DNA of 64,000 nt, taken from the NCBI RefSeq assembly GCF_037042905.1, contig NC_087245.1, positions 25,422,001 through 25,486,000 of the forward strand. Direction: 5' to 3'. The position numbers and the translations under genes are program-made. Of this stretch, positions 1-64,000 are shown in pieces (the first letter of the stretch is position 1; the number at the start of each line of letters is the position of its first letter). This DNA comes from Lytechinus pictus. Its lineage: Eukaryota. The notes under the pieces are model-generated. The model searched no databases. It saw only the letters and a program-made list of their open reading frames with translations, and was not told the DNA's origin.

Positions 1-268
1 ATGTTTATTGTAGAACCAGAGGTCATAGCATGAAATTAAGAAAACACAGATGGAAATTGAAAATTAGGCAAAATGCCTTTTCAATTAGGAGTGTAAAAAA
101 ATTGGAATGCTTTATCCGAGGCCGGAAGCAGTGTCAATATGTTCAAGTCAGCTATTGAGAGGCACTGGAAAAACCATCCACTAAAGTTTGTACCCTACCA
201 GAGACTATTTAAAGTGACGAGGGGCAAATAAGCTACAAGCTTTACATCCAAGTAAATCCAAGTAAATA
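1..268 (+). mobile_element. CR1-clade LINE 3' remnant (C-terminus of ORF2 plus short tandem tail)
   Basis: Translates, with one frameshift in an A-run near 100, as CRTRGHSMKLRKHRWKLKIRQNAFSIRSVK/WNALSEAGSSVNMFKSAIERHWKNHPLKF. This matches the CR1 ORF2 end motif TRGH..KL...R...FS.R.V..WN.L...S...FK. It ends in an (ATCCAAGTAA)2 tail at about 247-266. Confidence 0.8.
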
Positions 269-554
269 CTGTTCCCCCCTTTTACATGGAGGAACATTGG
301 CCTTTGTCATGAGCTCTACATAATTACATGCATTCCATAAACATCATCATATATGTACATCATTGACTAAACAAGTTGAGCTTTGCAAACATTTCTTTTG
401 CGCGCAATAACAAGAATAATGGAATAAACAATGGTAAAGAAAAAAAAATCAGAGAGCAATTCCTTCGTAGTATTTTGTTCGGGGTCACTTCACCCCTTTA
501 TGGCAGGATAAAAAATGTCACGTGTCCTCCAGAAAATGAAAATATTGGTTTTCT

Positions 555-782
555 CATGATGGTTTAGTGGTAGAGCGTCCCCCTCATGAACGGGAGATCG
601 TGGCTTCGATCCCAGGCCGTGTCATGCAAAAGACGTACAAAAATCTGCATTCCTGTCAGGCGCTCGACATATTTAAATTGAGAGGGGTAATGATAAAATG
701 ATGTTATGCAGGGTCCGCTGGGAGAGCAGTTGATAAGAGCTGAAGTGGCTACTCTTGGTAAATAACTATTATTTCTATTATT
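555..782 (+). mobile_element. tRNA-derived SINE
   Basis: A box TGGTTTAGTGG (560-570) and B box GGCTTCGATCCC (602-613), followed by a non-tRNA body and a TATT-rich tail. Confidence 0.75.
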
Positions 783-1504
783 TCCCTCTTTTTCAAGATA
801 TATTGAACAATAAATTTAAAGAAACCTTTATTTGCCTTTGTATGATATGTTTTGTTTCCCAATTAAATAAGTACAATTCTATGATGGTTTGAGATCTCAC
901 CGAAAATAGTGAAACATTGGGGGAAAAAGAAATTTGTTTGAAAGACCTTCATGATTTTTTAACATCTAGTTGGTGATGAATCGACGAATTCACAGATGAG
1001 GCACATTTTTCTGGTTGTTTTTCTTGTTCAACAACCTATGGAATATCGAGTGAATCTATGGGCTTCTAGACGCCGAGAAAAAATATCCCTCTCTGGGCCA
1101 AATCTGAACGATGCACCAAATTATCCCTCAGCAAAATGAACTTGAAAGCTTATCCACATACTCGGGTATCCAACTCTATCGCATCATTTTCATTTCCGAG
1201 AGTGACGTTGCCACGGGGAAAAAGACGTTCGTGGCCTGCAAGCGCGAAATTTGTCACTGAGCACTTAAAATAATAACGCATACCCCTCTCCCTTTCTTAC
1301 ATTTTGCATAGTTTCTCAGATATCAAAACTGGGTTGAATATATTTAACCCGACAGGTACGACTCTGGGTGATACTAATACCCTCGTGCAACGAGTTCAAA
1401 ACCTCCGGAAATGGTTAATGGTGATATAGGTAGCTTTAATAGACCATTTTGCTGAAAGATATGAGTGTAATTACAATGATTCCTCCAGTTTTTAATAAAA
1501 ACAT

Positions 1505-1610
1505 CGTTGTCAAGTGGTCTTATGCACTTGTATTCACACATGAAAGCCCAGGGTTTGATTCCCGGCATGACACTTTTGCCCTTGAGCGATCTCTATCCGT
1601 TACTGCTCTT
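1505..1610 (+). mobile_element. Degenerate tRNA-derived SINE head
   Basis: A-box-like GTCAAGTGG, B-box-like GGTTTGATTCCC, then GCCCTTGAGC, similar to the neighbouring SINE. Confidence 0.5.
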
Positions 1611-1631
1611 TAATTGTACATTGTACATTGT

Positions 1632-2098
1632 GGCGGTGCCGTGGCCGATTGGTCTACACTGTTAGAAAATTTATCCTTAAAATAAAAGATGTTCCTTCAG
1701 CAGAGTCTCGAGAACACCTGTAATCTTACCAGATTGCGTAATCTTACAGGAAATTGGTATTTGGTGTATGGAACCTTACAAATTTCCTTAAATAAAACAC
1801 CCTTTTCCCCTTTTTAAACAGACCTGTTCTGTTAAATTGCAGAAAAATTCCTGTTTTATGAATTTACAGAATGATTCTGATTCTGTTATTGCTTCCTGCA
1901 AAATCTTCTTTTTTCTGTAAAATCAGGTTTTTTTTAACAGTTTAGGTCGCCTGACTGTACATTGAAAGTTTGGGGTTTGATCCCGGCCGCGGCACCTATG
2001 CCCGTGAGCAAGGCATTCAATCGACAATGCTCTTTTATCCTGCATTCAAATAACTGCTTTACGCATCCTTGGTGACTAGGTATGCACATTTTTTTTTC
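1632..2098 (+). mobile_element. tRNA-derived SINE interrupted by a MITE
   Basis: GGCGGTGCCGTGGCCGATTGGTCTA [insertion] GGTCGCCTGACT...GGTTTGATCCCGGCCGCGGCACC...GCCCGTGAGCAAGGCA, ending in a T-rich stretch. Confidence 0.75.
1657..1942. mobile_element. MITE with TA target-site duplication, nested in a SINE
   Basis: TA|CACTGTTAGAAAA ... TTTTTTAACAGTT|TA. Removing it restores a contiguous SINE head. Confidence 0.75.
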
Positions 2099-2567
2099 TA
2101 AAATATAGGCCTGTAGATTTAGGTATTATTTATGCCAGGGATATGTAAGCACTAAGCGAAATCAACCTGCTTTCCTTTGTCCCCAAGATCGAAGCCCATG
2201 GTGTAATTAATTCATTTTTTTAGGAGCACAACATGATCTACGCCTATGGGGAAAATCTTTAATATTTTTGAAAGAGCGAAAAAAATCTATGAAAATATAA
2301 TTTTTCATAGATTTTGACATAACATTCAACAAACTATATCATATTTCACAATTTTTTCATCTTTTATTTTGTTTTCTCTGTTTTTCATTTTCTTTTTTTG
2401 GTCATGGACCCCCTATTTGGACAGAAGGGGGGGGGGGACATTTTGGACCCTCATCCATTTGTAAACCTTCGCTCGAAACCGCCGATAAGTTATGCCCTAA
2501 TCTGAATCCGCTAACCCAGCTGGTTTGATAATAAATATGATTAAAAAAAAAGGAGTTATATGTTTTA

Positions 2568-2841
2568 ATGATAATAATATGCAAACATTTATATAGCGCT
2601 TAATACAAATGTTTCGAAGCGCTGCAAACTATTACCCCGGCTTTAGCACGGCTACCCTATTTGGGCACATCGAGCATTCAAGGAATTCCTTCCTACCGGG
2701 TACCCATTTGCTACACCTAGGTCGAGAGTGGCAAATGTAGATAAACGCCTTGCCAAAGGACGCTAGTGCTGCAGTGGGATTTGAACCCCGGACCTTGTGG
2801 TTCAAAGTCCGAAGACTTACCCACTGAGCTTCAACACCTCT
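2568..2841 (-). mobile_element. tRNA-derived SINE, near full length
   Basis: On the minus strand: A box AGCTCAGTGG, B box GGTTCAAATCC, core TGGGTACCCGGTAGG, and a LINE-like 3' end GCGCTATATAAATG followed by (ATT)n. Confidence 0.85.
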
Positions 2842-3367
2842 ACGTTTTAGCCACAACACTTCTAAGTTTTTAGAAATCGTATTTGAGAAATTGTTCGCCA
2901 TTCCCGGAAAGTCTTTAAACCCGAAGCGATTCGATGTCTCAAAGCTAAAGAAAAGCGAAAAATAGTCAAGATGATTGTGAATATCTCTATCATTGTTTAT
3001 TTTTTGTTAGAGCCTCTTATTTTACATCGTGTTATTTTGCAGCGGCTTGATGATGTCGTTTCAAGCGTATCGAGTATATTTATTCCAGGTAATTCCAGGT
3101 ATGTGTAAGAATGCCTCTCAGAAAGATGGATATCATTACTTTACAAGATATTAAAAGTCGATTTTACTCAAAGATTCTGAAATATTAGCGAAGTAAAAAA
3201 AATGACTTAAGAAAGGGAAGGGAAGAGGAAGAAGAATGGAGCTATCAGGGTTTTAAGTACACTGCTTTCAGAAAGACACAAGCAAGGTATATGAAATCTA
3301 AGATGATGTTTAATGTTTTTCATTGCAAAGATGCACAATAAGCAACAAATGTGACAGATTGTTTTAC

Positions 3368-3612
3368 CTTTCAAGGGCGTGGGCTGATTTGAGCATGGAA
3401 AGGTGCACATCCTGGGGAGGTGGAAATAAAGTGGTATGGGGGGTGCGAGGTGGAATTAAAGTTTGGAAAATCACCTGTTGAAAGTAGAAGAAGGGGTGCA
3501 AGTTTCGTTTTGCTTGCCAGTGTCGGAACTCCTCTGCCTCAGCGGGGGGACGCACGGGCACCCCTAGCCTAGCCCTGGCCTTTCTCCCGATACAGACATG
3601 GAAGTACATCAT
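3368..3612 (-). CDS. Candidate coding exon of an unidentified minus-strand gene (MMYFHVCIGRK...AHALE, phase-2 end)
   Basis: 81 open codons in a locally GC-richer patch. The ATG is in CAACCATG context and the frame ends at a donor-like GAAAG|GTAAAA. No recognisable domain. Confidence 0.3.
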
Positions 3613-4629
3613 GGTTGTTCATGAACGCCTTAAGCATTAAGTTAGTTGCATATATTGCTCTTCAAGATATCGCATACAGGTAAGGAAGGGGGTCAATTTC
3701 TGTGGCCTTAATCATTTGTGACGTTTACAAATGGCCCTGATTTTGTAAATGCACTTAGGTTCACCGGAAATCATAAGTAGAATATCAATTAATGTGTATT
3801 TATTTTCAACGCGAATGATGTGAAACGATTTGCTAGCAGTTTCAGGACAATGTAATTTGGGGTGCCAAAACTTTAAGTAAGCTGTAGTAGACTGTTTTCC
3901 AACATGTTTTCTTGTATCCACATCAAGCAATGTGAGTAAAATACAACATGATTTATTCCAGTTCCCAATTCCATAAAATGAAATATGAATATCCGTACAC
4001 CCTCATGACGTAACAAACCATTCGATGCAAAACCTCCTCATTCACGATCATCTACTCAGGAATTTTGGTCTTCTCTCTATTCTGAAATATGAAGGCCCTT
4101 GTTCGCACTTCAAGGACCGCCATCGTCTCACATGTACGTTCTTTTGGGAGCCTTGATAACAGTTTGTTGCCATGGTAACTTTTCCTAAAGTGATGCCGAG
4201 GAGACGACTGATCACATTTCGATTCTAGGTCCAGCTTGAATGGGAAAGAGGCCCTAGGACTTGGACACGTATCTAGTTCAAAATTAGTGAGGTGATCGAT
4301 ATTGCACATCCAATTCTCTTCTTCACAATCTCATATGTAGTATTATCTCGTTATCTTCCTGTTAAGGAATGAGGGAGAATAATAATTGTGACTCATCCGC
4401 GTTCATTCAAGTGATATATCGGAAAATATACATTTGCTGGATTTTCAGGCTCTAAATAATTAATTTCTAGTAGTCGAATTAAAACAGAATAAATGAACTA
4501 ACCAAATTGATAAATGAAGCAATGAAGATGATTTTTGCTCTCTTTATTTTGTTTTGTTAACATGATTGCGAACCATCTTATACTATCCTAATAGAAAAAC
4601 ACAAACATTTATTGATCCTCGAGTACAGT

Positions 4630-5556
4630 CTTGGCCTCGGACGTCTAGTCCTTGGTCTAGTCACTGACCCTGTCTTTTGCCTCGGACGTATATTCCTTGA
4701 TCCTCTCCTTTGTCTTGGACGCGTAATCCTTGATCCTGTCCTTTGCCTCGGACCTCTAGTCCTTTATCCTGTCCTTTGCCTTGGACCTCTAGTCTTTGAT
4801 CCTGTCCTTTGCCTCGGACCTCTAGTCCTTGATCCTGTCCTTTGCCTTGGACCTCTAGTCCTTTATCCTGTCCTTTGCCTCGGACCTCTAGTCCTTTATC
4901 CTGTCCTTTGCCTTGGACCTCTAGTCTTTGATCCTGTCCTTTGCCTCGGACCTCTAGTCCTTGATCCTGTCCTTTGCCTTGGACCTCTAGTCCTTGATCC
5001 TGTCCTTTGCCTCGGACCTCTAGTCCTTTATCCTGTCCTTTGCCTTGGACCTCTAGTCTTTGATCCTGTCCTTTGCCTCGGACCTCTAGTCCTTGATCCT
5101 GTCCTTTGCCTTGGACCTCTAGTCCTTTATCCTGTCCTTTGCCTCGGACCTCTAGTCCTTTATCCTGTCCTTTGCCTTGAACCTCTAGTCCTTGATCCTG
5201 TCCTTTGCCTTGGACCTCTAGTCCTTGATCCTGTCCTTTGCCTCGGACCTCCAGTCCTTGATCCTGTCCTTTGCCTCGGACCTCTAGTCCTTGATCCTGT
5301 CCTTTGCCTCGGACCTCTAGTCCTTGATCCTGTCCTTTGCCTCGGACCTCTAGTCCTTGATCCTGTCCTTTGCCTCGGACCTCTAGTCCTTGATCCTGTC
5401 CTTTGCCTTGGACCTCTAGTCCTTGATCCTGTCCTTTGCCTTGGACCTCTAGTCCTTGATCCTGTCCTTTGCCTTGGACCTCTAGTCCTTGATCCTGTCC
5501 TTTGCCTTGGACCTCTAGTCCTTGATCCTGTCCTTTGCCTTGGACCTCTCATCCTT
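4630..5556. repeat. 33-bp minisatellite, about 27 copies
   Basis: Unit GATCCTGTCCTTTGCCTYGGACCTCTAGTCCTT, with degenerate copies at the left edge. Confidence 0.97.
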
Positions 5557-6987
5557 GGCACCATACTAAAGTCCTTTGATTGGTTTTCGGCCCCGAAATT
5601 CTGAAGTCCTTATAGCTTTGGGCAACCAGGCACTGTCCTTGCCCCTGGCCTCAGCTGTTCGGCCTTGCGCGCAACACTACCATTTTGAGACAAGTAATTC
5701 TAATTACTTTTCTACAAAGTTATCGAGCGACTTACATTCTTTTATGGGCCATAGTAGGTTAAATTGACTAAAGGCTTCATGGTATCAGAACATCTGGTAG
5801 TTTCCGATTATTGTACACATATCTCAAACGTCATTCTGTTTTTATTCCCAATTTCTGATTTGTTGTATAGAAATTGGCACCTTCATCAGATTAACTTGAT
5901 TATCGTAGCATTTTGGGGGATACTGACTGACATCATTCCTGATCTAAGCATTTATTTATTTTATGTATGAGAATGTGATTGAAGCTCTATCGTCGAGCTA
6001 TCGCCATCTCGATCTAAAGTAGATATGAATCTATTGGTATCGTATATCATTTCCATTTCATATTTTATGAATCACTTATTTGGCTATTAATTTCAATGAG
6101 CTGTTTGGATAACACCTTGATATAAAAGTTCCAGGAAAACTTCGTAGATGAATAGTTTATCAATCAAAGGCTGATCCAGAGGGAGGGTAAGCCCCCCCCC
6201 CCTCCCACAATGACTTCGCAAAACAAAAGAGGAAGAGAAAAAATAAGGGAGAGGAATGAAAGGAGAAAAGGGAGAAGAAAGATAACAGGAAGGGAAAACA
6301 GGAAGGGAAAACAATAAAGAAATAAGGGAAGGGGTTAATTTGAAAATAGAAATACTGTCAGGCTACTAACTCAATAGAAAGAAAACTTGATTATTATAGA
6401 ATGTTGCCATCATCGATTTAGTAATTTCCGGTTTGGTAATGTGAACGTTACCCTCTTAACAGAACTTGCTATCTACTTGAATTAAGTCTCTTCTTATTAC
6501 ATGGGCATATACAAGCACACTCACACCCACACACACACAGAAAACCACTGATCCTTTGAAAGTGATGCACTTAAATATAAAACATGAATCAATAGAAAAA
6601 TATAAGTTTCATGCAAAATTATCGCGCAACAGTCATAACCTTTGTGCGGTTAGGTGTAATCATCCTTTAAACGTCAGTCGCATGCCAAACACTTGTTGTG
6701 TCTCTGATCGTTATTTTTCCCGTCCCCATACAGATGCTAATCAAATTTGGACGAGAATTCCTCAGCCGCTGACCTATTTTCTCCATCTTCTGAAACTTTA
6801 TCGATATCTTTCCGCGCCACCAATCTGCTATGGTGGTTGATTGAGTGCTTGAAATGGTCTTACATCATTCCAACGACCGCGCACAAGCTCAAAACTGTCA
6901 TCAAGGTAAGAGCAAAAATGGGAATCGGGGGCCACGGAACGATTGTGTTGAAGGAGAAGGACGACCGTGCGAAAAATACACGACCAG

Positions 6988-7116
6988 GGGCCCGTAACAC
7001 AAAGGTTAGCAATGATCGTGGAACATTTTTCCACGATTGATTGCATAGACTACAATGTACAATCAATCGTAAAAATCAAGCGTACGATTAAACGCTAACC
7101 TTTGTATTACGGGACC
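6988..7116. mobile_element. PIF/Harbinger-like MITE
   Basis: Inverted termini GGGCCCGTAACACAAAGGTTAGC / GCTAACCTTTGTATTACGGGACC, with CAG on both flanks (3-bp TSD). Confidence 0.75.
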
Positions 7117-10100
7117 CAGATGGTATATCTGTACACGTTTATTGAAGATTTTGGGGGTTGAAGAGCCCCACCCCCATGGTAATAAATAACTGTTACAAAA
7201 TTGGTATCTAAATCATGCGTGCTGAAAACGAAAAACATTAGTATGAAGACAGACACACATGATGGGAGGTAGAGAAAGAGAGACAAGAGAGAGAAAGGGG
7301 GGATGAGAGAAAGACATTTTTTTATAATATTTATTGTAATGTAGTGGCACCGGTCAGTGCCACGATGTTTTGAATTTTGAAAAAAAAAATACTTTTTTGT
7401 GGTTACAAGACCATGTCATGACTTTTTATACTGCTTCCTTCTTAGCGCTTCTTTCTGTATCCACAGTTTAGATAGTTCTGCGCGATTAACGTAATTAGTT
7501 GGTAGTAGCTTCGACCATGTTCAATAATACATCTTTGGATTTAAACATGTCTTATCCTTCCAAATTTATCAAATAACACTCAACCATAGAGATTGATTCA
7601 TGATAATATAACTCATTGATTATTATGATTACGCTTTTTTTGTTCTCTGTTCTAGACCGGTGCCCGATGAGGTTCAAAACTTCTTACAAGCTTCAACACT
7701 TCAATATAAGCTTGATCAAAACAAAAATGATTTTTTTTTTATTCGTTTGCACATTGTGTATCATTCGCCATTTTGAGATATCAACCCAACCACAAAAACC
7801 TTAATCACCATCCACAGAAAACTACAAGCAAATTTACTTGTTAGTTTTTTTCCCACATTTACATAGAAAAGAGAAAGGAAGACAAAGAAGTACATTAAAA
7901 TAATTTCAAAATATATTGATTCCTTTATTTGATTGTTAGTCACTAAAATGATTGAATTAATTAATCACCTAAGTGTAGAGAGAGTTAAGTTATTAATACC
8001 CTTTTTTTATTTAAAGTCCGAGACGTCATAGAAGTATTATATTTAGGACGTCATTTATTCAGTATTTAATCAATCTACATGTGCTTTTTAATTTTTTTGT
8101 TCATTGCCTTGATCAAGGTAGGCCCTTTAAAAAGAGAGTTTTTTTAATCAGTACCGCACATTACATCGTTCATCAATAGATCCATCCAATTTATCAATAT
8201 GCCTGAAAAGTGAAATGGAAAGAAAAACAATGTGTCTGCCTCTTCAACCACGCATTAGGCTAAAATTTAATGTAATTTTCCACCTTGGATAGCATAATAG
8301 AAGCTTTGAACGGCTGTTGTCAATTAATCAATTAATAAAACTAAAATCCTTTCTTTTCGAAGATAATCTCTTAATCAAAGTGCATATATCTCAGTATCAT
8401 TTTCTCTTTTAGACTGTACGAATAAAAACACGGTTAATTATTCATCACCTTTTTTAATGTGCAAGAGGAGAAAGCAAAGAAAAAATGTCCTTTTAGTGAT
8501 AGGATTAATTGGAATTGATGGAGTACTTTGTGAATAAGTAAAGATTTCTTAATTTGTGAAGAAGACACGACTTTACTTTGTTCCGAAAAAGAAGGATGAC
8601 TGAGATACAATTTCTGAAGCAATGAGTTATTAGATTGAATGATATGTCAACGGCAGAATACCATTTAGATAAGTTTGTAATTATCATTGTTAGTTCGGTA
8701 TAATATACAGACTCATTCTCAGAAAGACATACAAACTTCAGCAGAGAAATCTATATATCCTACCAATTAAAGCTGAATGGATAACGGAAAAGTGAAAAAT
8801 ATCATACCAATTCTTATTAAACTAATTGATGTACTCTAAAATTTTGCTGTGCATATATGAATAAGGAGAGGGGAGTAGGCGGATTAAATCATCCTCTCCT
8901 TCCGTTTGTTCCTTCATTTCTCTTCACTTTTAATTTTGAATTGCCAAAGGGGGAGGAAGGGGGAGAGGGGATGGACCGCGCTATCTTCTCCCCCTGGATC
9001 CACCTTTACTCTATTAACTATTCATCTACGAAGTTCTCCGGGATCGCTTAATTCAAGGTCTTATCAAAACCCCGTCTGTAGCCACCAGGAGACTCTCGTG
9101 GCCTTCATTTTCTGTAAAAATGAATAAAAATGCATTTGAAGTTGAATATAAAAAGTAAAATTTTGAAAAAAGGTGTACGAAAAAAAAAAATGCATGGAAC
9201 TGGAAAGTGATATACGATATTAGTATCTTCACATCTACCATAGATCACCATTATTATCTATCTATCTATCCCTATTCCCCAGCCAACTTGATATTTCATT
9301 TCATTCCCAATGCATTCATTAACTGTTTTGAACTTTATGAAATGAGTTTGCCATGTCGAATAATCGTTTCCCGTATAATGAATAGCCAACAGTTTACTCT
9401 TTTTCTTTATATATTATTCAGAATAGACTTTTTGGCGGAAGGGAGTAGGAAGGGTGGTTAAATAATGCGGCAAGAATTGGAACTATTCGAAGAGACCTTG
9501 GACATTTTATCCATGACATTTGTGTTTTTACACTTGGGATGGCATTAGCCACTTGTCTTTCATAAAATGAGATGAATAATAATTTATTGTAATACAACTA
9601 GATTAACCAAATAAAGTTACAAATCGATTGAAGTCAATTTATTAGTATAATAATAACTTTAGATGTGTATTGATTATTACTTTTGATAATATTATATTTT
9701 GAAGAACCGGAAAAGTTTAAAGGCGTGTAATTTTAGACTAGTTTAGTTTCCTTCTATTCAGTACTTACGGTGAATGATATGCTTTGACCATTCTAATGAG
9801 TAAATGCATTCTGACATTCATGTTTTTACCCAAATATCTCTTATTAGCGGATCCTATAGAGGAAATACTGACTGACATTTAAAGCCATTTGTTGACCTCT
9901 TAAGTATACATCCCCCCTGATTCGTGCAGTGACCTTACACATGTATAAAGCTTTACCCATCTGTATCATTGCTTGACAAGACAGTATATTAAACACAGTC
10001 ATGCTGAATTTAACATTTTGTTCACATACATGCATTCCTACTATATGTATTTATCATATCTGGTAGCAGTCATCTTAGAAATGGGAGCATTTTTTTCATT

Positions 10101-10240
10101 TGATCTATTCGTTTTGTTTTAATTAATTTTGTTTATATTTATTTATTGTATTTTATCATGTATCCTTCTATTTCTTCATTTTTGTATTCTGTTTCATTTA
10201 TTAAATATATTTATGTATATGTAATGTATATATATAAATG

Positions 10241-10252
10241 AATATATATATA

Positions 10253-10315
<63 letters not shown>
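10241..10315. repeat. (TA)n microsatellite
   Basis: Long TA dinucleotide run. Confidence 0.95.
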
Positions 10316-10318
<3 letters not shown>

Positions 10319-13300
10319 TGTATATATGTGTATGTATTCATTTATTTTTCAAAGATTTATTTATAAATCAGTTATAAACCTTCTTATAAGTTTTACGACA
10401 AGGAATATATCTACTATTGCTCTGAATTGCATTCAATGAAATCCATGCAAGTTAAACAATGATGGGTCCTGTATCTGATAATTACTTTGAAAATATCAGC
10501 ACTTTACCAAATCGACGTTTATTTGCAAATTTAGCGATATATTTAAAAGAAACATCGACGCGTCGTCTCGAACGATAAAGGAAAGCTGCGACGGAAATGA
10601 TCTTCACCGTATATTGCCTCATATCCGCATGCGTTTTGATAAATTTCACTTAAAAGTGGTTAAAAGAAGAGATAGTCATGCAGAAGACTACCCTTTCCCC
10701 ATTTCACATCCATTAAACATATGTAATTTATTTTTATTCGTTCGGAAAGGAAGTGATAAAAAAACGTATCCGTGGTAGAGAGTGTTACATGGGTGCGTGA
10801 ATGAAGCGTAAATATTGAAGGAGGCCGGTGAATTAAAGTCTCAAGAGTAACTGAATTTAACGGCTTGTTGCTCAAGTCGTTGTATTACGGAGGACGGCAG
10901 CTGAGTAAATATGCAGACTGTCTTAGTACCCTGCTCATCTCTTCATCGCAGGATTCAAGGCCTTGTCAGGTAGTGGTGGTGGAGATGCTATGGCCTAGTC
11001 TCACTGTTTAAGCTCTCTGGCGGGAGAGCGAGCCTACACGGGGAAAATGATACAATAACATTTGAGCATGCGTTGTAACGCGTCTAGCAAGACGGCGCCT
11101 TTAAAGGGCTTCGGTCGCCCCGCTCGGTTGTTATTCATTGATAAATTTGTATATTAAGATGAGATATACCATCAACATTTTCACTTTTTTAAGCACTGGT
11201 GATTATTTCAAGATGCATTTTTAGGGCTTCATTTTTACATCTCACAAATTTTATAGATTCCTTTCTCTCTCCTTTTTTTTTGTTCAAATCAATGTTTTGC
11301 CTTTTAACGGATCAGAATCTTTAGGTTGTAGCTTTTTTTTATAAGATAATAATCGAGTTGGCTTTGGATTTTTGTTTGGAAGTCAGATACATTTGTCAGC
11401 CTGAGCGCACCTTAATTCATGTATTTTTACTCTTAAATGAAATCACAGTTTATGCCTCAAGATCGATTGGTTGATGCCCTTCCTTTCATGTTGTAATACA
11501 CACTCAACCATGTGAAAAATTGTAACCGGCAATGGGACATTACTGAATCAAATCAGAACTAAACTTGTCTTAACGGTTGCAAGAGCATTAAATCATAGAC
11601 TCTTTCAATTCGTTTGATTATTCCGTTTGGAAGGTTTAATGTGTTTGTACATGTTTGTCATTCCTTTTGAGCGTTAGGAGTCGTTTGAAGAAGAATTGTC
11701 TGTAACAATATATTCTATTTCACACTTGTTTGAGAATAATTGATTTTCCATTTTATTTCGCATTAACACCGAGAATCAAGTCTTTAAAAATTCTTATCTA
11801 TCTTTAAAACAATGATACTGAATTATTTTGTAAATAATGTGAAATAATGGGCCGTTTGTTTGTCCTTTAATACATATCCGTTCAGTGAATTGATATTATA
11901 GACGGCTGTCTAAATGGTTTTGCTTTCAAATTCACAGTTACTATACCAAAAACGATTAATCTAATATAGAAACACTAGACATAAATGAGCGAATCAGAAG
12001 AAAAAACAATGTATTAATTAGTCTTTTTATAATTTGTATAAGGTGGACATAGAGAAAGAGAAGGAGAGGATAGCAAGAGTGTATTAAAGTAAATAAAATG
12101 TAAAAACACTGCTGAAATTGATTGATGGAAAGATAAATGAATAGATATAGATCGAAAGTAGCAGACAAGAAAAATCATTAAAGCAGAGATGCCCCAGACG
12201 AATACTAAAATGAATAATGTTTGAAAGGAGATAGGAATGTGATATTTGAAATAATGTTTGACGATCCTAGAAATAATTACTGGAGTTTGTAGTCGCCCTT
12301 AGCCATATGCCATGACCTAATATTGTATGGTGCTATTGTTCTATAGTTATATTAATATGTCCTTTTCATTAATTTATTCAATGTTAATAATTTGAAGAAA
12401 AAAATTAGGTTTGATGATAATTATGAATATAATTATACTTGCAGTTGCCTCCTCTTGATGTAGACATTAAGCGCTTTTGGTAAGGGAAACAACTAACTTT
12501 GAATCATAATATTTTATACCATAACTAAATTGCATTTTTCATGTTCGTAACCCAATCATACCCGACGCTATCTATTGGGAATATGAAGGAGCTTACCCTT
12601 TATCCAAATCCTCACCTCTGCTACGTGCATTATGGAGATTCAATCACCCTTATTTAGCCTATATCACCTGCCAATATCATATTCTTAAAGTATAATTCAT
12701 TTTGTTAAAGGCGTCCATACTAAACTAAAATCCGAATTCATGAATTCCCGGGCTGCTTTCTCCCCCTTTCGTCATCCTTGTGCTTCTTCCATTTTCAGAG
12801 CAATGTAAATATTTTTCCCCTTCAGATCAAACTTTTGAGAATTTTGATTAAATTATAACTTCAATTATACTTTCTCTCTGGGTTTTTCGCGGGGAAACTT
12901 TTTGGATATTGTGATTAGCCCCACCCACTCAATAACGATGATGGCAAGCGTCTTTGGACTTTGATCACAAGGTTCGAGTCCTGCTGTGACACGAACTGAA
13001 TCTCACAATGTATCCATTAATATGTAATTCTTGGATAAATGAGAGCGCAAATAAATAGAACAGGGGTAGAGCAGTCGCGTAACGGGGGGGGGGGGGTGGT
13101 CAGCGGTCCGTGTCCCGGAAAAAAAGAGCAAAAGTTATCAGGAATAGGGAAAATTATTATTTTTATCACCAGTATCATTTTCACTACCATTGTTATTTCA
13201 ATTTAGTGCGGTTGCTTTACTGTTTTATTATCATACGATTATCACTATTGCAATTTAATATAGATGGTAAAACTGTTGAACTGAATTTAAACCTCGATAA

Positions 13301-16300
13301 AGTGTTTTCGTGCTTTCGTGTTGAACGGTGCATTGTATTGATTGATGGCATTTAGGGTAGCCCAATAGATATTAGCATCGCATTTTATCCTAATTGTGAA
13401 TGCGTTTTAATGAACCGCCCCTTAGAAGAATGAATTAGTCCAGTTTACCTAATTGAACCTCCTCTTTGGACCGTTAAGAAAAGGCAAACATTATTCTACT
13501 TCTTCTATTTTTTCCTAGATAGCAACCGTCTGGGAACATTCTCCGCGGAGAGAAGACTTACCTTTCCCACCTTTGCCGGGACGTGCCCTCCAGCAAGGAG
13601 TTCATTGGCTTCGGGTAAATATTAGATTTAATGAAAGCTTCAGAAACATCTCATCTCTTTGTTATGGCTTCGACTTGCTCCACATACTCGACAAAATAAT
13701 GGATATATTTAGCTTGGAACATAAGGGGATGAGTCCCATGTTTTATTGAAGGGGTGGGGATACGCTATTTTATATAAAGATGTCATATAATATATGTCAT
13801 TTTTTATATTAAACATTATGAATATAATGAATAAATAAATGAATAAATATATATATATATAGAGAAAGAAACAAGGTTGATACTTTCATGCTTTAATCCA
13901 ACAACATTTATTGAAGTCCACAAATTTTCGACGAGTAAATACCGTCTTTATCAAGTGATATATATCAGATATTTCGACAATCAATTAATCAGACTCTACA
14001 TTAATAACAAACTTTAGAACTGTGAGAAAAAAATAAAGGGGACCATGCTTAATCGCCCCCCCCCAAAAAAAAAAAAAAAAAATCATAAAAAGTAAAAATG
14101 CTTTCGTACAAAATAAGATATTTGAATGCGTCTTGTATATGAGTGCGTGAGTATAAATGTAAATGTGAGGCTAGTCGGGTGGGCGAGTTTTGTGTGTTTG
14201 GGTATATGTTTTCGGAGTGTAATAGGGTGCTTGCATGAGAGATGTACATGAATGTATGAATTTCAATGTATGTATCTAAGGATCTTATTAATTTTGTAAA
14301 GAGAAGTTTTCCCCTCGACCTCAATGCGATCCGTTAGTTGGATTATTAGGGTTTGGTAGATAGAGAGTGCGTTGATTAATCGGACTTCGTGCATAGGATG
14401 CCGTCATTGTGTTCTTTTCGTAGAGGAAAACGAATGCTCCCGGGCGTTAGAAAGTAATCATTTAGCATGTGCTTTATTTGTCCGTTGATCACAAATTCTA
14501 TTACTGGTGAATACTATTACCTTTTAACAAGATACTAATCAGATGATGAGGGGGATGGTGCCAAAATGAAATGTTACTCGAATATTATAGACACAGATAA
14601 AGAAATTGGATACATTTCAATAATGTTTTTATCAATTCACTTTTTTGAAATTATAATCCCAAAATAAATATTTCAATGTTATATTAATCATGATAACGAT
14701 AGAAAATTATTTATTAAACTGACAAAAGAAAAATATTTCCTTGCATATTATTGGTTAAAATGTATCATAATTTAAGTCTTATAATATTTTTCTTTACAGT
14801 CTAACTCTGTAACGTGCACATTGATATGCAATTCATATTTTCGTTGTCACCAGATGAAATAATTATTTCTAATAATCCTTGCTAACCAGAGAAAGGCAGT
14901 AATAACCCTTGAAATATTGTCACTCTCATCGTGCATTTACTAAACCTTTTAACATACGTGTATTGATGATATATGAATGTATTTTCAAATATAGGGTAGG
15001 GTGCTATGAATATTTTCAGATTGTGACCAAAGTTTATAACCTACATTTAAAGATGAGAGTTAGGGGAACTAGAGAGAAAGAGAGGGGGATGCTGGGAAAA
15101 TAATCGATCGTATTTGGATGCAAGTTCGCCTTATTGAATAATCTAATTCATTATCATAATTGGAAGAGAGTAGAACAAGGACAGATGTTAATCTTTAATG
15201 TAAATTATGAATCTGACTTGGTCCACTACCGTTTCCACTTGAATGAACTTTGGCGATGGCAGAAGGGAGAGACTTGGAGAGACGTGCATTCCTATATATA
15301 TTTTGAATTATTGTTTAAACTATGATGACATTATTTATTTGCTGCTATCTACGATTAGCATCTTCATACAATTTTTTCCCCGGTTGCCATTTCTTGTATA
15401 GTATACGATGTGGCGTAACTACTTGAGAGTGAGATTCGGTAATTAATTCAATTAAGTTCAATTCAACCATAAGTCTCCTTTAATCCTTAATGAGGCATTA
15501 TCTTGCCTGGCACTGTCTAGTTGATGATATTATATAATTACATTACTTCAATTGTTACACATTATTCCACTGGACGAAAAACATTCTTTGTTCCGTCGTA
15601 TGAAATTTTCTCAATATTGATTATGTCACAATGCATATCTATTGCCCGATAAATATTGTCATTATTATATAAATTATGAAAAGGGTACTTCTGAGTTCTG
15701 AACGTGTCTTCGTGATGGTTCACCACATTTAACATACCAAACCATAACCACGTATTTAACATTCACACAAAATTATTCTTGAGGTTCACAAAGGAAGGAC
15801 ACGCTAGCTTTAATATGAAATTGTCTCACGACATAATGTCGACACCTTCAATTTGATCAGATGAGTTCCGATACGTCCTCCATATTCTGAAAGGCGTATT
15901 TTTCACGTTATGACGCGGATAGTTCATGACAGTCTCAAAGGAGCATGCGTGTGCCACATATACGCATGGACATTTTATTGTCTGCGGAATATGTCGTTGG
16001 GCTTGAAGAAACTATCGTTAATATAATATGGTATCTGTAATTGAGTAATTACTATTGCACACTGTTCACCCATCCATCATGATTGTCAATATTCCCAGAT
16101 CCTACGAGACTGGTTTGATGGATTATCATAATATTACAACCGAGACCCAATAGAAGTTCTACACGCGTCTAATGGGAAGGGGTCCTTTAAATTGTTAAAA
16201 CAAAGAAAACACGTGATTAAGAGATGAGAGCAAGAGTCTCTCCGGGAGAATATGCTTTCCCCATTATTACCGTGACATCCGATGTCCTAGGGTCGTGGTA

Positions 16301-18843
16301 CTTTGCTTCTGAGGTGAAAAATTCTTTCTGTAATCGCATTGTATCTATTACAAGAAGACTCAAAATTCTGAATTCGATCTTATTTGAATGTCCTGAAAAA
16401 AAGGTTGAAACGATTTTTTTTTTGTTCGATTCTTGACCTTGATCTTGTTTATCATTATGATTTTCGATTTATCAAAAGTAATATTTTTATTTCATTCAAT
16501 TCCCTACCGTATGTCTCCCAAAGTGTGTGCATACAATAGTTTAGACGTATACCAATCACATCGATCCTTCTCGCTTTCGAAACTGCTTCAAACCAATGGG
16601 CTCTGATCTTTTGGGTACTTGATCTGCTATGATGCTATCGTCGTTCTCTATTAGCTTATGTACAGACATGACGAACAATTTGGGAAATATACGAAAGTTG
16701 ATACTATAAAGAGAGGTAAGAGAGTTCCTCGTGAGTAATTTGGAGATTCGAAAAGCTATAACACAAGATAAATGTATCCATCATGTCCAAGGGTAGAGCA
16801 AAGGATATCTTTCAGGGTTGCAGTTATGAACATGCATTCCAAGAAATATTAACGATTCTAGCTATGATCTTGTTCTAACTATAAATCACTACTTCCGTTT
16901 CTATTTTTATGTTCCAAATACATCTAAAGTTTGATTTTTTTCTGACGTAAATTAATGTGCAAGGTTCTAAAGATAGAATTGACACTGTTAAGGGGTAAAA
17001 TCTGAAGAGTAATGCTTAGTTGTTTGTTGTATTTGTGGCCTCCTTTCAAAGCGAATTGCAACGATACGAGATAGTGGTTTATTTTCATCTAGAATTATTC
17101 TAAATTTACTAAATATGTCAAATATTATATATTTTCTGATTCAATGTCATATTTTAGACCTCCTGCAAGAATCTGTGATCGATATTCGCGGGTTTTCTCG
17201 TCTACTACCAGTACCGGTCTTTACCTTTAAAGAAAACCATACCCCGAATGTTGTCAGTAGAATTTTTTAATTGTAATCTGAGCAAGTTTTCCAATATACA
17301 TGATATAGGATATCTTACTTAATAATCAGGACGTTCCGATGTTTCCATGGCTATGAGAAATAAAGCTACTGATTCTGTTTTCACAATAAGAAATGACTGA
17401 ATTCCAAATAAATGCCCATACATAATTCAGAGCAAATTTAACGTCAGGTCCCACATGCTCAATACGACTTGACTCTAATCGTTGAAGAGGTTTCGGCCAC
17501 TGATACGAGAGGATCAATAGTTTTCTCAATTGCCATCCTACAGGCTTTGTTGGCGTTGAAAGTAAAGAAGAAAAAAAAAAGAAGAAAAAAAAAGAGCTTT
17601 CAAATGCAAGATTACGATGGGAAATGCGGTCATATTATGTGACCGTTTCTCGGTGAAGTGTTAGATCGAGATCCCCGATGAATATACAAAGGCGATTTGT
17701 TAAGACAATCAACGTTTTTGGTTCAAGCCATGAGAGGTCTTTTAAAGGGGACTTCCACACCACAGGCTTCGATGAAATACATCGGGAAAGGTGTCTGGAA
17801 CGGGAAGGCATTTAGACCGACTATCGTTTTACCTGATATTCAGGAATCCCCCGTTCCGTTTTCGAGCTACCCAGGGTATCACCGGATTAGGAAGGCAATT
17901 AAGGATAGCCGTAAACTAAGAAAATAAGAGTGTAACGCATGACGTAGGCGCACTACTTGGTAGATATAGACGGAAGTGGATTTTCCTAATCATTCCCGCG
18001 AGCTTCTTCTTTTTTTTTGAGTGGGGACTATCCTCATATCGGGTCGTCGTTCTTAGCGTGGTTGCTAGCGGATTAGAGAGAGTGACACTTCGAGAAGTGA
18101 CGTGATGTCATCGAGACATGAAATTATTAAATTATTTAAATGGAGCAAATTGATCTAATTCGATATGGAAATACTCAATTTTGCCTGCCCTGGTATCCGA
18201 TATGATAGTTTGATCACTCTTATCACATTAAGGTCGTGTGATGCAGGGATACAAATGGCGCCATGACTACGCATTTGAACGAGGCATCCTTAAAAGTTTT
18301 ACTAGAAGGCTTTCCCTTTTTATTTATGGTAGAACATGATACATTAAAGGTAACTCATGGATCCCGTACAGGAGAGGACATGGAGTCAAACGTAATTCAA
18401 GAAAAGGTTTTATTCTAATGACACAATCGAGTGAGTCATGGTTTGACTCTAGAAATAGAAATATCTCGTGATTTATTTCTACATTCAAAGTTTTTTTGAG
18501 ATAAAAGGGTTCATGACTGTACCGATAATGACGTGCTTTCATAACACGCACTTTCATGGCGCTGCTTTCCGGTGTGCTGTTTCCAGACAAATATTGGTCC
18601 CTCATATTCAGTTCACCCCCCCCCCATCGGTCCAGGAGTCGCAAATTAGTCAAAATGAATCATTGATGAGGTCTAAAATGATCATTATGCCACATGAAAA
18701 TCCAATTTCCCCTCATTCAAAGCCGTGACCTTGAACAACATTGCGGGTTTCTTTTGATGTTTGGTGTTCTCCCTATTTTTGAGTCATAACTAACTTCCAT
18801 TGATTCTCTGGTAAGATGATTATTTACATCAATATGGAGGTCT

Positions 18844-19116
18844 GGGCCCCGTCTTACTAAGAGTTATAATTGATGCGATCAATCTTAACTATAGGGACAT
18901 CCATCAATGTCATATTTTATTTCTGCAGGAAATCTGCACAATGTACTTTGGAAACAAGAAAAGAGGGACATTAAATTTATAAGAAAACGATGATTGTATG
19001 AATACATCATATCTAGAAAATATGTTGAATAAACATTCATTTAAGATGCTGACGTTGCTGGCTTTCCATAGTTGTGGTTGTTCAGATCAATCGCAATTCT
19101 TTGTAAGACAGGGCCC
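18844..19116. mobile_element. PIF/Harbinger-like MITE
   Basis: Inverted termini GGGCCCCGTCTTACTAAGAGTT / AATTCTTTGTAAGACAGGGCCC, plus subterminal inverted similarity. Confidence 0.7.
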
Positions 19117-19223
19117 ATGTCTCTCGCCTTTGAAACAGAGGGCCGTGGGATGAGAACATGGCGGGATTTCCTTTAGCAATACATGGGATAATATGAAGTG
19201 CGCCCTTGAATAGGCAACTATAG

Positions 19224-19311
19224 ATAATCGGCGCCTCATGAATGGTGTATGTTATTAGAGCAATACATGTATTCCTCTAATAACATACAGCATTTATGAG
19301 GCGCCTATTAT
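19224..19311. repeat. 88-bp near-perfect palindrome
   Basis: Two 44-nt arms centred on TACATGTA, 4 mismatches, no spacer. Confidence 0.9.
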
Positions 19312-22300
19312 ACCCGTGATGCATTCCCTTCTTATTTTAAAATACAGAGTCTTAAAAGATTTCAATCCGACTTCTTTGATACATTATTTGCAACGTGAAC
19401 ATCGTGCAAAATTCGATTGGTTGGTTGTTGAACATTATTTCATCTATTGCACTTAACATCTTTAAGTTCATTAAGTTCACATTTTCAACATCATGTTTTA
19501 AGCAACTTTTTTTTCATTCTAGCAGGATGGTGGAACAAAACAAACCGTGCGTCAGAGAACAGAGCAATGCTAATAATAATTCAAATCTTGTTGTTGTATC
19601 TGGTGTACAGTATTCGAATCACCGTTTCGTTAGCACAAGCCTACGCCTCGGGGTAGGCGGCCAGAGACGGAGCGCTTGGTAGATTGATATTAGGTTTACT
19701 CAACCATTCTTATAGAGTCTCATTAATGTGACTGACACTCTAGAGTGCAATGTAACAGAGTTTCATCTATTCTAATAATGTTTTCACGCGGTCAACAACG
19801 AGCTCTACAGGGCTTAACCAAGTTTGAAACAATTACTCTTACTCTTTCATCGTAAAGCAAACCTTATATTTTTTCTGAACTCTAGGGTATACGAAAACTT
19901 GTTTTGCCCCTCATATCGTAAAATGTTATTTATTTATGTTAATTATATTTCATTTGATTTTATACAGAATACTCTTCAGTATCACCACATAGTCACATAA
20001 GTAAAATGTTGAAATTTATATCAAATTTTATTAATGAGCGAAGGTATCAAAGGTATCACAGTGATGCCAACGTGAACCAATCATATTAACAAATGAGCTG
20101 TCAAATGACTGGGCTTTTGATTTGCTTATTTTTCCGCATTATCAAACAACCATTTACAATTTGAGCCCAATTTAAGAAAATTGACTTTTAATATTTCGAA
20201 TGAGAGTAAAAGGCTTCAAATGAGGAAGGAATTGACTCAAGTCAAATACGGTCATGTCTTGTCACTTTATAGCGATACAAAGTACCGAAGTGTTTGATCT
20301 GCTGACGTATTGCAATTTGGCTAATTGTGCAATCATCCTCCATAATTGGGTAACATTCAATGCGATATTACATGGAAATTTATTTTTTATCGGGGTACCG
20401 ATCAAAATGAAATATCTAAATATCTTTTCGTTTTCATGTGAAGTTGCTTCTCCATCATAGAGAGGGGTTTCAAATTTCAAGAGTTAAGACCATTTTCAAA
20501 GAAAGAAAACAACACAGAAATATTAACACACGCAAAAAAAATCGAATTCCCACATATTAATCATGGTAATAGCGGCTGAAAAAAAAAAATCGACGGCCAC
20601 TACAGTTTTTTTAAGATTCGAATTTGTTATGATACTCGAATATTATTCACATAATTCACCCTTTATCACATTGAATTTTCTAACCAAACTTTAGATTTAA
20701 ATCCCTCGTAAATTGTAAACGCATTCACTTGCAGTATTGCCCTCTTTCAGGTAACAATTCATATCCTTATTATATTTAACCAGAGTCCTATTTTCATTTT
20801 GTCCTAATTATATTTCTATTTATTCATACATCTTTTTATTTCTTTATCTATTTATTCATTCATTCATTTATTTATTTTCCTGTTCTTAGACGACGGAGAA
20901 GGTCCGTCATCCGATCGGTAAATTTGTAGGCATGCATTCTATACATTAAATCACATATACCAAGAAACTGCCCGGAAAACAGCCAAGAGAAAGCTTTTTT
21001 CACTTTGATTTTGACGTGACGTACATATGAAAATTGAACGAGATCATTTAGTGAATGTGAAAGGATGCGACGCCAGTTTTCATATGCGTATAACAAATAA
21101 AAAACAAATATAGTAAAGGTTACTCTCAGTTCAGACCACCGTACAAAAATACAATTCTTAAAAAAGCTTGATTCTCTCAAATAAGATAAAGTGTAAATCC
21201 TGAAATGAATTATATCTGTTCGAAATTTGCCGGTAACTATTTTCATAAAGCGGAATAATTTCCCTTAAAAAGGCACTCGCTCCTTTGCAGTCATTAGTTC
21301 CACAATTTACTGGTCGTTCTCTTTTACACATTTTACCTCCATCTTTTCGGCTTTCAAAACCATTTTTTTCTTTTTGTCCGTTCCTCTCTTCTATTTCCCT
21401 TCTAATTTCGTGAACGTTATCATCCATCATATTTTATTCATGTATTGTTATTATTGTATAACAATGTTTTGTTTACTTATCTGCCCTTTTGCAGTGTCCC
21501 ATTTTTAATGTATTTTCTTCTCTATTTTGTTTGATTTTAGTAGACGTGGATATAATTTTGTTAAGGATGAGAAGGATATGCACCTCCTCCTATAACAACA
21601 CACCCACATTTACCCGTGCATCTTCACACATGCGCACCCATCAACACCCTCTCAATAGGAAGTACTGAGCCACGCCACATTGGACATTTCATTTTACAGA
21701 GCGTGCCAAGGTATCAACACGCAAGCATGACAAACGAAAGACACCAGAATCAATCACATTGCATTGGGTTTGACAAACAAACAGCCTTAACTGAATAAAA
21801 ACCCTGTTATTGAATAATGATCTACCAAGCGAATCTTTAATGTTTTCTAACATGACCAACATGAACTCAACGACACATACACATGAGAAGTGAAAAAGAT
21901 TCGTTTCGTAGAAAATAATTTCCACAAATCACTGTTCCTTATTTAGTTAAGGCCTTAAGGCCCTCGATACCTTCACTCACTTCAAAAAATTCATATGATT
22001 TTGAATTGAATATCGACTGTTACGGTCGATAATGTTCGCACCTTGAGACAAATACTTCCGCGCACTAAACTTTCGACAACAACTTACAATCTCTTCGTCG
22101 TATTTTCATCTCTATTTTTCCACCGTCTGGTCTTAATGAAATGAAGTGTTATCCGCCACTTTTTACCGTTGTCAATTACACTCTCATACAGAAGAAGGAG
22201 ACAGATGGAGCCGGACTAGAGCTAAAATGTCACTTGACATGCCACTATTTCCATCGGTCACATGTTTTATTTTGATCTGAATCGATATGGTATTGATTTC

Positions 22301-23228
22301 CACTTTTCCCTTTGACGGTTCTTGCGCTATGGGCAATTGAAACGAATGAAGAGCACAGAACGCAAGTTTCAATTTCCAGTTTCATCGGCCTCTTTCCTAT
22401 CTTGTCTTAAGGAAAGGTTATCACGTGTTTACAACCAGAGAGCGTGATGGAAAGATGAAATTTTGTTTCAATGAGAGACAGAGAGAGCAAATATGAATCG
22501 AATAGCAAGCTTATTTCGCGTCTGCTGTAATTGTACAACATGAAGTTTTTCACCGCCAAAATTTACATTTTCTTTGACTATTCCAAATGGAATATTGTAA
22601 CCATAGCATGCCCCTAGCGAATGTGTAAGGATCAAAGATTCCTGATTTCTGTTTTTATCGAGAATTACTGGAACTGCTCAAAGTTTCACAGAAAAGCAAT
22701 CCATAAATGCGCCACCTGTATTATCATAATAATTGCAAATCTGGAATCTGCACAAAACTAACTCAAGACGAAACATCTGAAAATCAAAAGTTACAAGGTG
22801 ATATAAGCTAGCTACACCAAGGTTGCTACTTATCTATGAGACCTTCGTACCCCCCAAAAAACCGCTTCCCTCGTTATTGTAACACAGTTTCTTTTCAGGG
22901 ACTTACATTTTCGGGGAACATTCCTCGACATCTAAAGATCAAGGTTGCTGTCCTCAGTTGGGTCAACCCAGTGTATGCCTCTTTATCGTGAGGACAAGGC
23001 AGTGTCGTGAGGTCCCATAATTCCTAATTCGTGACTCCCACCATCACCTTCTGCTCACTGACGCAAACATGGTTCAATATTAACACGATCAAAGAGAATG
23101 TATAAGCCGAGTTTACCTGGGTGACGGAGTCCTTAATGATATTATTGCCTTAAGTCAGCTTGGCTGGGTCGGCATAGCGATATGTCCATGAGCTCAAGGA
23201 GACATGGATAGGTGACCGATGAACTCCA

Positions 23229-23345
23229 GGCCATTTCATTAAGCTGTTCGTACGTTAGGATTAACTTCACGATGTTATAGCTGTGTGTTACAGTTGTGCG
23301 TAAAGTCATGCATAACGTCACGAACAGCTTTGTGAAATGCACCCC
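23229..23345. mobile_element. Degenerate Harbinger-like MITE
   Basis: Imperfect inverted termini ATTTCATTAAGCTGTTCGT / ACGAACAGCTTTGTGAAAT. Confidence 0.55.
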
Positions 23346-24009
23346 TGAACTTCAACAGAAAACATCTTTTTAACTGACAAAACAAGTGGCAATCGTCAGA
23401 AGATCGCGTGAGAAAGTCATAACGAAACGAATCTATTCGAAGAACTCATTCTATAACATTTAAGTTTACTGATTTTAAGAACATAAATAATCTCTTAAAC
23501 ATGGTGATATTTGGGAGAGAAATCTATTGATATTATAAATGGATCAAGACCATAATGACTTTGTAATAAATGACATTGCCATATAAGCTCGATTCTAAGT
23601 TTTCCTTTGTATTGTATAGTTCCGACATCTCATAAGATATAATGAGATAGAGAGGGAAAGAGATATGCCATTGCTGTGGGTGTTATCGCTTTAGTCACCA
23701 GAGCATTTAAAAGTACTTTTATAAAAATCTCACTATGTACTCATTTATTTTACCTTGGTGGGTAATGGCAAATTATTTCATTTATCCGGATATATGGGGC
23801 ATCAGTAACGGGACTGGATGTTCATCTATATACACATGTTCATGTTACGAATCTTCGACTGCCCCAAATTCAGAGCATAGCAATTAATTTGTATGACTGA
23901 GAGCAAATACTGATCACTGCGATTAATCGTAGAAAATAAGTCATATTGAAAATGTATGAGCTTTGTCTACCGGGGTCTTAATCAACTCATCGACTCATCA
24001 GAACTTTAA

Positions 24010-24415
24010 AGGCCACCGCACACCTTGCGATTAGTCTGCTACCCGATTTTGGAGTAAAACGTAGTAGAATTTGATGCTAATATTGAGACATGGAACATCT
24101 CACTGTGTAATGTTCTAAATCATCGCACGAATATATGTTCAAATCTGTGACAATTATATCATCCTTATCACAATAAAAGTGAATATGATATTTAGTCATA
24201 ATGACGTCATAGCAGACGTACGATTGGCAACGATTTGAAAAAAAATGGCCTTTACTCCAAAATAAAGGTTTGCAATCTTCCAAAATTATTGCATTAGTAT
24301 TCTTTCAGATAATTTGAACCTCAAATATCATGAATATAAAGATACTTTTCATTCACATTTTCAGAAACTGAGCAAAATGCGATCTGTTCGAAAATCGGAT
24401 GGTGTGCGGTGGTCT
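24010..24415. mobile_element. Non-autonomous DNA transposon, Kolobok-like
   Basis: TTAA|AGGCCACCGCACACC ... GGTGTGCGGTGGTCT. The right-hand TTAA is degenerate. Confidence 0.6.
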
Positions 24416-24824
24416 TCACATAAAGACTGTGGAACAAAAAAATTGGAGGAGTAATTTTTCTTTCGAAATGTGAAAGACATTGTTCCAACATCAGCTGCAT
24501 TCCCTTGTCAGTTTTAATATCTCATGATGGGACTTATGTCACAATTTTATCTCCTTATGATAAGAAAATCGATATCATCCCTTAATGTCATTCATATCCA
24601 TCTTCTCACAAATCTACTTAGCAGTGAAAATGCTAAATTTTCTCATTTCAGCAAATCAGATTCCTGGCATGAAACCTAATTTGATTTGTATTCCGTTAAG
24701 TCAAGACCAATCTATTAAACAGAAAATTAATCAAACGGAGTAAAAGTTTCTCGGGGAATCCGTTTAAGTCATGAAATCATGAAATAAATAAATTTTCAAG
24801 GACATTTAAGGATTTCAGAATGTA

Positions 24825-25326
24825 CAGTGCGTCCCACAAAAAAGGAAACCCGTTTTCAGAGACAGATAACACAATTATTGAATTTGTTTTGACTATAATT
24901 TTGATATTCATGGTAAGAGTAAAATCTCATCTTTAATATGAGACCAATATCCTAGCAAATCGTTCGTGCATGGCAGATTAAAAACAATAAATGCTGAGGG
25001 AATATGTATCCACTCATTTTAAGGATCAGTGAGAGAAACGTAATAAAAAAATACAAAAGAAATGTTAATAAGCCAATCGTCGAATAAGCACGGACGCCGT
25101 ATCACGAACCAATCTTGTTCAACTTTTCTGCGCAACCTGATTTCGACGTTAAAATTTCAAACTCGCCTTGCTCATTAATGCGTGAAGTGTTTGTCTCACA
25201 TTAGGTTATCAAAATATATAGAAAAATAATTGAATGGTATGATGATGTAAATGAAACATCATGATTCAGTTTCCTTTGAAGAAAAGAGACATAGGAATCC
25301 CAGTTTCCCTTTTCTGAGACGCACTG
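24825..25326. mobile_element. Tc1/mariner-type MITE, complete copy
   Basis: TA|CAGTGCGTCCCACAAAAAGGAAAC ... GTTTCCCTTTTCTGAGACGCACTG|TA. A second copy starts at 37005. Confidence 0.85.
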
Positions 25327-28300
25327 TATAAGTTATTTGACTTTCTTTGATACGAGACAGTCGTAGCCGAAAATACTGAATAATTTACTCTACTAATAAC
25401 AAAGAGAATATATTGGCAATAGTGGAAAAAAATATCACACTTTCAAGTAAAATTGAATCGATAATCTCAAAAACCTTTATCATCAGGACTTTAAAGTTAA
25501 GACGGATAATGATATTTCAGAAACACTAATTATGCCTTTTCCTTTTTGCAGAGCGGCTGGACAGATCTTTCCAATATTTCCATTCTTGTGATGTTTTATA
25601 ATTAAGGGTTTTGATGCACATCTCAATTATTAATTGCAACTTGTTTTTATTGGGTGAAAAACAGCTGCTTTCATTACAGCCTTCAATATGTATTACTTTA
25701 CAGCGTGGGTAAAAATTCAGTTGATTCTTTCATGTTTAATTAATTCTTTTTGTCTGTATGATCCATCTTACCATGACAGTTTTCTTATCGGTGCCTTAAA
25801 ATGAACCGAGGGATAATAAACCAACGTGTCATTATATCTCAATAATATTCAGTCTAGTGCAATAGAGAGAAAGAAGTGTTGCTTTTACCGCAAAGGTGTT
25901 TTCGAATGTGCATTCATATTTAGTTTAAGCGGCGCGGTGGAAGTCTTTAAATAAGATCGATGCTAAGAGCATGGTCACCGTCAAGTACATGTAGGTTCAC
26001 GCTCACGTCAGGTAAATATCAATTGTATACATTTAAGACTTCAATAAATATATTTGGGGGGAAAATATTGATGCTATTATCATTACCGGAATAATTGTAT
26101 TGTATTTATTGTCCATTCATAACAAAAATGCAAAATACAAGCAAAAGTTAAATCAGGCATAATTACAGAATAAAATGTATACTTAATGAATGGGCGGATT
26201 GCCCACTCAGAGTGGTAATTATTACCACTTTGTTCTGTCTAGGGGTCCAGCGCATTGACAAATGATAAAACAAACTAACATCTTCAACAAGCAGAAAACA
26301 GAACATAACACAAAATGTAAAGTGATAAAAATGGGACATAAAACAAAATTTAAAGTTATGAGTTAAAGGTGCAAGCATACCCTCTTCTACCCCCCCCCCG
26401 CCCCGTAAAACAACACATTGCTCAGAGATCAATGTAATTTGAAATCTTAGAGCTCAAAAAAGTATATTAAAAAAGTGGTTAACTGTGTGATAAAGATCAT
26501 ATCTAAAGGTAAGTCGCTATCTAGGCGTGCATTCTACGGCAATATTTCTGTATTGATCAGGCAGATGACAAAATATATCCCCAAGGGTAAAATTAAATGA
26601 AGAAAATGAGTTAGGTTACAAGGAATAACGACCACACAAAGCTGCGAGTTTTTCAAAGTATCAGTAGTCATCCCTTGAACTCGGTATCAGTAGTAGATGG
26701 TGTTCAAATGTAACTTGTTAAGTGTCTCGAAGTCTTTGTGAAACTCTTAGAATAAGACTTAGTTGTATGCATCCTGATCGCGTGCAGACGATGCATCAAA
26801 GTGTTATCAGTTCTTTTTTAAAACAGTGATGCTGCTGCGAGGCCTTTAGAGTTTAATCTTTAAAGGAGAGTTTAATTTTTAATGCTATGTCTTAATACCC
26901 CCCCCCCCCAACTTCTTTCTATTTACAATTTTGATTAGCAATGATCTTCCTTTGGCAGGGCAATGTTCTCCCTAGATATACATACGTACCTCTCCTGGGA
27001 AGAGTTAATAATACATGCAGTGTCGTACTCTGTCGGTTAGGTTAGTGGGAAGTAGTTTTAAGGAGAAGGCATGTATGCTGATACAATGACTAAATTAAAA
27101 TATGATCAAAATTAAATGAGAAGAGAGAGATAGAATGTCCATTCACTGATACAAAACTGAAAGTTTTACAAATTGCGATGTTCATGTAACATATTTATTG
27201 CACCAATGCGCTCAATCATCTTTTTAATAAAGGCTATACAACCAGAACCCATTCGCATTGTGAATTTAGCTATATTGGACAGTAAAAGAAGAATATAATT
27301 ATACTACGACACAACAAGCAAATGTCGCTGCGAATAAAACAATAAAGAACTGATTACATCCCTAAATCATACATCTCCCTAAGCATGAAATCTAGTTGCG
27401 TTATACTTCATTGACATGTAGTCGTATGTACATTGCAACAGGTGACGGATTCAACTTGTATTTTTTTAAAGAAAGTATTACTTTCATTCTACATGAGTCT
27501 ATATAATTTTATCATAGGATTAAAACTAATAGCAGGCATACACACACACACCCACATACACACCCTCACGCGCGCCCGCGCAAACACACATCCATCCTCA
27601 AAGGTATTCAGTCTCCCTTACCTACCAATTTAGAGGAAGGGGTACAGGTTGTGTGAGGACATATGAGGACTGAAATAAGAGTCAAGTTAATGGTGTATGA
27701 AAAGGCAGTATATATTGTGTGAGAGATGGAAATATAAGTAGATAAAGAAAAAAGGTAAAATGTAAAGAAAACACCTCTTAAATGCAGAAAGTTGCATTTC
27801 TCATTCAGCTTTCTTTACCTCTTCGTATTTGTAGAAGCAGTTAAGTTAATATCTAAATGATTATATAAAACTGACAAAATCTGAATATCTTGCGTCATTC
27901 TAATTTTCTATTATCCTATCCTGCTTGGCAAGCCTATCAGTCTCGATCCATTTCACAATCTGCATTCACCCATTGTATTTTACTAACTAAACGTGATTCT
28001 ATTTCCAATATTGTAAAATCCGACTCCGCCTAATATAGACCACTCTGTGACTACATTTAATAGTATTTACACAGTATTTGCGTTGTTCTATGAAACATCC
28101 CTAGGGGAAAATTAATTTCGACCAGACCCTTTTGTCCTGCGCAGAGTTAATGAAATGTTGAATATCAGCACAATACTAATCGAGTTGTCAGTCCTTCCCT
28201 TTGCATAGATTCTGTCTTCTAACAAAAGTAACGATTGTATTCATTAACTCGTTCAATCTGATCTCCTTTTTTTGGTATATGACAAATGATGTACGAGAAA

Positions 28301-29820
28301 AAAGGAATGACCGATGACAGGAACAAGATAATGAATGAATGAAAGAGAAAAACTATTCTGGTAATGGATTGGTTTGTGTAGCTCCACTTGTGATGTTTAT
28401 AGTATTATTACTCCTCGCGTATGAGTATTTTGATTTATTTGGAGTGTGCATAATTACATGTGAAAAACATTACAAAGATAACACCAACAAAAACAAAATC
28501 TTAAAAATCTATCTAATTATTCTTAATCAAACTGATCAAAGAATTATTGACAATATAGACTCACACCTATTGCCTTTCTGGTATGTTAAACAATTATATT
28601 TAATTTACACTATAGCTTATGCTTTTGCATTCATTGGAAACCACTTTTTTTTTAATATGTTTAATAATAATTATAAAAAAAACAATAATTATAACAAAAA
28701 TTCTAAGTTTATATAGCGCCTATTAAAATATCTAACCTAACTACGTTTTTTTTCAAATTATTACTTGATATCTAAAGTTCATCATAACACCTGTAATCAC
28801 CGGTCTTACTTTCAGACTAAAAGGGGGATGTGCTGACTGGAAAAACGTTCCGTTCACTAAAGTAAAATGTTTCCTTAGATATCTTTATGATCTTGAAATC
28901 ATTGGCAAATAAGACAGTTAAGCCATTTGTTTAAGGCGCCGTTTTAATTAGCACATAACGACGCACGTATGACAGGCCTTTTTTGTGTCATATTGTATCA
29001 ATATCACGAATTCCCTATTTTTAACAACATTATTTATCGTTAGAAAGAGTTTGATAATATCTGTGTTGTTGGTAAAGAAGTCATTCCTATCTTACGGAAG
29101 GCTGGCGTAACCCTCACACAGACCTTTAGCATGGAAATATGAAAGTTTAATCTCTCGCTCATTACACCCAGCGCTATATATGTATATTTAGATATACATG
29201 TATATTTCATATTATATTTACTTACGATGCCGTGCTTAATCATTTTTGCAGTCACCTTAAAATGCAATTGAATTACAAGGGCTGTTTATTAGATTGTACA
29301 ATCAATGCTTTTTTTTTCAAGAGAAATGAGATAAAACTTTTAGAAGGGTAAAAATAACCGAATGTGCTTGGTTAAGAAAAGGTTCTTACAAAAAGGGGAT
29401 GTGCAATTTTTCTGAAAGAAAAAAGTCGCTATTGACTTGCGGTAGAATAAACGATTGGTCAGGTTGCTAGAAACAAAACAAGTTCATTGTAAACTGTCTA
29501 GAACCCACGTTGAACATGACCCCTATTTCAGTTTCGAAAGAATATCTTCTTTCGAAACTGAAAATCGCATTAACGCCTGGAGTTTACACAAGAGGTACAA
29601 AATGTCTTGCTGTCTAATAGGTGTTTATGCTCAACTCAGTTATTGACATTTTCTTTCAATGCTTATCAACTGATATCGTAACTTTTGCACGTAAAGGTGA
29701 ATCATTTTCAAAGGTTAAAATAGGAGCTAGTAAGATTTTACTAGAATATGTGACATAGTTACCACTTTTAAGATATAATCACCTTTATCTCAAAATGTAA
29801 TTTAGTATGATATTACTTAC

Positions 29821-30015
29821 CCTAGTTTGATGTTTGTGCTCCCGCCTTTTCTTTCTCTTTGCCTTTAACAGGCCGGTCGTCTTAGTTTCTTCCTGTTTCC
29901 AGATATTCCGTGGGTCTTTTTTCGTCTTTTTCTTTGCCTGTAGAAGGCCAATTCCCTAACTTTTTTCCGTTCTACTACCACTCTACGATGGTGCAGCATA
30001 CACAAAAAGAGGAAG
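29821..30015 (-). other. Probable non-coding first exon of a minus-strand gene
   Basis: Starts about 25-30 nt downstream of a TATA box (start position approximate) and ends at a consensus donor AGG|GTAAGT (29821/29820). Confidence 0.6.
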
Positions 30016-30029
30016 AGCAAAGCGCGCCA

Positions 30030-30175
30030 AGTTCACGTTTATACAACTCGCTTCCCATGGGAGGTGTGTTCGCCTGCAAAATGACTAGCGCAGTTTTCAA
30101 TTCTCCATTCCCGCCAATCAAACAGGAAGCCACGCCCTTGGTCTATGACGTCAATGTTATATTTGACCAATGAGC
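30030..30175 (-). promoter_or_regulatory. RNA polymerase II promoter cluster
   Basis: TATAAA (minus strand, 30038-30043), CCAAT boxes (30114-30118 and 30167-30171), ETS-like CAGGAAG (30123-30129), GC box CCACGCCC (30130-30137) and a full CRE TGACGTCA (30146-30153), all within 140 bp. Confidence 0.65.
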
Positions 30176-31017
30176 TTGTATTCTTATATTTGGGTTTATG
30201 TTTGGTGGAAATAGGCATGATAGGAGGATGTATACTTTTTTAAGTTCTTTACTTCCGAGTGTTAAAATAGTTTTCCTTAAATTGGAAATGAATTTAGAGT
30301 TCTTAATGTGCATAATGGCACTATAATCATAAAAATCACGTCAAATTCAGAGCATGAACTTAATGATATGAATGACTTACATTGCAAAATACAGTCTATG
30401 TTTTAGGTTTACTGTTTATGTTTCCCATTTCATCAACGGACATACGAATATAAATTATTAGGATTTAGACCATGATCACAATTAGAAGCAAACAGTGATG
30501 CGGACGATACACGTAATCCGAATACAATATACATTATTACCCCCTCCCCCCCAAAAAAAAAACCAGGAGAGCCATTCTTAGGAGTTGATAGTTTTTAGTG
30601 AAATTAAGTGCACGGGGAAACTTTATGGATGGATTAAAATCATTAGACCTCTGTAAAAATGTCACTGCTATTTTACTGGAATCTGAAGATCTCGCCATTT
30701 CAAGAATGCACACGGGCACGAAGGGAAAGTTTCACTTTCCATCCGATTGCTTTTAGATAATCATGATTTTCCATATAATCGCCGAGTTCTATGCACTTTA
30801 AATTTGCATCCCTCATTACCCATTGCACTGCTTTGAAAAAGTGAGTGCACATTTCATAGTCCCGTGAGTGAATCTTGACGACATCAAACAGTGACAGAAA
30901 ATGCATATTCAACTAACGGTGATAACTTGAGAAAAATTGAGGTTCGCGATTATCGAAAATGATGGTGACGATGGTAATAGTTACAAAGATACTAAATTAA
31001 TTTTTCATTTTACTTCT

Positions 31018-31037
31018 CACACACACACACCCTTCCT

Positions 31038-31100
<63 letters not shown>
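31018..31100. repeat. Compound (CA)n(TA)n microsatellite
   Basis: Read directly from the sequence. Confidence 0.9.
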
Positions 31101-31104
<4 letters not shown>

Positions 31105-32077
31105 GTTGCATATAGCTTTGAGAAAGGGTACAGAAGTCGAAAACTTAGAACCAGTCGCTTTGCACCCCTCTCGTTATTCTGTATCACTTTTCACAAGGCG
31201 GCTCGTATCACTTTATTATATGCATACCGTTGTATGAGCAGCATAGTTGATCGACAAACTATGACGAATTAAGGTGTAATTAAGTGGATTCTTCTCCACA
31301 CCAAATACCCCAAAATAGAACAAAACCAGAGAGGGGCCAAACGACCGTTGTCACCGAATGATGAATCTATTTCAAATAAATGTTCCACCATGGAGTATGA
31401 TGATTGGGTTAACAATGTTCCCCCAATCGATCGATGGAGAGTGTACTTTGGGGTGGCAAACAAGTAGGCAACAAGTGTTTGTGAATCGAGGATTGCGTCA
31501 CCGGAGACAAGTGTTCGTCCGCTCTCCGTCTACTTAGCCGAGAAGGCTGCGTTTCGAAATCATATCATAAAGACAAAAAAAGCGATATAATTGAACATTT
31601 AATTCCGGGTATAAGTATTCCTATATTCGTTCTCCGATTTCACTTGTTTTTTGCTGTATGAATTCTACACACAAACATGTTTGTGCTTTTGCGTGCAGGT
31701 GACCTGAATTGTATTAGAGACCAATACTTTTATGGATTCATTTTTGTTTTAAATGATATTAGTTGTGTCTCTTCAAACATGAAAACTATTACACCAAATG
31801 ATTAAAATGAAAATATGAATGACAAATCATAAACGGATATTTTTTTTTCATTCAAATATTCCAAACAATAATTCAATCATCACAAACTTCGTAAAATTAC
31901 CTTACATCAATCAATGAAAGTAACACACACATAATCACACATAGAGAATACGCACCCACCAAGTCACCCACACACGCAAATTCACCCGCGCATTTTAAAG
32001 AGGAAAATTGTTTGTTTGCGTATGTGCTCTTTCATCGATCATGTCGGTACCGTCCTTAATCACTCCATGATGACACT

Positions 32078-33080
32078 TTTGTCTCGCCCACCGGAGGTAA
32101 AGGCGAGACTTAGGGATCCAAATGTCGTCCATCGTCCGTCGTCCGTCCGTCGTCTGTCCGTCCGTCGTCCGTCCGTCACAAACCTTATGATACATAACTC
32201 CGCAACCGTAAGTCACTTTCAACCAAACCTGGATGGAAGATGGACTAGGGGGACCTGCATGTTATGCTGCAGTCTGAGGTCAGGTCACATGGTAAGGTCA
32301 AAGGTCATTTTCAAGTCAACGTTAAAGTTTACATGCAAGAATCTCTTATGACACCTAACTCCGCAACCGTAAGTCACTTTTCAACCAAACTTGGATGGTA
32401 GATGGACTTGGGGGACCTGCATGTTATGCTGCAGTCGGAGATCACATGGTAAAGTCAAAGGTCATTTTCAGGTCAATGTTAAAGTCTACATGCAAGACTC
32501 TCTTATGACACCTAACTCCGCAACCGTAAGTCACTTTTCAACCAAACTTGGATGGTAGATGGACTTGGGGGACCTGCATGTTATGCTGCAGTCGGAGGTC
32601 ACATAGTAAGGTCAAAGGTCACTTTCAGGTCAACGTTAAAGTTTACATCCAAGACTATCTCATGACAACTAACTTCGCAACCGCAAGTCACTTTTCACCC
32701 AAACTTGGATTGAAGATGTAGTTAGGAGACCTGCATGTCATGCTGCAATCTGAGGTCACATGGTAACCGTAAGGTCAAAGGTCATTTTCAGGTCAACGTT
32801 AAAGTTTACATGCAAGGCTCTCTTATGACACATTACTCTGCAACCGTAAGTCACTTTTCGACCAAACTTGGGTTGTAGGTGTACTTAGGAGACCTGCATG
32901 TTATTGTGTTCGGAGGTCACATGGTATGGTCAAAGTTCATTTTGAGGTCAACATTAAAGTTTATGGGCAAGACTCTTATGACAAGTGTTATTCCATCCCA
33001 GTCATTTCACAATTAAGTTTTGATACAATTCTGGTTATTTTCATAAGTGGGCGAGACACAAAATCGCTTATGTCTTGTTT
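32078..33080 (+). mobile_element. Non-autonomous Helentron/HINE-type (DINE-1/Tsp/pearl-like) element with internal tandem array
   Basis: T-rich insertion site; 5' subTIR TGTCTCGCCC with nearby inverted copy GGCGAGAC; (CGTC)n microsatellite at 32123-32178; five ~157-bp repeats; 3' subTIR GGGCGAGACA (33049-33058); short terminal hairpin then TT. Confidence 0.8.
32184..32985. repeat. Tandem array of ~157-bp units (5 copies plus a partial sixth)
   Basis: Units begin CTTATGA...TAACTCCGCAACCGTAAGTCACTTT at about 32184, 32345, 32502, 32659, 32822 and 32976. Confidence 0.95.
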
Positions 33081-35854
33081 ATAATATGGATCAGAATTCT
33101 TTTCATGAAATACATTATATTAGTCTATTTTTCATTCTTCAGTTATTGACAGAAATACTATCAATGATCTTTTTTCACTCTACATCTGAGAACATTGAGA
33201 AAGAATATTTTCCTGAAAGGTAGTACAAAATCAAAGCGCGGTGAAAAGGTATTACATAATACACGGCCAGAGCAGAAAAGACTTCATGTGATATAATGTG
33301 AAACATACTTATATTTGTCTTGAAGCTGAAAACGGCTCCGTGTCAATAATTCAATATTCACGACGTATACATGGATAGAAATTAGTATTCAGAATTGTCT
33401 TGGTTAATAAACTGACACGTCTGCAATTCTATGTGAAATTTATTCTCACCTTCCTTTTAGCGTCTGTTCTATTCAGCGTTTTAATCAAGTCTATGACACA
33501 TATTTCTTGAGGGCTAACACCTTGAGTGTTCAGGCTACAAGGCTGTCGTCCCTGTTGGTTTCTGAAACTGTTGAAATGTAGTCCCTTGAATTTATTTCAG
33601 TTATGTAGGGATAAGTCAAACATGGTTGATAATATTTAAAACAATGACACACTTTCGTGACAGAGGACAACACTGGAGTTTCGCTCTTAACTAATGTTTT
33701 CTGGACTTGTTTTGGCAAGCATTTTATAGGGGAGAATTCATCATAAGGCATGGAAGAGAGTTTAGAAGTACCAACACTTGCGTTTTGTTTGTAGATTATT
33801 TTGTTGTTGTTGTTTACGATCATAATCGATTATAGCATCGCCCGTTTACATTATCCATGACTGAAGTCATGTCTGTGTTCTGATTTATTATTTAGTTTTT
33901 GCTTAACACTGTAGTGATCATACGTTATTAATGTTCATGGCGTTTGTTGCTGCTTGGTAAGTTTGTACTTTGATAACCATTGGAATAGTTCATTTATATT
34001 TCCATACATGCATCTACATCTACACCTACACGAGTTCTAGCTCTCACTATCTATTTTGGGGAATTCCCCATGGACTCTATAACAACTTTTTCAGTTATAT
34101 TGATATATTTTACTTTTTGTATTCCATCTTGTCTTTTGCAAATAAATATTCAACATTGTTCTAGAATCTTGAGTTTCAGCTATACTTCATATTTGGGACA
34201 GCAATAACTTGAAGACCATTATATAATCACCCCATTTTGAAATTAAATAAATATCATGACAACAAACAACACTGATAATCCCTTATCCTTTTTCTATCCC
34301 TCCCATTTGAATAAAATCTGGGACAGCTAGTATAATATTCTTAACTTGCCCCTATATATGCCTCTCGCATCAATCACAATTAGTTAGCCGAACTGTGTTT
34401 GAAATTAAATTGTGAAAACCAGGGAATACTTGGACATTAGGGAAGGTGAAGGAACTTTGGCGTTCTCTAATTCAAGTCCCTTGATATGTAGCATCAGTCG
34501 AGGTCAGTCTTGATAAGAAGTGAAAGATAGCAACATTAGCACTTCAACCTTTTTTTGTGCCTTAGAATGGACGACCGAAAGTAAGTTTTTTTAGTCTTGT
34601 TGTTGTTGACATTGCCGACAGATACAATTTATATAGTATGCCTTTGTTCTGATAAAAATGCTAATAAAAATGATCCATGGTTTAAGGGCGCATATATCTG
34701 TTTATCTTGATACCGAAGGTGCTCAAAGCAAAATGAATTAGGAATACTTTATCATATAGATAAACCACAAAACAAATACCAAGAAATTCGGTTAATTGTT
34801 AAACTATTGACAAGAACGGAAATATAATAAAATATCTAGTTAGTTCTTTGACGTCTTGTGGAAGAGATCTGATTTTTAGAAAATCAATTTAATTTCCAAC
34901 TGGAATTGATTTAATAAATACGAGGCTCCTGTGGAGGAAGACCCTAGCCCTTACCCTCAGACTTCCTGAAACTGCTTCGTATTTCTCTCCAACAGATCAC
35001 GTCTAGACAATGTCTATATCTACCATGTCTACAGCAGTTGTGTTACGTATATCTGTGATTAATGACACCAAATTAATAATGAAATAGAACACCTCTGCAG
35101 ATACACGAAACTAATAATAAACACAGGCACTGCATATAATAGAACAAAGAAAACATCCCACTTATACATTCATATACACGCACACACGCACGTCACTCCC
35201 CCACACGTACATGACGTATATAAACACACATTTCATATGTGTATCGATCCCAATTTCGTAGATCCGAATCGTTTTATCCTTTCTTACATGCTAGAACAAA
35301 ATGTCCCCTTTTTTCTAGCTAATCTCCATCAATCGTTTTTATTTCTTTCAATTGATACATTTCGATTACTAATTCATTTATCATTTTGTTTGATATGATT
35401 TGGTGTAGGAAATAGAATGCGGAAAAGTCAGTTTGATTGTGTATTGCCATCACCTACGGACGTACCTCTGCATAATCAATCAATTCCAAGCCGGTACGAA
35501 TTCATCTTGATAGCCGCTGTGTTACCTGTCAATATAATCATGTGTTTGTTCATCACATATTACTTACCCCCACAGATAGGTAATGTTTGACACAAGAGAA
35601 TTATGATTCGCAAGATTACTATCGGCATGGCAACCACATAATGCCAATGCACTGTTGTTAAAAAATGCATGAAATTGTACTGTTATTTTTCACCATGAAC
35701 TTTAAAAGAAATATACGATATATCTTGCCATTAAGAAATATCTTTCATTGTAAAAGTATTTAACAAATCACGTCAAAATATGTGTTAACTAGCCTACCAG
35801 CTTACCTTGCTGCTCTTTTTACTGCAAAATATATATGAAAAATGTTGCCATGGC

Positions 35855-36900
35855 AAATGCTAATCTTCACCGGATTAGATGAATATGGAATGCTAACTCT
35901 AAAATTGAAAATGCGTGAACGTGGACAACGAATAATTATAGTCTTTGAGAAAATGAGCACTGAAAGTTGTTCTATTTTTAAAGGACAAGCCCACCTCAAC
36001 AAAAAGTTGATTTGAATAAAAGAGAAAAATCCAACTAGCATAACACTAGAAATTCCATCACAATCGGATGTAAAATAAAAAAAAAGTTATGACATTTTAA
36101 AGTTTGAAAATGCTGATCTTCACCGGCTGAGATGAATGTGGAATGCTAAAATCTGAAATTTAGAATGTGAAAAAAAACTTTCATTCTTGTCTTTGAATGA
36201 ATTATTACTGACAGTTGTTCTTATTTTGAAAGGACAAGCACACTCTAACAAAAAGTTGATTTTAATAAAAAGAGAAAAGTTCAACAAGCATAACATTTGA
36301 AATTTTCTATAAACAAGAAGTAAAATAAAAAGTGATGACGTTTTAAAGTTTCAATTAATTTCACAAAAAAGTTATACGCACATCGTCGTCGGTATTCAAA
36401 TGAGGGGACTGATGATGCCATCTACTCACTATCCTTTTGTATTTTATCACATGAAATATAAGATATTATCATTTCCTCTTCATCGTGATGTGAAACAAAA
36501 ATTTATTCCTCTCTGAACATGTAGAATTACCATTGTTTTAAGATTATATGATTCAGTCAAGTTGGTCTTAAAAAAAATAAATATTGACAATTCATACAAT
36601 GAAAAAAAAAAGAAATATCGGGGGACATCTTTGACTCTCATTTGGATGTCAATGGGTTGTGCATAACTAAGCCAAACTTTAATATGTCATTAAACTTTCT
36701 TATTTTACATCTGATTTTGGTACACCCCATCTAAAAAAGTTGATTTAAATAGAAAGACGTAAGTCGTACAAGTAGAACGCTGAAAATTTCCATCGAAATC
36801 GTATGCAAATAAAGATTATGCTTTTCAAAATAGTCATTAGCAAAACATAGTGATATGCAAATAAATGAGCACACAATGTCCCTTTCTCACTTTTCTCTTG
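35855..36900. repeat. Cluster of Kolobok-like element fragments including a ~253-bp tandem duplication
   Basis: AAATGCT(A/G)ATCTTCACCGG...AAAGGACAAGC...AAAAAGTTGATTT is repeated at 35855 and 36108. A third terminal fragment lies at about 36722. Confidence 0.6.
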
Positions 36901-37004
36901 TATTTCATTGTTTGAATTAAACAAGTTTTTGGCATAATTGGTAATATCATAAAGGAGACGCCTCAATAAAGTTAAAGTTACAACAATGGCAATGTTGAGG
37001 TATA

Positions 37005-37489
37005 CAGTGCGTCCCACAAAAAATGAAACCCGTTTTCGGAGATAGATTTCACAATATTATTAAATATGTTTTTACTAGTAATTTGACACTTATAATAAGA
37101 ATGGAATCTCATCTTTAATTTGAGACATGCAGCGTAGAAAATCATTCACGTATGGCAGATTACGAATAATAAAATTTGAAGCATATCAGAAACGATTTGC
37201 GCAGAAATTGAATCTGAATCTAGGGATCACTCAAAGAAATGCCTTTGAGCCAATCGTCGAATTAGCACCCTCGTCGTATCACGAACCAATCTAGTACAAT
37301 TTTCTGCGCAAACTGATTTCGACATTTAAATTTTTAACGCGTTTTGCTCATTAATGCATGAACTGTTCGTCTCATATTAGGTATCAAAATATAGAGGAAT
37401 AAATAACTTGTACGATGATGTAAATGAAATATCCTAATTAATTTGCCTTTGAAGAAAAAAGACATGGCAATCCCGATTTCCTTTTTTTT
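37005..37489. mobile_element. Tc1/mariner-type MITE, second copy with truncated right end
   Basis: TA|CAGTGCGTCCCACAAAAATGAAACCCGTTTTC; colinear with 24825-25326. Confidence 0.8.
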
Positions 37490-37757
37490 ATCAATCTCCC
37501 TTTCACATTATAATGTGTACATTAAAGTATTTCATATTTCATATCAAAATAATCCTCTGTCCCACCATCAGCAAAGAAATAATGAATAGATGATGTCACC
37601 AGTTCCCTCATTTGCATATTGACATAAGAGGTCAATTCTGAGGAATTGCAACTCAAAATCGATTGAACCACATGAAGGGAAAGAAAGTTCTTCCCCAGTG
37701 ATATACTCCCTCTCCCTCTCCTTCTTTATTTTTATCTTAACTTGATATTATGAAATA

Positions 37758-37979
37758 CACAGTAAAAACGCTGTTTAAGATTTTATACAACGATGTTTAC
37801 TATTATTATGAACCTTACAGTATTTGTTCAACCGTTTAAACAATCATGTTTAATTGATTGAAGATTAGATATTGAAAATTAAACGTTGTTGCTTAAGATT
37901 TAAACACTTGTTTAAACTGTTTAAACAGTTACTGTAAGATTCATATAGTAAACAGCGTTGTATAATTTTGTTTACTGTG
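37758..37979. mobile_element. Fold-back MITE with TA TSD
   Basis: TA|CACAGTAAA ... TTTACTGTG|TA, with long imperfect inverted arms. Confidence 0.75.
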
Positions 37980-39117
37980 TAGAAAGTGTGGCAACCTTTC
38001 ATTCTAATATAGAAGAAAACGCTAAGTTGAATTGATGAACTTATGTATGAAAAGTTTTTAAAAAATCGATTGATCTTGGAAGGCCGACCTTCGTGGAAGA
38101 AGAAAACAAATCTGATTTGCCCTTCCTGAACGATCCATGCCACGAACCCGAAGGAAAGATAATAAATATATGCAATATTCCATCGTGTTTTATTCTGCGG
38201 TGATAGGCACTCTCCTAATCAAAATAAGATCTTGGTTGGTTTCAATTTGATTCAATTATGTGTAAGAAGGATACGCCTGATGTAAGGCGAGAACCCAGTC
38301 CCCACTCAGGTTCCTATTGGCGTCAAGTTCTGGGACTAATTGTTCAGTATTGCTGCGACCCACAATGCTCTTCCACTGGGGCATCAACGAATATTTTGTT
38401 TTGAGGGGATGTGGTATTGAGTTGATTTTAAGGGTGATAGACCAACTCGAATTCAAATTCCTACTATTAAAATATTCCCGCGTGATCGAGAGCTGGCTAG
38501 ACACTTTGCTACGGTATAGGCCTACTTCGTTTAGGAAAAGACGATGATATGTTTAGGCACAGCTATTGGATGTGATATGATTTCATACTGCTATCACTAT
38601 CCGTTCCCCCACCGCCCCACTCTCACTCTGTGCATCGTTCTCCTTCACTTCCCGCTATTGCATCTATGCATTGTGACGTAATTGCATGATGAACGATCAT
38701 TAAATGTAATTCAATAGCGGGAGTCATTGGGTTAAGCCCTCGCACTTTCGATTTCTTGTTCCATCTTCGATATCTCAAAAGACGCATGATGGAGTCCCTG
38801 CCCTCGATCTATTTTCTGACTCGTTTACTTCCGTTATGGCACACTTGAACTGGATGACCGATGAAGTCAAATGATTCCGTATTTTTTCCAACTGAGCGGT
38901 GGCATGCATTATCTTTGTACCATCATCTTTCTCTCCTTTCATTCTTTTTTTTAATGATTTTATGTTACAGTATGATTATTTTGGATGGTTGATGATTTTA
39001 TACATGTGATATTTTTGCTGTTAAGTAAATATATATTTTTTCATTCCGAGAAATGTCGATCTTTCATTATTTCATGGGTAAAAGTATAAACAAACAGATA
39101 ATTTGAAAAGACATTTA

Positions 39118-39515
39118 GGGTGATTCCATACGTGTCGTACGGGACATTTTGACAACAATTTCTAGTTTCCTAGCCGAATGCTTGGGCAATAAGATATTCT
39201 TTTTGTCAAAATGATAAAGCTATAGTGGGGAGACATGTGAAAAACTAATAACCAACACAAAAAATTGATTATGGGTAAATTATAAGTGAAAATGTTGTGT
39301 GTCGTACGGGACGCAGAAATGTCCCGTACGACACGCAACATTTTAAGCTCTAATTCACCTATGGACAACATATTTTTGTTGGTTGTCAGTTTTTTGCATG
39401 TCTACCCAGTAGTACTTTGATATTACCACAAAGCAAATTGAAGTTCTTTGTTCGTTTGGACAGCAGGTTAAAAAATGTTGTGAAAATAGCTGATTTTTCT
39501 AGCATGGAATCGCCC
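39118..39515. mobile_element. PIF/Harbinger-like non-autonomous element with internal hairpin
   Basis: Termini GGGTGATTCCA / TGGAATCGCCC in TTA-like context. The motif GTGTCGTACGGGAC occurs three times. Confidence 0.65.
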
Positions 39516-40539
39516 TTTAGAAGATCCACCTCGGGATTTGAATTATATAGATGTGTATATAATGAGGGTGTGATGGTGGGTGTGGGTGAGTGTGTGTTCA
39601 GTGGTTGGTAAATATTTTGGTAGACTGTTAACACGGACTGGATATTTTTAAGTTTTGTTGTTTTAATGAACGCTTTTCAACCCATGGATTGATGAAACTA
39701 ACTATTAATCATCATCATCAACATTTCAACTCATTACAGCGACTCTTATTATTCATCGTGTTTCATCATCAATTTCATCATCGCCACCATTGTGGACATT
39801 AATTTAAGGAACCTTTGCCAGCCAACTTGGATATATATATCATTTGGAATATACATTTGTGGACTAATCAGAACTGACACTTAGAGAGATGTAAGATCAT
39901 TATTTTTGTTTTGTTTAGTGTATGATTGGTATATTTCCTGTAATAAAAAAAAAAGGAAATCGAATTCAAAACTAAATTTGCATTGTTATTTGTTGCAGTA
40001 TCGTCTGCTGTCTTCGGCCTGAGGATGATGTTTGTTTGAGAGCGAATGACAAGTTCAAGTTCACCATGCCTGTGAAGTAAGTTACGATACCTATAACGGA
40101 GTGGGACCAATGATCGCTCCAAGCCTTCTCTTGATATAAAGACGTTCATAATTTCGTCTTGAGAATACCTTTGCGTTTAACTGCTACCTCATTTAGCCCG
40201 GGGAAGTAGGGTACTTGTTTAGCCCCTTGCGCCAGGATGAATGGTCAGTAGAAACACGTTCTTTCGATTTTCAGATAGTTTCTCCGGATAGTTTCTTGGG
40301 GCCCATTGTGACTGTTTGTGGTTTGATTGGGGGAAAAATAGTAATAAATACCCTTTCCTAATGTGGATATCAAATGAAGTCGTAACATCCCTCCCAATAA
40401 GAAAGAACTTTTATATCACGATATACTTTCTTCATATTTTGCAGGGAAATCATTTCTTTGAAGGTCAGATAAGGGAAGTGAATTCCTGCCTCCTCCTTGA
40501 CCTTAAATAATCACAATAAGTACCGTCGGAATTCGTAGA

Positions 40540-41573
40540 TGATTTTTATGATACGTGTGACCAAGTTGCGCTTTTAATTGAGGAAATAAAACATCAACAC
40601 AAAATGCATGATTCTTGTAAATAGGTCCATGGTGTGACATATATTTAACGTGTTCAAGTATAAATAGAATTTTGACAAATAAATGCGCGCTGACGTCACA
40701 ATGGATGAACAGGTGATTAATTAGCTGTGGGTATGAGCTGATTTTTCTCATCATCTGCACTCTAACTGCAGATCCGATGCGTTATTTTATGAAGCTAAAC
40801 AAAATGAATTATTTCATGGACCATTTTTAAAAATATCTCTACAATTTCAAAATACTTTACTCTGCAGTGCTGCCAAAAATCACGATTATGACCCCGAGAT
40901 TGAATGAATGGTAGAGTGGTTTTGATTTTTTTCTTCACATAGATACAAAGCATTTGGCGCATTTTTGGTGTTTTAAAAAGCACATTCGCTCTAATAAAAA
41001 TGCTGATAGTTTGAAAACAAGCACATGAACCCCTATTTTTTAATGTTTGCACCTCTTAGGTATACCTTCCTCTACAACTTTGCAAATTTTGGTGAAAATG
41101 ACATGGATTTTGAATAAAGTGCAGCATTTATTGTACTTTTGTAGTTTGTTATTGAAATTTCACATTTTTTAGATTGGGTTTTTGTTATCTTTTACACCAT
41201 TTTCAAGAACTGACAGTGCTGTTAGACTTAAAATTGCTAACAATAAATAGCACTATGAATAGATTCTCCATTCTAACGATATAATTATTAACTCTCCTGC
41301 GAAATTTGATGACCTTTTCATGTTTTTTGACGGAGTAATAGAGGTTTAAACTCATTGTAGTGATATTGCGAGGTCTAAAAATGCCAAATTCTTTTGAATG
41401 CTTAATTCTTAAGAACATCCAGTTGGGTGAACTTTGAAGCTCTATAGCAAAAAATCAAGCACATGGACCTATGTTAATTTTTGCATATTTCGAATATTCA
41501 GGTTCTAAAGTATCTATGTGCAAAGTTTGGTGAAAGTGACATGGATTTCACTTTAACTGTGGAACGTCCTTAA
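40540..41573. mobile_element. Probable DNA transposon remnant (Kolobok-like right end)
   Basis: Ends in CTGTGGAACGTCC|TTAA and has an internally repeated TGCAAA(T/G)TTTGGTGAAA.TGACATGGATTT. Left end not defined. Confidence 0.35.
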
Positions 41574-41641
41574 ACATGAAAGTACTTAAAGATGAATGAC
41601 TCTTAATTGAGAATTCAGACTATCACTTTGAAATATATATG

Positions 41642-41681
<40 letters not shown>

Positions 41682-43054
41682 ATATTCTGATGATGATGAT
41701 ATACATAATACAGTAACCCTGATCATGCTCTATGCCCTGATATTGACCACAATTTAATGGTACATTATAAGAAATATGTCGATGAATTTTCATTACATAT
41801 GAATGGAAAATTAAATAATGTGATCAGAATAAAATATCATATTGGACACTGTAGAAGATGACCAGTTTCTGGATTTGATTCCAGATCAAATTGTAATTTT
41901 CTGTAGATCTACTCGATTTGATAGGCCTATAACAGGAGTGTGTTTTCAAATATCACATCTCATATAAAAGGAAAATGTAAAATTCTATATCATGTATACT
42001 GTCCAGGTCTTTCAGTTATTAGAACATATTAGTGTTTTTTAATACTGTCTTATATAATTAGGGTCACCCGTCAATGGTCGAAAAGCAGGAAACTCTTTTA
42101 TTATAAAATAGACCAAAAAAATATAAGTTGTATTTCGAGAACAATGAAAGAAGAAAATAATCGGACAAAAATTAAGTGTTCAAGTTGTATTATCACAGTT
42201 ATTCATAATAATGGCAGAAGAATAGAAAGTGGATATATTTCATTCTTTAATCTCTACCTATATCATCCTAAGATATAGCTTAGCGGCTTAATCATTTTTT
42301 TCATTGAATAATATCACCATGGTCATTTTTGGTACATTATTAGCATCAATCCCCGTTTTTCAATTTCCTTTCTGCTTGTCCAAATTACATATCTTTCGAA
42401 TTTCCGATTTATTGTTTCCATTTCCGTTTTCTGGGGGAAAATACGCTTTCGCTTTTCAGCATAATATTTTTACACTTTTGAATGAAAGCAATTCCATGAA
42501 GTTTTAGTGCATACCAAACTGCAAAAAAAAAGAAGTTGGAAGAGGTTTTATTACGATATTCATCAACAAAAGAGGGCGTCTACAGGTTTTTATTACCGCC
42601 CTTAGTTTATTGCTGTACAACCTTGTTTCGTACATTCTGTAATTTTTTTTTGTCTCATTTAAAATATATATGACCGCTGTTTAATGCCATGATATTTTAG
42701 AAAACACATAAACTTTATTTGCATACCCTTCCCCAACAAAACAAAACAGAAATAAAACAAGATATGTATATCATAAAATGCATAAGAAAATACACAAACG
42801 GGTCTTGATCGAAAGGCACTTAGTTTAAAGGCTAATTTTTTGCTTCATATTGTCATTTTACTATATGTGCAAGAGACAATGCTATAATAAAGTCGTCCAG
42901 ATTACGTCGTTATTGCACCAAGCGAGGTTACGACAACCTGTGAATATCAGTCTAAACGTACATTCTCTTCCAAAATAATACTAATGATAAGAGAAAGAAA
43001 CGCGTAGGCCTACCAACAAATCAAGCGCATCCCCAGTGCGATGATTCTCGAGTC

Positions 43055-43060
43055 TTTATT
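43055..43060 (-). terminator. Candidate polyadenylation signal of the protease gene
   Basis: First minus-strand AATAAA that I found after the stop codon (~265 nt downstream). Others follow near 42550-42720. Confidence 0.3.
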
Positions 43061-43323
43061 TATAGGAAGGGGGAGGGTGGAGCTCACCCATGGAAGACAA
43101 GTCAGACCCCCCCCCCTTGCTCTAAGCATAGCTACTAGGAGATGACACAAATTTTGGATCTCACATTTGCCAAATAATAATAACAATGATTTAGAATCTG
43201 ATAAGGCACCTAAGAACAAGTCACTGGTCGTTCGTTAAGTACTGTGTAAGTTATGAGCAGTTTTGTGAAATACGACCCTGGGCATACAATATTTCTGTGA
43301 TTATAAAGTTCGTTGAGGTTTAG

Positions 43324-43485
43324 CTAGTTTTCTTGAACAACTGATCGTATCCAGGCAACGTAGAAACTGAGACGTGTGAAGAGGTTCGGAGTATAGGGGG
43401 CGCCACACATTGACCCACCGGAAACAGTTCCTATTATTGTCCACTTTCCATTCCTCTGTACCACCGCGGGGCCTCCAGAATCACC
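43324..43485 (-). CDS. Protease exon 19 (catalytic Ser and stop)
   Basis: [53 protein letters not shown]. Confidence 0.93.
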   Translation of the reverse strand, partial: GDSGGPAVVQRNGKWTIIGTVSGGSMCGAPYTPNLFTRLSFYVAWIRSVVQEN

Positions 43486-46400
43486 CTGCAAAAGATGGAA
43501 AGGGTGACTTATGAGGCGTTGCAATAAAAATTATTCTTCAATTCCAAATCATGCATAAGCCCCCAAATCATGCCAAAGTCATTTTGTTATTAAAAAAAAT
43601 TGATGTGGGGCCCGTTGCACAAAACTTTTGCCATAAAAAAACTCTGACAATTTTTTTGGCCAGAGTTTTTAATGTGTACTTTTCAATGGCATAATTTGGT
43701 TTGCCAGAGTTTTTATGGCAAAAGTTTTATGCAACGGGTCCATGATGTTCTTTTTTTTTGGTTAGCAGCTCTATATGGTAGAACACCAAGATGGTGGTAA
43801 TGCGCCACCCCGTATACATATCAGAAATAAATAAATAGATAAAATTTAAGTGCAACTTTCTTGTAACGCCAATTGTGCTTGATATAGGCCTTATTCTTCA
43901 TTTGCAATTATACAAAATTTCTTGCAATGCCCTAATTGGCCAAAGGCTGATTCAATTTTGCTAGCAAGCATAATTACAAGTACCTGCATGCATCAACAAA
44001 ACCACCCAAATATAGCACCGCCTATTTGAAGATTATCTAGTAAATCATTTAAAAAATCACAACAAGATAATAATAACTACATCGATATTAAGGAATAAGG
44101 CCATTTACTTTAATTAATAAATCTGTTATAATAAATGTACAGTTTGAAACTGACTGATATAATTATTGAAATTATATACAGTATCAATTCGGGTTGTTGA
44201 TAAATGTCTTACAATGAACTTTTATTACATGGCGTATATTTTGCCTAATTATCATTGGTTTTCTTGGATGGGCTTCCAACTTTGTACACCTTCTACCCTT
44301 CTTACTTTCCTAATGTATGATAATATTTATTTTGACTTTATACCTGCAGACAATAATTAATAAGGATATGATTTTATATTTTAATACACGCTATAACATA
44401 ACTATGATTAACGGCGGAAAGGGTGAAACAAATCAAAAAGGGCTTACGAATTCCTATATTCATAAGGCCATCTCCACTCGACCATGTTCAGGGGTTATTT
44501 ACCCCATTTTATTAATTTCATTATTAGAATGTATCACTTACGAGTTCATCTACGTATTCATAGATGTATTTTTTATAATACTTACGTAGCAAGCACTTTG
44601 CATTCCGCGCTCGTAGCCAGCGCATATTATTCGTTCTTCGAGGATTCTGCGACTGAAATAGCACCATCTATCACATGCTTGAGGAGGAATTAGGGGTAGT
44701 CGAACCTCCATCAACTTAATGCCATCGAAGCCTGGAGAGGAAAAGAGATGAAGCGAGAGAAAGAGAGAGAGAGAGAGGGAGATGGAGAAATGGGAGTTAA
44801 GTATCTTAGGAAGGGATGCTTATCGATTGTTAACATTATTTGCAATTGATCCTAAAATCAATCATGAGACCTTCAATTCTGCTTCCTGCAACAGAAAGTG
44901 TGAATTGATTTACCATAGGCTAAAATCGATCGATCACATGCAAATTTAGGATTGGTATTTTGCAATCGATTGAAATTACGTTCCTGATGGCATTAAGGAG
45001 TATTGGAAAATAATCTATGACTGAGATCAAACCGTAAAATCAATTCCGTTTCGTGATGGTGTAAAAGGCGGCACTGCGTTTCACAAAAATGCCCTTAAAC
45101 AACAACTAATAATCAGCGTAATGAATATATAGCTCAGAAGGTCTAAAAAGGAAACAAAAAACGCCTTTTCAATATGTATTAAAAATACATGTAAGATGAT
45201 GATGAAATAGCAACCCGCTTTTAAAAGACCATTTGACGCCTGGGGTAAAAGTGGGGACTGCTTTGCGACTAGTTTATAGATACAAAAGTAAAATAAGTAT
45301 CATTTTCTAAGTGCACCTCCTCTTTGTGGGGGATGGGGAAGAAGGGTGGGGGGAGGGGAGACACCTCCATATGAGTAATGGTACCATACCTCCTCCCGTA
45401 GCACCCCATCCGGTCACGGTCAGGTATTCGCCTGGATCCAGGATGATGTCTTCATCAGGGAGACACACTGGTTGCACCAGGGCGTTGTAGGTGAAAGGCT
45501 CCGTAACCCGGGCCAAAGCGACGTCGAATCCACCCTTCGAAGCGTTAGGGTGTCGAATCACGTGGCTTAACTCTCGGTACTGGATATCCGCATGGACGTC
45601 TTTACGATCAGTCACGCCAGCCAAGACGTATATTGATCCAACAGATTGTGAGCTGAAAAGAAATAAAAACGATTTTTGAGGAATATTGAATTATTTCCTT
45701 TTTTTTGTATGTAATACTCCAGTCCCCATTCCCGTACGGTGGCAATACGCCGAGTCGAAAACAGCCGTTTTATTCATGTTTATTCAATGTATCTGGTACA
45801 ATTTTTTTTAGAACGACTGTTTCGACTCGCCGTACGACCGCGGCAGGGGAAATGAGACTGAGGTATAAGGAGAAACAAGTCTGTATCGGTTGATATGAGT
45901 ATCATTTCCTGATTATAAAAAAGCCCAATCTTCTATCTATGTATTTATTCATGTATTATTATTATTTTTTTTTAAACTAAAATCGATAAAACTGATATTT
46001 ACATATCATTATACTATAATTTTGTCGGTGCCCCGAGGCGAATGGGAGGGGGTTGCAAAGTGTAATAGAACATTTTGGATGTCTGTCTGCCAGTGTAAAA
46101 TCTTACTGAAGTTTGTCGTCGTCAAGTCCTATCATAACTTCACTGAATTTTTTTTTAAATATATTGTTTTAGACTGCTGTTAGGAAACGTTCTATGATCA
46201 CAAAGAAGGGGCTGTAAACTTGAGAACGATTTAAATATCTTAATCTCCACCTTCTATAACTTGCCTTATACAATGAGCCGCAGTGACAATCCAATTTCTG
46301 TTGATAATTGACCCACCACAGTGAACCCCTTTCGTAGAGTTTGACTCTATAATGTATAAAAGAAAATCGAGGTTATAATTAATATTCGATATCATTTGCT

Positions 46401-49400
46401 CTCTCATTGATATTTAATATTTATTACATCTCACTTTTTGTTCACATAACCCTCTAAAGACCCTCGGATGAATCCACCCCTTCTCTCTCTCTCTCTCTCT
46501 CTCTCATAATCCCTCCCAGGTTCAGCCACACTTCTCCCCTGCTTTCCATTTTCATGTTCGTGCTATAATCATGTATGTAGACCAAAGATGTAGACTGCCT
46601 GGCTTTCTGGCACACCCCTCGTCATGTATCTCTATGTTGTCACACTCTTTCGCAGTGGCTAAATGAGCCCCAAAACTTGAGGGGACCAGACATGGCGTAT
46701 ATGGGGCAAAATTTCTATGAAGCTGCGATCGAGCAAATATTTTGACCTTTATGTTAAGAAAGAACGGAAAAGTAGTCATAACTATTAAACTTACTGGTTA
46801 GTAATACCTGCCAGGGCCATTCCCCTTTCTGATTTACGATTTGTCCTCCTAGTATCTTAGCTCTAGCCATAGGTTTGGTACCACAAGCTGAAGAAAGTGA
46901 AAATATAAAACTAAGATATGGAACGCAGGAAACATCTAGAATCAAATTCACGTCAATTGAAGTAACAAATAATCTCAGATGAAATAAAAATATGCATGTT
47001 TGCCAACCGCAGGGTTGGAATCAACATGCTTACAATAGAAAACAAACGCAACAATATTATTATTGTTCATACATATACATAAGAATGCGCATGAAACATA
47101 TATAGGAGACTTCAATTAGATGCATTTTCAAAAGGCGATTACGAATTAGAAGGTAGCAATCGGAACGGAGCTTGAATTTATAGAACTAGAGGACATTGCA
47201 CAATTAACTTATTTTTCTTGATACGTTGTTGACTGTCATTCGTATAAAGAGATTCTGACTAAAACAATGCTAAAAAATAACTTCCATTAACTTAAGATTA
47301 TAAAAATCATTACTGTACTTACACCTAACAGCCGGAAACACTGAAAAAAAGTTTGAGAATTTGGTATTTGTTTTTAGTCTTCTTTCTCCTTTGTCAGTGT
47401 AATACGATGGTATTTCGGTATTATTGGGAGGGGGCGGAGCAAGACAACATAAAAACAGGTCCCATTTCTTAGTTGAATAATAGGAGTAATAGAAAATAGC
47501 GCGACACATATATCTATTTTCATATTTCTATTCTTTCTTTTCTTCTGTTAAAACACCTATATCCTATTTTTTCACTATTTGAACAATTATAGGGAGGGGG
47601 TGGCTTGCCACTCCTGGGCATTTCATCTTTTACATTTAACATAAAGAAAATTACATTTGACTAAAGTGAGAGACATGATTGATATTCTTACTGCAATGTT
47701 CATCCGTTCCGTTGATGCAGTCATCTTTTCCATCGCAAACGAAATACGAACCATCACCCATCTCCGAACAGCTATCTGAATAATCATAATCAAGATGCGT
47801 ATACAGTGAATGATCCATTATCTGATCACAAAAGTGTATAATCAAAGTTAAAATGTTGTTTAAAATCAATAGTCTAACCATTACGGTTACTTTTTTAATT
47901 ATAATACATATAAGATTTATCATCATGTCTAGCACTCAATCTGTGGGGGTAATACAACTGAAGAGCCTTACAATTCCTTCTGTCACATACATACTCCCAG
48001 ACCTACAAATAAAATGTTCTTTTATGGTTTACCTTTAAAAAGAAACTGCAAACAAAAAGATATCTCACTTTTTTTTCTTTTCAGAAATCACACATTAATG
48101 AGTGATCGCTTATGTCACTAAAAAATGACGAGAAATTAATCTTCATTTTTTAACCGAAAATTTGAATCACTACATCCCCCTTCACTTTGTGAAAATGATA
48201 TTTTATTTGTTTCTCTACAAATACCATTGTCGTGTGACACATGGCGACCACGGAAATCCGTGATGGCGACAATCACTGTCTTCTTACCAGCCGTTTCTGT
48301 GCAAGAATCTTCATCTTCACCTCGTGGACAGTCTCGTATACCATTACAGAATCTTGATTTTGGTATGCACGACTGGTCTGACGTACATAGATCTTCTCCT
48401 TCTGGACATGGAGCTGAAATTGAATTTATTAGGATAAAAATCAAGAAGGCAAATCCCGGGAGGCAAATACACAAATTGATACCAAACTAAAAAGAAACCT
48501 TGGCGTTACACAGGAATCCAACAACGGATTTTTAAAAAGCTTATTAAAACTCGATGACAACATAGTTTATTATATAACGCTATAAAAATATCACTAAAAG
48601 GTTTCATCAAATCCAATGAAATATTTGGATGCCATCTATGCAAGATGAGCCAAATGAAACGCTGAATGGAGTAAAATTATATGGAATTATATCGAAATGT
48701 CGAATTTCGTTGGACAAAAAAATATCCCGAATTCTGAAGTTAAGCGTTCTTTAAAAAATGTTCGCGTTTTACTTATGCTATTTGCCATTTGCAGACGCTC
48801 GTGACTCGTGGGGGGGGGGGGCATAAATATGACATCATAAAATGATTTTTAATCAATTGAACAACGAGAGTAAATTGACGTTACACGACCGTGACTTCTC
48901 TTCGAAATTTTCTTCTTTTTTTTCTTTATTTTTTTTCTTTTGCTACTTAAAAAATAATAGGGGGAGGGCGGCCACGGCCCATCTTCCTGTATCGTCACCC
49001 CTAGCTACCTCTCATGTTTCCTTACATTGTGTAGTAATTGGATCGGTCATTGGCCGTCCTGTCGATGATTGGGTCGTGCATCCCTCCTCATCCTCACCAC
49101 TGGTACAGTCCGCGTTACCATCGCAACGAGCATCCACTGGGATGCACTCCCCGCTGCTGCACGATATACAGTCACTGGCATCGGGCATTTCTTCAATTAA
49201 AGAATAAAGAAAATATGCAGAATATGATCGGTATTTGCCAAAGCGACGTAGACAAACGCTCCCTTATAACACCGACATGTAAGTATTTGCTCATATCAAA
49301 ACAGTCATTTTTTTATTTATGATGATGATGATTAGTATTATCATCATCATCAAACTCATCAATATTAATTATTATAATACGGACATTTTTTCGGGTTATA

Positions 49401-52400
49401 TTCATAAACACGGGCAGTCGGTCCAAATATTAGATAAGTGTGATTCATAAAAGCAAACAAAGTAAAAACAAACAATACTTATTCATCGACTATAAAATTG
49501 TACCCTGTATATCATAACTAATTATGTATATCCATGAAATTTTTGTCATGTAAGTAGATAATAATTTTTCAGAGTGAAACTTAGATTTTAGTATGTTAAT
49601 GTCGTCAGGCTGACCTTGATTGTGATACTATCCCAAGTTGATCATACTGTCTGAGGCTTCGCCGAGGGTAGGGGAAGCAATGCAGGAAGAAGATATACAT
49701 ACCTGTCGGTTGAGTACAGTTCTTTTCATCTTCTCCTCGAACGCACTGCTTTACACCATCGCATAAGAGGCTCGGTCGTAAACATTTACCAGAGCAAGAC
49801 AACTCTCCAGTCGGGCAACTAGGCATTGTTTTATTCTCTGGGTAAATAAAAAATAAATTTGTAGAAAATGTTAAGTAAACGTTACTTAATTAATTCAAAC
49901 ATGGACGTGTAATTGGTGATGGTTGTGAAAGATGAGGACAAGAAAGAGGAGAGAGATGAAGGGGGGGGGGGTGCAGGGAATGTTGGTTCTGAAATAATGT
50001 GGTTTACAAAGAAATTTAATACAATAATTATATCCCATTTACTCACCTTTCTTTCTCCTTTTTCTCATTCTCATTATTTTCTTCTTCTACCTCCTCCTCC
50101 TTTTCTTCTTCTTTTCATCCTTTCCTTCTCCAACTTTCTATTCAGCAATGCAACGAATATTAGCAAATACCAAGACTAAGAGAAAATTTGTTTTAAAAGA
50201 GAAACGTTAAAAAAAAACATTTTTCTTTGTTGAAATAAATTGCTATCGGGTTAGGCGTTATATGGCAGGACCAGTTTTCACAAAACACTTACCACAGTTC
50301 ATCTCGTCATCTCCTTTGAAACAGTCTTTGTGTCCATTGCAAACCTTCTCTGCAGCCAGGCATTGGAAAGAGTCGCATTGATACAACTTATCGGCACACA
50401 CTGCGTGGCAATCAAAATGAATACAGACACTAAAGAGACTACGATGATATAATACTGACAATTCAAACAATTATGACAATGTTGATAAAAGTGCAAGTGT
50501 CATTGAGCCGACTACTACCATGTCACAATATTACTATCATGTGATATGTTCCTAGAGGCCTGCCTTCGCATCGGAGATCTCGCCCCTTCGCCTTGGCCTT
50601 GGAGGCCAGCTCGGAGGTCTGATATCGTTGGCCGTGACCTCGGGCCACCAGGCCTTGATCTTAAATGCCTTAACTCGTCGCTAGTATTGGAATACGATTT
50701 CCAGCCTTGAGCACTCTCAACACTGTTAATAAGAAAATAATCAATCGCCATCATTGTAATTGTGATTGTCATTGTGATCATCATCATTATCATAATCGTC
50801 ATCGGAATATTCAAATAAGTGTTTAAAAGTGAAGAAATATGTAGTTTTTTAACAGAACCAGTGAGAACTCCTGATAAGTTTCGAGTTAGCATGTTTAACA
50901 TGTTTAAGTATTTGGCATTATTCATAATGGTTTGTTCTCGTTATTGGTTAAAGAGTGATTGAAAGTGGAAAATAACATTGAATTGAATAGTAATAGTAAA
51001 TATTTGAGAACAACGAATTGAAAATTACCTGGACAATCTTGCTCGTCTGAACCGTCACCACATGTATTGTTTCCGTCACACCTCTGCCAATACGGGATAC
51101 ACACTCCTGAATTCTGACATTCAAACTGCCAACTCAGGCACGCTGAAAATTGGATATTATTTTGATAAAAAATGTAATAGAGCCATAACACAATCAATTA
51201 GAAAAATTGCTGTCAATGAATAAAATATCCTTTTCTACAAGAAATGTGCAAAAAATAAATCAAAATCCGTATAAAGGCTTCAAATGAATGATTATAAAAT
51301 AAGCTTATCTTAATATGTTTAACAAGAAATTGAAAAATAAATGATTTCTAATGACATTTTGAAAAATGGAAGAAATGTATCAATATTGGGTTGGCGAAAA
51401 GACAGTAGACAATGGTAGAGGATACAGGAATATGAATTCCCTTTTACATGTTCATCTTCTTTTTAGGACATCACTTAATTACAAGGTGTTCTATTTCGAG
51501 GGGCGTAATGTGTGCATTATTACTTTTACAATTAATAAATGAGCTGCATTTTTCCCAGAATATCTACCAATTCTTTTACCTGTGAATCAAATGAGTTACT
51601 TTGAGCCACTTACAGCAATTAGTTTCGTCTTCTCCACCGGGGCAATGAGGGTAATCATCACAGACGTTATTCCGGTAAATGCAGGGCCCATCGCCAGGAC
51701 ACTGCCACTTCTCTCCCGTACATTCTGTAACGAAATGAATTGGTGTTAGCATCTACGGTGTTGTATGTTGGGATCATAATCGTGTAAGAATGAGCGCCGA
51801 AACATGCATTTGGATTTTGGAATTGATACTACGCACATATAATCAATAGCTGAACACCGAAAATGTCCATTATATTACATTAAGAACTGTCCTTCGAAAT
51901 TTATGTTTTTTGTCACAGATAGATTCGGGTGATAAAGATTTTGTTTTCAAAACAAGGTGCAAGAAAGTTCATATTTTTAGAAATTTTATTTTTATGCACT
52001 GCTACAGCTTTACAATTAGATTTACAGATGTTTTCTTTATTTTGGGGTAGACTTTGAAAGGAAAAAAAATGATGCAGATAAAGTTTAAGCTGTTATTAAG
52101 TAGGGACATGACATCTCAATGATATGAATAATTGGAGTAATGCAATTCGGATTACCTCAATTCAAAACACTATCCGAGATGTAATTTGATATGTATGATT
52201 TAAATCACCTGGATTAGAAAAAAAAACCAAATAACAAACAAAGAAAAACAAACAAATGGGAATGAAGTCATTCAAATATACGAATGATTAAGAATGGCAC
52301 TGAAATATATTGTAATGCAAAAATGATTTACCACAGTTTCGTTCGTCTGTGTAATCTGTGCAGTCATTTACTCCATCACAAAGGAATACATTGTTAATTG

Positions 52401-55400
52401 TGAAGATTCCATTGTCACATTCAAAATCTGTATAAAAAGACAAAATGTATTACTTATACCCACGTCATTTGATTTATTCATTTTATAATAATGTACTTGG
52501 GCATGTTCTTTGTGATATCAAGGATAAAGAAAGAAATGAGGGAATAGGGAGGGGTAGAGAAGGGGGGGGGGTAATATTAAAAAGAGAGAAAGTGATCGAT
52601 AAGGCGAGGAAGACAAGCTCATTTGCTCTGCAGTTGCAAATCCGTTACCGTTACCCCATAAACGATGTCCAGATGCTCCTTTTCTGCATACGACCACAGA
52701 TAAAATATAGTTCTCTCTCAATTATATAGTTAAACTTTGGTCGTTTTTTATCAATGCATTGTCATATTTCAATTTCTGTCCTCGAATTCAGTGTTTTGAT
52801 TAAAATACTCTCTAAATAGTGAAAAAAAGTAATCAATCATGTCATAGCTTACCACAATTATGTTCGTCATCCGAGCAGTCTACTACATTGTCACATACAC
52901 GTAAACGTTTAAGACATCTACCATCGGAACATTTGAACAGAAAGGGACTCGAACATGCTTTAAAGAAAAAAAAATTAGTGAATAATTACATGTATGATGA
53001 TCAAGATCTACGCTCTCACATTTTTAACCAACCAGTTAGCTTGGTTCATTGATGAATCTACCAACCATTGGTCTGTTGGTGAAATAATTAAATTTGATTT
53101 CACTTTAACAATAAAAGGGAAATAAGTTTTGCTTTTAGAAAGATTCAGGAAGTAAATCAAGGTTATTAATCACTAATTAGACGGTTGGACTTTCACGGGT
53201 CTTTCATGCCTAGTGATACACTACGGAACAGTATACAGGCACACCAACGAAACCGAACCCAAATCGATCGAAAATATTCCATATGAAATATAGTAACAGC
53301 TTTGATCAACATGGAGCTAACTTCGTAAGTGTGACTGTTGAAATTAGGAAATTCATTCTATTAATGCCATGGACATCCGTGAACTCCATTAAAATCTCTC
53401 TCTCAAGCAGCTGCTATGAGTGGTTTGGAACGAATGTGCTGCAGTCTGGCAAGTAAATCAACCTATCGAATCAGAACTGAGGGCGTTTGCGAAATATTTA
53501 AATCGATGTCTACTGTCACAGTAAAAATATGAAGCAATGTCTTCCACGGAAACTTAAAGACAACGCAATACTTTGAATTCAAAAGGAATATAGTAGTCAT
53601 TTGTTTATATCGATTTCTATTTATTTATTTATCTATTTATATAAAATTTATTTCTCGCTTGTCATATTTTGAGGAGCCCACAATATACAAGCTTTGCTTT
53701 TTAGTGGGATTCTCCATTTTCACAAATTGTAAATCACAAATCCTTTACACAAGATTATTTTGTATGTAACTTTCTTATAACATGTCTTTTTCAAGTTGAT
53801 TTTATGACCTTGGTATATTTTTTATGATGTCGACTTGTTATGATTGTATTTATTTGATTTATATTTTGTTGAAAATGAAATAAATGAAATGAAATGAAAT
53901 GAAAATATCTACATGTATGGTTTGGCGTCCGCGCATAAAATTTCCGGATGTTTCTTTTTCTGTTGGTAGTTCTAGGCTCACTCCGAAGTCGCTCAAAATG
54001 GTTTCCACCACATATCAATGCGCCCTCTTCTGTTTGTGGCGCAACCACTGATGAAAATTATGCGATACGACTATCCTCGACTCACCACAGCCTATCTCGT
54101 CGTTTCCAGAGATACATTTAGAGCTGCCATCACAAGCATGGGCTTCGCCGTAGCACTCTTGAACGTACTTGCATGGTTTCTCTCCGGCATCGCATTCAAT
54201 GACGGCATCTTTTAAAGAGAGAAAAATAGAACCACTCTCCAACTACAATGAACCATATTATCATTGATACCATCAAAGCCCATTTAAAGTTTAGGCGAAG
54301 GGTCCATAATTATGATGTGAATTAAACTTGAGTATCATCTAATATTTCAATGTTACTCTTCGGCCCTTGTAAGGGGGTGCCCCCTCTCTCCATCTTACTT
54401 TTTGTTTAGAGTATACCACTGGATGTAGTCTTCAAGGTCGAGGTAAAAACGCATATTATCTCGGCTGTTCTCGGATATCACTGTTGTTACAGCTTCTGAT
54501 ATTCGTCAACCCCGCCTTATAATAAAATATTTCACTGAAACAGATCATCTTCAATCACTTTGCTTCACATGACATATCGACATAATATCGACCGCATTTT
54601 ACAGGAATTATGTGCGAATCTTTGCCTCTTGTCATTCAATAGAAACAATGATGACCTTTATATCATTGTTATGTTTTGGCTTGTCAGAATTTTTGGTGAA
54701 AAATGCGACCACTTTTTAAATGATAGATATATATTTTTTATCTGTGCGACAATAATGTTAGGTCACTCGGCAGAGAATGATATGAAACCAGTTTGAAAAT
54801 GTCATATTAACATAACAGAGTTATTTGTTATATATTTATATATAAGATATAAAACAGCTTACCACTTTCTGGTACAGCCCAGATTTTCGCATGGAAACCA
54901 GATTCAGCCGTGACGCTGTCACTGAATAACTGTACCCACAATGCATTGCCCGATGATGTTATGACAGGTGGTAGGTCATATCCGCTGAATGAAGCAATGT
55001 AATCAATTTCCGTTTGGTTCGAACTGCCTATCCTCACCAGGTCATAGTCTTTGTAAATAGAATGATGAAATTATATAAGATTATATTTCACCTGCTAAGG
55101 ATGATGCTGTATGTTAATTGGTCAACATGAATCACCTGATAAATTGTAGCTTTGTCTTTCAGTGACGAGGTGTTGTTTTGTAGGGCTTATTAAAACCCCT
55201 TTTTAAAACCTGTGAAGGAACAAAGATGGCGGTATTAACATTCATTAAAACATACGAGAGAACGTAGCGATCCAGCGAGAAGATTTGTAGTTCTCACCAG
55301 TATTTTGAAGTTACCAGTTGGTATACAATAAAATTTGCATTGGATTGCCGCTTGACATGAGTGCGAGCGGCGAACCAACTGAGCAAGGAGAGAATTCTAT

Positions 55401-58400
55401 TCATAAAAAATGTAAATAGCATATTAGCATTTAAAACCCACACTCGGTATAAAAACGGACACACTTGCAAACAAATTGTACGTCTTATCAAGTGAAACGT
55501 AGCGATTTGGACCCAAATACGATATACAATAAATTATAACAGTGAAAGTGGTCATGTGGGCGATTGTGCGTCGCCACCGAGCTCGGAAAGCGTCTCTCAA
55601 TAGGATTCTAGTGAAGAGACATTTGTTGCCTTGCTACTGGTATAACTTTTGAGAATTTCAAACATATCATTTTTATATCAATTTCTGCGAGTAGGGGCTG
55701 GGATGTAAAGCAGAATCCGTATTTTTTCTTGTTCTTTCTCTTTTTTTTCAGTTTTGCCACCTCTAACTTTTTTTTTGCTCGCCTATCAACGAGGGGGCGG
55801 GGGGCATCATTCTCTGTACACCCGAGCTATGTAAGCGTTCCATTTACATTATAACCGTAAGTAAACCCAGTCCGAACTATACTTACTATATTCTGTTCGT
55901 AAATCTACGAATTCTATCCGGACCCGATATTCATCAGGAGCGATGGCAACCCAATACTGTCTGCTCATATCCTCATAATTATCCGGATAACCGGGCGATG
56001 TTAGCTCGGTTATTTGTTCTGTCTTGAGATAAACTGTTGAAATAACAAAGACAAACATAGTATACTTGTTTTTTTTTCTTGACCTCTTACCGGAATTTGA
56101 AAACTCGGTTGATCTAATTAAAATATCATTATATCATGGTCGTACCCAACGCCACACGTATGTGGGTCATGCTTAAACTTGATCGAAATTCGTTTAATTG
56201 GTTCAGGAACGATGTATATATTTTTTGGCTATACTTTTACAGCATGCATAACAAAATATGAATTGATATAATATGATGTTACATTGATGATAATAATAAT
56301 ACATGATAGGAACTATTAAGCATAAACAAAATAGGTTTCAAATGCAGAATCCCTTAAAAAAAATCGTAGGTAAGTAATTCGTTGGACTAAAACATGGCTC
56401 GAAATAAGCATTCATAAATACCAGAATAAAAACTGAATAAAAAAAATAACAATGCCCCTATAGCATATGAAGATATACACACCATTTGCAAATAAAATCA
56501 AGAACATCATCGTGCACCTAAATTATGATGATTACTTTAAAGAAATATTATTCACAGTATTCAAAGAGCAACAATTCCTTCATAAATTATTATTCTTGAA
56601 TGATAAAATATTGTTACAAATTCGTATTTAAAGGTTGTGAATTCCAAATGTTAGGCCATTATAAACGTTTCATTATAAACGTCAACTTTAAAATACTGCT
56701 ACTAATACAATATACTATTTCTATTTGATCCGCCATTACTATTACCATGGCTTATATGTGGCTAATTCACGGGCTGATTTTATAACACCAAAATAAACTG
56801 TCATTGTGCACTGAAAGTTGCGTTAATGTATGAATTCATGACCCTTCGAGATTTTTTAAGTAGATTTTTAATGAAAGGAAGATGAAAGTGAAATTCGAAC
56901 TGTTCATTTTATCTATGTGCATGAAAAAGTACTATTATATACTAGATATGTGTTGACTGTTTTTTTTACTCTTGTTTTGTGCACACATGTTGACCCTGAA
57001 CTTACCTTTATTCAAGCTGTCTCATATTTCCGAACCAAAATATTAACATGTTAGCCGATTTCAATGTAGCGTGTTTCCTTACCGGAATAAGAGATTTGTC
57101 GTTATTTCTTTATAAAAAAGGATACTCCCCAAAACAAGGAACACCCATAAAAAAGTAAATAGTACAATATCCACAGTTCTCAACGTTGTCGAAGTTTTAA
57201 TGGTATATTTTAAAGAGTGAAGCATAGCATTTATTGCTGTTTTTTCAATGGTTTGCTTAGTCATCCAATATATTAAAATCATTCCGTTGTGTTTGATAAA
57301 ATAATTCAATTGATGACGACACATTTTGTAATATGTTTATTATCATATCTAAAACAATAAGAAACGGGTCCCTGGGTCGGAAGCACGGTGAATAAAGACT
57401 ATGCTTTTTTTTGAGCGAAAAAGAAATGAGATGTCTGTTGTGCATTAAAGAAGGGAGTATCATACATGGAAAAGCGAATAAAAATAAGAATGCAAATCAT
57501 GAATTAACATAAACCAATACGCTTTTTTTTCGTGTTCTCTCCTTTTTAATACCGCCTATATCGTGATATAGGCATATCCGAAATGCCATTCCCAATTTTG
57601 AAATGCATCATTTGTTTTATATAAAACCTTACATGCAAATGTTCTTACTTGCTTCTTTAATTAGATCTGGTTCGTCATTTTCCTCTCCTGTATTTGAGTT
57701 TACCCTGGTTCCTGAATGAATACAAGTTAATGACATACACTACTCAAAAAAAGTTAAGGACCACTTTTTAAAACGTACATAAAGATTTTATACAAGGTGT
57801 TTTATTTCTGGAAATACCTCAGTACAACTGTCCTAAATGTCCTTAAACACGCTGTAATCAATTTCACGCATGGGTGGTTTCAGTTGTTGCACAATGTCTC
57901 TCGCATCACTGCACATCCTGAAAAGTGGGCCCCGAGGGGTATCAGCTACCGACATGAAGTGGTAAAAACGAATGTCTGAGTGTCTTTCAGGCAGTTCAGT
58001 AACGAGTGTGACCACCTCCTGCAGCAATAACGGCTTCACAGCGCTGTCTCATGGAGCTGATGAGGCGATTGATGTCTCTGACGTCCAGTGCATCCCATGC
58101 AGCCTCCAGAGCCACACCCAGCTGCTGCAGTCCAAGTGGATGGGCTTCGAGCTGCTCGAGACTCCTCCCCATCATGTCCCAGACGTGCTCTATCGGGTTT
58201 AAGTCCGGGGACCTCGCTGGCCACTCCATACGCTCAATCCCCTGGCCCTCAAGGAACTCGGTCACCACCCTAGCTCGGTGGGCACGGGCATTGTCATCCA
58301 TGAAAATGATGTTTTGTCCCACATTTTCTGCAAATGGCACCACTATAGGTTCAAGGACCTCATCCCTGTACCTCACTCATGTCATTGCTCCCCCTGGGAC

Positions 58401-61400
58401 CACGTAGAGACGAGTACGGTTGGCGTAGGTGATGCCTCCCCACACCATGACGCTGCCTCCCCCATAACGGTCATGTTCTGCAATACAGGGGTCTGCAAAT
58501 CTCTCTCCTGGTCGCCTCCAGACTCTCGAACGTCCATCATTGTGGTCAAGGGAAAATCTGCTCTCATCTGTGAACAGAACTCTACGCCATTGCTGTCTGG
58601 TCCATCTGACATGCTCCCGGGCCCAGTTGAGACGAATTCTTCTGTGAGCAGGGGTGAGTGGGACACACTGAGCTGGCCGTCTGGCATGCATATTGGCTCT
58701 GTGAAGTCGGTTACGGATTGTTTGAGTGGAAACAATCACTCCAGTTGCTGCAGCGAAGTCATTGTTGAGGCGGCGTGCACTGTGAAAGCGGTTGCGGAGG
58801 CTGAGATTCGTCAAGTAGCGATCATCTCTAGGGGTTGTCGAAACTGGTCGGCCACTGCGGGGTCTCTCGGAGTATAGCCCTGTCTCTCGGTGTCTTTGAT
58901 TTGCTCTGCTAATGACACTGTGTGACACGCCCATCATTCTGGCTACTCTTCGCTGACTGAGGCCAGCTTCCAGCATCCCTAGGGCTCTGGCTACATCTGT
59001 TTCACTTAGGTGGTGTCTTGGCATTGCTGTTGTAGGCAAGTTGGAAGCTGGCCTCAGTCAGCGAAGAGTAGCCAGAATGATGGGCGTGTCACACAGTGTC
59101 ATTAGCAGAGCAAATCAAAGACACCGAGAGACAGGGCTATACTCCGAGAGACCCCGCAGTGGCCGACCAGTTTCGACAACCCCTAGAGATGATCGCTACT
59201 TGACGAATCTCAGCCTCCGCAACCGCTTTCACAGTGCACGCCGCCTCAACAATGACTTCGCTGCAGCAACTGGAGTGATTGTTTCCACTCAAACAATCCG
59301 TAACCGACTTCACAGAGCCAATATGCATGCCAGACGGCCAGCTCAGTGTGTCCCACTCACCCCTGCTCACAGAAGAATTCGTCTCAACTGGGCCCGGGAG
59401 CATGTCAGATGGACCAGACAGCAATGGCGTAGAGTTCTGTTCACAGATGAGAGCAGATTTTCCCTTGACCACAATGATGGACGTTCGAGAGTCTGGAGGC
59501 GACCAGGAGAGAGATTTGCAGACCCCTGTATTGCAGAACATGACCGTTATGGGGGAGGCAGCGTCATGGTGTGGGGAGGCATCACCTACGCCAACCGTAC
59601 TCGTCTCTACGTGGTCCCAGGGGGAGCAATGACAGGAGTGAGGTACAGGGATGAGGTCCTTGAACCTATAGTGGTGCCATTTGCAGAAAATGTGGGACAA
59701 AACATCATTTTCATGGATGACAATGCCCGTGCCCACCGAGCTAGGGTGGTGACCGAGTTCCTCGAGGGCCAGGGGATTGAGCGTATGGAGTGGCCAGCGA
59801 GGTCCCCGGACTTAAACCCGATAGAGCACGTCTGGGACATGATGGGGAGGAGTCTCGAGCAGCTCGAAGCCCATCCACTTGGACTGCAGCAGCTGGGTGT
59901 GGCTCTGGAGGCTGCATGGGATGCACTGGACGTCAGAGACATCAATCGCCTCATCAGCTCCATGAGACAGCGCTGTGAAGCCGTTATTGCTGCAGGAGGT
60001 GGTCACACTCGTTACTGAACTGCCTGAAAGACACTCAGACATTCGTTTTTACCACTTCATGTCGGTAGCTGATACCCCTCGGGGCCCACTTTTCAGGATG
60101 TGCAGTGATGCGAGAGACATTGTGCAACAACTGAAACCACCCATGCGTGAAATTGATTACAGCGTGTTTAAGGACATTTAGGACAGTTGTACTGAGGTAT
60201 TTCCAGAAATAAAACACCTTGTATAAAATCTTTATGTACGTTTTAAAAAGTGGTCCTTAACTTTTTTTGAGTAGTGTATTAAACATCAGTCGAATTAAAA
60301 AAATAATTCAAAAAAACAAATTCAAACTTGAGGCCAGTTGTGGAAAGATTTGTAATCGAACACAACTGAACAGAAAATTAAAACATATCTTGGTTTTCAT
60401 TTATTTGAGATTGCGAATATATGACTTTGGCTTATTTGTGTTTAACGCAACGCTTTCTACAAGAAGCGTCTACATGTTACAAATTCCCGGATTTCAATAA
60501 AGTGCCATGACATAGGCGGATCCAGCTTTTGGCGAAAGGGGGGAGGGGGCGCACTGCCGAGCGGCGCACATATTTTTGCACTTCACCGGCGCCATAAAAG
60601 AAAATGTTGAAAAAGGGGTAAAGTCTGACCCTGTCAAATGCTCTTTTAAAAATGTAGGATTTCCAGTCATGCCATTTTGCATGACCACACGCAGATAATA
60701 TTTTCGGGGGGGGGGGGCAAGACTCGAAAATTTGGTGCACATCTCACATTTGCACATTTTTCATAGTTTTCATGAAATGTTAAGGAAAAAAATTGTTTTT
60801 CACAACAGCAGATCGCGAATATGCCCTTCCTCCTTGCTGCGTACGACCATTCCCTGAAGTCCACTTAAACATATCTCATTATAACAGAAATATACATCAA
60901 TTTAAACATATATTCTTTCTAAAACATATATAGAGAGAGATTGAAAAACTTATTAAAGAAAGAAACAAACAAAAGTAACACAAATTATGCATGTTATGTG
61001 CGATTTCAAAATCTCGTGTATTAACCCTTTTATTGCGATGAGGCCAATACTTTTGTATATTAATAGAGATACAAGTTTTTTTTTACTATATGTATATATA
61101 TATATATACACAGGGGCGTCGTTCCTTTTTTTAAGATTTGGGGGGCAAAATCATGAATCAACTTTCCAAAGGAGCTCGATATCACACAAAACAAACAAAC
61201 TCACACAAACACACACACTTATGCATATATATATATATATATTTATTTATCTGACTCATGAGATAGAAACACATATCTCACCAACAAATTAATGCGAGCG
61301 CGAAGCGCGAGCTGAAATTTTTTAGTATACTGACCTGAAAACAGGAAAAGGTGCCTGTTTAGGACTGTTTGTAGTAACTCATGAGGAGGATACATATCTC

Positions 61401-63121
61401 ACTACACAGATAATGCGAGTGCCGAGGGTGAGCTGAAATTTCTTTATATTCTGACCAGAAAGCTTGATATTCTATGCATTTTTGGTACCAATGATTAAGA
61501 TGAGTATCTAAAAAAAACAATAGATGCGAGCGCGAAGCGCGAGCTTAAAATTTTGATCTGAAAAAAAAGACAATTTAATGGACGTTTGTAATAAAGAACA
61601 AGATTATATCCAGCAAAAGATTATTGCAAATCGAAGCGGGAGTTCTTTTGACGTTTAGTCCTGAAAAAGGGACATTCTATTCACCTATTTAATCATGAAA
61701 AGTATGGGGTTTCTACAGAAATGATGCGAGCGCGAACTGGTTGCGTAATTATACACTCCCGATACTAGCAACGGGTTTTAGCAAAGTTTTAACCAGGTGG
61801 TGCTGATTATTCTTGTCCGGCGCCGATTTAGATTTAGGTGGAGCTGATTATTTTTGATCGGCGCCGGTTAAGACTCAGGCAGCGCCGATTTATAAACATA
61901 TGTATGGCGCTGATTATTCTTGACCAGCCCCGATTTAGATATAGGTGGCGCTGATTATCCTTGATCGGCGCCGGTAACGAACTCAGGCAGCGCCAATTTT
62001 TCTTTTCCGGCGCCGATTTATAACCAGATGGCGCCGTTTATTCTTGCCCGGCGCCGATTTAGATTTAGGTGGAGCTGATTATTCTTGATCGGCGCCGGTT
62101 AAGACTCAGGCAGCGCCGATTTATAAACAAATAATAGGGGGGCGCGCGCCCCCTGCGCCACCCCCCTGGATCCGCCACTGCATGACTTAATTAAAGATTT
62201 AGAATCTAATATTTAAAAGTAATATCCTGCAAATTCCCCCTATATTAACCATGTTTGCCCCCTTAAAATGTCTGCCTCATTATGCCACTGTGTCGAAACA
62301 GTGTAATAGATAAGGAAGTACATTTCTATTTAGAAATGTATTTAGTCCTCAGTGTTGAAGTATATAACACAAGAAAGCTTAGGGATGTATTAACATTTGC
62401 TCGATTTAATCGGGTGTCAATTATTTTATAATTTGTTGATCAACAGCTGGTGTTGCAAATGACTTTTCCATAATTATTCGGTTTCTCAAACTGATTTCGC
62501 ACTATAACAAAACCGATTTCAAAACTGGTGTTGATCGATCCAACATATATTAAAAATAGTGCAATCGTTTGGTTCAGACTGTATAGTATGTTCCCTTTGC
62601 CAGAGAGTGAAGAGGTCCTACTTTAGGGACAAGGGGTCGTTTCAGAATGAGCCAAAGGTATGGTAAATCTGCCATTATGGATAATTTCCATGGTAACCAT
62701 GGTAACAATGCAGGGCTAAGCAGACAATCGCAATCAAGGTTCCCATGCATGGTAGTTACAACGTTGTCATAGATGCCATAGTTGTCTGGATTAGACCAAG
62801 TTAGATAAGACCAAATTAAAAGTATAGTAAACCAAGTGGCAATTACTATTGTTATATACATGGTAGATGAATATCTTACCGATTATAACCCCCACGATTA
62901 TTGCAATGGTTACCATGGTGATGAAGAAGACTGATAATCCGATCTTACATTCCCTGGATTGACATCGGTGGCCATTGTCCCCACCATTTCCCTTCTCTTC
63001 CACGAACTGCATCATCTCCCCAGAACTGAAGATTTGGAAGAGAAAGAAATGGGATGGAAAAGGAAAAATGTAATGAAGGAGGAAGAAATAATATATATAT
63101 ATATATATATATAAATTTATG

Positions 63122-63163
<42 letters not shown>

Positions 63164-63635
63164 AAGAGAGGGAGGGGTGGGGAGACGATGGGATGGACAG
63201 AGTTTCGGGAGAAGGATAGAGAAAGATAATGTGTACGTGAGAGGCGGGCGGAAGGGGTGCAGGGTCAAAATCAAACTTAGAATTGGATCATTAAAATTGA
63301 AAATAAAAATGTTGCTATTTTTGTTAATAATAATTACATCCAAGAAATGCCGAAACAAAATGCAGGTTGGTCAAAGCATCCGAAATTCTAGTCAACAATA
63401 TCATATCTCTCGCGGAAAATACTGTATCCCATACAAGATGAAAGAGATACTGGAATGTCTTTAGCATTTAGTTGATAAAGTTATTCCATTATTGAAAATA
63501 TAAATAACAATGCATCATACGTCACGAAAAAGCAATGTGATAAATAAGCACGCCAATGGAGGCGTTAGCAATGTCACAATACACAAGCTAAAAAATTAGT
63601 TTTTCTTACCTTTCCACATTTTCATTATCTGCCAT
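43324..63635 (-). CDS. Type II transmembrane serine protease: TM - CUB - 10x LDLa - S1 protease, 19 coding exons, 805 aa
   Basis: Minus-strand exons: 63610-63635, 62880-63025, 55887-56033, 54863-55048, 54086-54208, 52853-52957, 52332-52427, 51614-51724, 51029-51142, 50293-50400, 49703-49837, 49026-49190, 48288-48413, 47692-47775, 46795-46887, 46265-46346, 45390-45652, 44586-44731, 43324-43485. They total 2418 nt, all phases are compatible and there is no internal stop. Motifs K|ILGG, TAAHC, DVAL, GDSGGP. Confidence 0.92.
43608..43741. mobile_element. Harbinger-like MITE in the last intron
   Basis: Inverted termini GGGCCCGTTGCACAAAACTTTTGCCATAAAA / TTTTATGGCAAAAGTTTTATGCAACGGGTCC. Confidence 0.75.
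44586..44731 (-). CDS. Protease exon 18 (S1 pocket residue 189)
   Basis: [49 protein letters not shown]; not in the ORF track. Confidence 0.92.
45390..45652 (-). CDS. Protease exon 17 (catalytic Asp)
   Basis: ...[19 protein letters not shown]...VQPVCLP...VTGWGATGG. Confidence 0.93.
46265..46346 (-). CDS. Protease exon 16 (catalytic His), with GC donor
   Basis: [27 protein letters not shown]; ends AAG|GCAAGT. Confidence 0.9.
46795..46887 (-). CDS. Protease exon 15 (activation site)
   Basis: [37 protein letters not shown] donor. Confidence 0.92.
47692..47775 (-). CDS. Protease exon 14 (LDLa 10, truncated four-cysteine form)
   Basis: [28 protein letters not shown]. Confidence 0.85.
48288..48413 (-). 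CDS. Protease exon 13 (LDLa 9)
   Basis: [36 protein letters not shown]. Confidence 0.92.
49026..49190 (-). CDS. Protease exon 12 (LDLa 8 plus Ser/Thr-rich linker)
   Basis: [54 protein letters not shown]. Confidence 0.88.
49703..49837 (-). CDS. Protease exon 11 (LDLa 7)
   Basis: [38 protein letters not shown]. Confidence 0.9.
50293..50400 (-). CDS. Protease exon 10 (LDLa 6)
   Basis: [35 protein letters not shown]. Confidence 0.92.
51029..51142 (-). CDS. Protease exon 9 (LDLa 5)
   Basis: [37 protein letters not shown]. Confidence 0.92.
51614..51724 (-). CDS. Protease exon 8 (LDLa 4)
   Basis: [36 protein letters not shown]; not in the ORF track. Confidence 0.9.
52332..52427 (-). CDS. Protease exon 7 (LDLa 3, four-cysteine form)
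   Basis: [32 protein letters not shown]; not in the ORF track. Confidence 0.88.
52853..52957 (-). CDS. Protease exon 6 (LDLa 2)
   Basis: [34 protein letters not shown]; not in the ORF track. Confidence 0.9.
53670..53905 (+). mobile_element. LINE (L2/CR1-like) 3' end remnant
   Basis: Stem-loop GGAGCCCAC...GTGGGATTCTCC, T-rich UTR, AATAAA and a (TGAAA)n tail. Confidence 0.5.
54086..54208 (-). CDS. Protease exon 5 (LDLa 1)
   Basis: [36 protein letters not shown]. Confidence 0.9.
54863..55048 (-). CDS. Protease exon 4 (CUB, C-terminal half)
   Basis: NYDLVRIG...[37 protein letters not shown]. Confidence 0.9.
55887..56033 (-). CDS. Protease exon 3 (CUB, N-terminal half)
   Basis: [10 protein letters not shown]...[29 protein letters not shown] donor. 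Confidence 0.9.
57996..59024 (-). pseudogene. Tc1-like DD34E transposase, full-length frame (342 codons) with one nonsense mutation
   Basis: ATG at 59024 (MPRHHLSE...), motifs [18 protein letters not shown] and [14 protein letters not shown]>TGA at 58379-58377, after which the frame continues unchanged. Confidence 0.92.
59041..60018 (+). pseudogene. Tc1-like DD34E transposase, open frame but 5'-truncated (first 17 codons missing)
   Basis: 325 open codons starting at a junction TTG; D..D-34-E spacing intact. Confidence 0.9.
60511..62180. mobile_element. Composite non-autonomous DNA element with internal repeats
   Basis: CATGA|CATAGGCGGATCCAG ... CTGGATCCGCCACTG|CATGA. Internal GCGAGCGCGAAGCGCGAGC motifs and a GGCGCCG-rich repeat block at 61795-62130. 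Confidence 0.7.
62880..63025 (-). CDS. Protease exon 2 (cytoplasmic tail and transmembrane helix)
   Basis: [12 protein letters not shown]...[28 protein letters not shown] acceptor, G|GTAAG donor. Confidence 0.85.
63091..63162. repeat. Compound (TA)n(GT)n(TA)n microsatellite
   Basis: Read directly from the sequence. Confidence 0.9.
63610..63635 (-). CDS. Protease exon 1 (start, MADNENVE)
   Basis: CAACATGG start context; donor AAG|GTAAGA; phase 2 matches exon 2. Confidence 0.75.
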
Positions 63636-64000
63636 GTTGTCCCAAATCAGCTGTCCTTATCTCCGGATAAATCCTGGTATAGAAAAGTTGCCTCTCTACG
63701 GGAAGATCACCCGACCCGAACAAGGGCAGTGACACTGTCAACCCCAATTGCTCCGGGAATAGTTCAATCCACTCTCAAACGAGTAATGTCATGAACTAAA
63801 TGATGTGATTGAAAATGGTTAGCACGGAGAGACAAAGGGGGAACTTGACATTGGTGGTGACAGAACACGCCCGTGCAACTCTACTAGCGGTGCAAGACCA
63901 AATGGTAAATTAATTATCTACTTCCTAAACATAAATCAAATAAATAAAATTTAGTATACACAAACAAACTAGGTACAAATACAGATGGATGATCATGCAG

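Follow-up and report, generated by a model that had tools for sequence, protein, structure and literature searches.

A Tc1 palindrome in a Lytechinus pictus intron, probably one of many transposed 3'-3' fold-back derivatives of a very young family

Transposons in which an inverted copy of one end stands in for the other are known from Rhodnius, Drosophila and Aedes. In the Rhodnius prolixus mariners Rpmar17 and Rpmar49 the 5' part is replaced by the inverted 3' part, giving very long TIRs; 227 rearranged Rpmar17 copies with mostly different breakpoints are reported, and the route proposed for them is a dimer followed by central deletion (PMC4678618). In the Drosophila MITEs Dromar7, Dromar11, Dromar28 and Dromar36 one end, always the same, is replaced by the inverted other, and the products were amplified by transposition (PMC4161770). 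The Goblin MITE, derived from Ozma in Aedes aegypti, has inverted right subterminal sequence and an inverted junction microhomology, for which gap-repair template switching was proposed (PMC3814204). The mariner papers term the origin of these rearrangements elusive. In plants, Mu killer, the Ac killers and the Antirrhinum Stabiliser are inverted transposon duplications that a flanking gene can transcribe as a hairpin (PMC3440606; bioRxiv 2020.01.07.897926; bioRxiv 2024.06.24.600476). As these reports describe them, they are rare single loci with the 5' (promoter) end duplicated, for which siRNAs and trans repression were demonstrated.

The palindrome at 57738-60276 of the 64,000-nucleotide stretch analysed here (the window) resembles the Rpmar elements in the exchange of one parent end for an inverted copy of the other. 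The Rpmar copies reported are DD34D mariners, nearly all of them non-coding and shorter than 1000 bp, and just two copies are near full length, whereas the Lytechinus family is a DD34E Tc1 whose derivatives are mostly longer than the parent and often coding, and which retains many intact parents. The Dromar elements described are short MITEs with a duplicated 5' end, whereas here the 3' end is duplicated together with the ORF; and Goblin is reported as 213 bp long, with one junction in 15 copies, against kilobase arms and at least 28 junctions in the Lytechinus family. The end swap and transposition after the rearrangement are both present, but the short, non-coding form of a MITE is absent (2539 bp, against 1896 bp for the parent): the element works like the long-TIR end-replacement derivatives but is no MITE. 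Unlike the plant killers, the Lytechinus palindromes duplicate the 3' end, make up half of a family and are at most candidate silencers. At 57738-60276 there is a duplication inside a transcribed gene, as in Mu killer, but no 5' TIR or promoter end, only the 83%-similar 3' TIR. The main texts of the open-access literature yielded no animal Tc1 family with coding palindromes longer than the parent, and no animal counterpart of Mu killer. We conclude with good confidence that the element is one transposed 3'-3' fold-back derivative of a very young Tc1 family, probably produced by recurrent template-switch repair and moving as a unit.

The palindrome and its intron

The host is a minus-strand gene for a CUB/LDLa/trypsin membrane protease, with the palindrome inside intron 2 and ending 26 nt upstream of the exon-3 acceptor. 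Exons 2-5 join in frame, and in run X1, where the gene is expressed and spliced, RNA contigs show the joints 57649>56033 and 55887>55048. The preliminary description had placed the element in intron 2 of an intact gene; the position stands, and intactness extends only to the CUB, LDLa and trypsin exons found.

63610..63635, minus strand: inferred first coding exon (from sequence only)
62880..63025, minus strand: exon 2, a hydrophobic, transmembrane-like segment (sequence)
57649..57711, minus strand: exon 3 (X1 RNA contigs and sequence)
54863..56033, minus strand: exons 4 and 5, CUB domain (spliced in X1 RNA contigs)
43330..52985, minus strand: LDLa-repeat and trypsin-domain exons, found individually and not joined (sequence)

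The element is made up as follows.

57736..57737: left TA target-site duplication (mirror comparison)
57738..57932, minus strand: parental 3' TIR (about 195 bp), forming the left end (parent comparison)
57801..57806, minus strand: AATAAA inside the left TIR, on the host-sense strand (sequence)
57738..58972, minus strand: left arm, parent positions 1896 to 662 (parent alignment)
57996..59024, minus strand: full 342-codon Tc1 DD34E transposase frame, ATG at 59024, with a premature TGA at 58379 (215 aa)
58973..59041, minus strand: 69-bp spacer, parent 661 to 593, the start-codon region and 17 nt of 5' UTR
59042..59043, plus strand: fold-back junction where parent p591 meets p662 at a 2-nt inverted microhomology (common to three loci)
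59042..60276, plus strand: right arm, parent 662-1896, terminating in the second 3' TIR (mirror comparison)
60277..60278: right TA target-site duplication (mirror comparison)

Mirror comparison bore out the palindrome as it had been described: two 1235-bp arms around the spacer, TA outside both ends and unrelated sequence beyond them. It also bore out the count of only two differences, since 57738-58972 mirrors 60276-59042 exactly except at 58251/59763 and 58379/59635. In the window the longest inverted pair (1247 nt) is this same element, and the next longest has only 91 nt. The further claim that the duplication is very young does not follow: because the whole family is only about 0.17% diverged from its majority sequence and the junction occurs at two further loci, the arm mismatches give no date, and the duplication event need not have occurred at this site. 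The parental 3' and 5' TIRs, of 194 bp, share their first 33 nt and are 83% identical overall. The AATAAA is a possible premature poly(A) signal for the host transcript.

The arm sequence encodes DDE_3 and HTH_Tnp_Tc3_2 domains, and 34 residues separate the second D from the E. The marks of Tc1 (DD34E) within IS630-Tc1-mariner are thus all present: the DDE with D34E spacing, an N-terminal HTH, TIRs and a TA duplication. The arms had been said to carry almost the whole transposase each, which holds and can be refined: left arm and spacer together contain the entire ORF with its ATG, oriented as the host gene, and the right arm has an open frame of 324 codons without the first 18. The TGA is private to this copy and breaks its ORF, which is unbroken (342 aa) in the sibling copies L085 and L086.

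Palindromes across the family

The genome search suggested in the preliminary description found the parent, a 1896-bp DD34E Tc1 with about 280 copies, and the p591/p662 junction at three loci whose flanks differ and each of which has TA at either end. The rearranged form therefore moves as a unit, as had been supposed. Family termini number 273+275 genome-wide, and the ends comprise 424 of 3' type against 134 of 5' type, from which it follows that about 145 of some 279 copies are 3'-3' palindromes; these counts and the three junction loci rule out a unique locus. An unbiased sample, consisting of the 54 elements to which the first 100 listed termini belong (C1, C2 and the start of C3), held 16 ordinary copies, 36 complete palindromes in 23 junction classes and 2 one-ended elements. 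No 5'-5' pair occurred among the first 100 of the 134 listed 5' ends. Ordinary intact parents coexist with the palindromes, and TA lies on both sides at 57 of 60 family loci examined. Most palindromic derivatives exceed the parent in length (range 1.4-3.1 kb; the longest arms measure about 1.37 kb). At least one intact ORF is present in 23 of 38, and four have two. The commonest class, p283/p606, occupies 27 loci and is 2905 bp long with an ATG in both arms. In RNA run X23 the element continues into a flank whose counterpart in the assembly is an empty TA, so family insertions are polymorphic; a search for an empty-site haplotype of 57738-60276 matched only the locus itself.

Long perfect palindromes are a familiar artefact of long reads, and an assembly or library fold-back could imitate the element. 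Such an origin is hardly credible here: the flanks of 57738-60276 are continuous and unrelated with a clean TA at either end, the same junction lies on three contigs and another at 27 loci, arms carry their own substitutions, and later insertions are nested in a single arm (L046, L069). We reject it on junction recurrence and private substitutions.

The loci read contain at least 28 junction classes. Of the 17 cleanly scored junctions, 11 have microhomology of at least 3 nt, where 5% would be expected (p about 1e-10); if unscored junctions are counted as misses, the figure is 11 of 24. Pairing is in weak excess inside the loop compared with outside (60/187 vs 40/181, p=0.035), and the junction of our element shows weak additional pairing of this kind at 6 of the next 9 positions. 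In each of the six palindromes whose arms carry the minority marker 1479C, across three junction classes, it is found on both arms, and therefore a single template lies behind both. One p1107 junction (L042) is without the 1479C found in its four class-mates, which requires recurrence or conversion. The marker 1241T is confined to one arm in L038 and in L055 but lies on both in L082; some markers thus appear to have been copied between arms afterwards, and arm sharing may therefore also stem from conversion.

We infer template switching from these junctions, but head-to-head dimers, from neighbouring insertions or sister-chromatid transposition, would end in the same structure after repeated deletions across their unstable centre. 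This route has in its favour that 23 of the 28 classes are formally nested in five founders, and that junctions p3, p7 and p16 retain almost the entire 5' end. We nevertheless regard it as unlikely. None of the 73 family loci read is an intact dimer, at least 5 of the 28 classes are not derivable from another by central deletion, and palindromes occur on both marker backgrounds, 1479G and 1479C. Moreover, every class pairs an arm that extends to p716 or beyond with one that ends no earlier than p521 (permutation p=0.008 and 0.03, with thresholds set post hoc on data already seen), which hints at a 5'-side break. A stricter rule, that the short arm never extends to the 5' UTR, is broken by L105 (p357/p521).

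Under template-switch repair, the process would start when a break linked to transposition hits the 5' part of a copy, or when gap repair at the donor site is aborted. A template switch at a short inverted microhomology would heal the break, with the same parent's 3' part copied again where the 5' end had been, and the product, with two intact 3' TIRs, could then be moved by transposase from the many intact copies. Such fold-backs would have formed many times, and 3'-3' forms would have accumulated, perhaps because the Lytechinus transposase prefers 3' ends as its substrate. Mos1 offers the analogy: as reported, an engineered element with two right ends was 26-fold more active in vitro than the natural arrangement, and one with two left ends 50-fold less (PMC4505599), but that construct is artificial, with 28-bp repeats, whereas the outer 33 nt of the Lytechinus Tc1 are identical at both ends. 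The copy at 57738-60276 has lost its own ORF through the nonsense change, and host transcription of this allele would yield a 1.2-kb intronic hairpin as a by-product rather than a dedicated silencer.

Family RNA and silencing

Family RNA and its editing were read in one stranded RNA run, X23, against reference DNA from other individuals. The RNA is 13:1 antisense to the transposase (sense reads 7%), and reads run across element ends into several differing flanks. A private variant at 58913, carried by 43 of 67 antisense reads, is absent from all copies in the assembly, and one or few loci therefore dominate the family RNA. The 73 changed places include 45 A>G and 10 T>C, and 51 of 496 family reads fall below 95% identity, which fits A-to-I editing of dsRNA. 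Twelve of 13 listed A>G changes are absent from the DNA-type runs X9 and X12. Among the 40 of 110 rows listed, all 13 A>G sites lie in the TIR (57795-57908) and none in the well-covered ORF, where weaker editing is possible beyond the sites listed. Of the 7 adenines that would face C in a duplex of 5' and 3' TIR, 5 are among these sites, against 8 of 54 others (p=0.004), a pattern that favours fold-back of ordinary copies on their own TIRs. We rejected misplacement of 5'-TIR reads on the 3' TIR as the source of the A>G changes: both TIRs have A at 8 of the 13 sites, and only 2 of 32 reads carry the 5'-TIR variant at 57892, compared with 26 of 32 at neighbouring 57893. Signs of the editing expected in the preliminary description are thus present in family RNA, but the best-supported sites are in the TIR and the host gene has no reads in this run.

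On the snap-back model for C. elegans Tc1, read-through RNA folds on its TIRs into dsRNA. Editing of transposons in that species, and the long TIRs of Tc6, are on record (PMC4408787; PMC3814204). Folding and editing of this kind fit the X23 signal, for which ordinary copies suffice and no kilobase palindrome is needed.

The preliminary description had raised the possibility that this intronic locus is a Mu-killer-like silencer of its own family. On that view it would be a dominant trigger, active in every tissue with protease-gene expression. A transposase-coding inverted duplication does sit inside a host gene spliced in X1, and in-silico folding of RNA read through it gives the perfect long stem foreseen, of about 1.2 kb. 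A special role is nonetheless very improbable. The family has about 145 similar copies, three of them with this junction; host exons have zero reads in X23 despite the family RNA; and the p591/p662 junction is absent among the X23 reads above the listing threshold, where the X1 and X23 animals may or may not carry this allele. The arms (parent p662-1896) do not include the promoter region duplicated in the Mu killer and Ac killers described (PMC3440606; bioRxiv 2020.01.07.897926), and intronic hairpins are reported to be usually ADAR substrates in C. elegans (PMC4408787). If transcribed, the hairpin would be one among many possible dsRNA sources of the family.

Silencing might instead be collective: the roughly 145 palindromes, through host read-through or inward-facing TIR promoters, would give diced or edited hairpin RNA that damps the family. 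The stem folded in silico, the antisense RNA, the A>G changes and their absence from DNA-type runs, and the entry of reads into several flanks agree with this. Sleeping Beauty TIRs are reported to drive convergent transcription and RNAi (PMC3343047), and the accounts of Tam3 Stabiliser loci and Ac killers give the same principle in plants (bioRxiv 2024.06.24.600476; bioRxiv 2020.01.07.897926). Yet the listed editing is confined to the TIR, as expected of ordinary copies; hairpin transcripts should yield equal sense and antisense, against the 7% seen, with the caveat that long perfect or hyper-edited stems can be lost from libraries and alignments; one or few loci dominate; and CpG decay is equal in palindromic (26/6590) and ordinary copies (6/1628), so that extra methylation-type decay in palindromes was rejected, on small counts. 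Together with the polymorphic insertions, equal decay leaves no repression apparent from these indirect signs. We hold collective self-silencing to be possible but doubtful. It is compatible with fold-back formation and transposition, and 57738-60276 would be one minor contributor.

Meaning for the family

The single locus is ordinary within its family; the family itself lends itself well to study as a natural experiment. It has dozens of very young junctions beside near-identical intact parents, so that the route of repair, the bias towards the 3' end and the advantage in transposition can be tested directly. The about 145 near-perfect kilobase palindromes are likely to be fragile sites.

If palindromes feed small RNAs, they would be an animal counterpart of the plant killer loci, acting as a population instead of a single locus. 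A stronger and rather improbable reading is that a Tc1 newly arrived in this animal turns itself at high rate into kilobase palindromes, some of them holding two complete head-to-head transposase genes, and that these out-transpose the parent while feeding hairpin RNA that shuts the family down. If such feedback were real, the family would display a built-in end to a DNA-transposon invasion, caught under way, and an origin route for long-TIR (foldback-type) elements.

The palindrome and its host gene

The preliminary description of a palindrome with a short spacer, two arm differences, outer TA dinucleotides and unrelated flanks agrees with our mirror comparison. No other inverted repeat in the 64-kb window comes close in length to the palindrome (57738-60276, 2539 bp), and both of its ends are bordered outside by TA, with no relation between left and right flanks. 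Its arm codes for a Tc1-type transposase with DD34E spacing. The left-arm frame is ended at codon 216 by a private change at 58379, and the first 18 codons are missing from the right arm.

Features of the window
57738-58972 and 59042-60276: palindrome arms, exact mirrors except at pairs 58251/59763 and 58379/59635
between the arms: 69-bp spacer
ATG at 59024, minus strand: complete 342-codon transposase frame, left arm and spacer
minus strand: host protease gene, exons 2-5 joined in frame, then CUB, LDLa and trypsin exons
4524-5681 (33-bp) and 32184-32974 (157-bp): tandem arrays, from the repeat search
24858-25313 and 37040-37486: diverged dispersed repeat pair
60516-62180: short-repeat cluster with G+C-rich inverted ends, in host intron 2

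The dispersed pair and the short-repeat cluster are probably other non-autonomous elements. The earlier placement of the palindrome in intron 2, a numbering that includes an inferred first exon, stands, given the in-frame exons 2-5 and two exon joints confirmed by RNA contigs of run X1. Because the insertion lies 26 nt before the exon-3 acceptor (gap 57712-57737) and carries a host-strand AATAAA (57801-57806), it may disturb host splicing or cut host transcripts short.

A family rich in mobile palindromes

Searching the genome for parents and for the same junction, as had been proposed, recovered a 1896-bp parent (parent positions are prefixed p). Its TIRs of 194 bp are 83% alike overall and identical over the outer 33 nt, its ORF spans p610-1638, and its 5' UTR has tandem repeats with a period of about 166. 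The parent has about three such units (p72-621; L060:372-921), in which both the start-codon context and the inner TIR motif recur; L031, L044, L042 and L052 show loss of units.

Genome-wide, we counted 273 forward and 275 reverse family termini. End-specific patterns gave 134 5'-type against 424 3'-type ends, from which we estimate that some 145 of some 279 copies carry a 3' end on both sides, a figure slightly too low because a few 5'-type matches fall inside palindromes. Among the first 100 of the 134 listed 5' ends we saw no 5'-5' form, since none has a second 5' end within 17 kb. Copies depart by about 0.17% from the family majority sequence, and an internal stop is absent from 118 of the 123 protein matches scored.

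The first 100 listed termini (contigs C1, C2, C3 up to 33.4 Mb) belong to 54 elements, all of them analysed: 16 ordinary 5'-3' copies, 36 complete palindromes of the 3'-3' type, which fall into 23 junction classes, and two one-ended copies. At least one ORF was intact in 23 of the 38 rearranged copies (two in four of them) and in 10 of the 16 ordinary ones. Adding 25 loci picked from earlier matches, a biased set, brought the total to 28 classes, with element lengths of 1.4-3.1 kb. Two complete head-to-head ORFs occur in palindromes L032, L033, L051, L075, L088 and L089.

The window junction joins p591 to p662 via a 2-nt inverted microhomology. Three loci share it, each on its own contig and with different flanks; the two siblings of the window copy have intact transposase ORFs. 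The most frequent class (p283 joined to p606) occurs 27 times. Palindromes of this family thus transpose as units, as had been suspected for the window copy, and the duplication therefore need not have taken place in the host intron.

Other elements of about 0.6-4 kb are nested in young copies (L046:2515-3099, L069:2719-3303, L034:2181-2776, L094, L098, L063), so other families are active too. Two independent insertions (L046, L069) hit one and the same TTTAA site of the 3' TIR, which was also struck in L094. Private substitutions on both arms of one copy, absent from its class-mates (L082, L048, L070, L080, L093, L103), suggest arm-to-arm gene conversion.

Contigs of X9 and X12, DNA-type runs with two other organism labels, match window 57742-59041 nearly base for base, differing only at the window copy's private change, and leave the host gene uncovered there. 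Among the protein matches P0121-P0133, one from the sea spider Nymphon striatum shows 90.5% identity across 337 aa. A candidate explanation is that the element recently passed horizontally between marine animals; contamination, mislabelling or incomplete contigs could instead lie behind these matches.

Formation of the palindromes

Inverted microhomology of 3-7 nt occurs at 11 of 17 cleanly scored junctions, against 5% expected (11/24 if the seven unscored classes, with filler or nearby changes, are taken as misses). Six palindromes, from three classes, carry the minority marker 1479C in their arms, and each of the six has it on both, as expected if a single template was copied into both arms. 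Deletion across head-to-head dimers, proposed for Rpmar17 in the accessible text of PMC4678618, might also produce such structures: 23 of the 28 classes are formally derivable from another by central deletion, but five are not. Junction microhomology, the shared marker and these five classes lead us to favour template switching, proposed for Goblin (accessible text of PMC3814204): a transposition-linked break in a copy would be repaired with a template switch, yielding a 3'-3' palindrome. The picture is not clean, because L042 has its class-mates' junction without 1479C and because, for a small number of changes, later conversion from one arm to the other seems likely. Pairing inside the loop is weakly above pairing outside it. 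By analogy, the 3'-only bias may come from an end preference like that of Mos1 (accessible text of PMC4505599).

RNA signal and killer loci

Reads making up about 6% of the stranded raw RNA run X23 were compared with three stretches: host exons 3-5, the left arm and the spacer. Host exons 3-5 had zero reads in this sample. Element reads were 13:1 for the strand antisense to the transposase, an orientation confirmed by the changes on this strand running from A to G. The 73 changed places include 45 A>G and 10 T>C. Among the changes listed, which cover 40 of 110 rows, all 13 A>G sites fall in the TIR and affect 38-88% of reads; they are over-represented at adenines that would face C in a 5'TIR/3'TIR duplex (5/7 versus 8/54). 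The pattern is consistent with ordinary copies whose read-through RNA folds on its own TIRs and is edited by ADAR. Some changes could be alleles, run and assembly being from different individuals. Long-stem palindrome RNA can be lost from libraries, and the X23 data neither show nor exclude it. The assembly lacks one variant that 43 of 67 antisense reads carry, and where X23 reads connect the element to a certain flank, the assembly has an empty TA site; family insertions therefore vary between individuals. CpG decay was no different in palindromic copies than in ordinary ones.

In structure and behaviour the palindromes agree with mariner end-replacement derivatives of Rhodnius and Drosophila, as the accessible text of PMC4678618 and PMC4161770 describes them. 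Unlike those, they exceed the parent in size and retain ORFs, and they form about half of a family in which many intact parents coexist. In the accessible parts of their sources, Mu killer and Ac killers (PMC3440606; bioRxiv 2020.01.07.897926), and likewise Stabiliser loci (bioRxiv 2024.06.24.600476), have a duplicated 5' end, and it is siRNA and trans-repression that define them. The window palindrome, unlike Mu killer or the Ac killers, does not duplicate its 5' end, and siRNA and trans-repression are putative here; we therefore do not file it as a killer locus. With palindromes so common in the family, the Mu-killer-like role first proposed for this locus is highly improbable. A search of the open-access literature found no closer animal case.

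The palindrome is thus real and ordinary within its own family, and the family offers a testable model for the origin of long-TIR elements and for whether such elements feed back on their parent.
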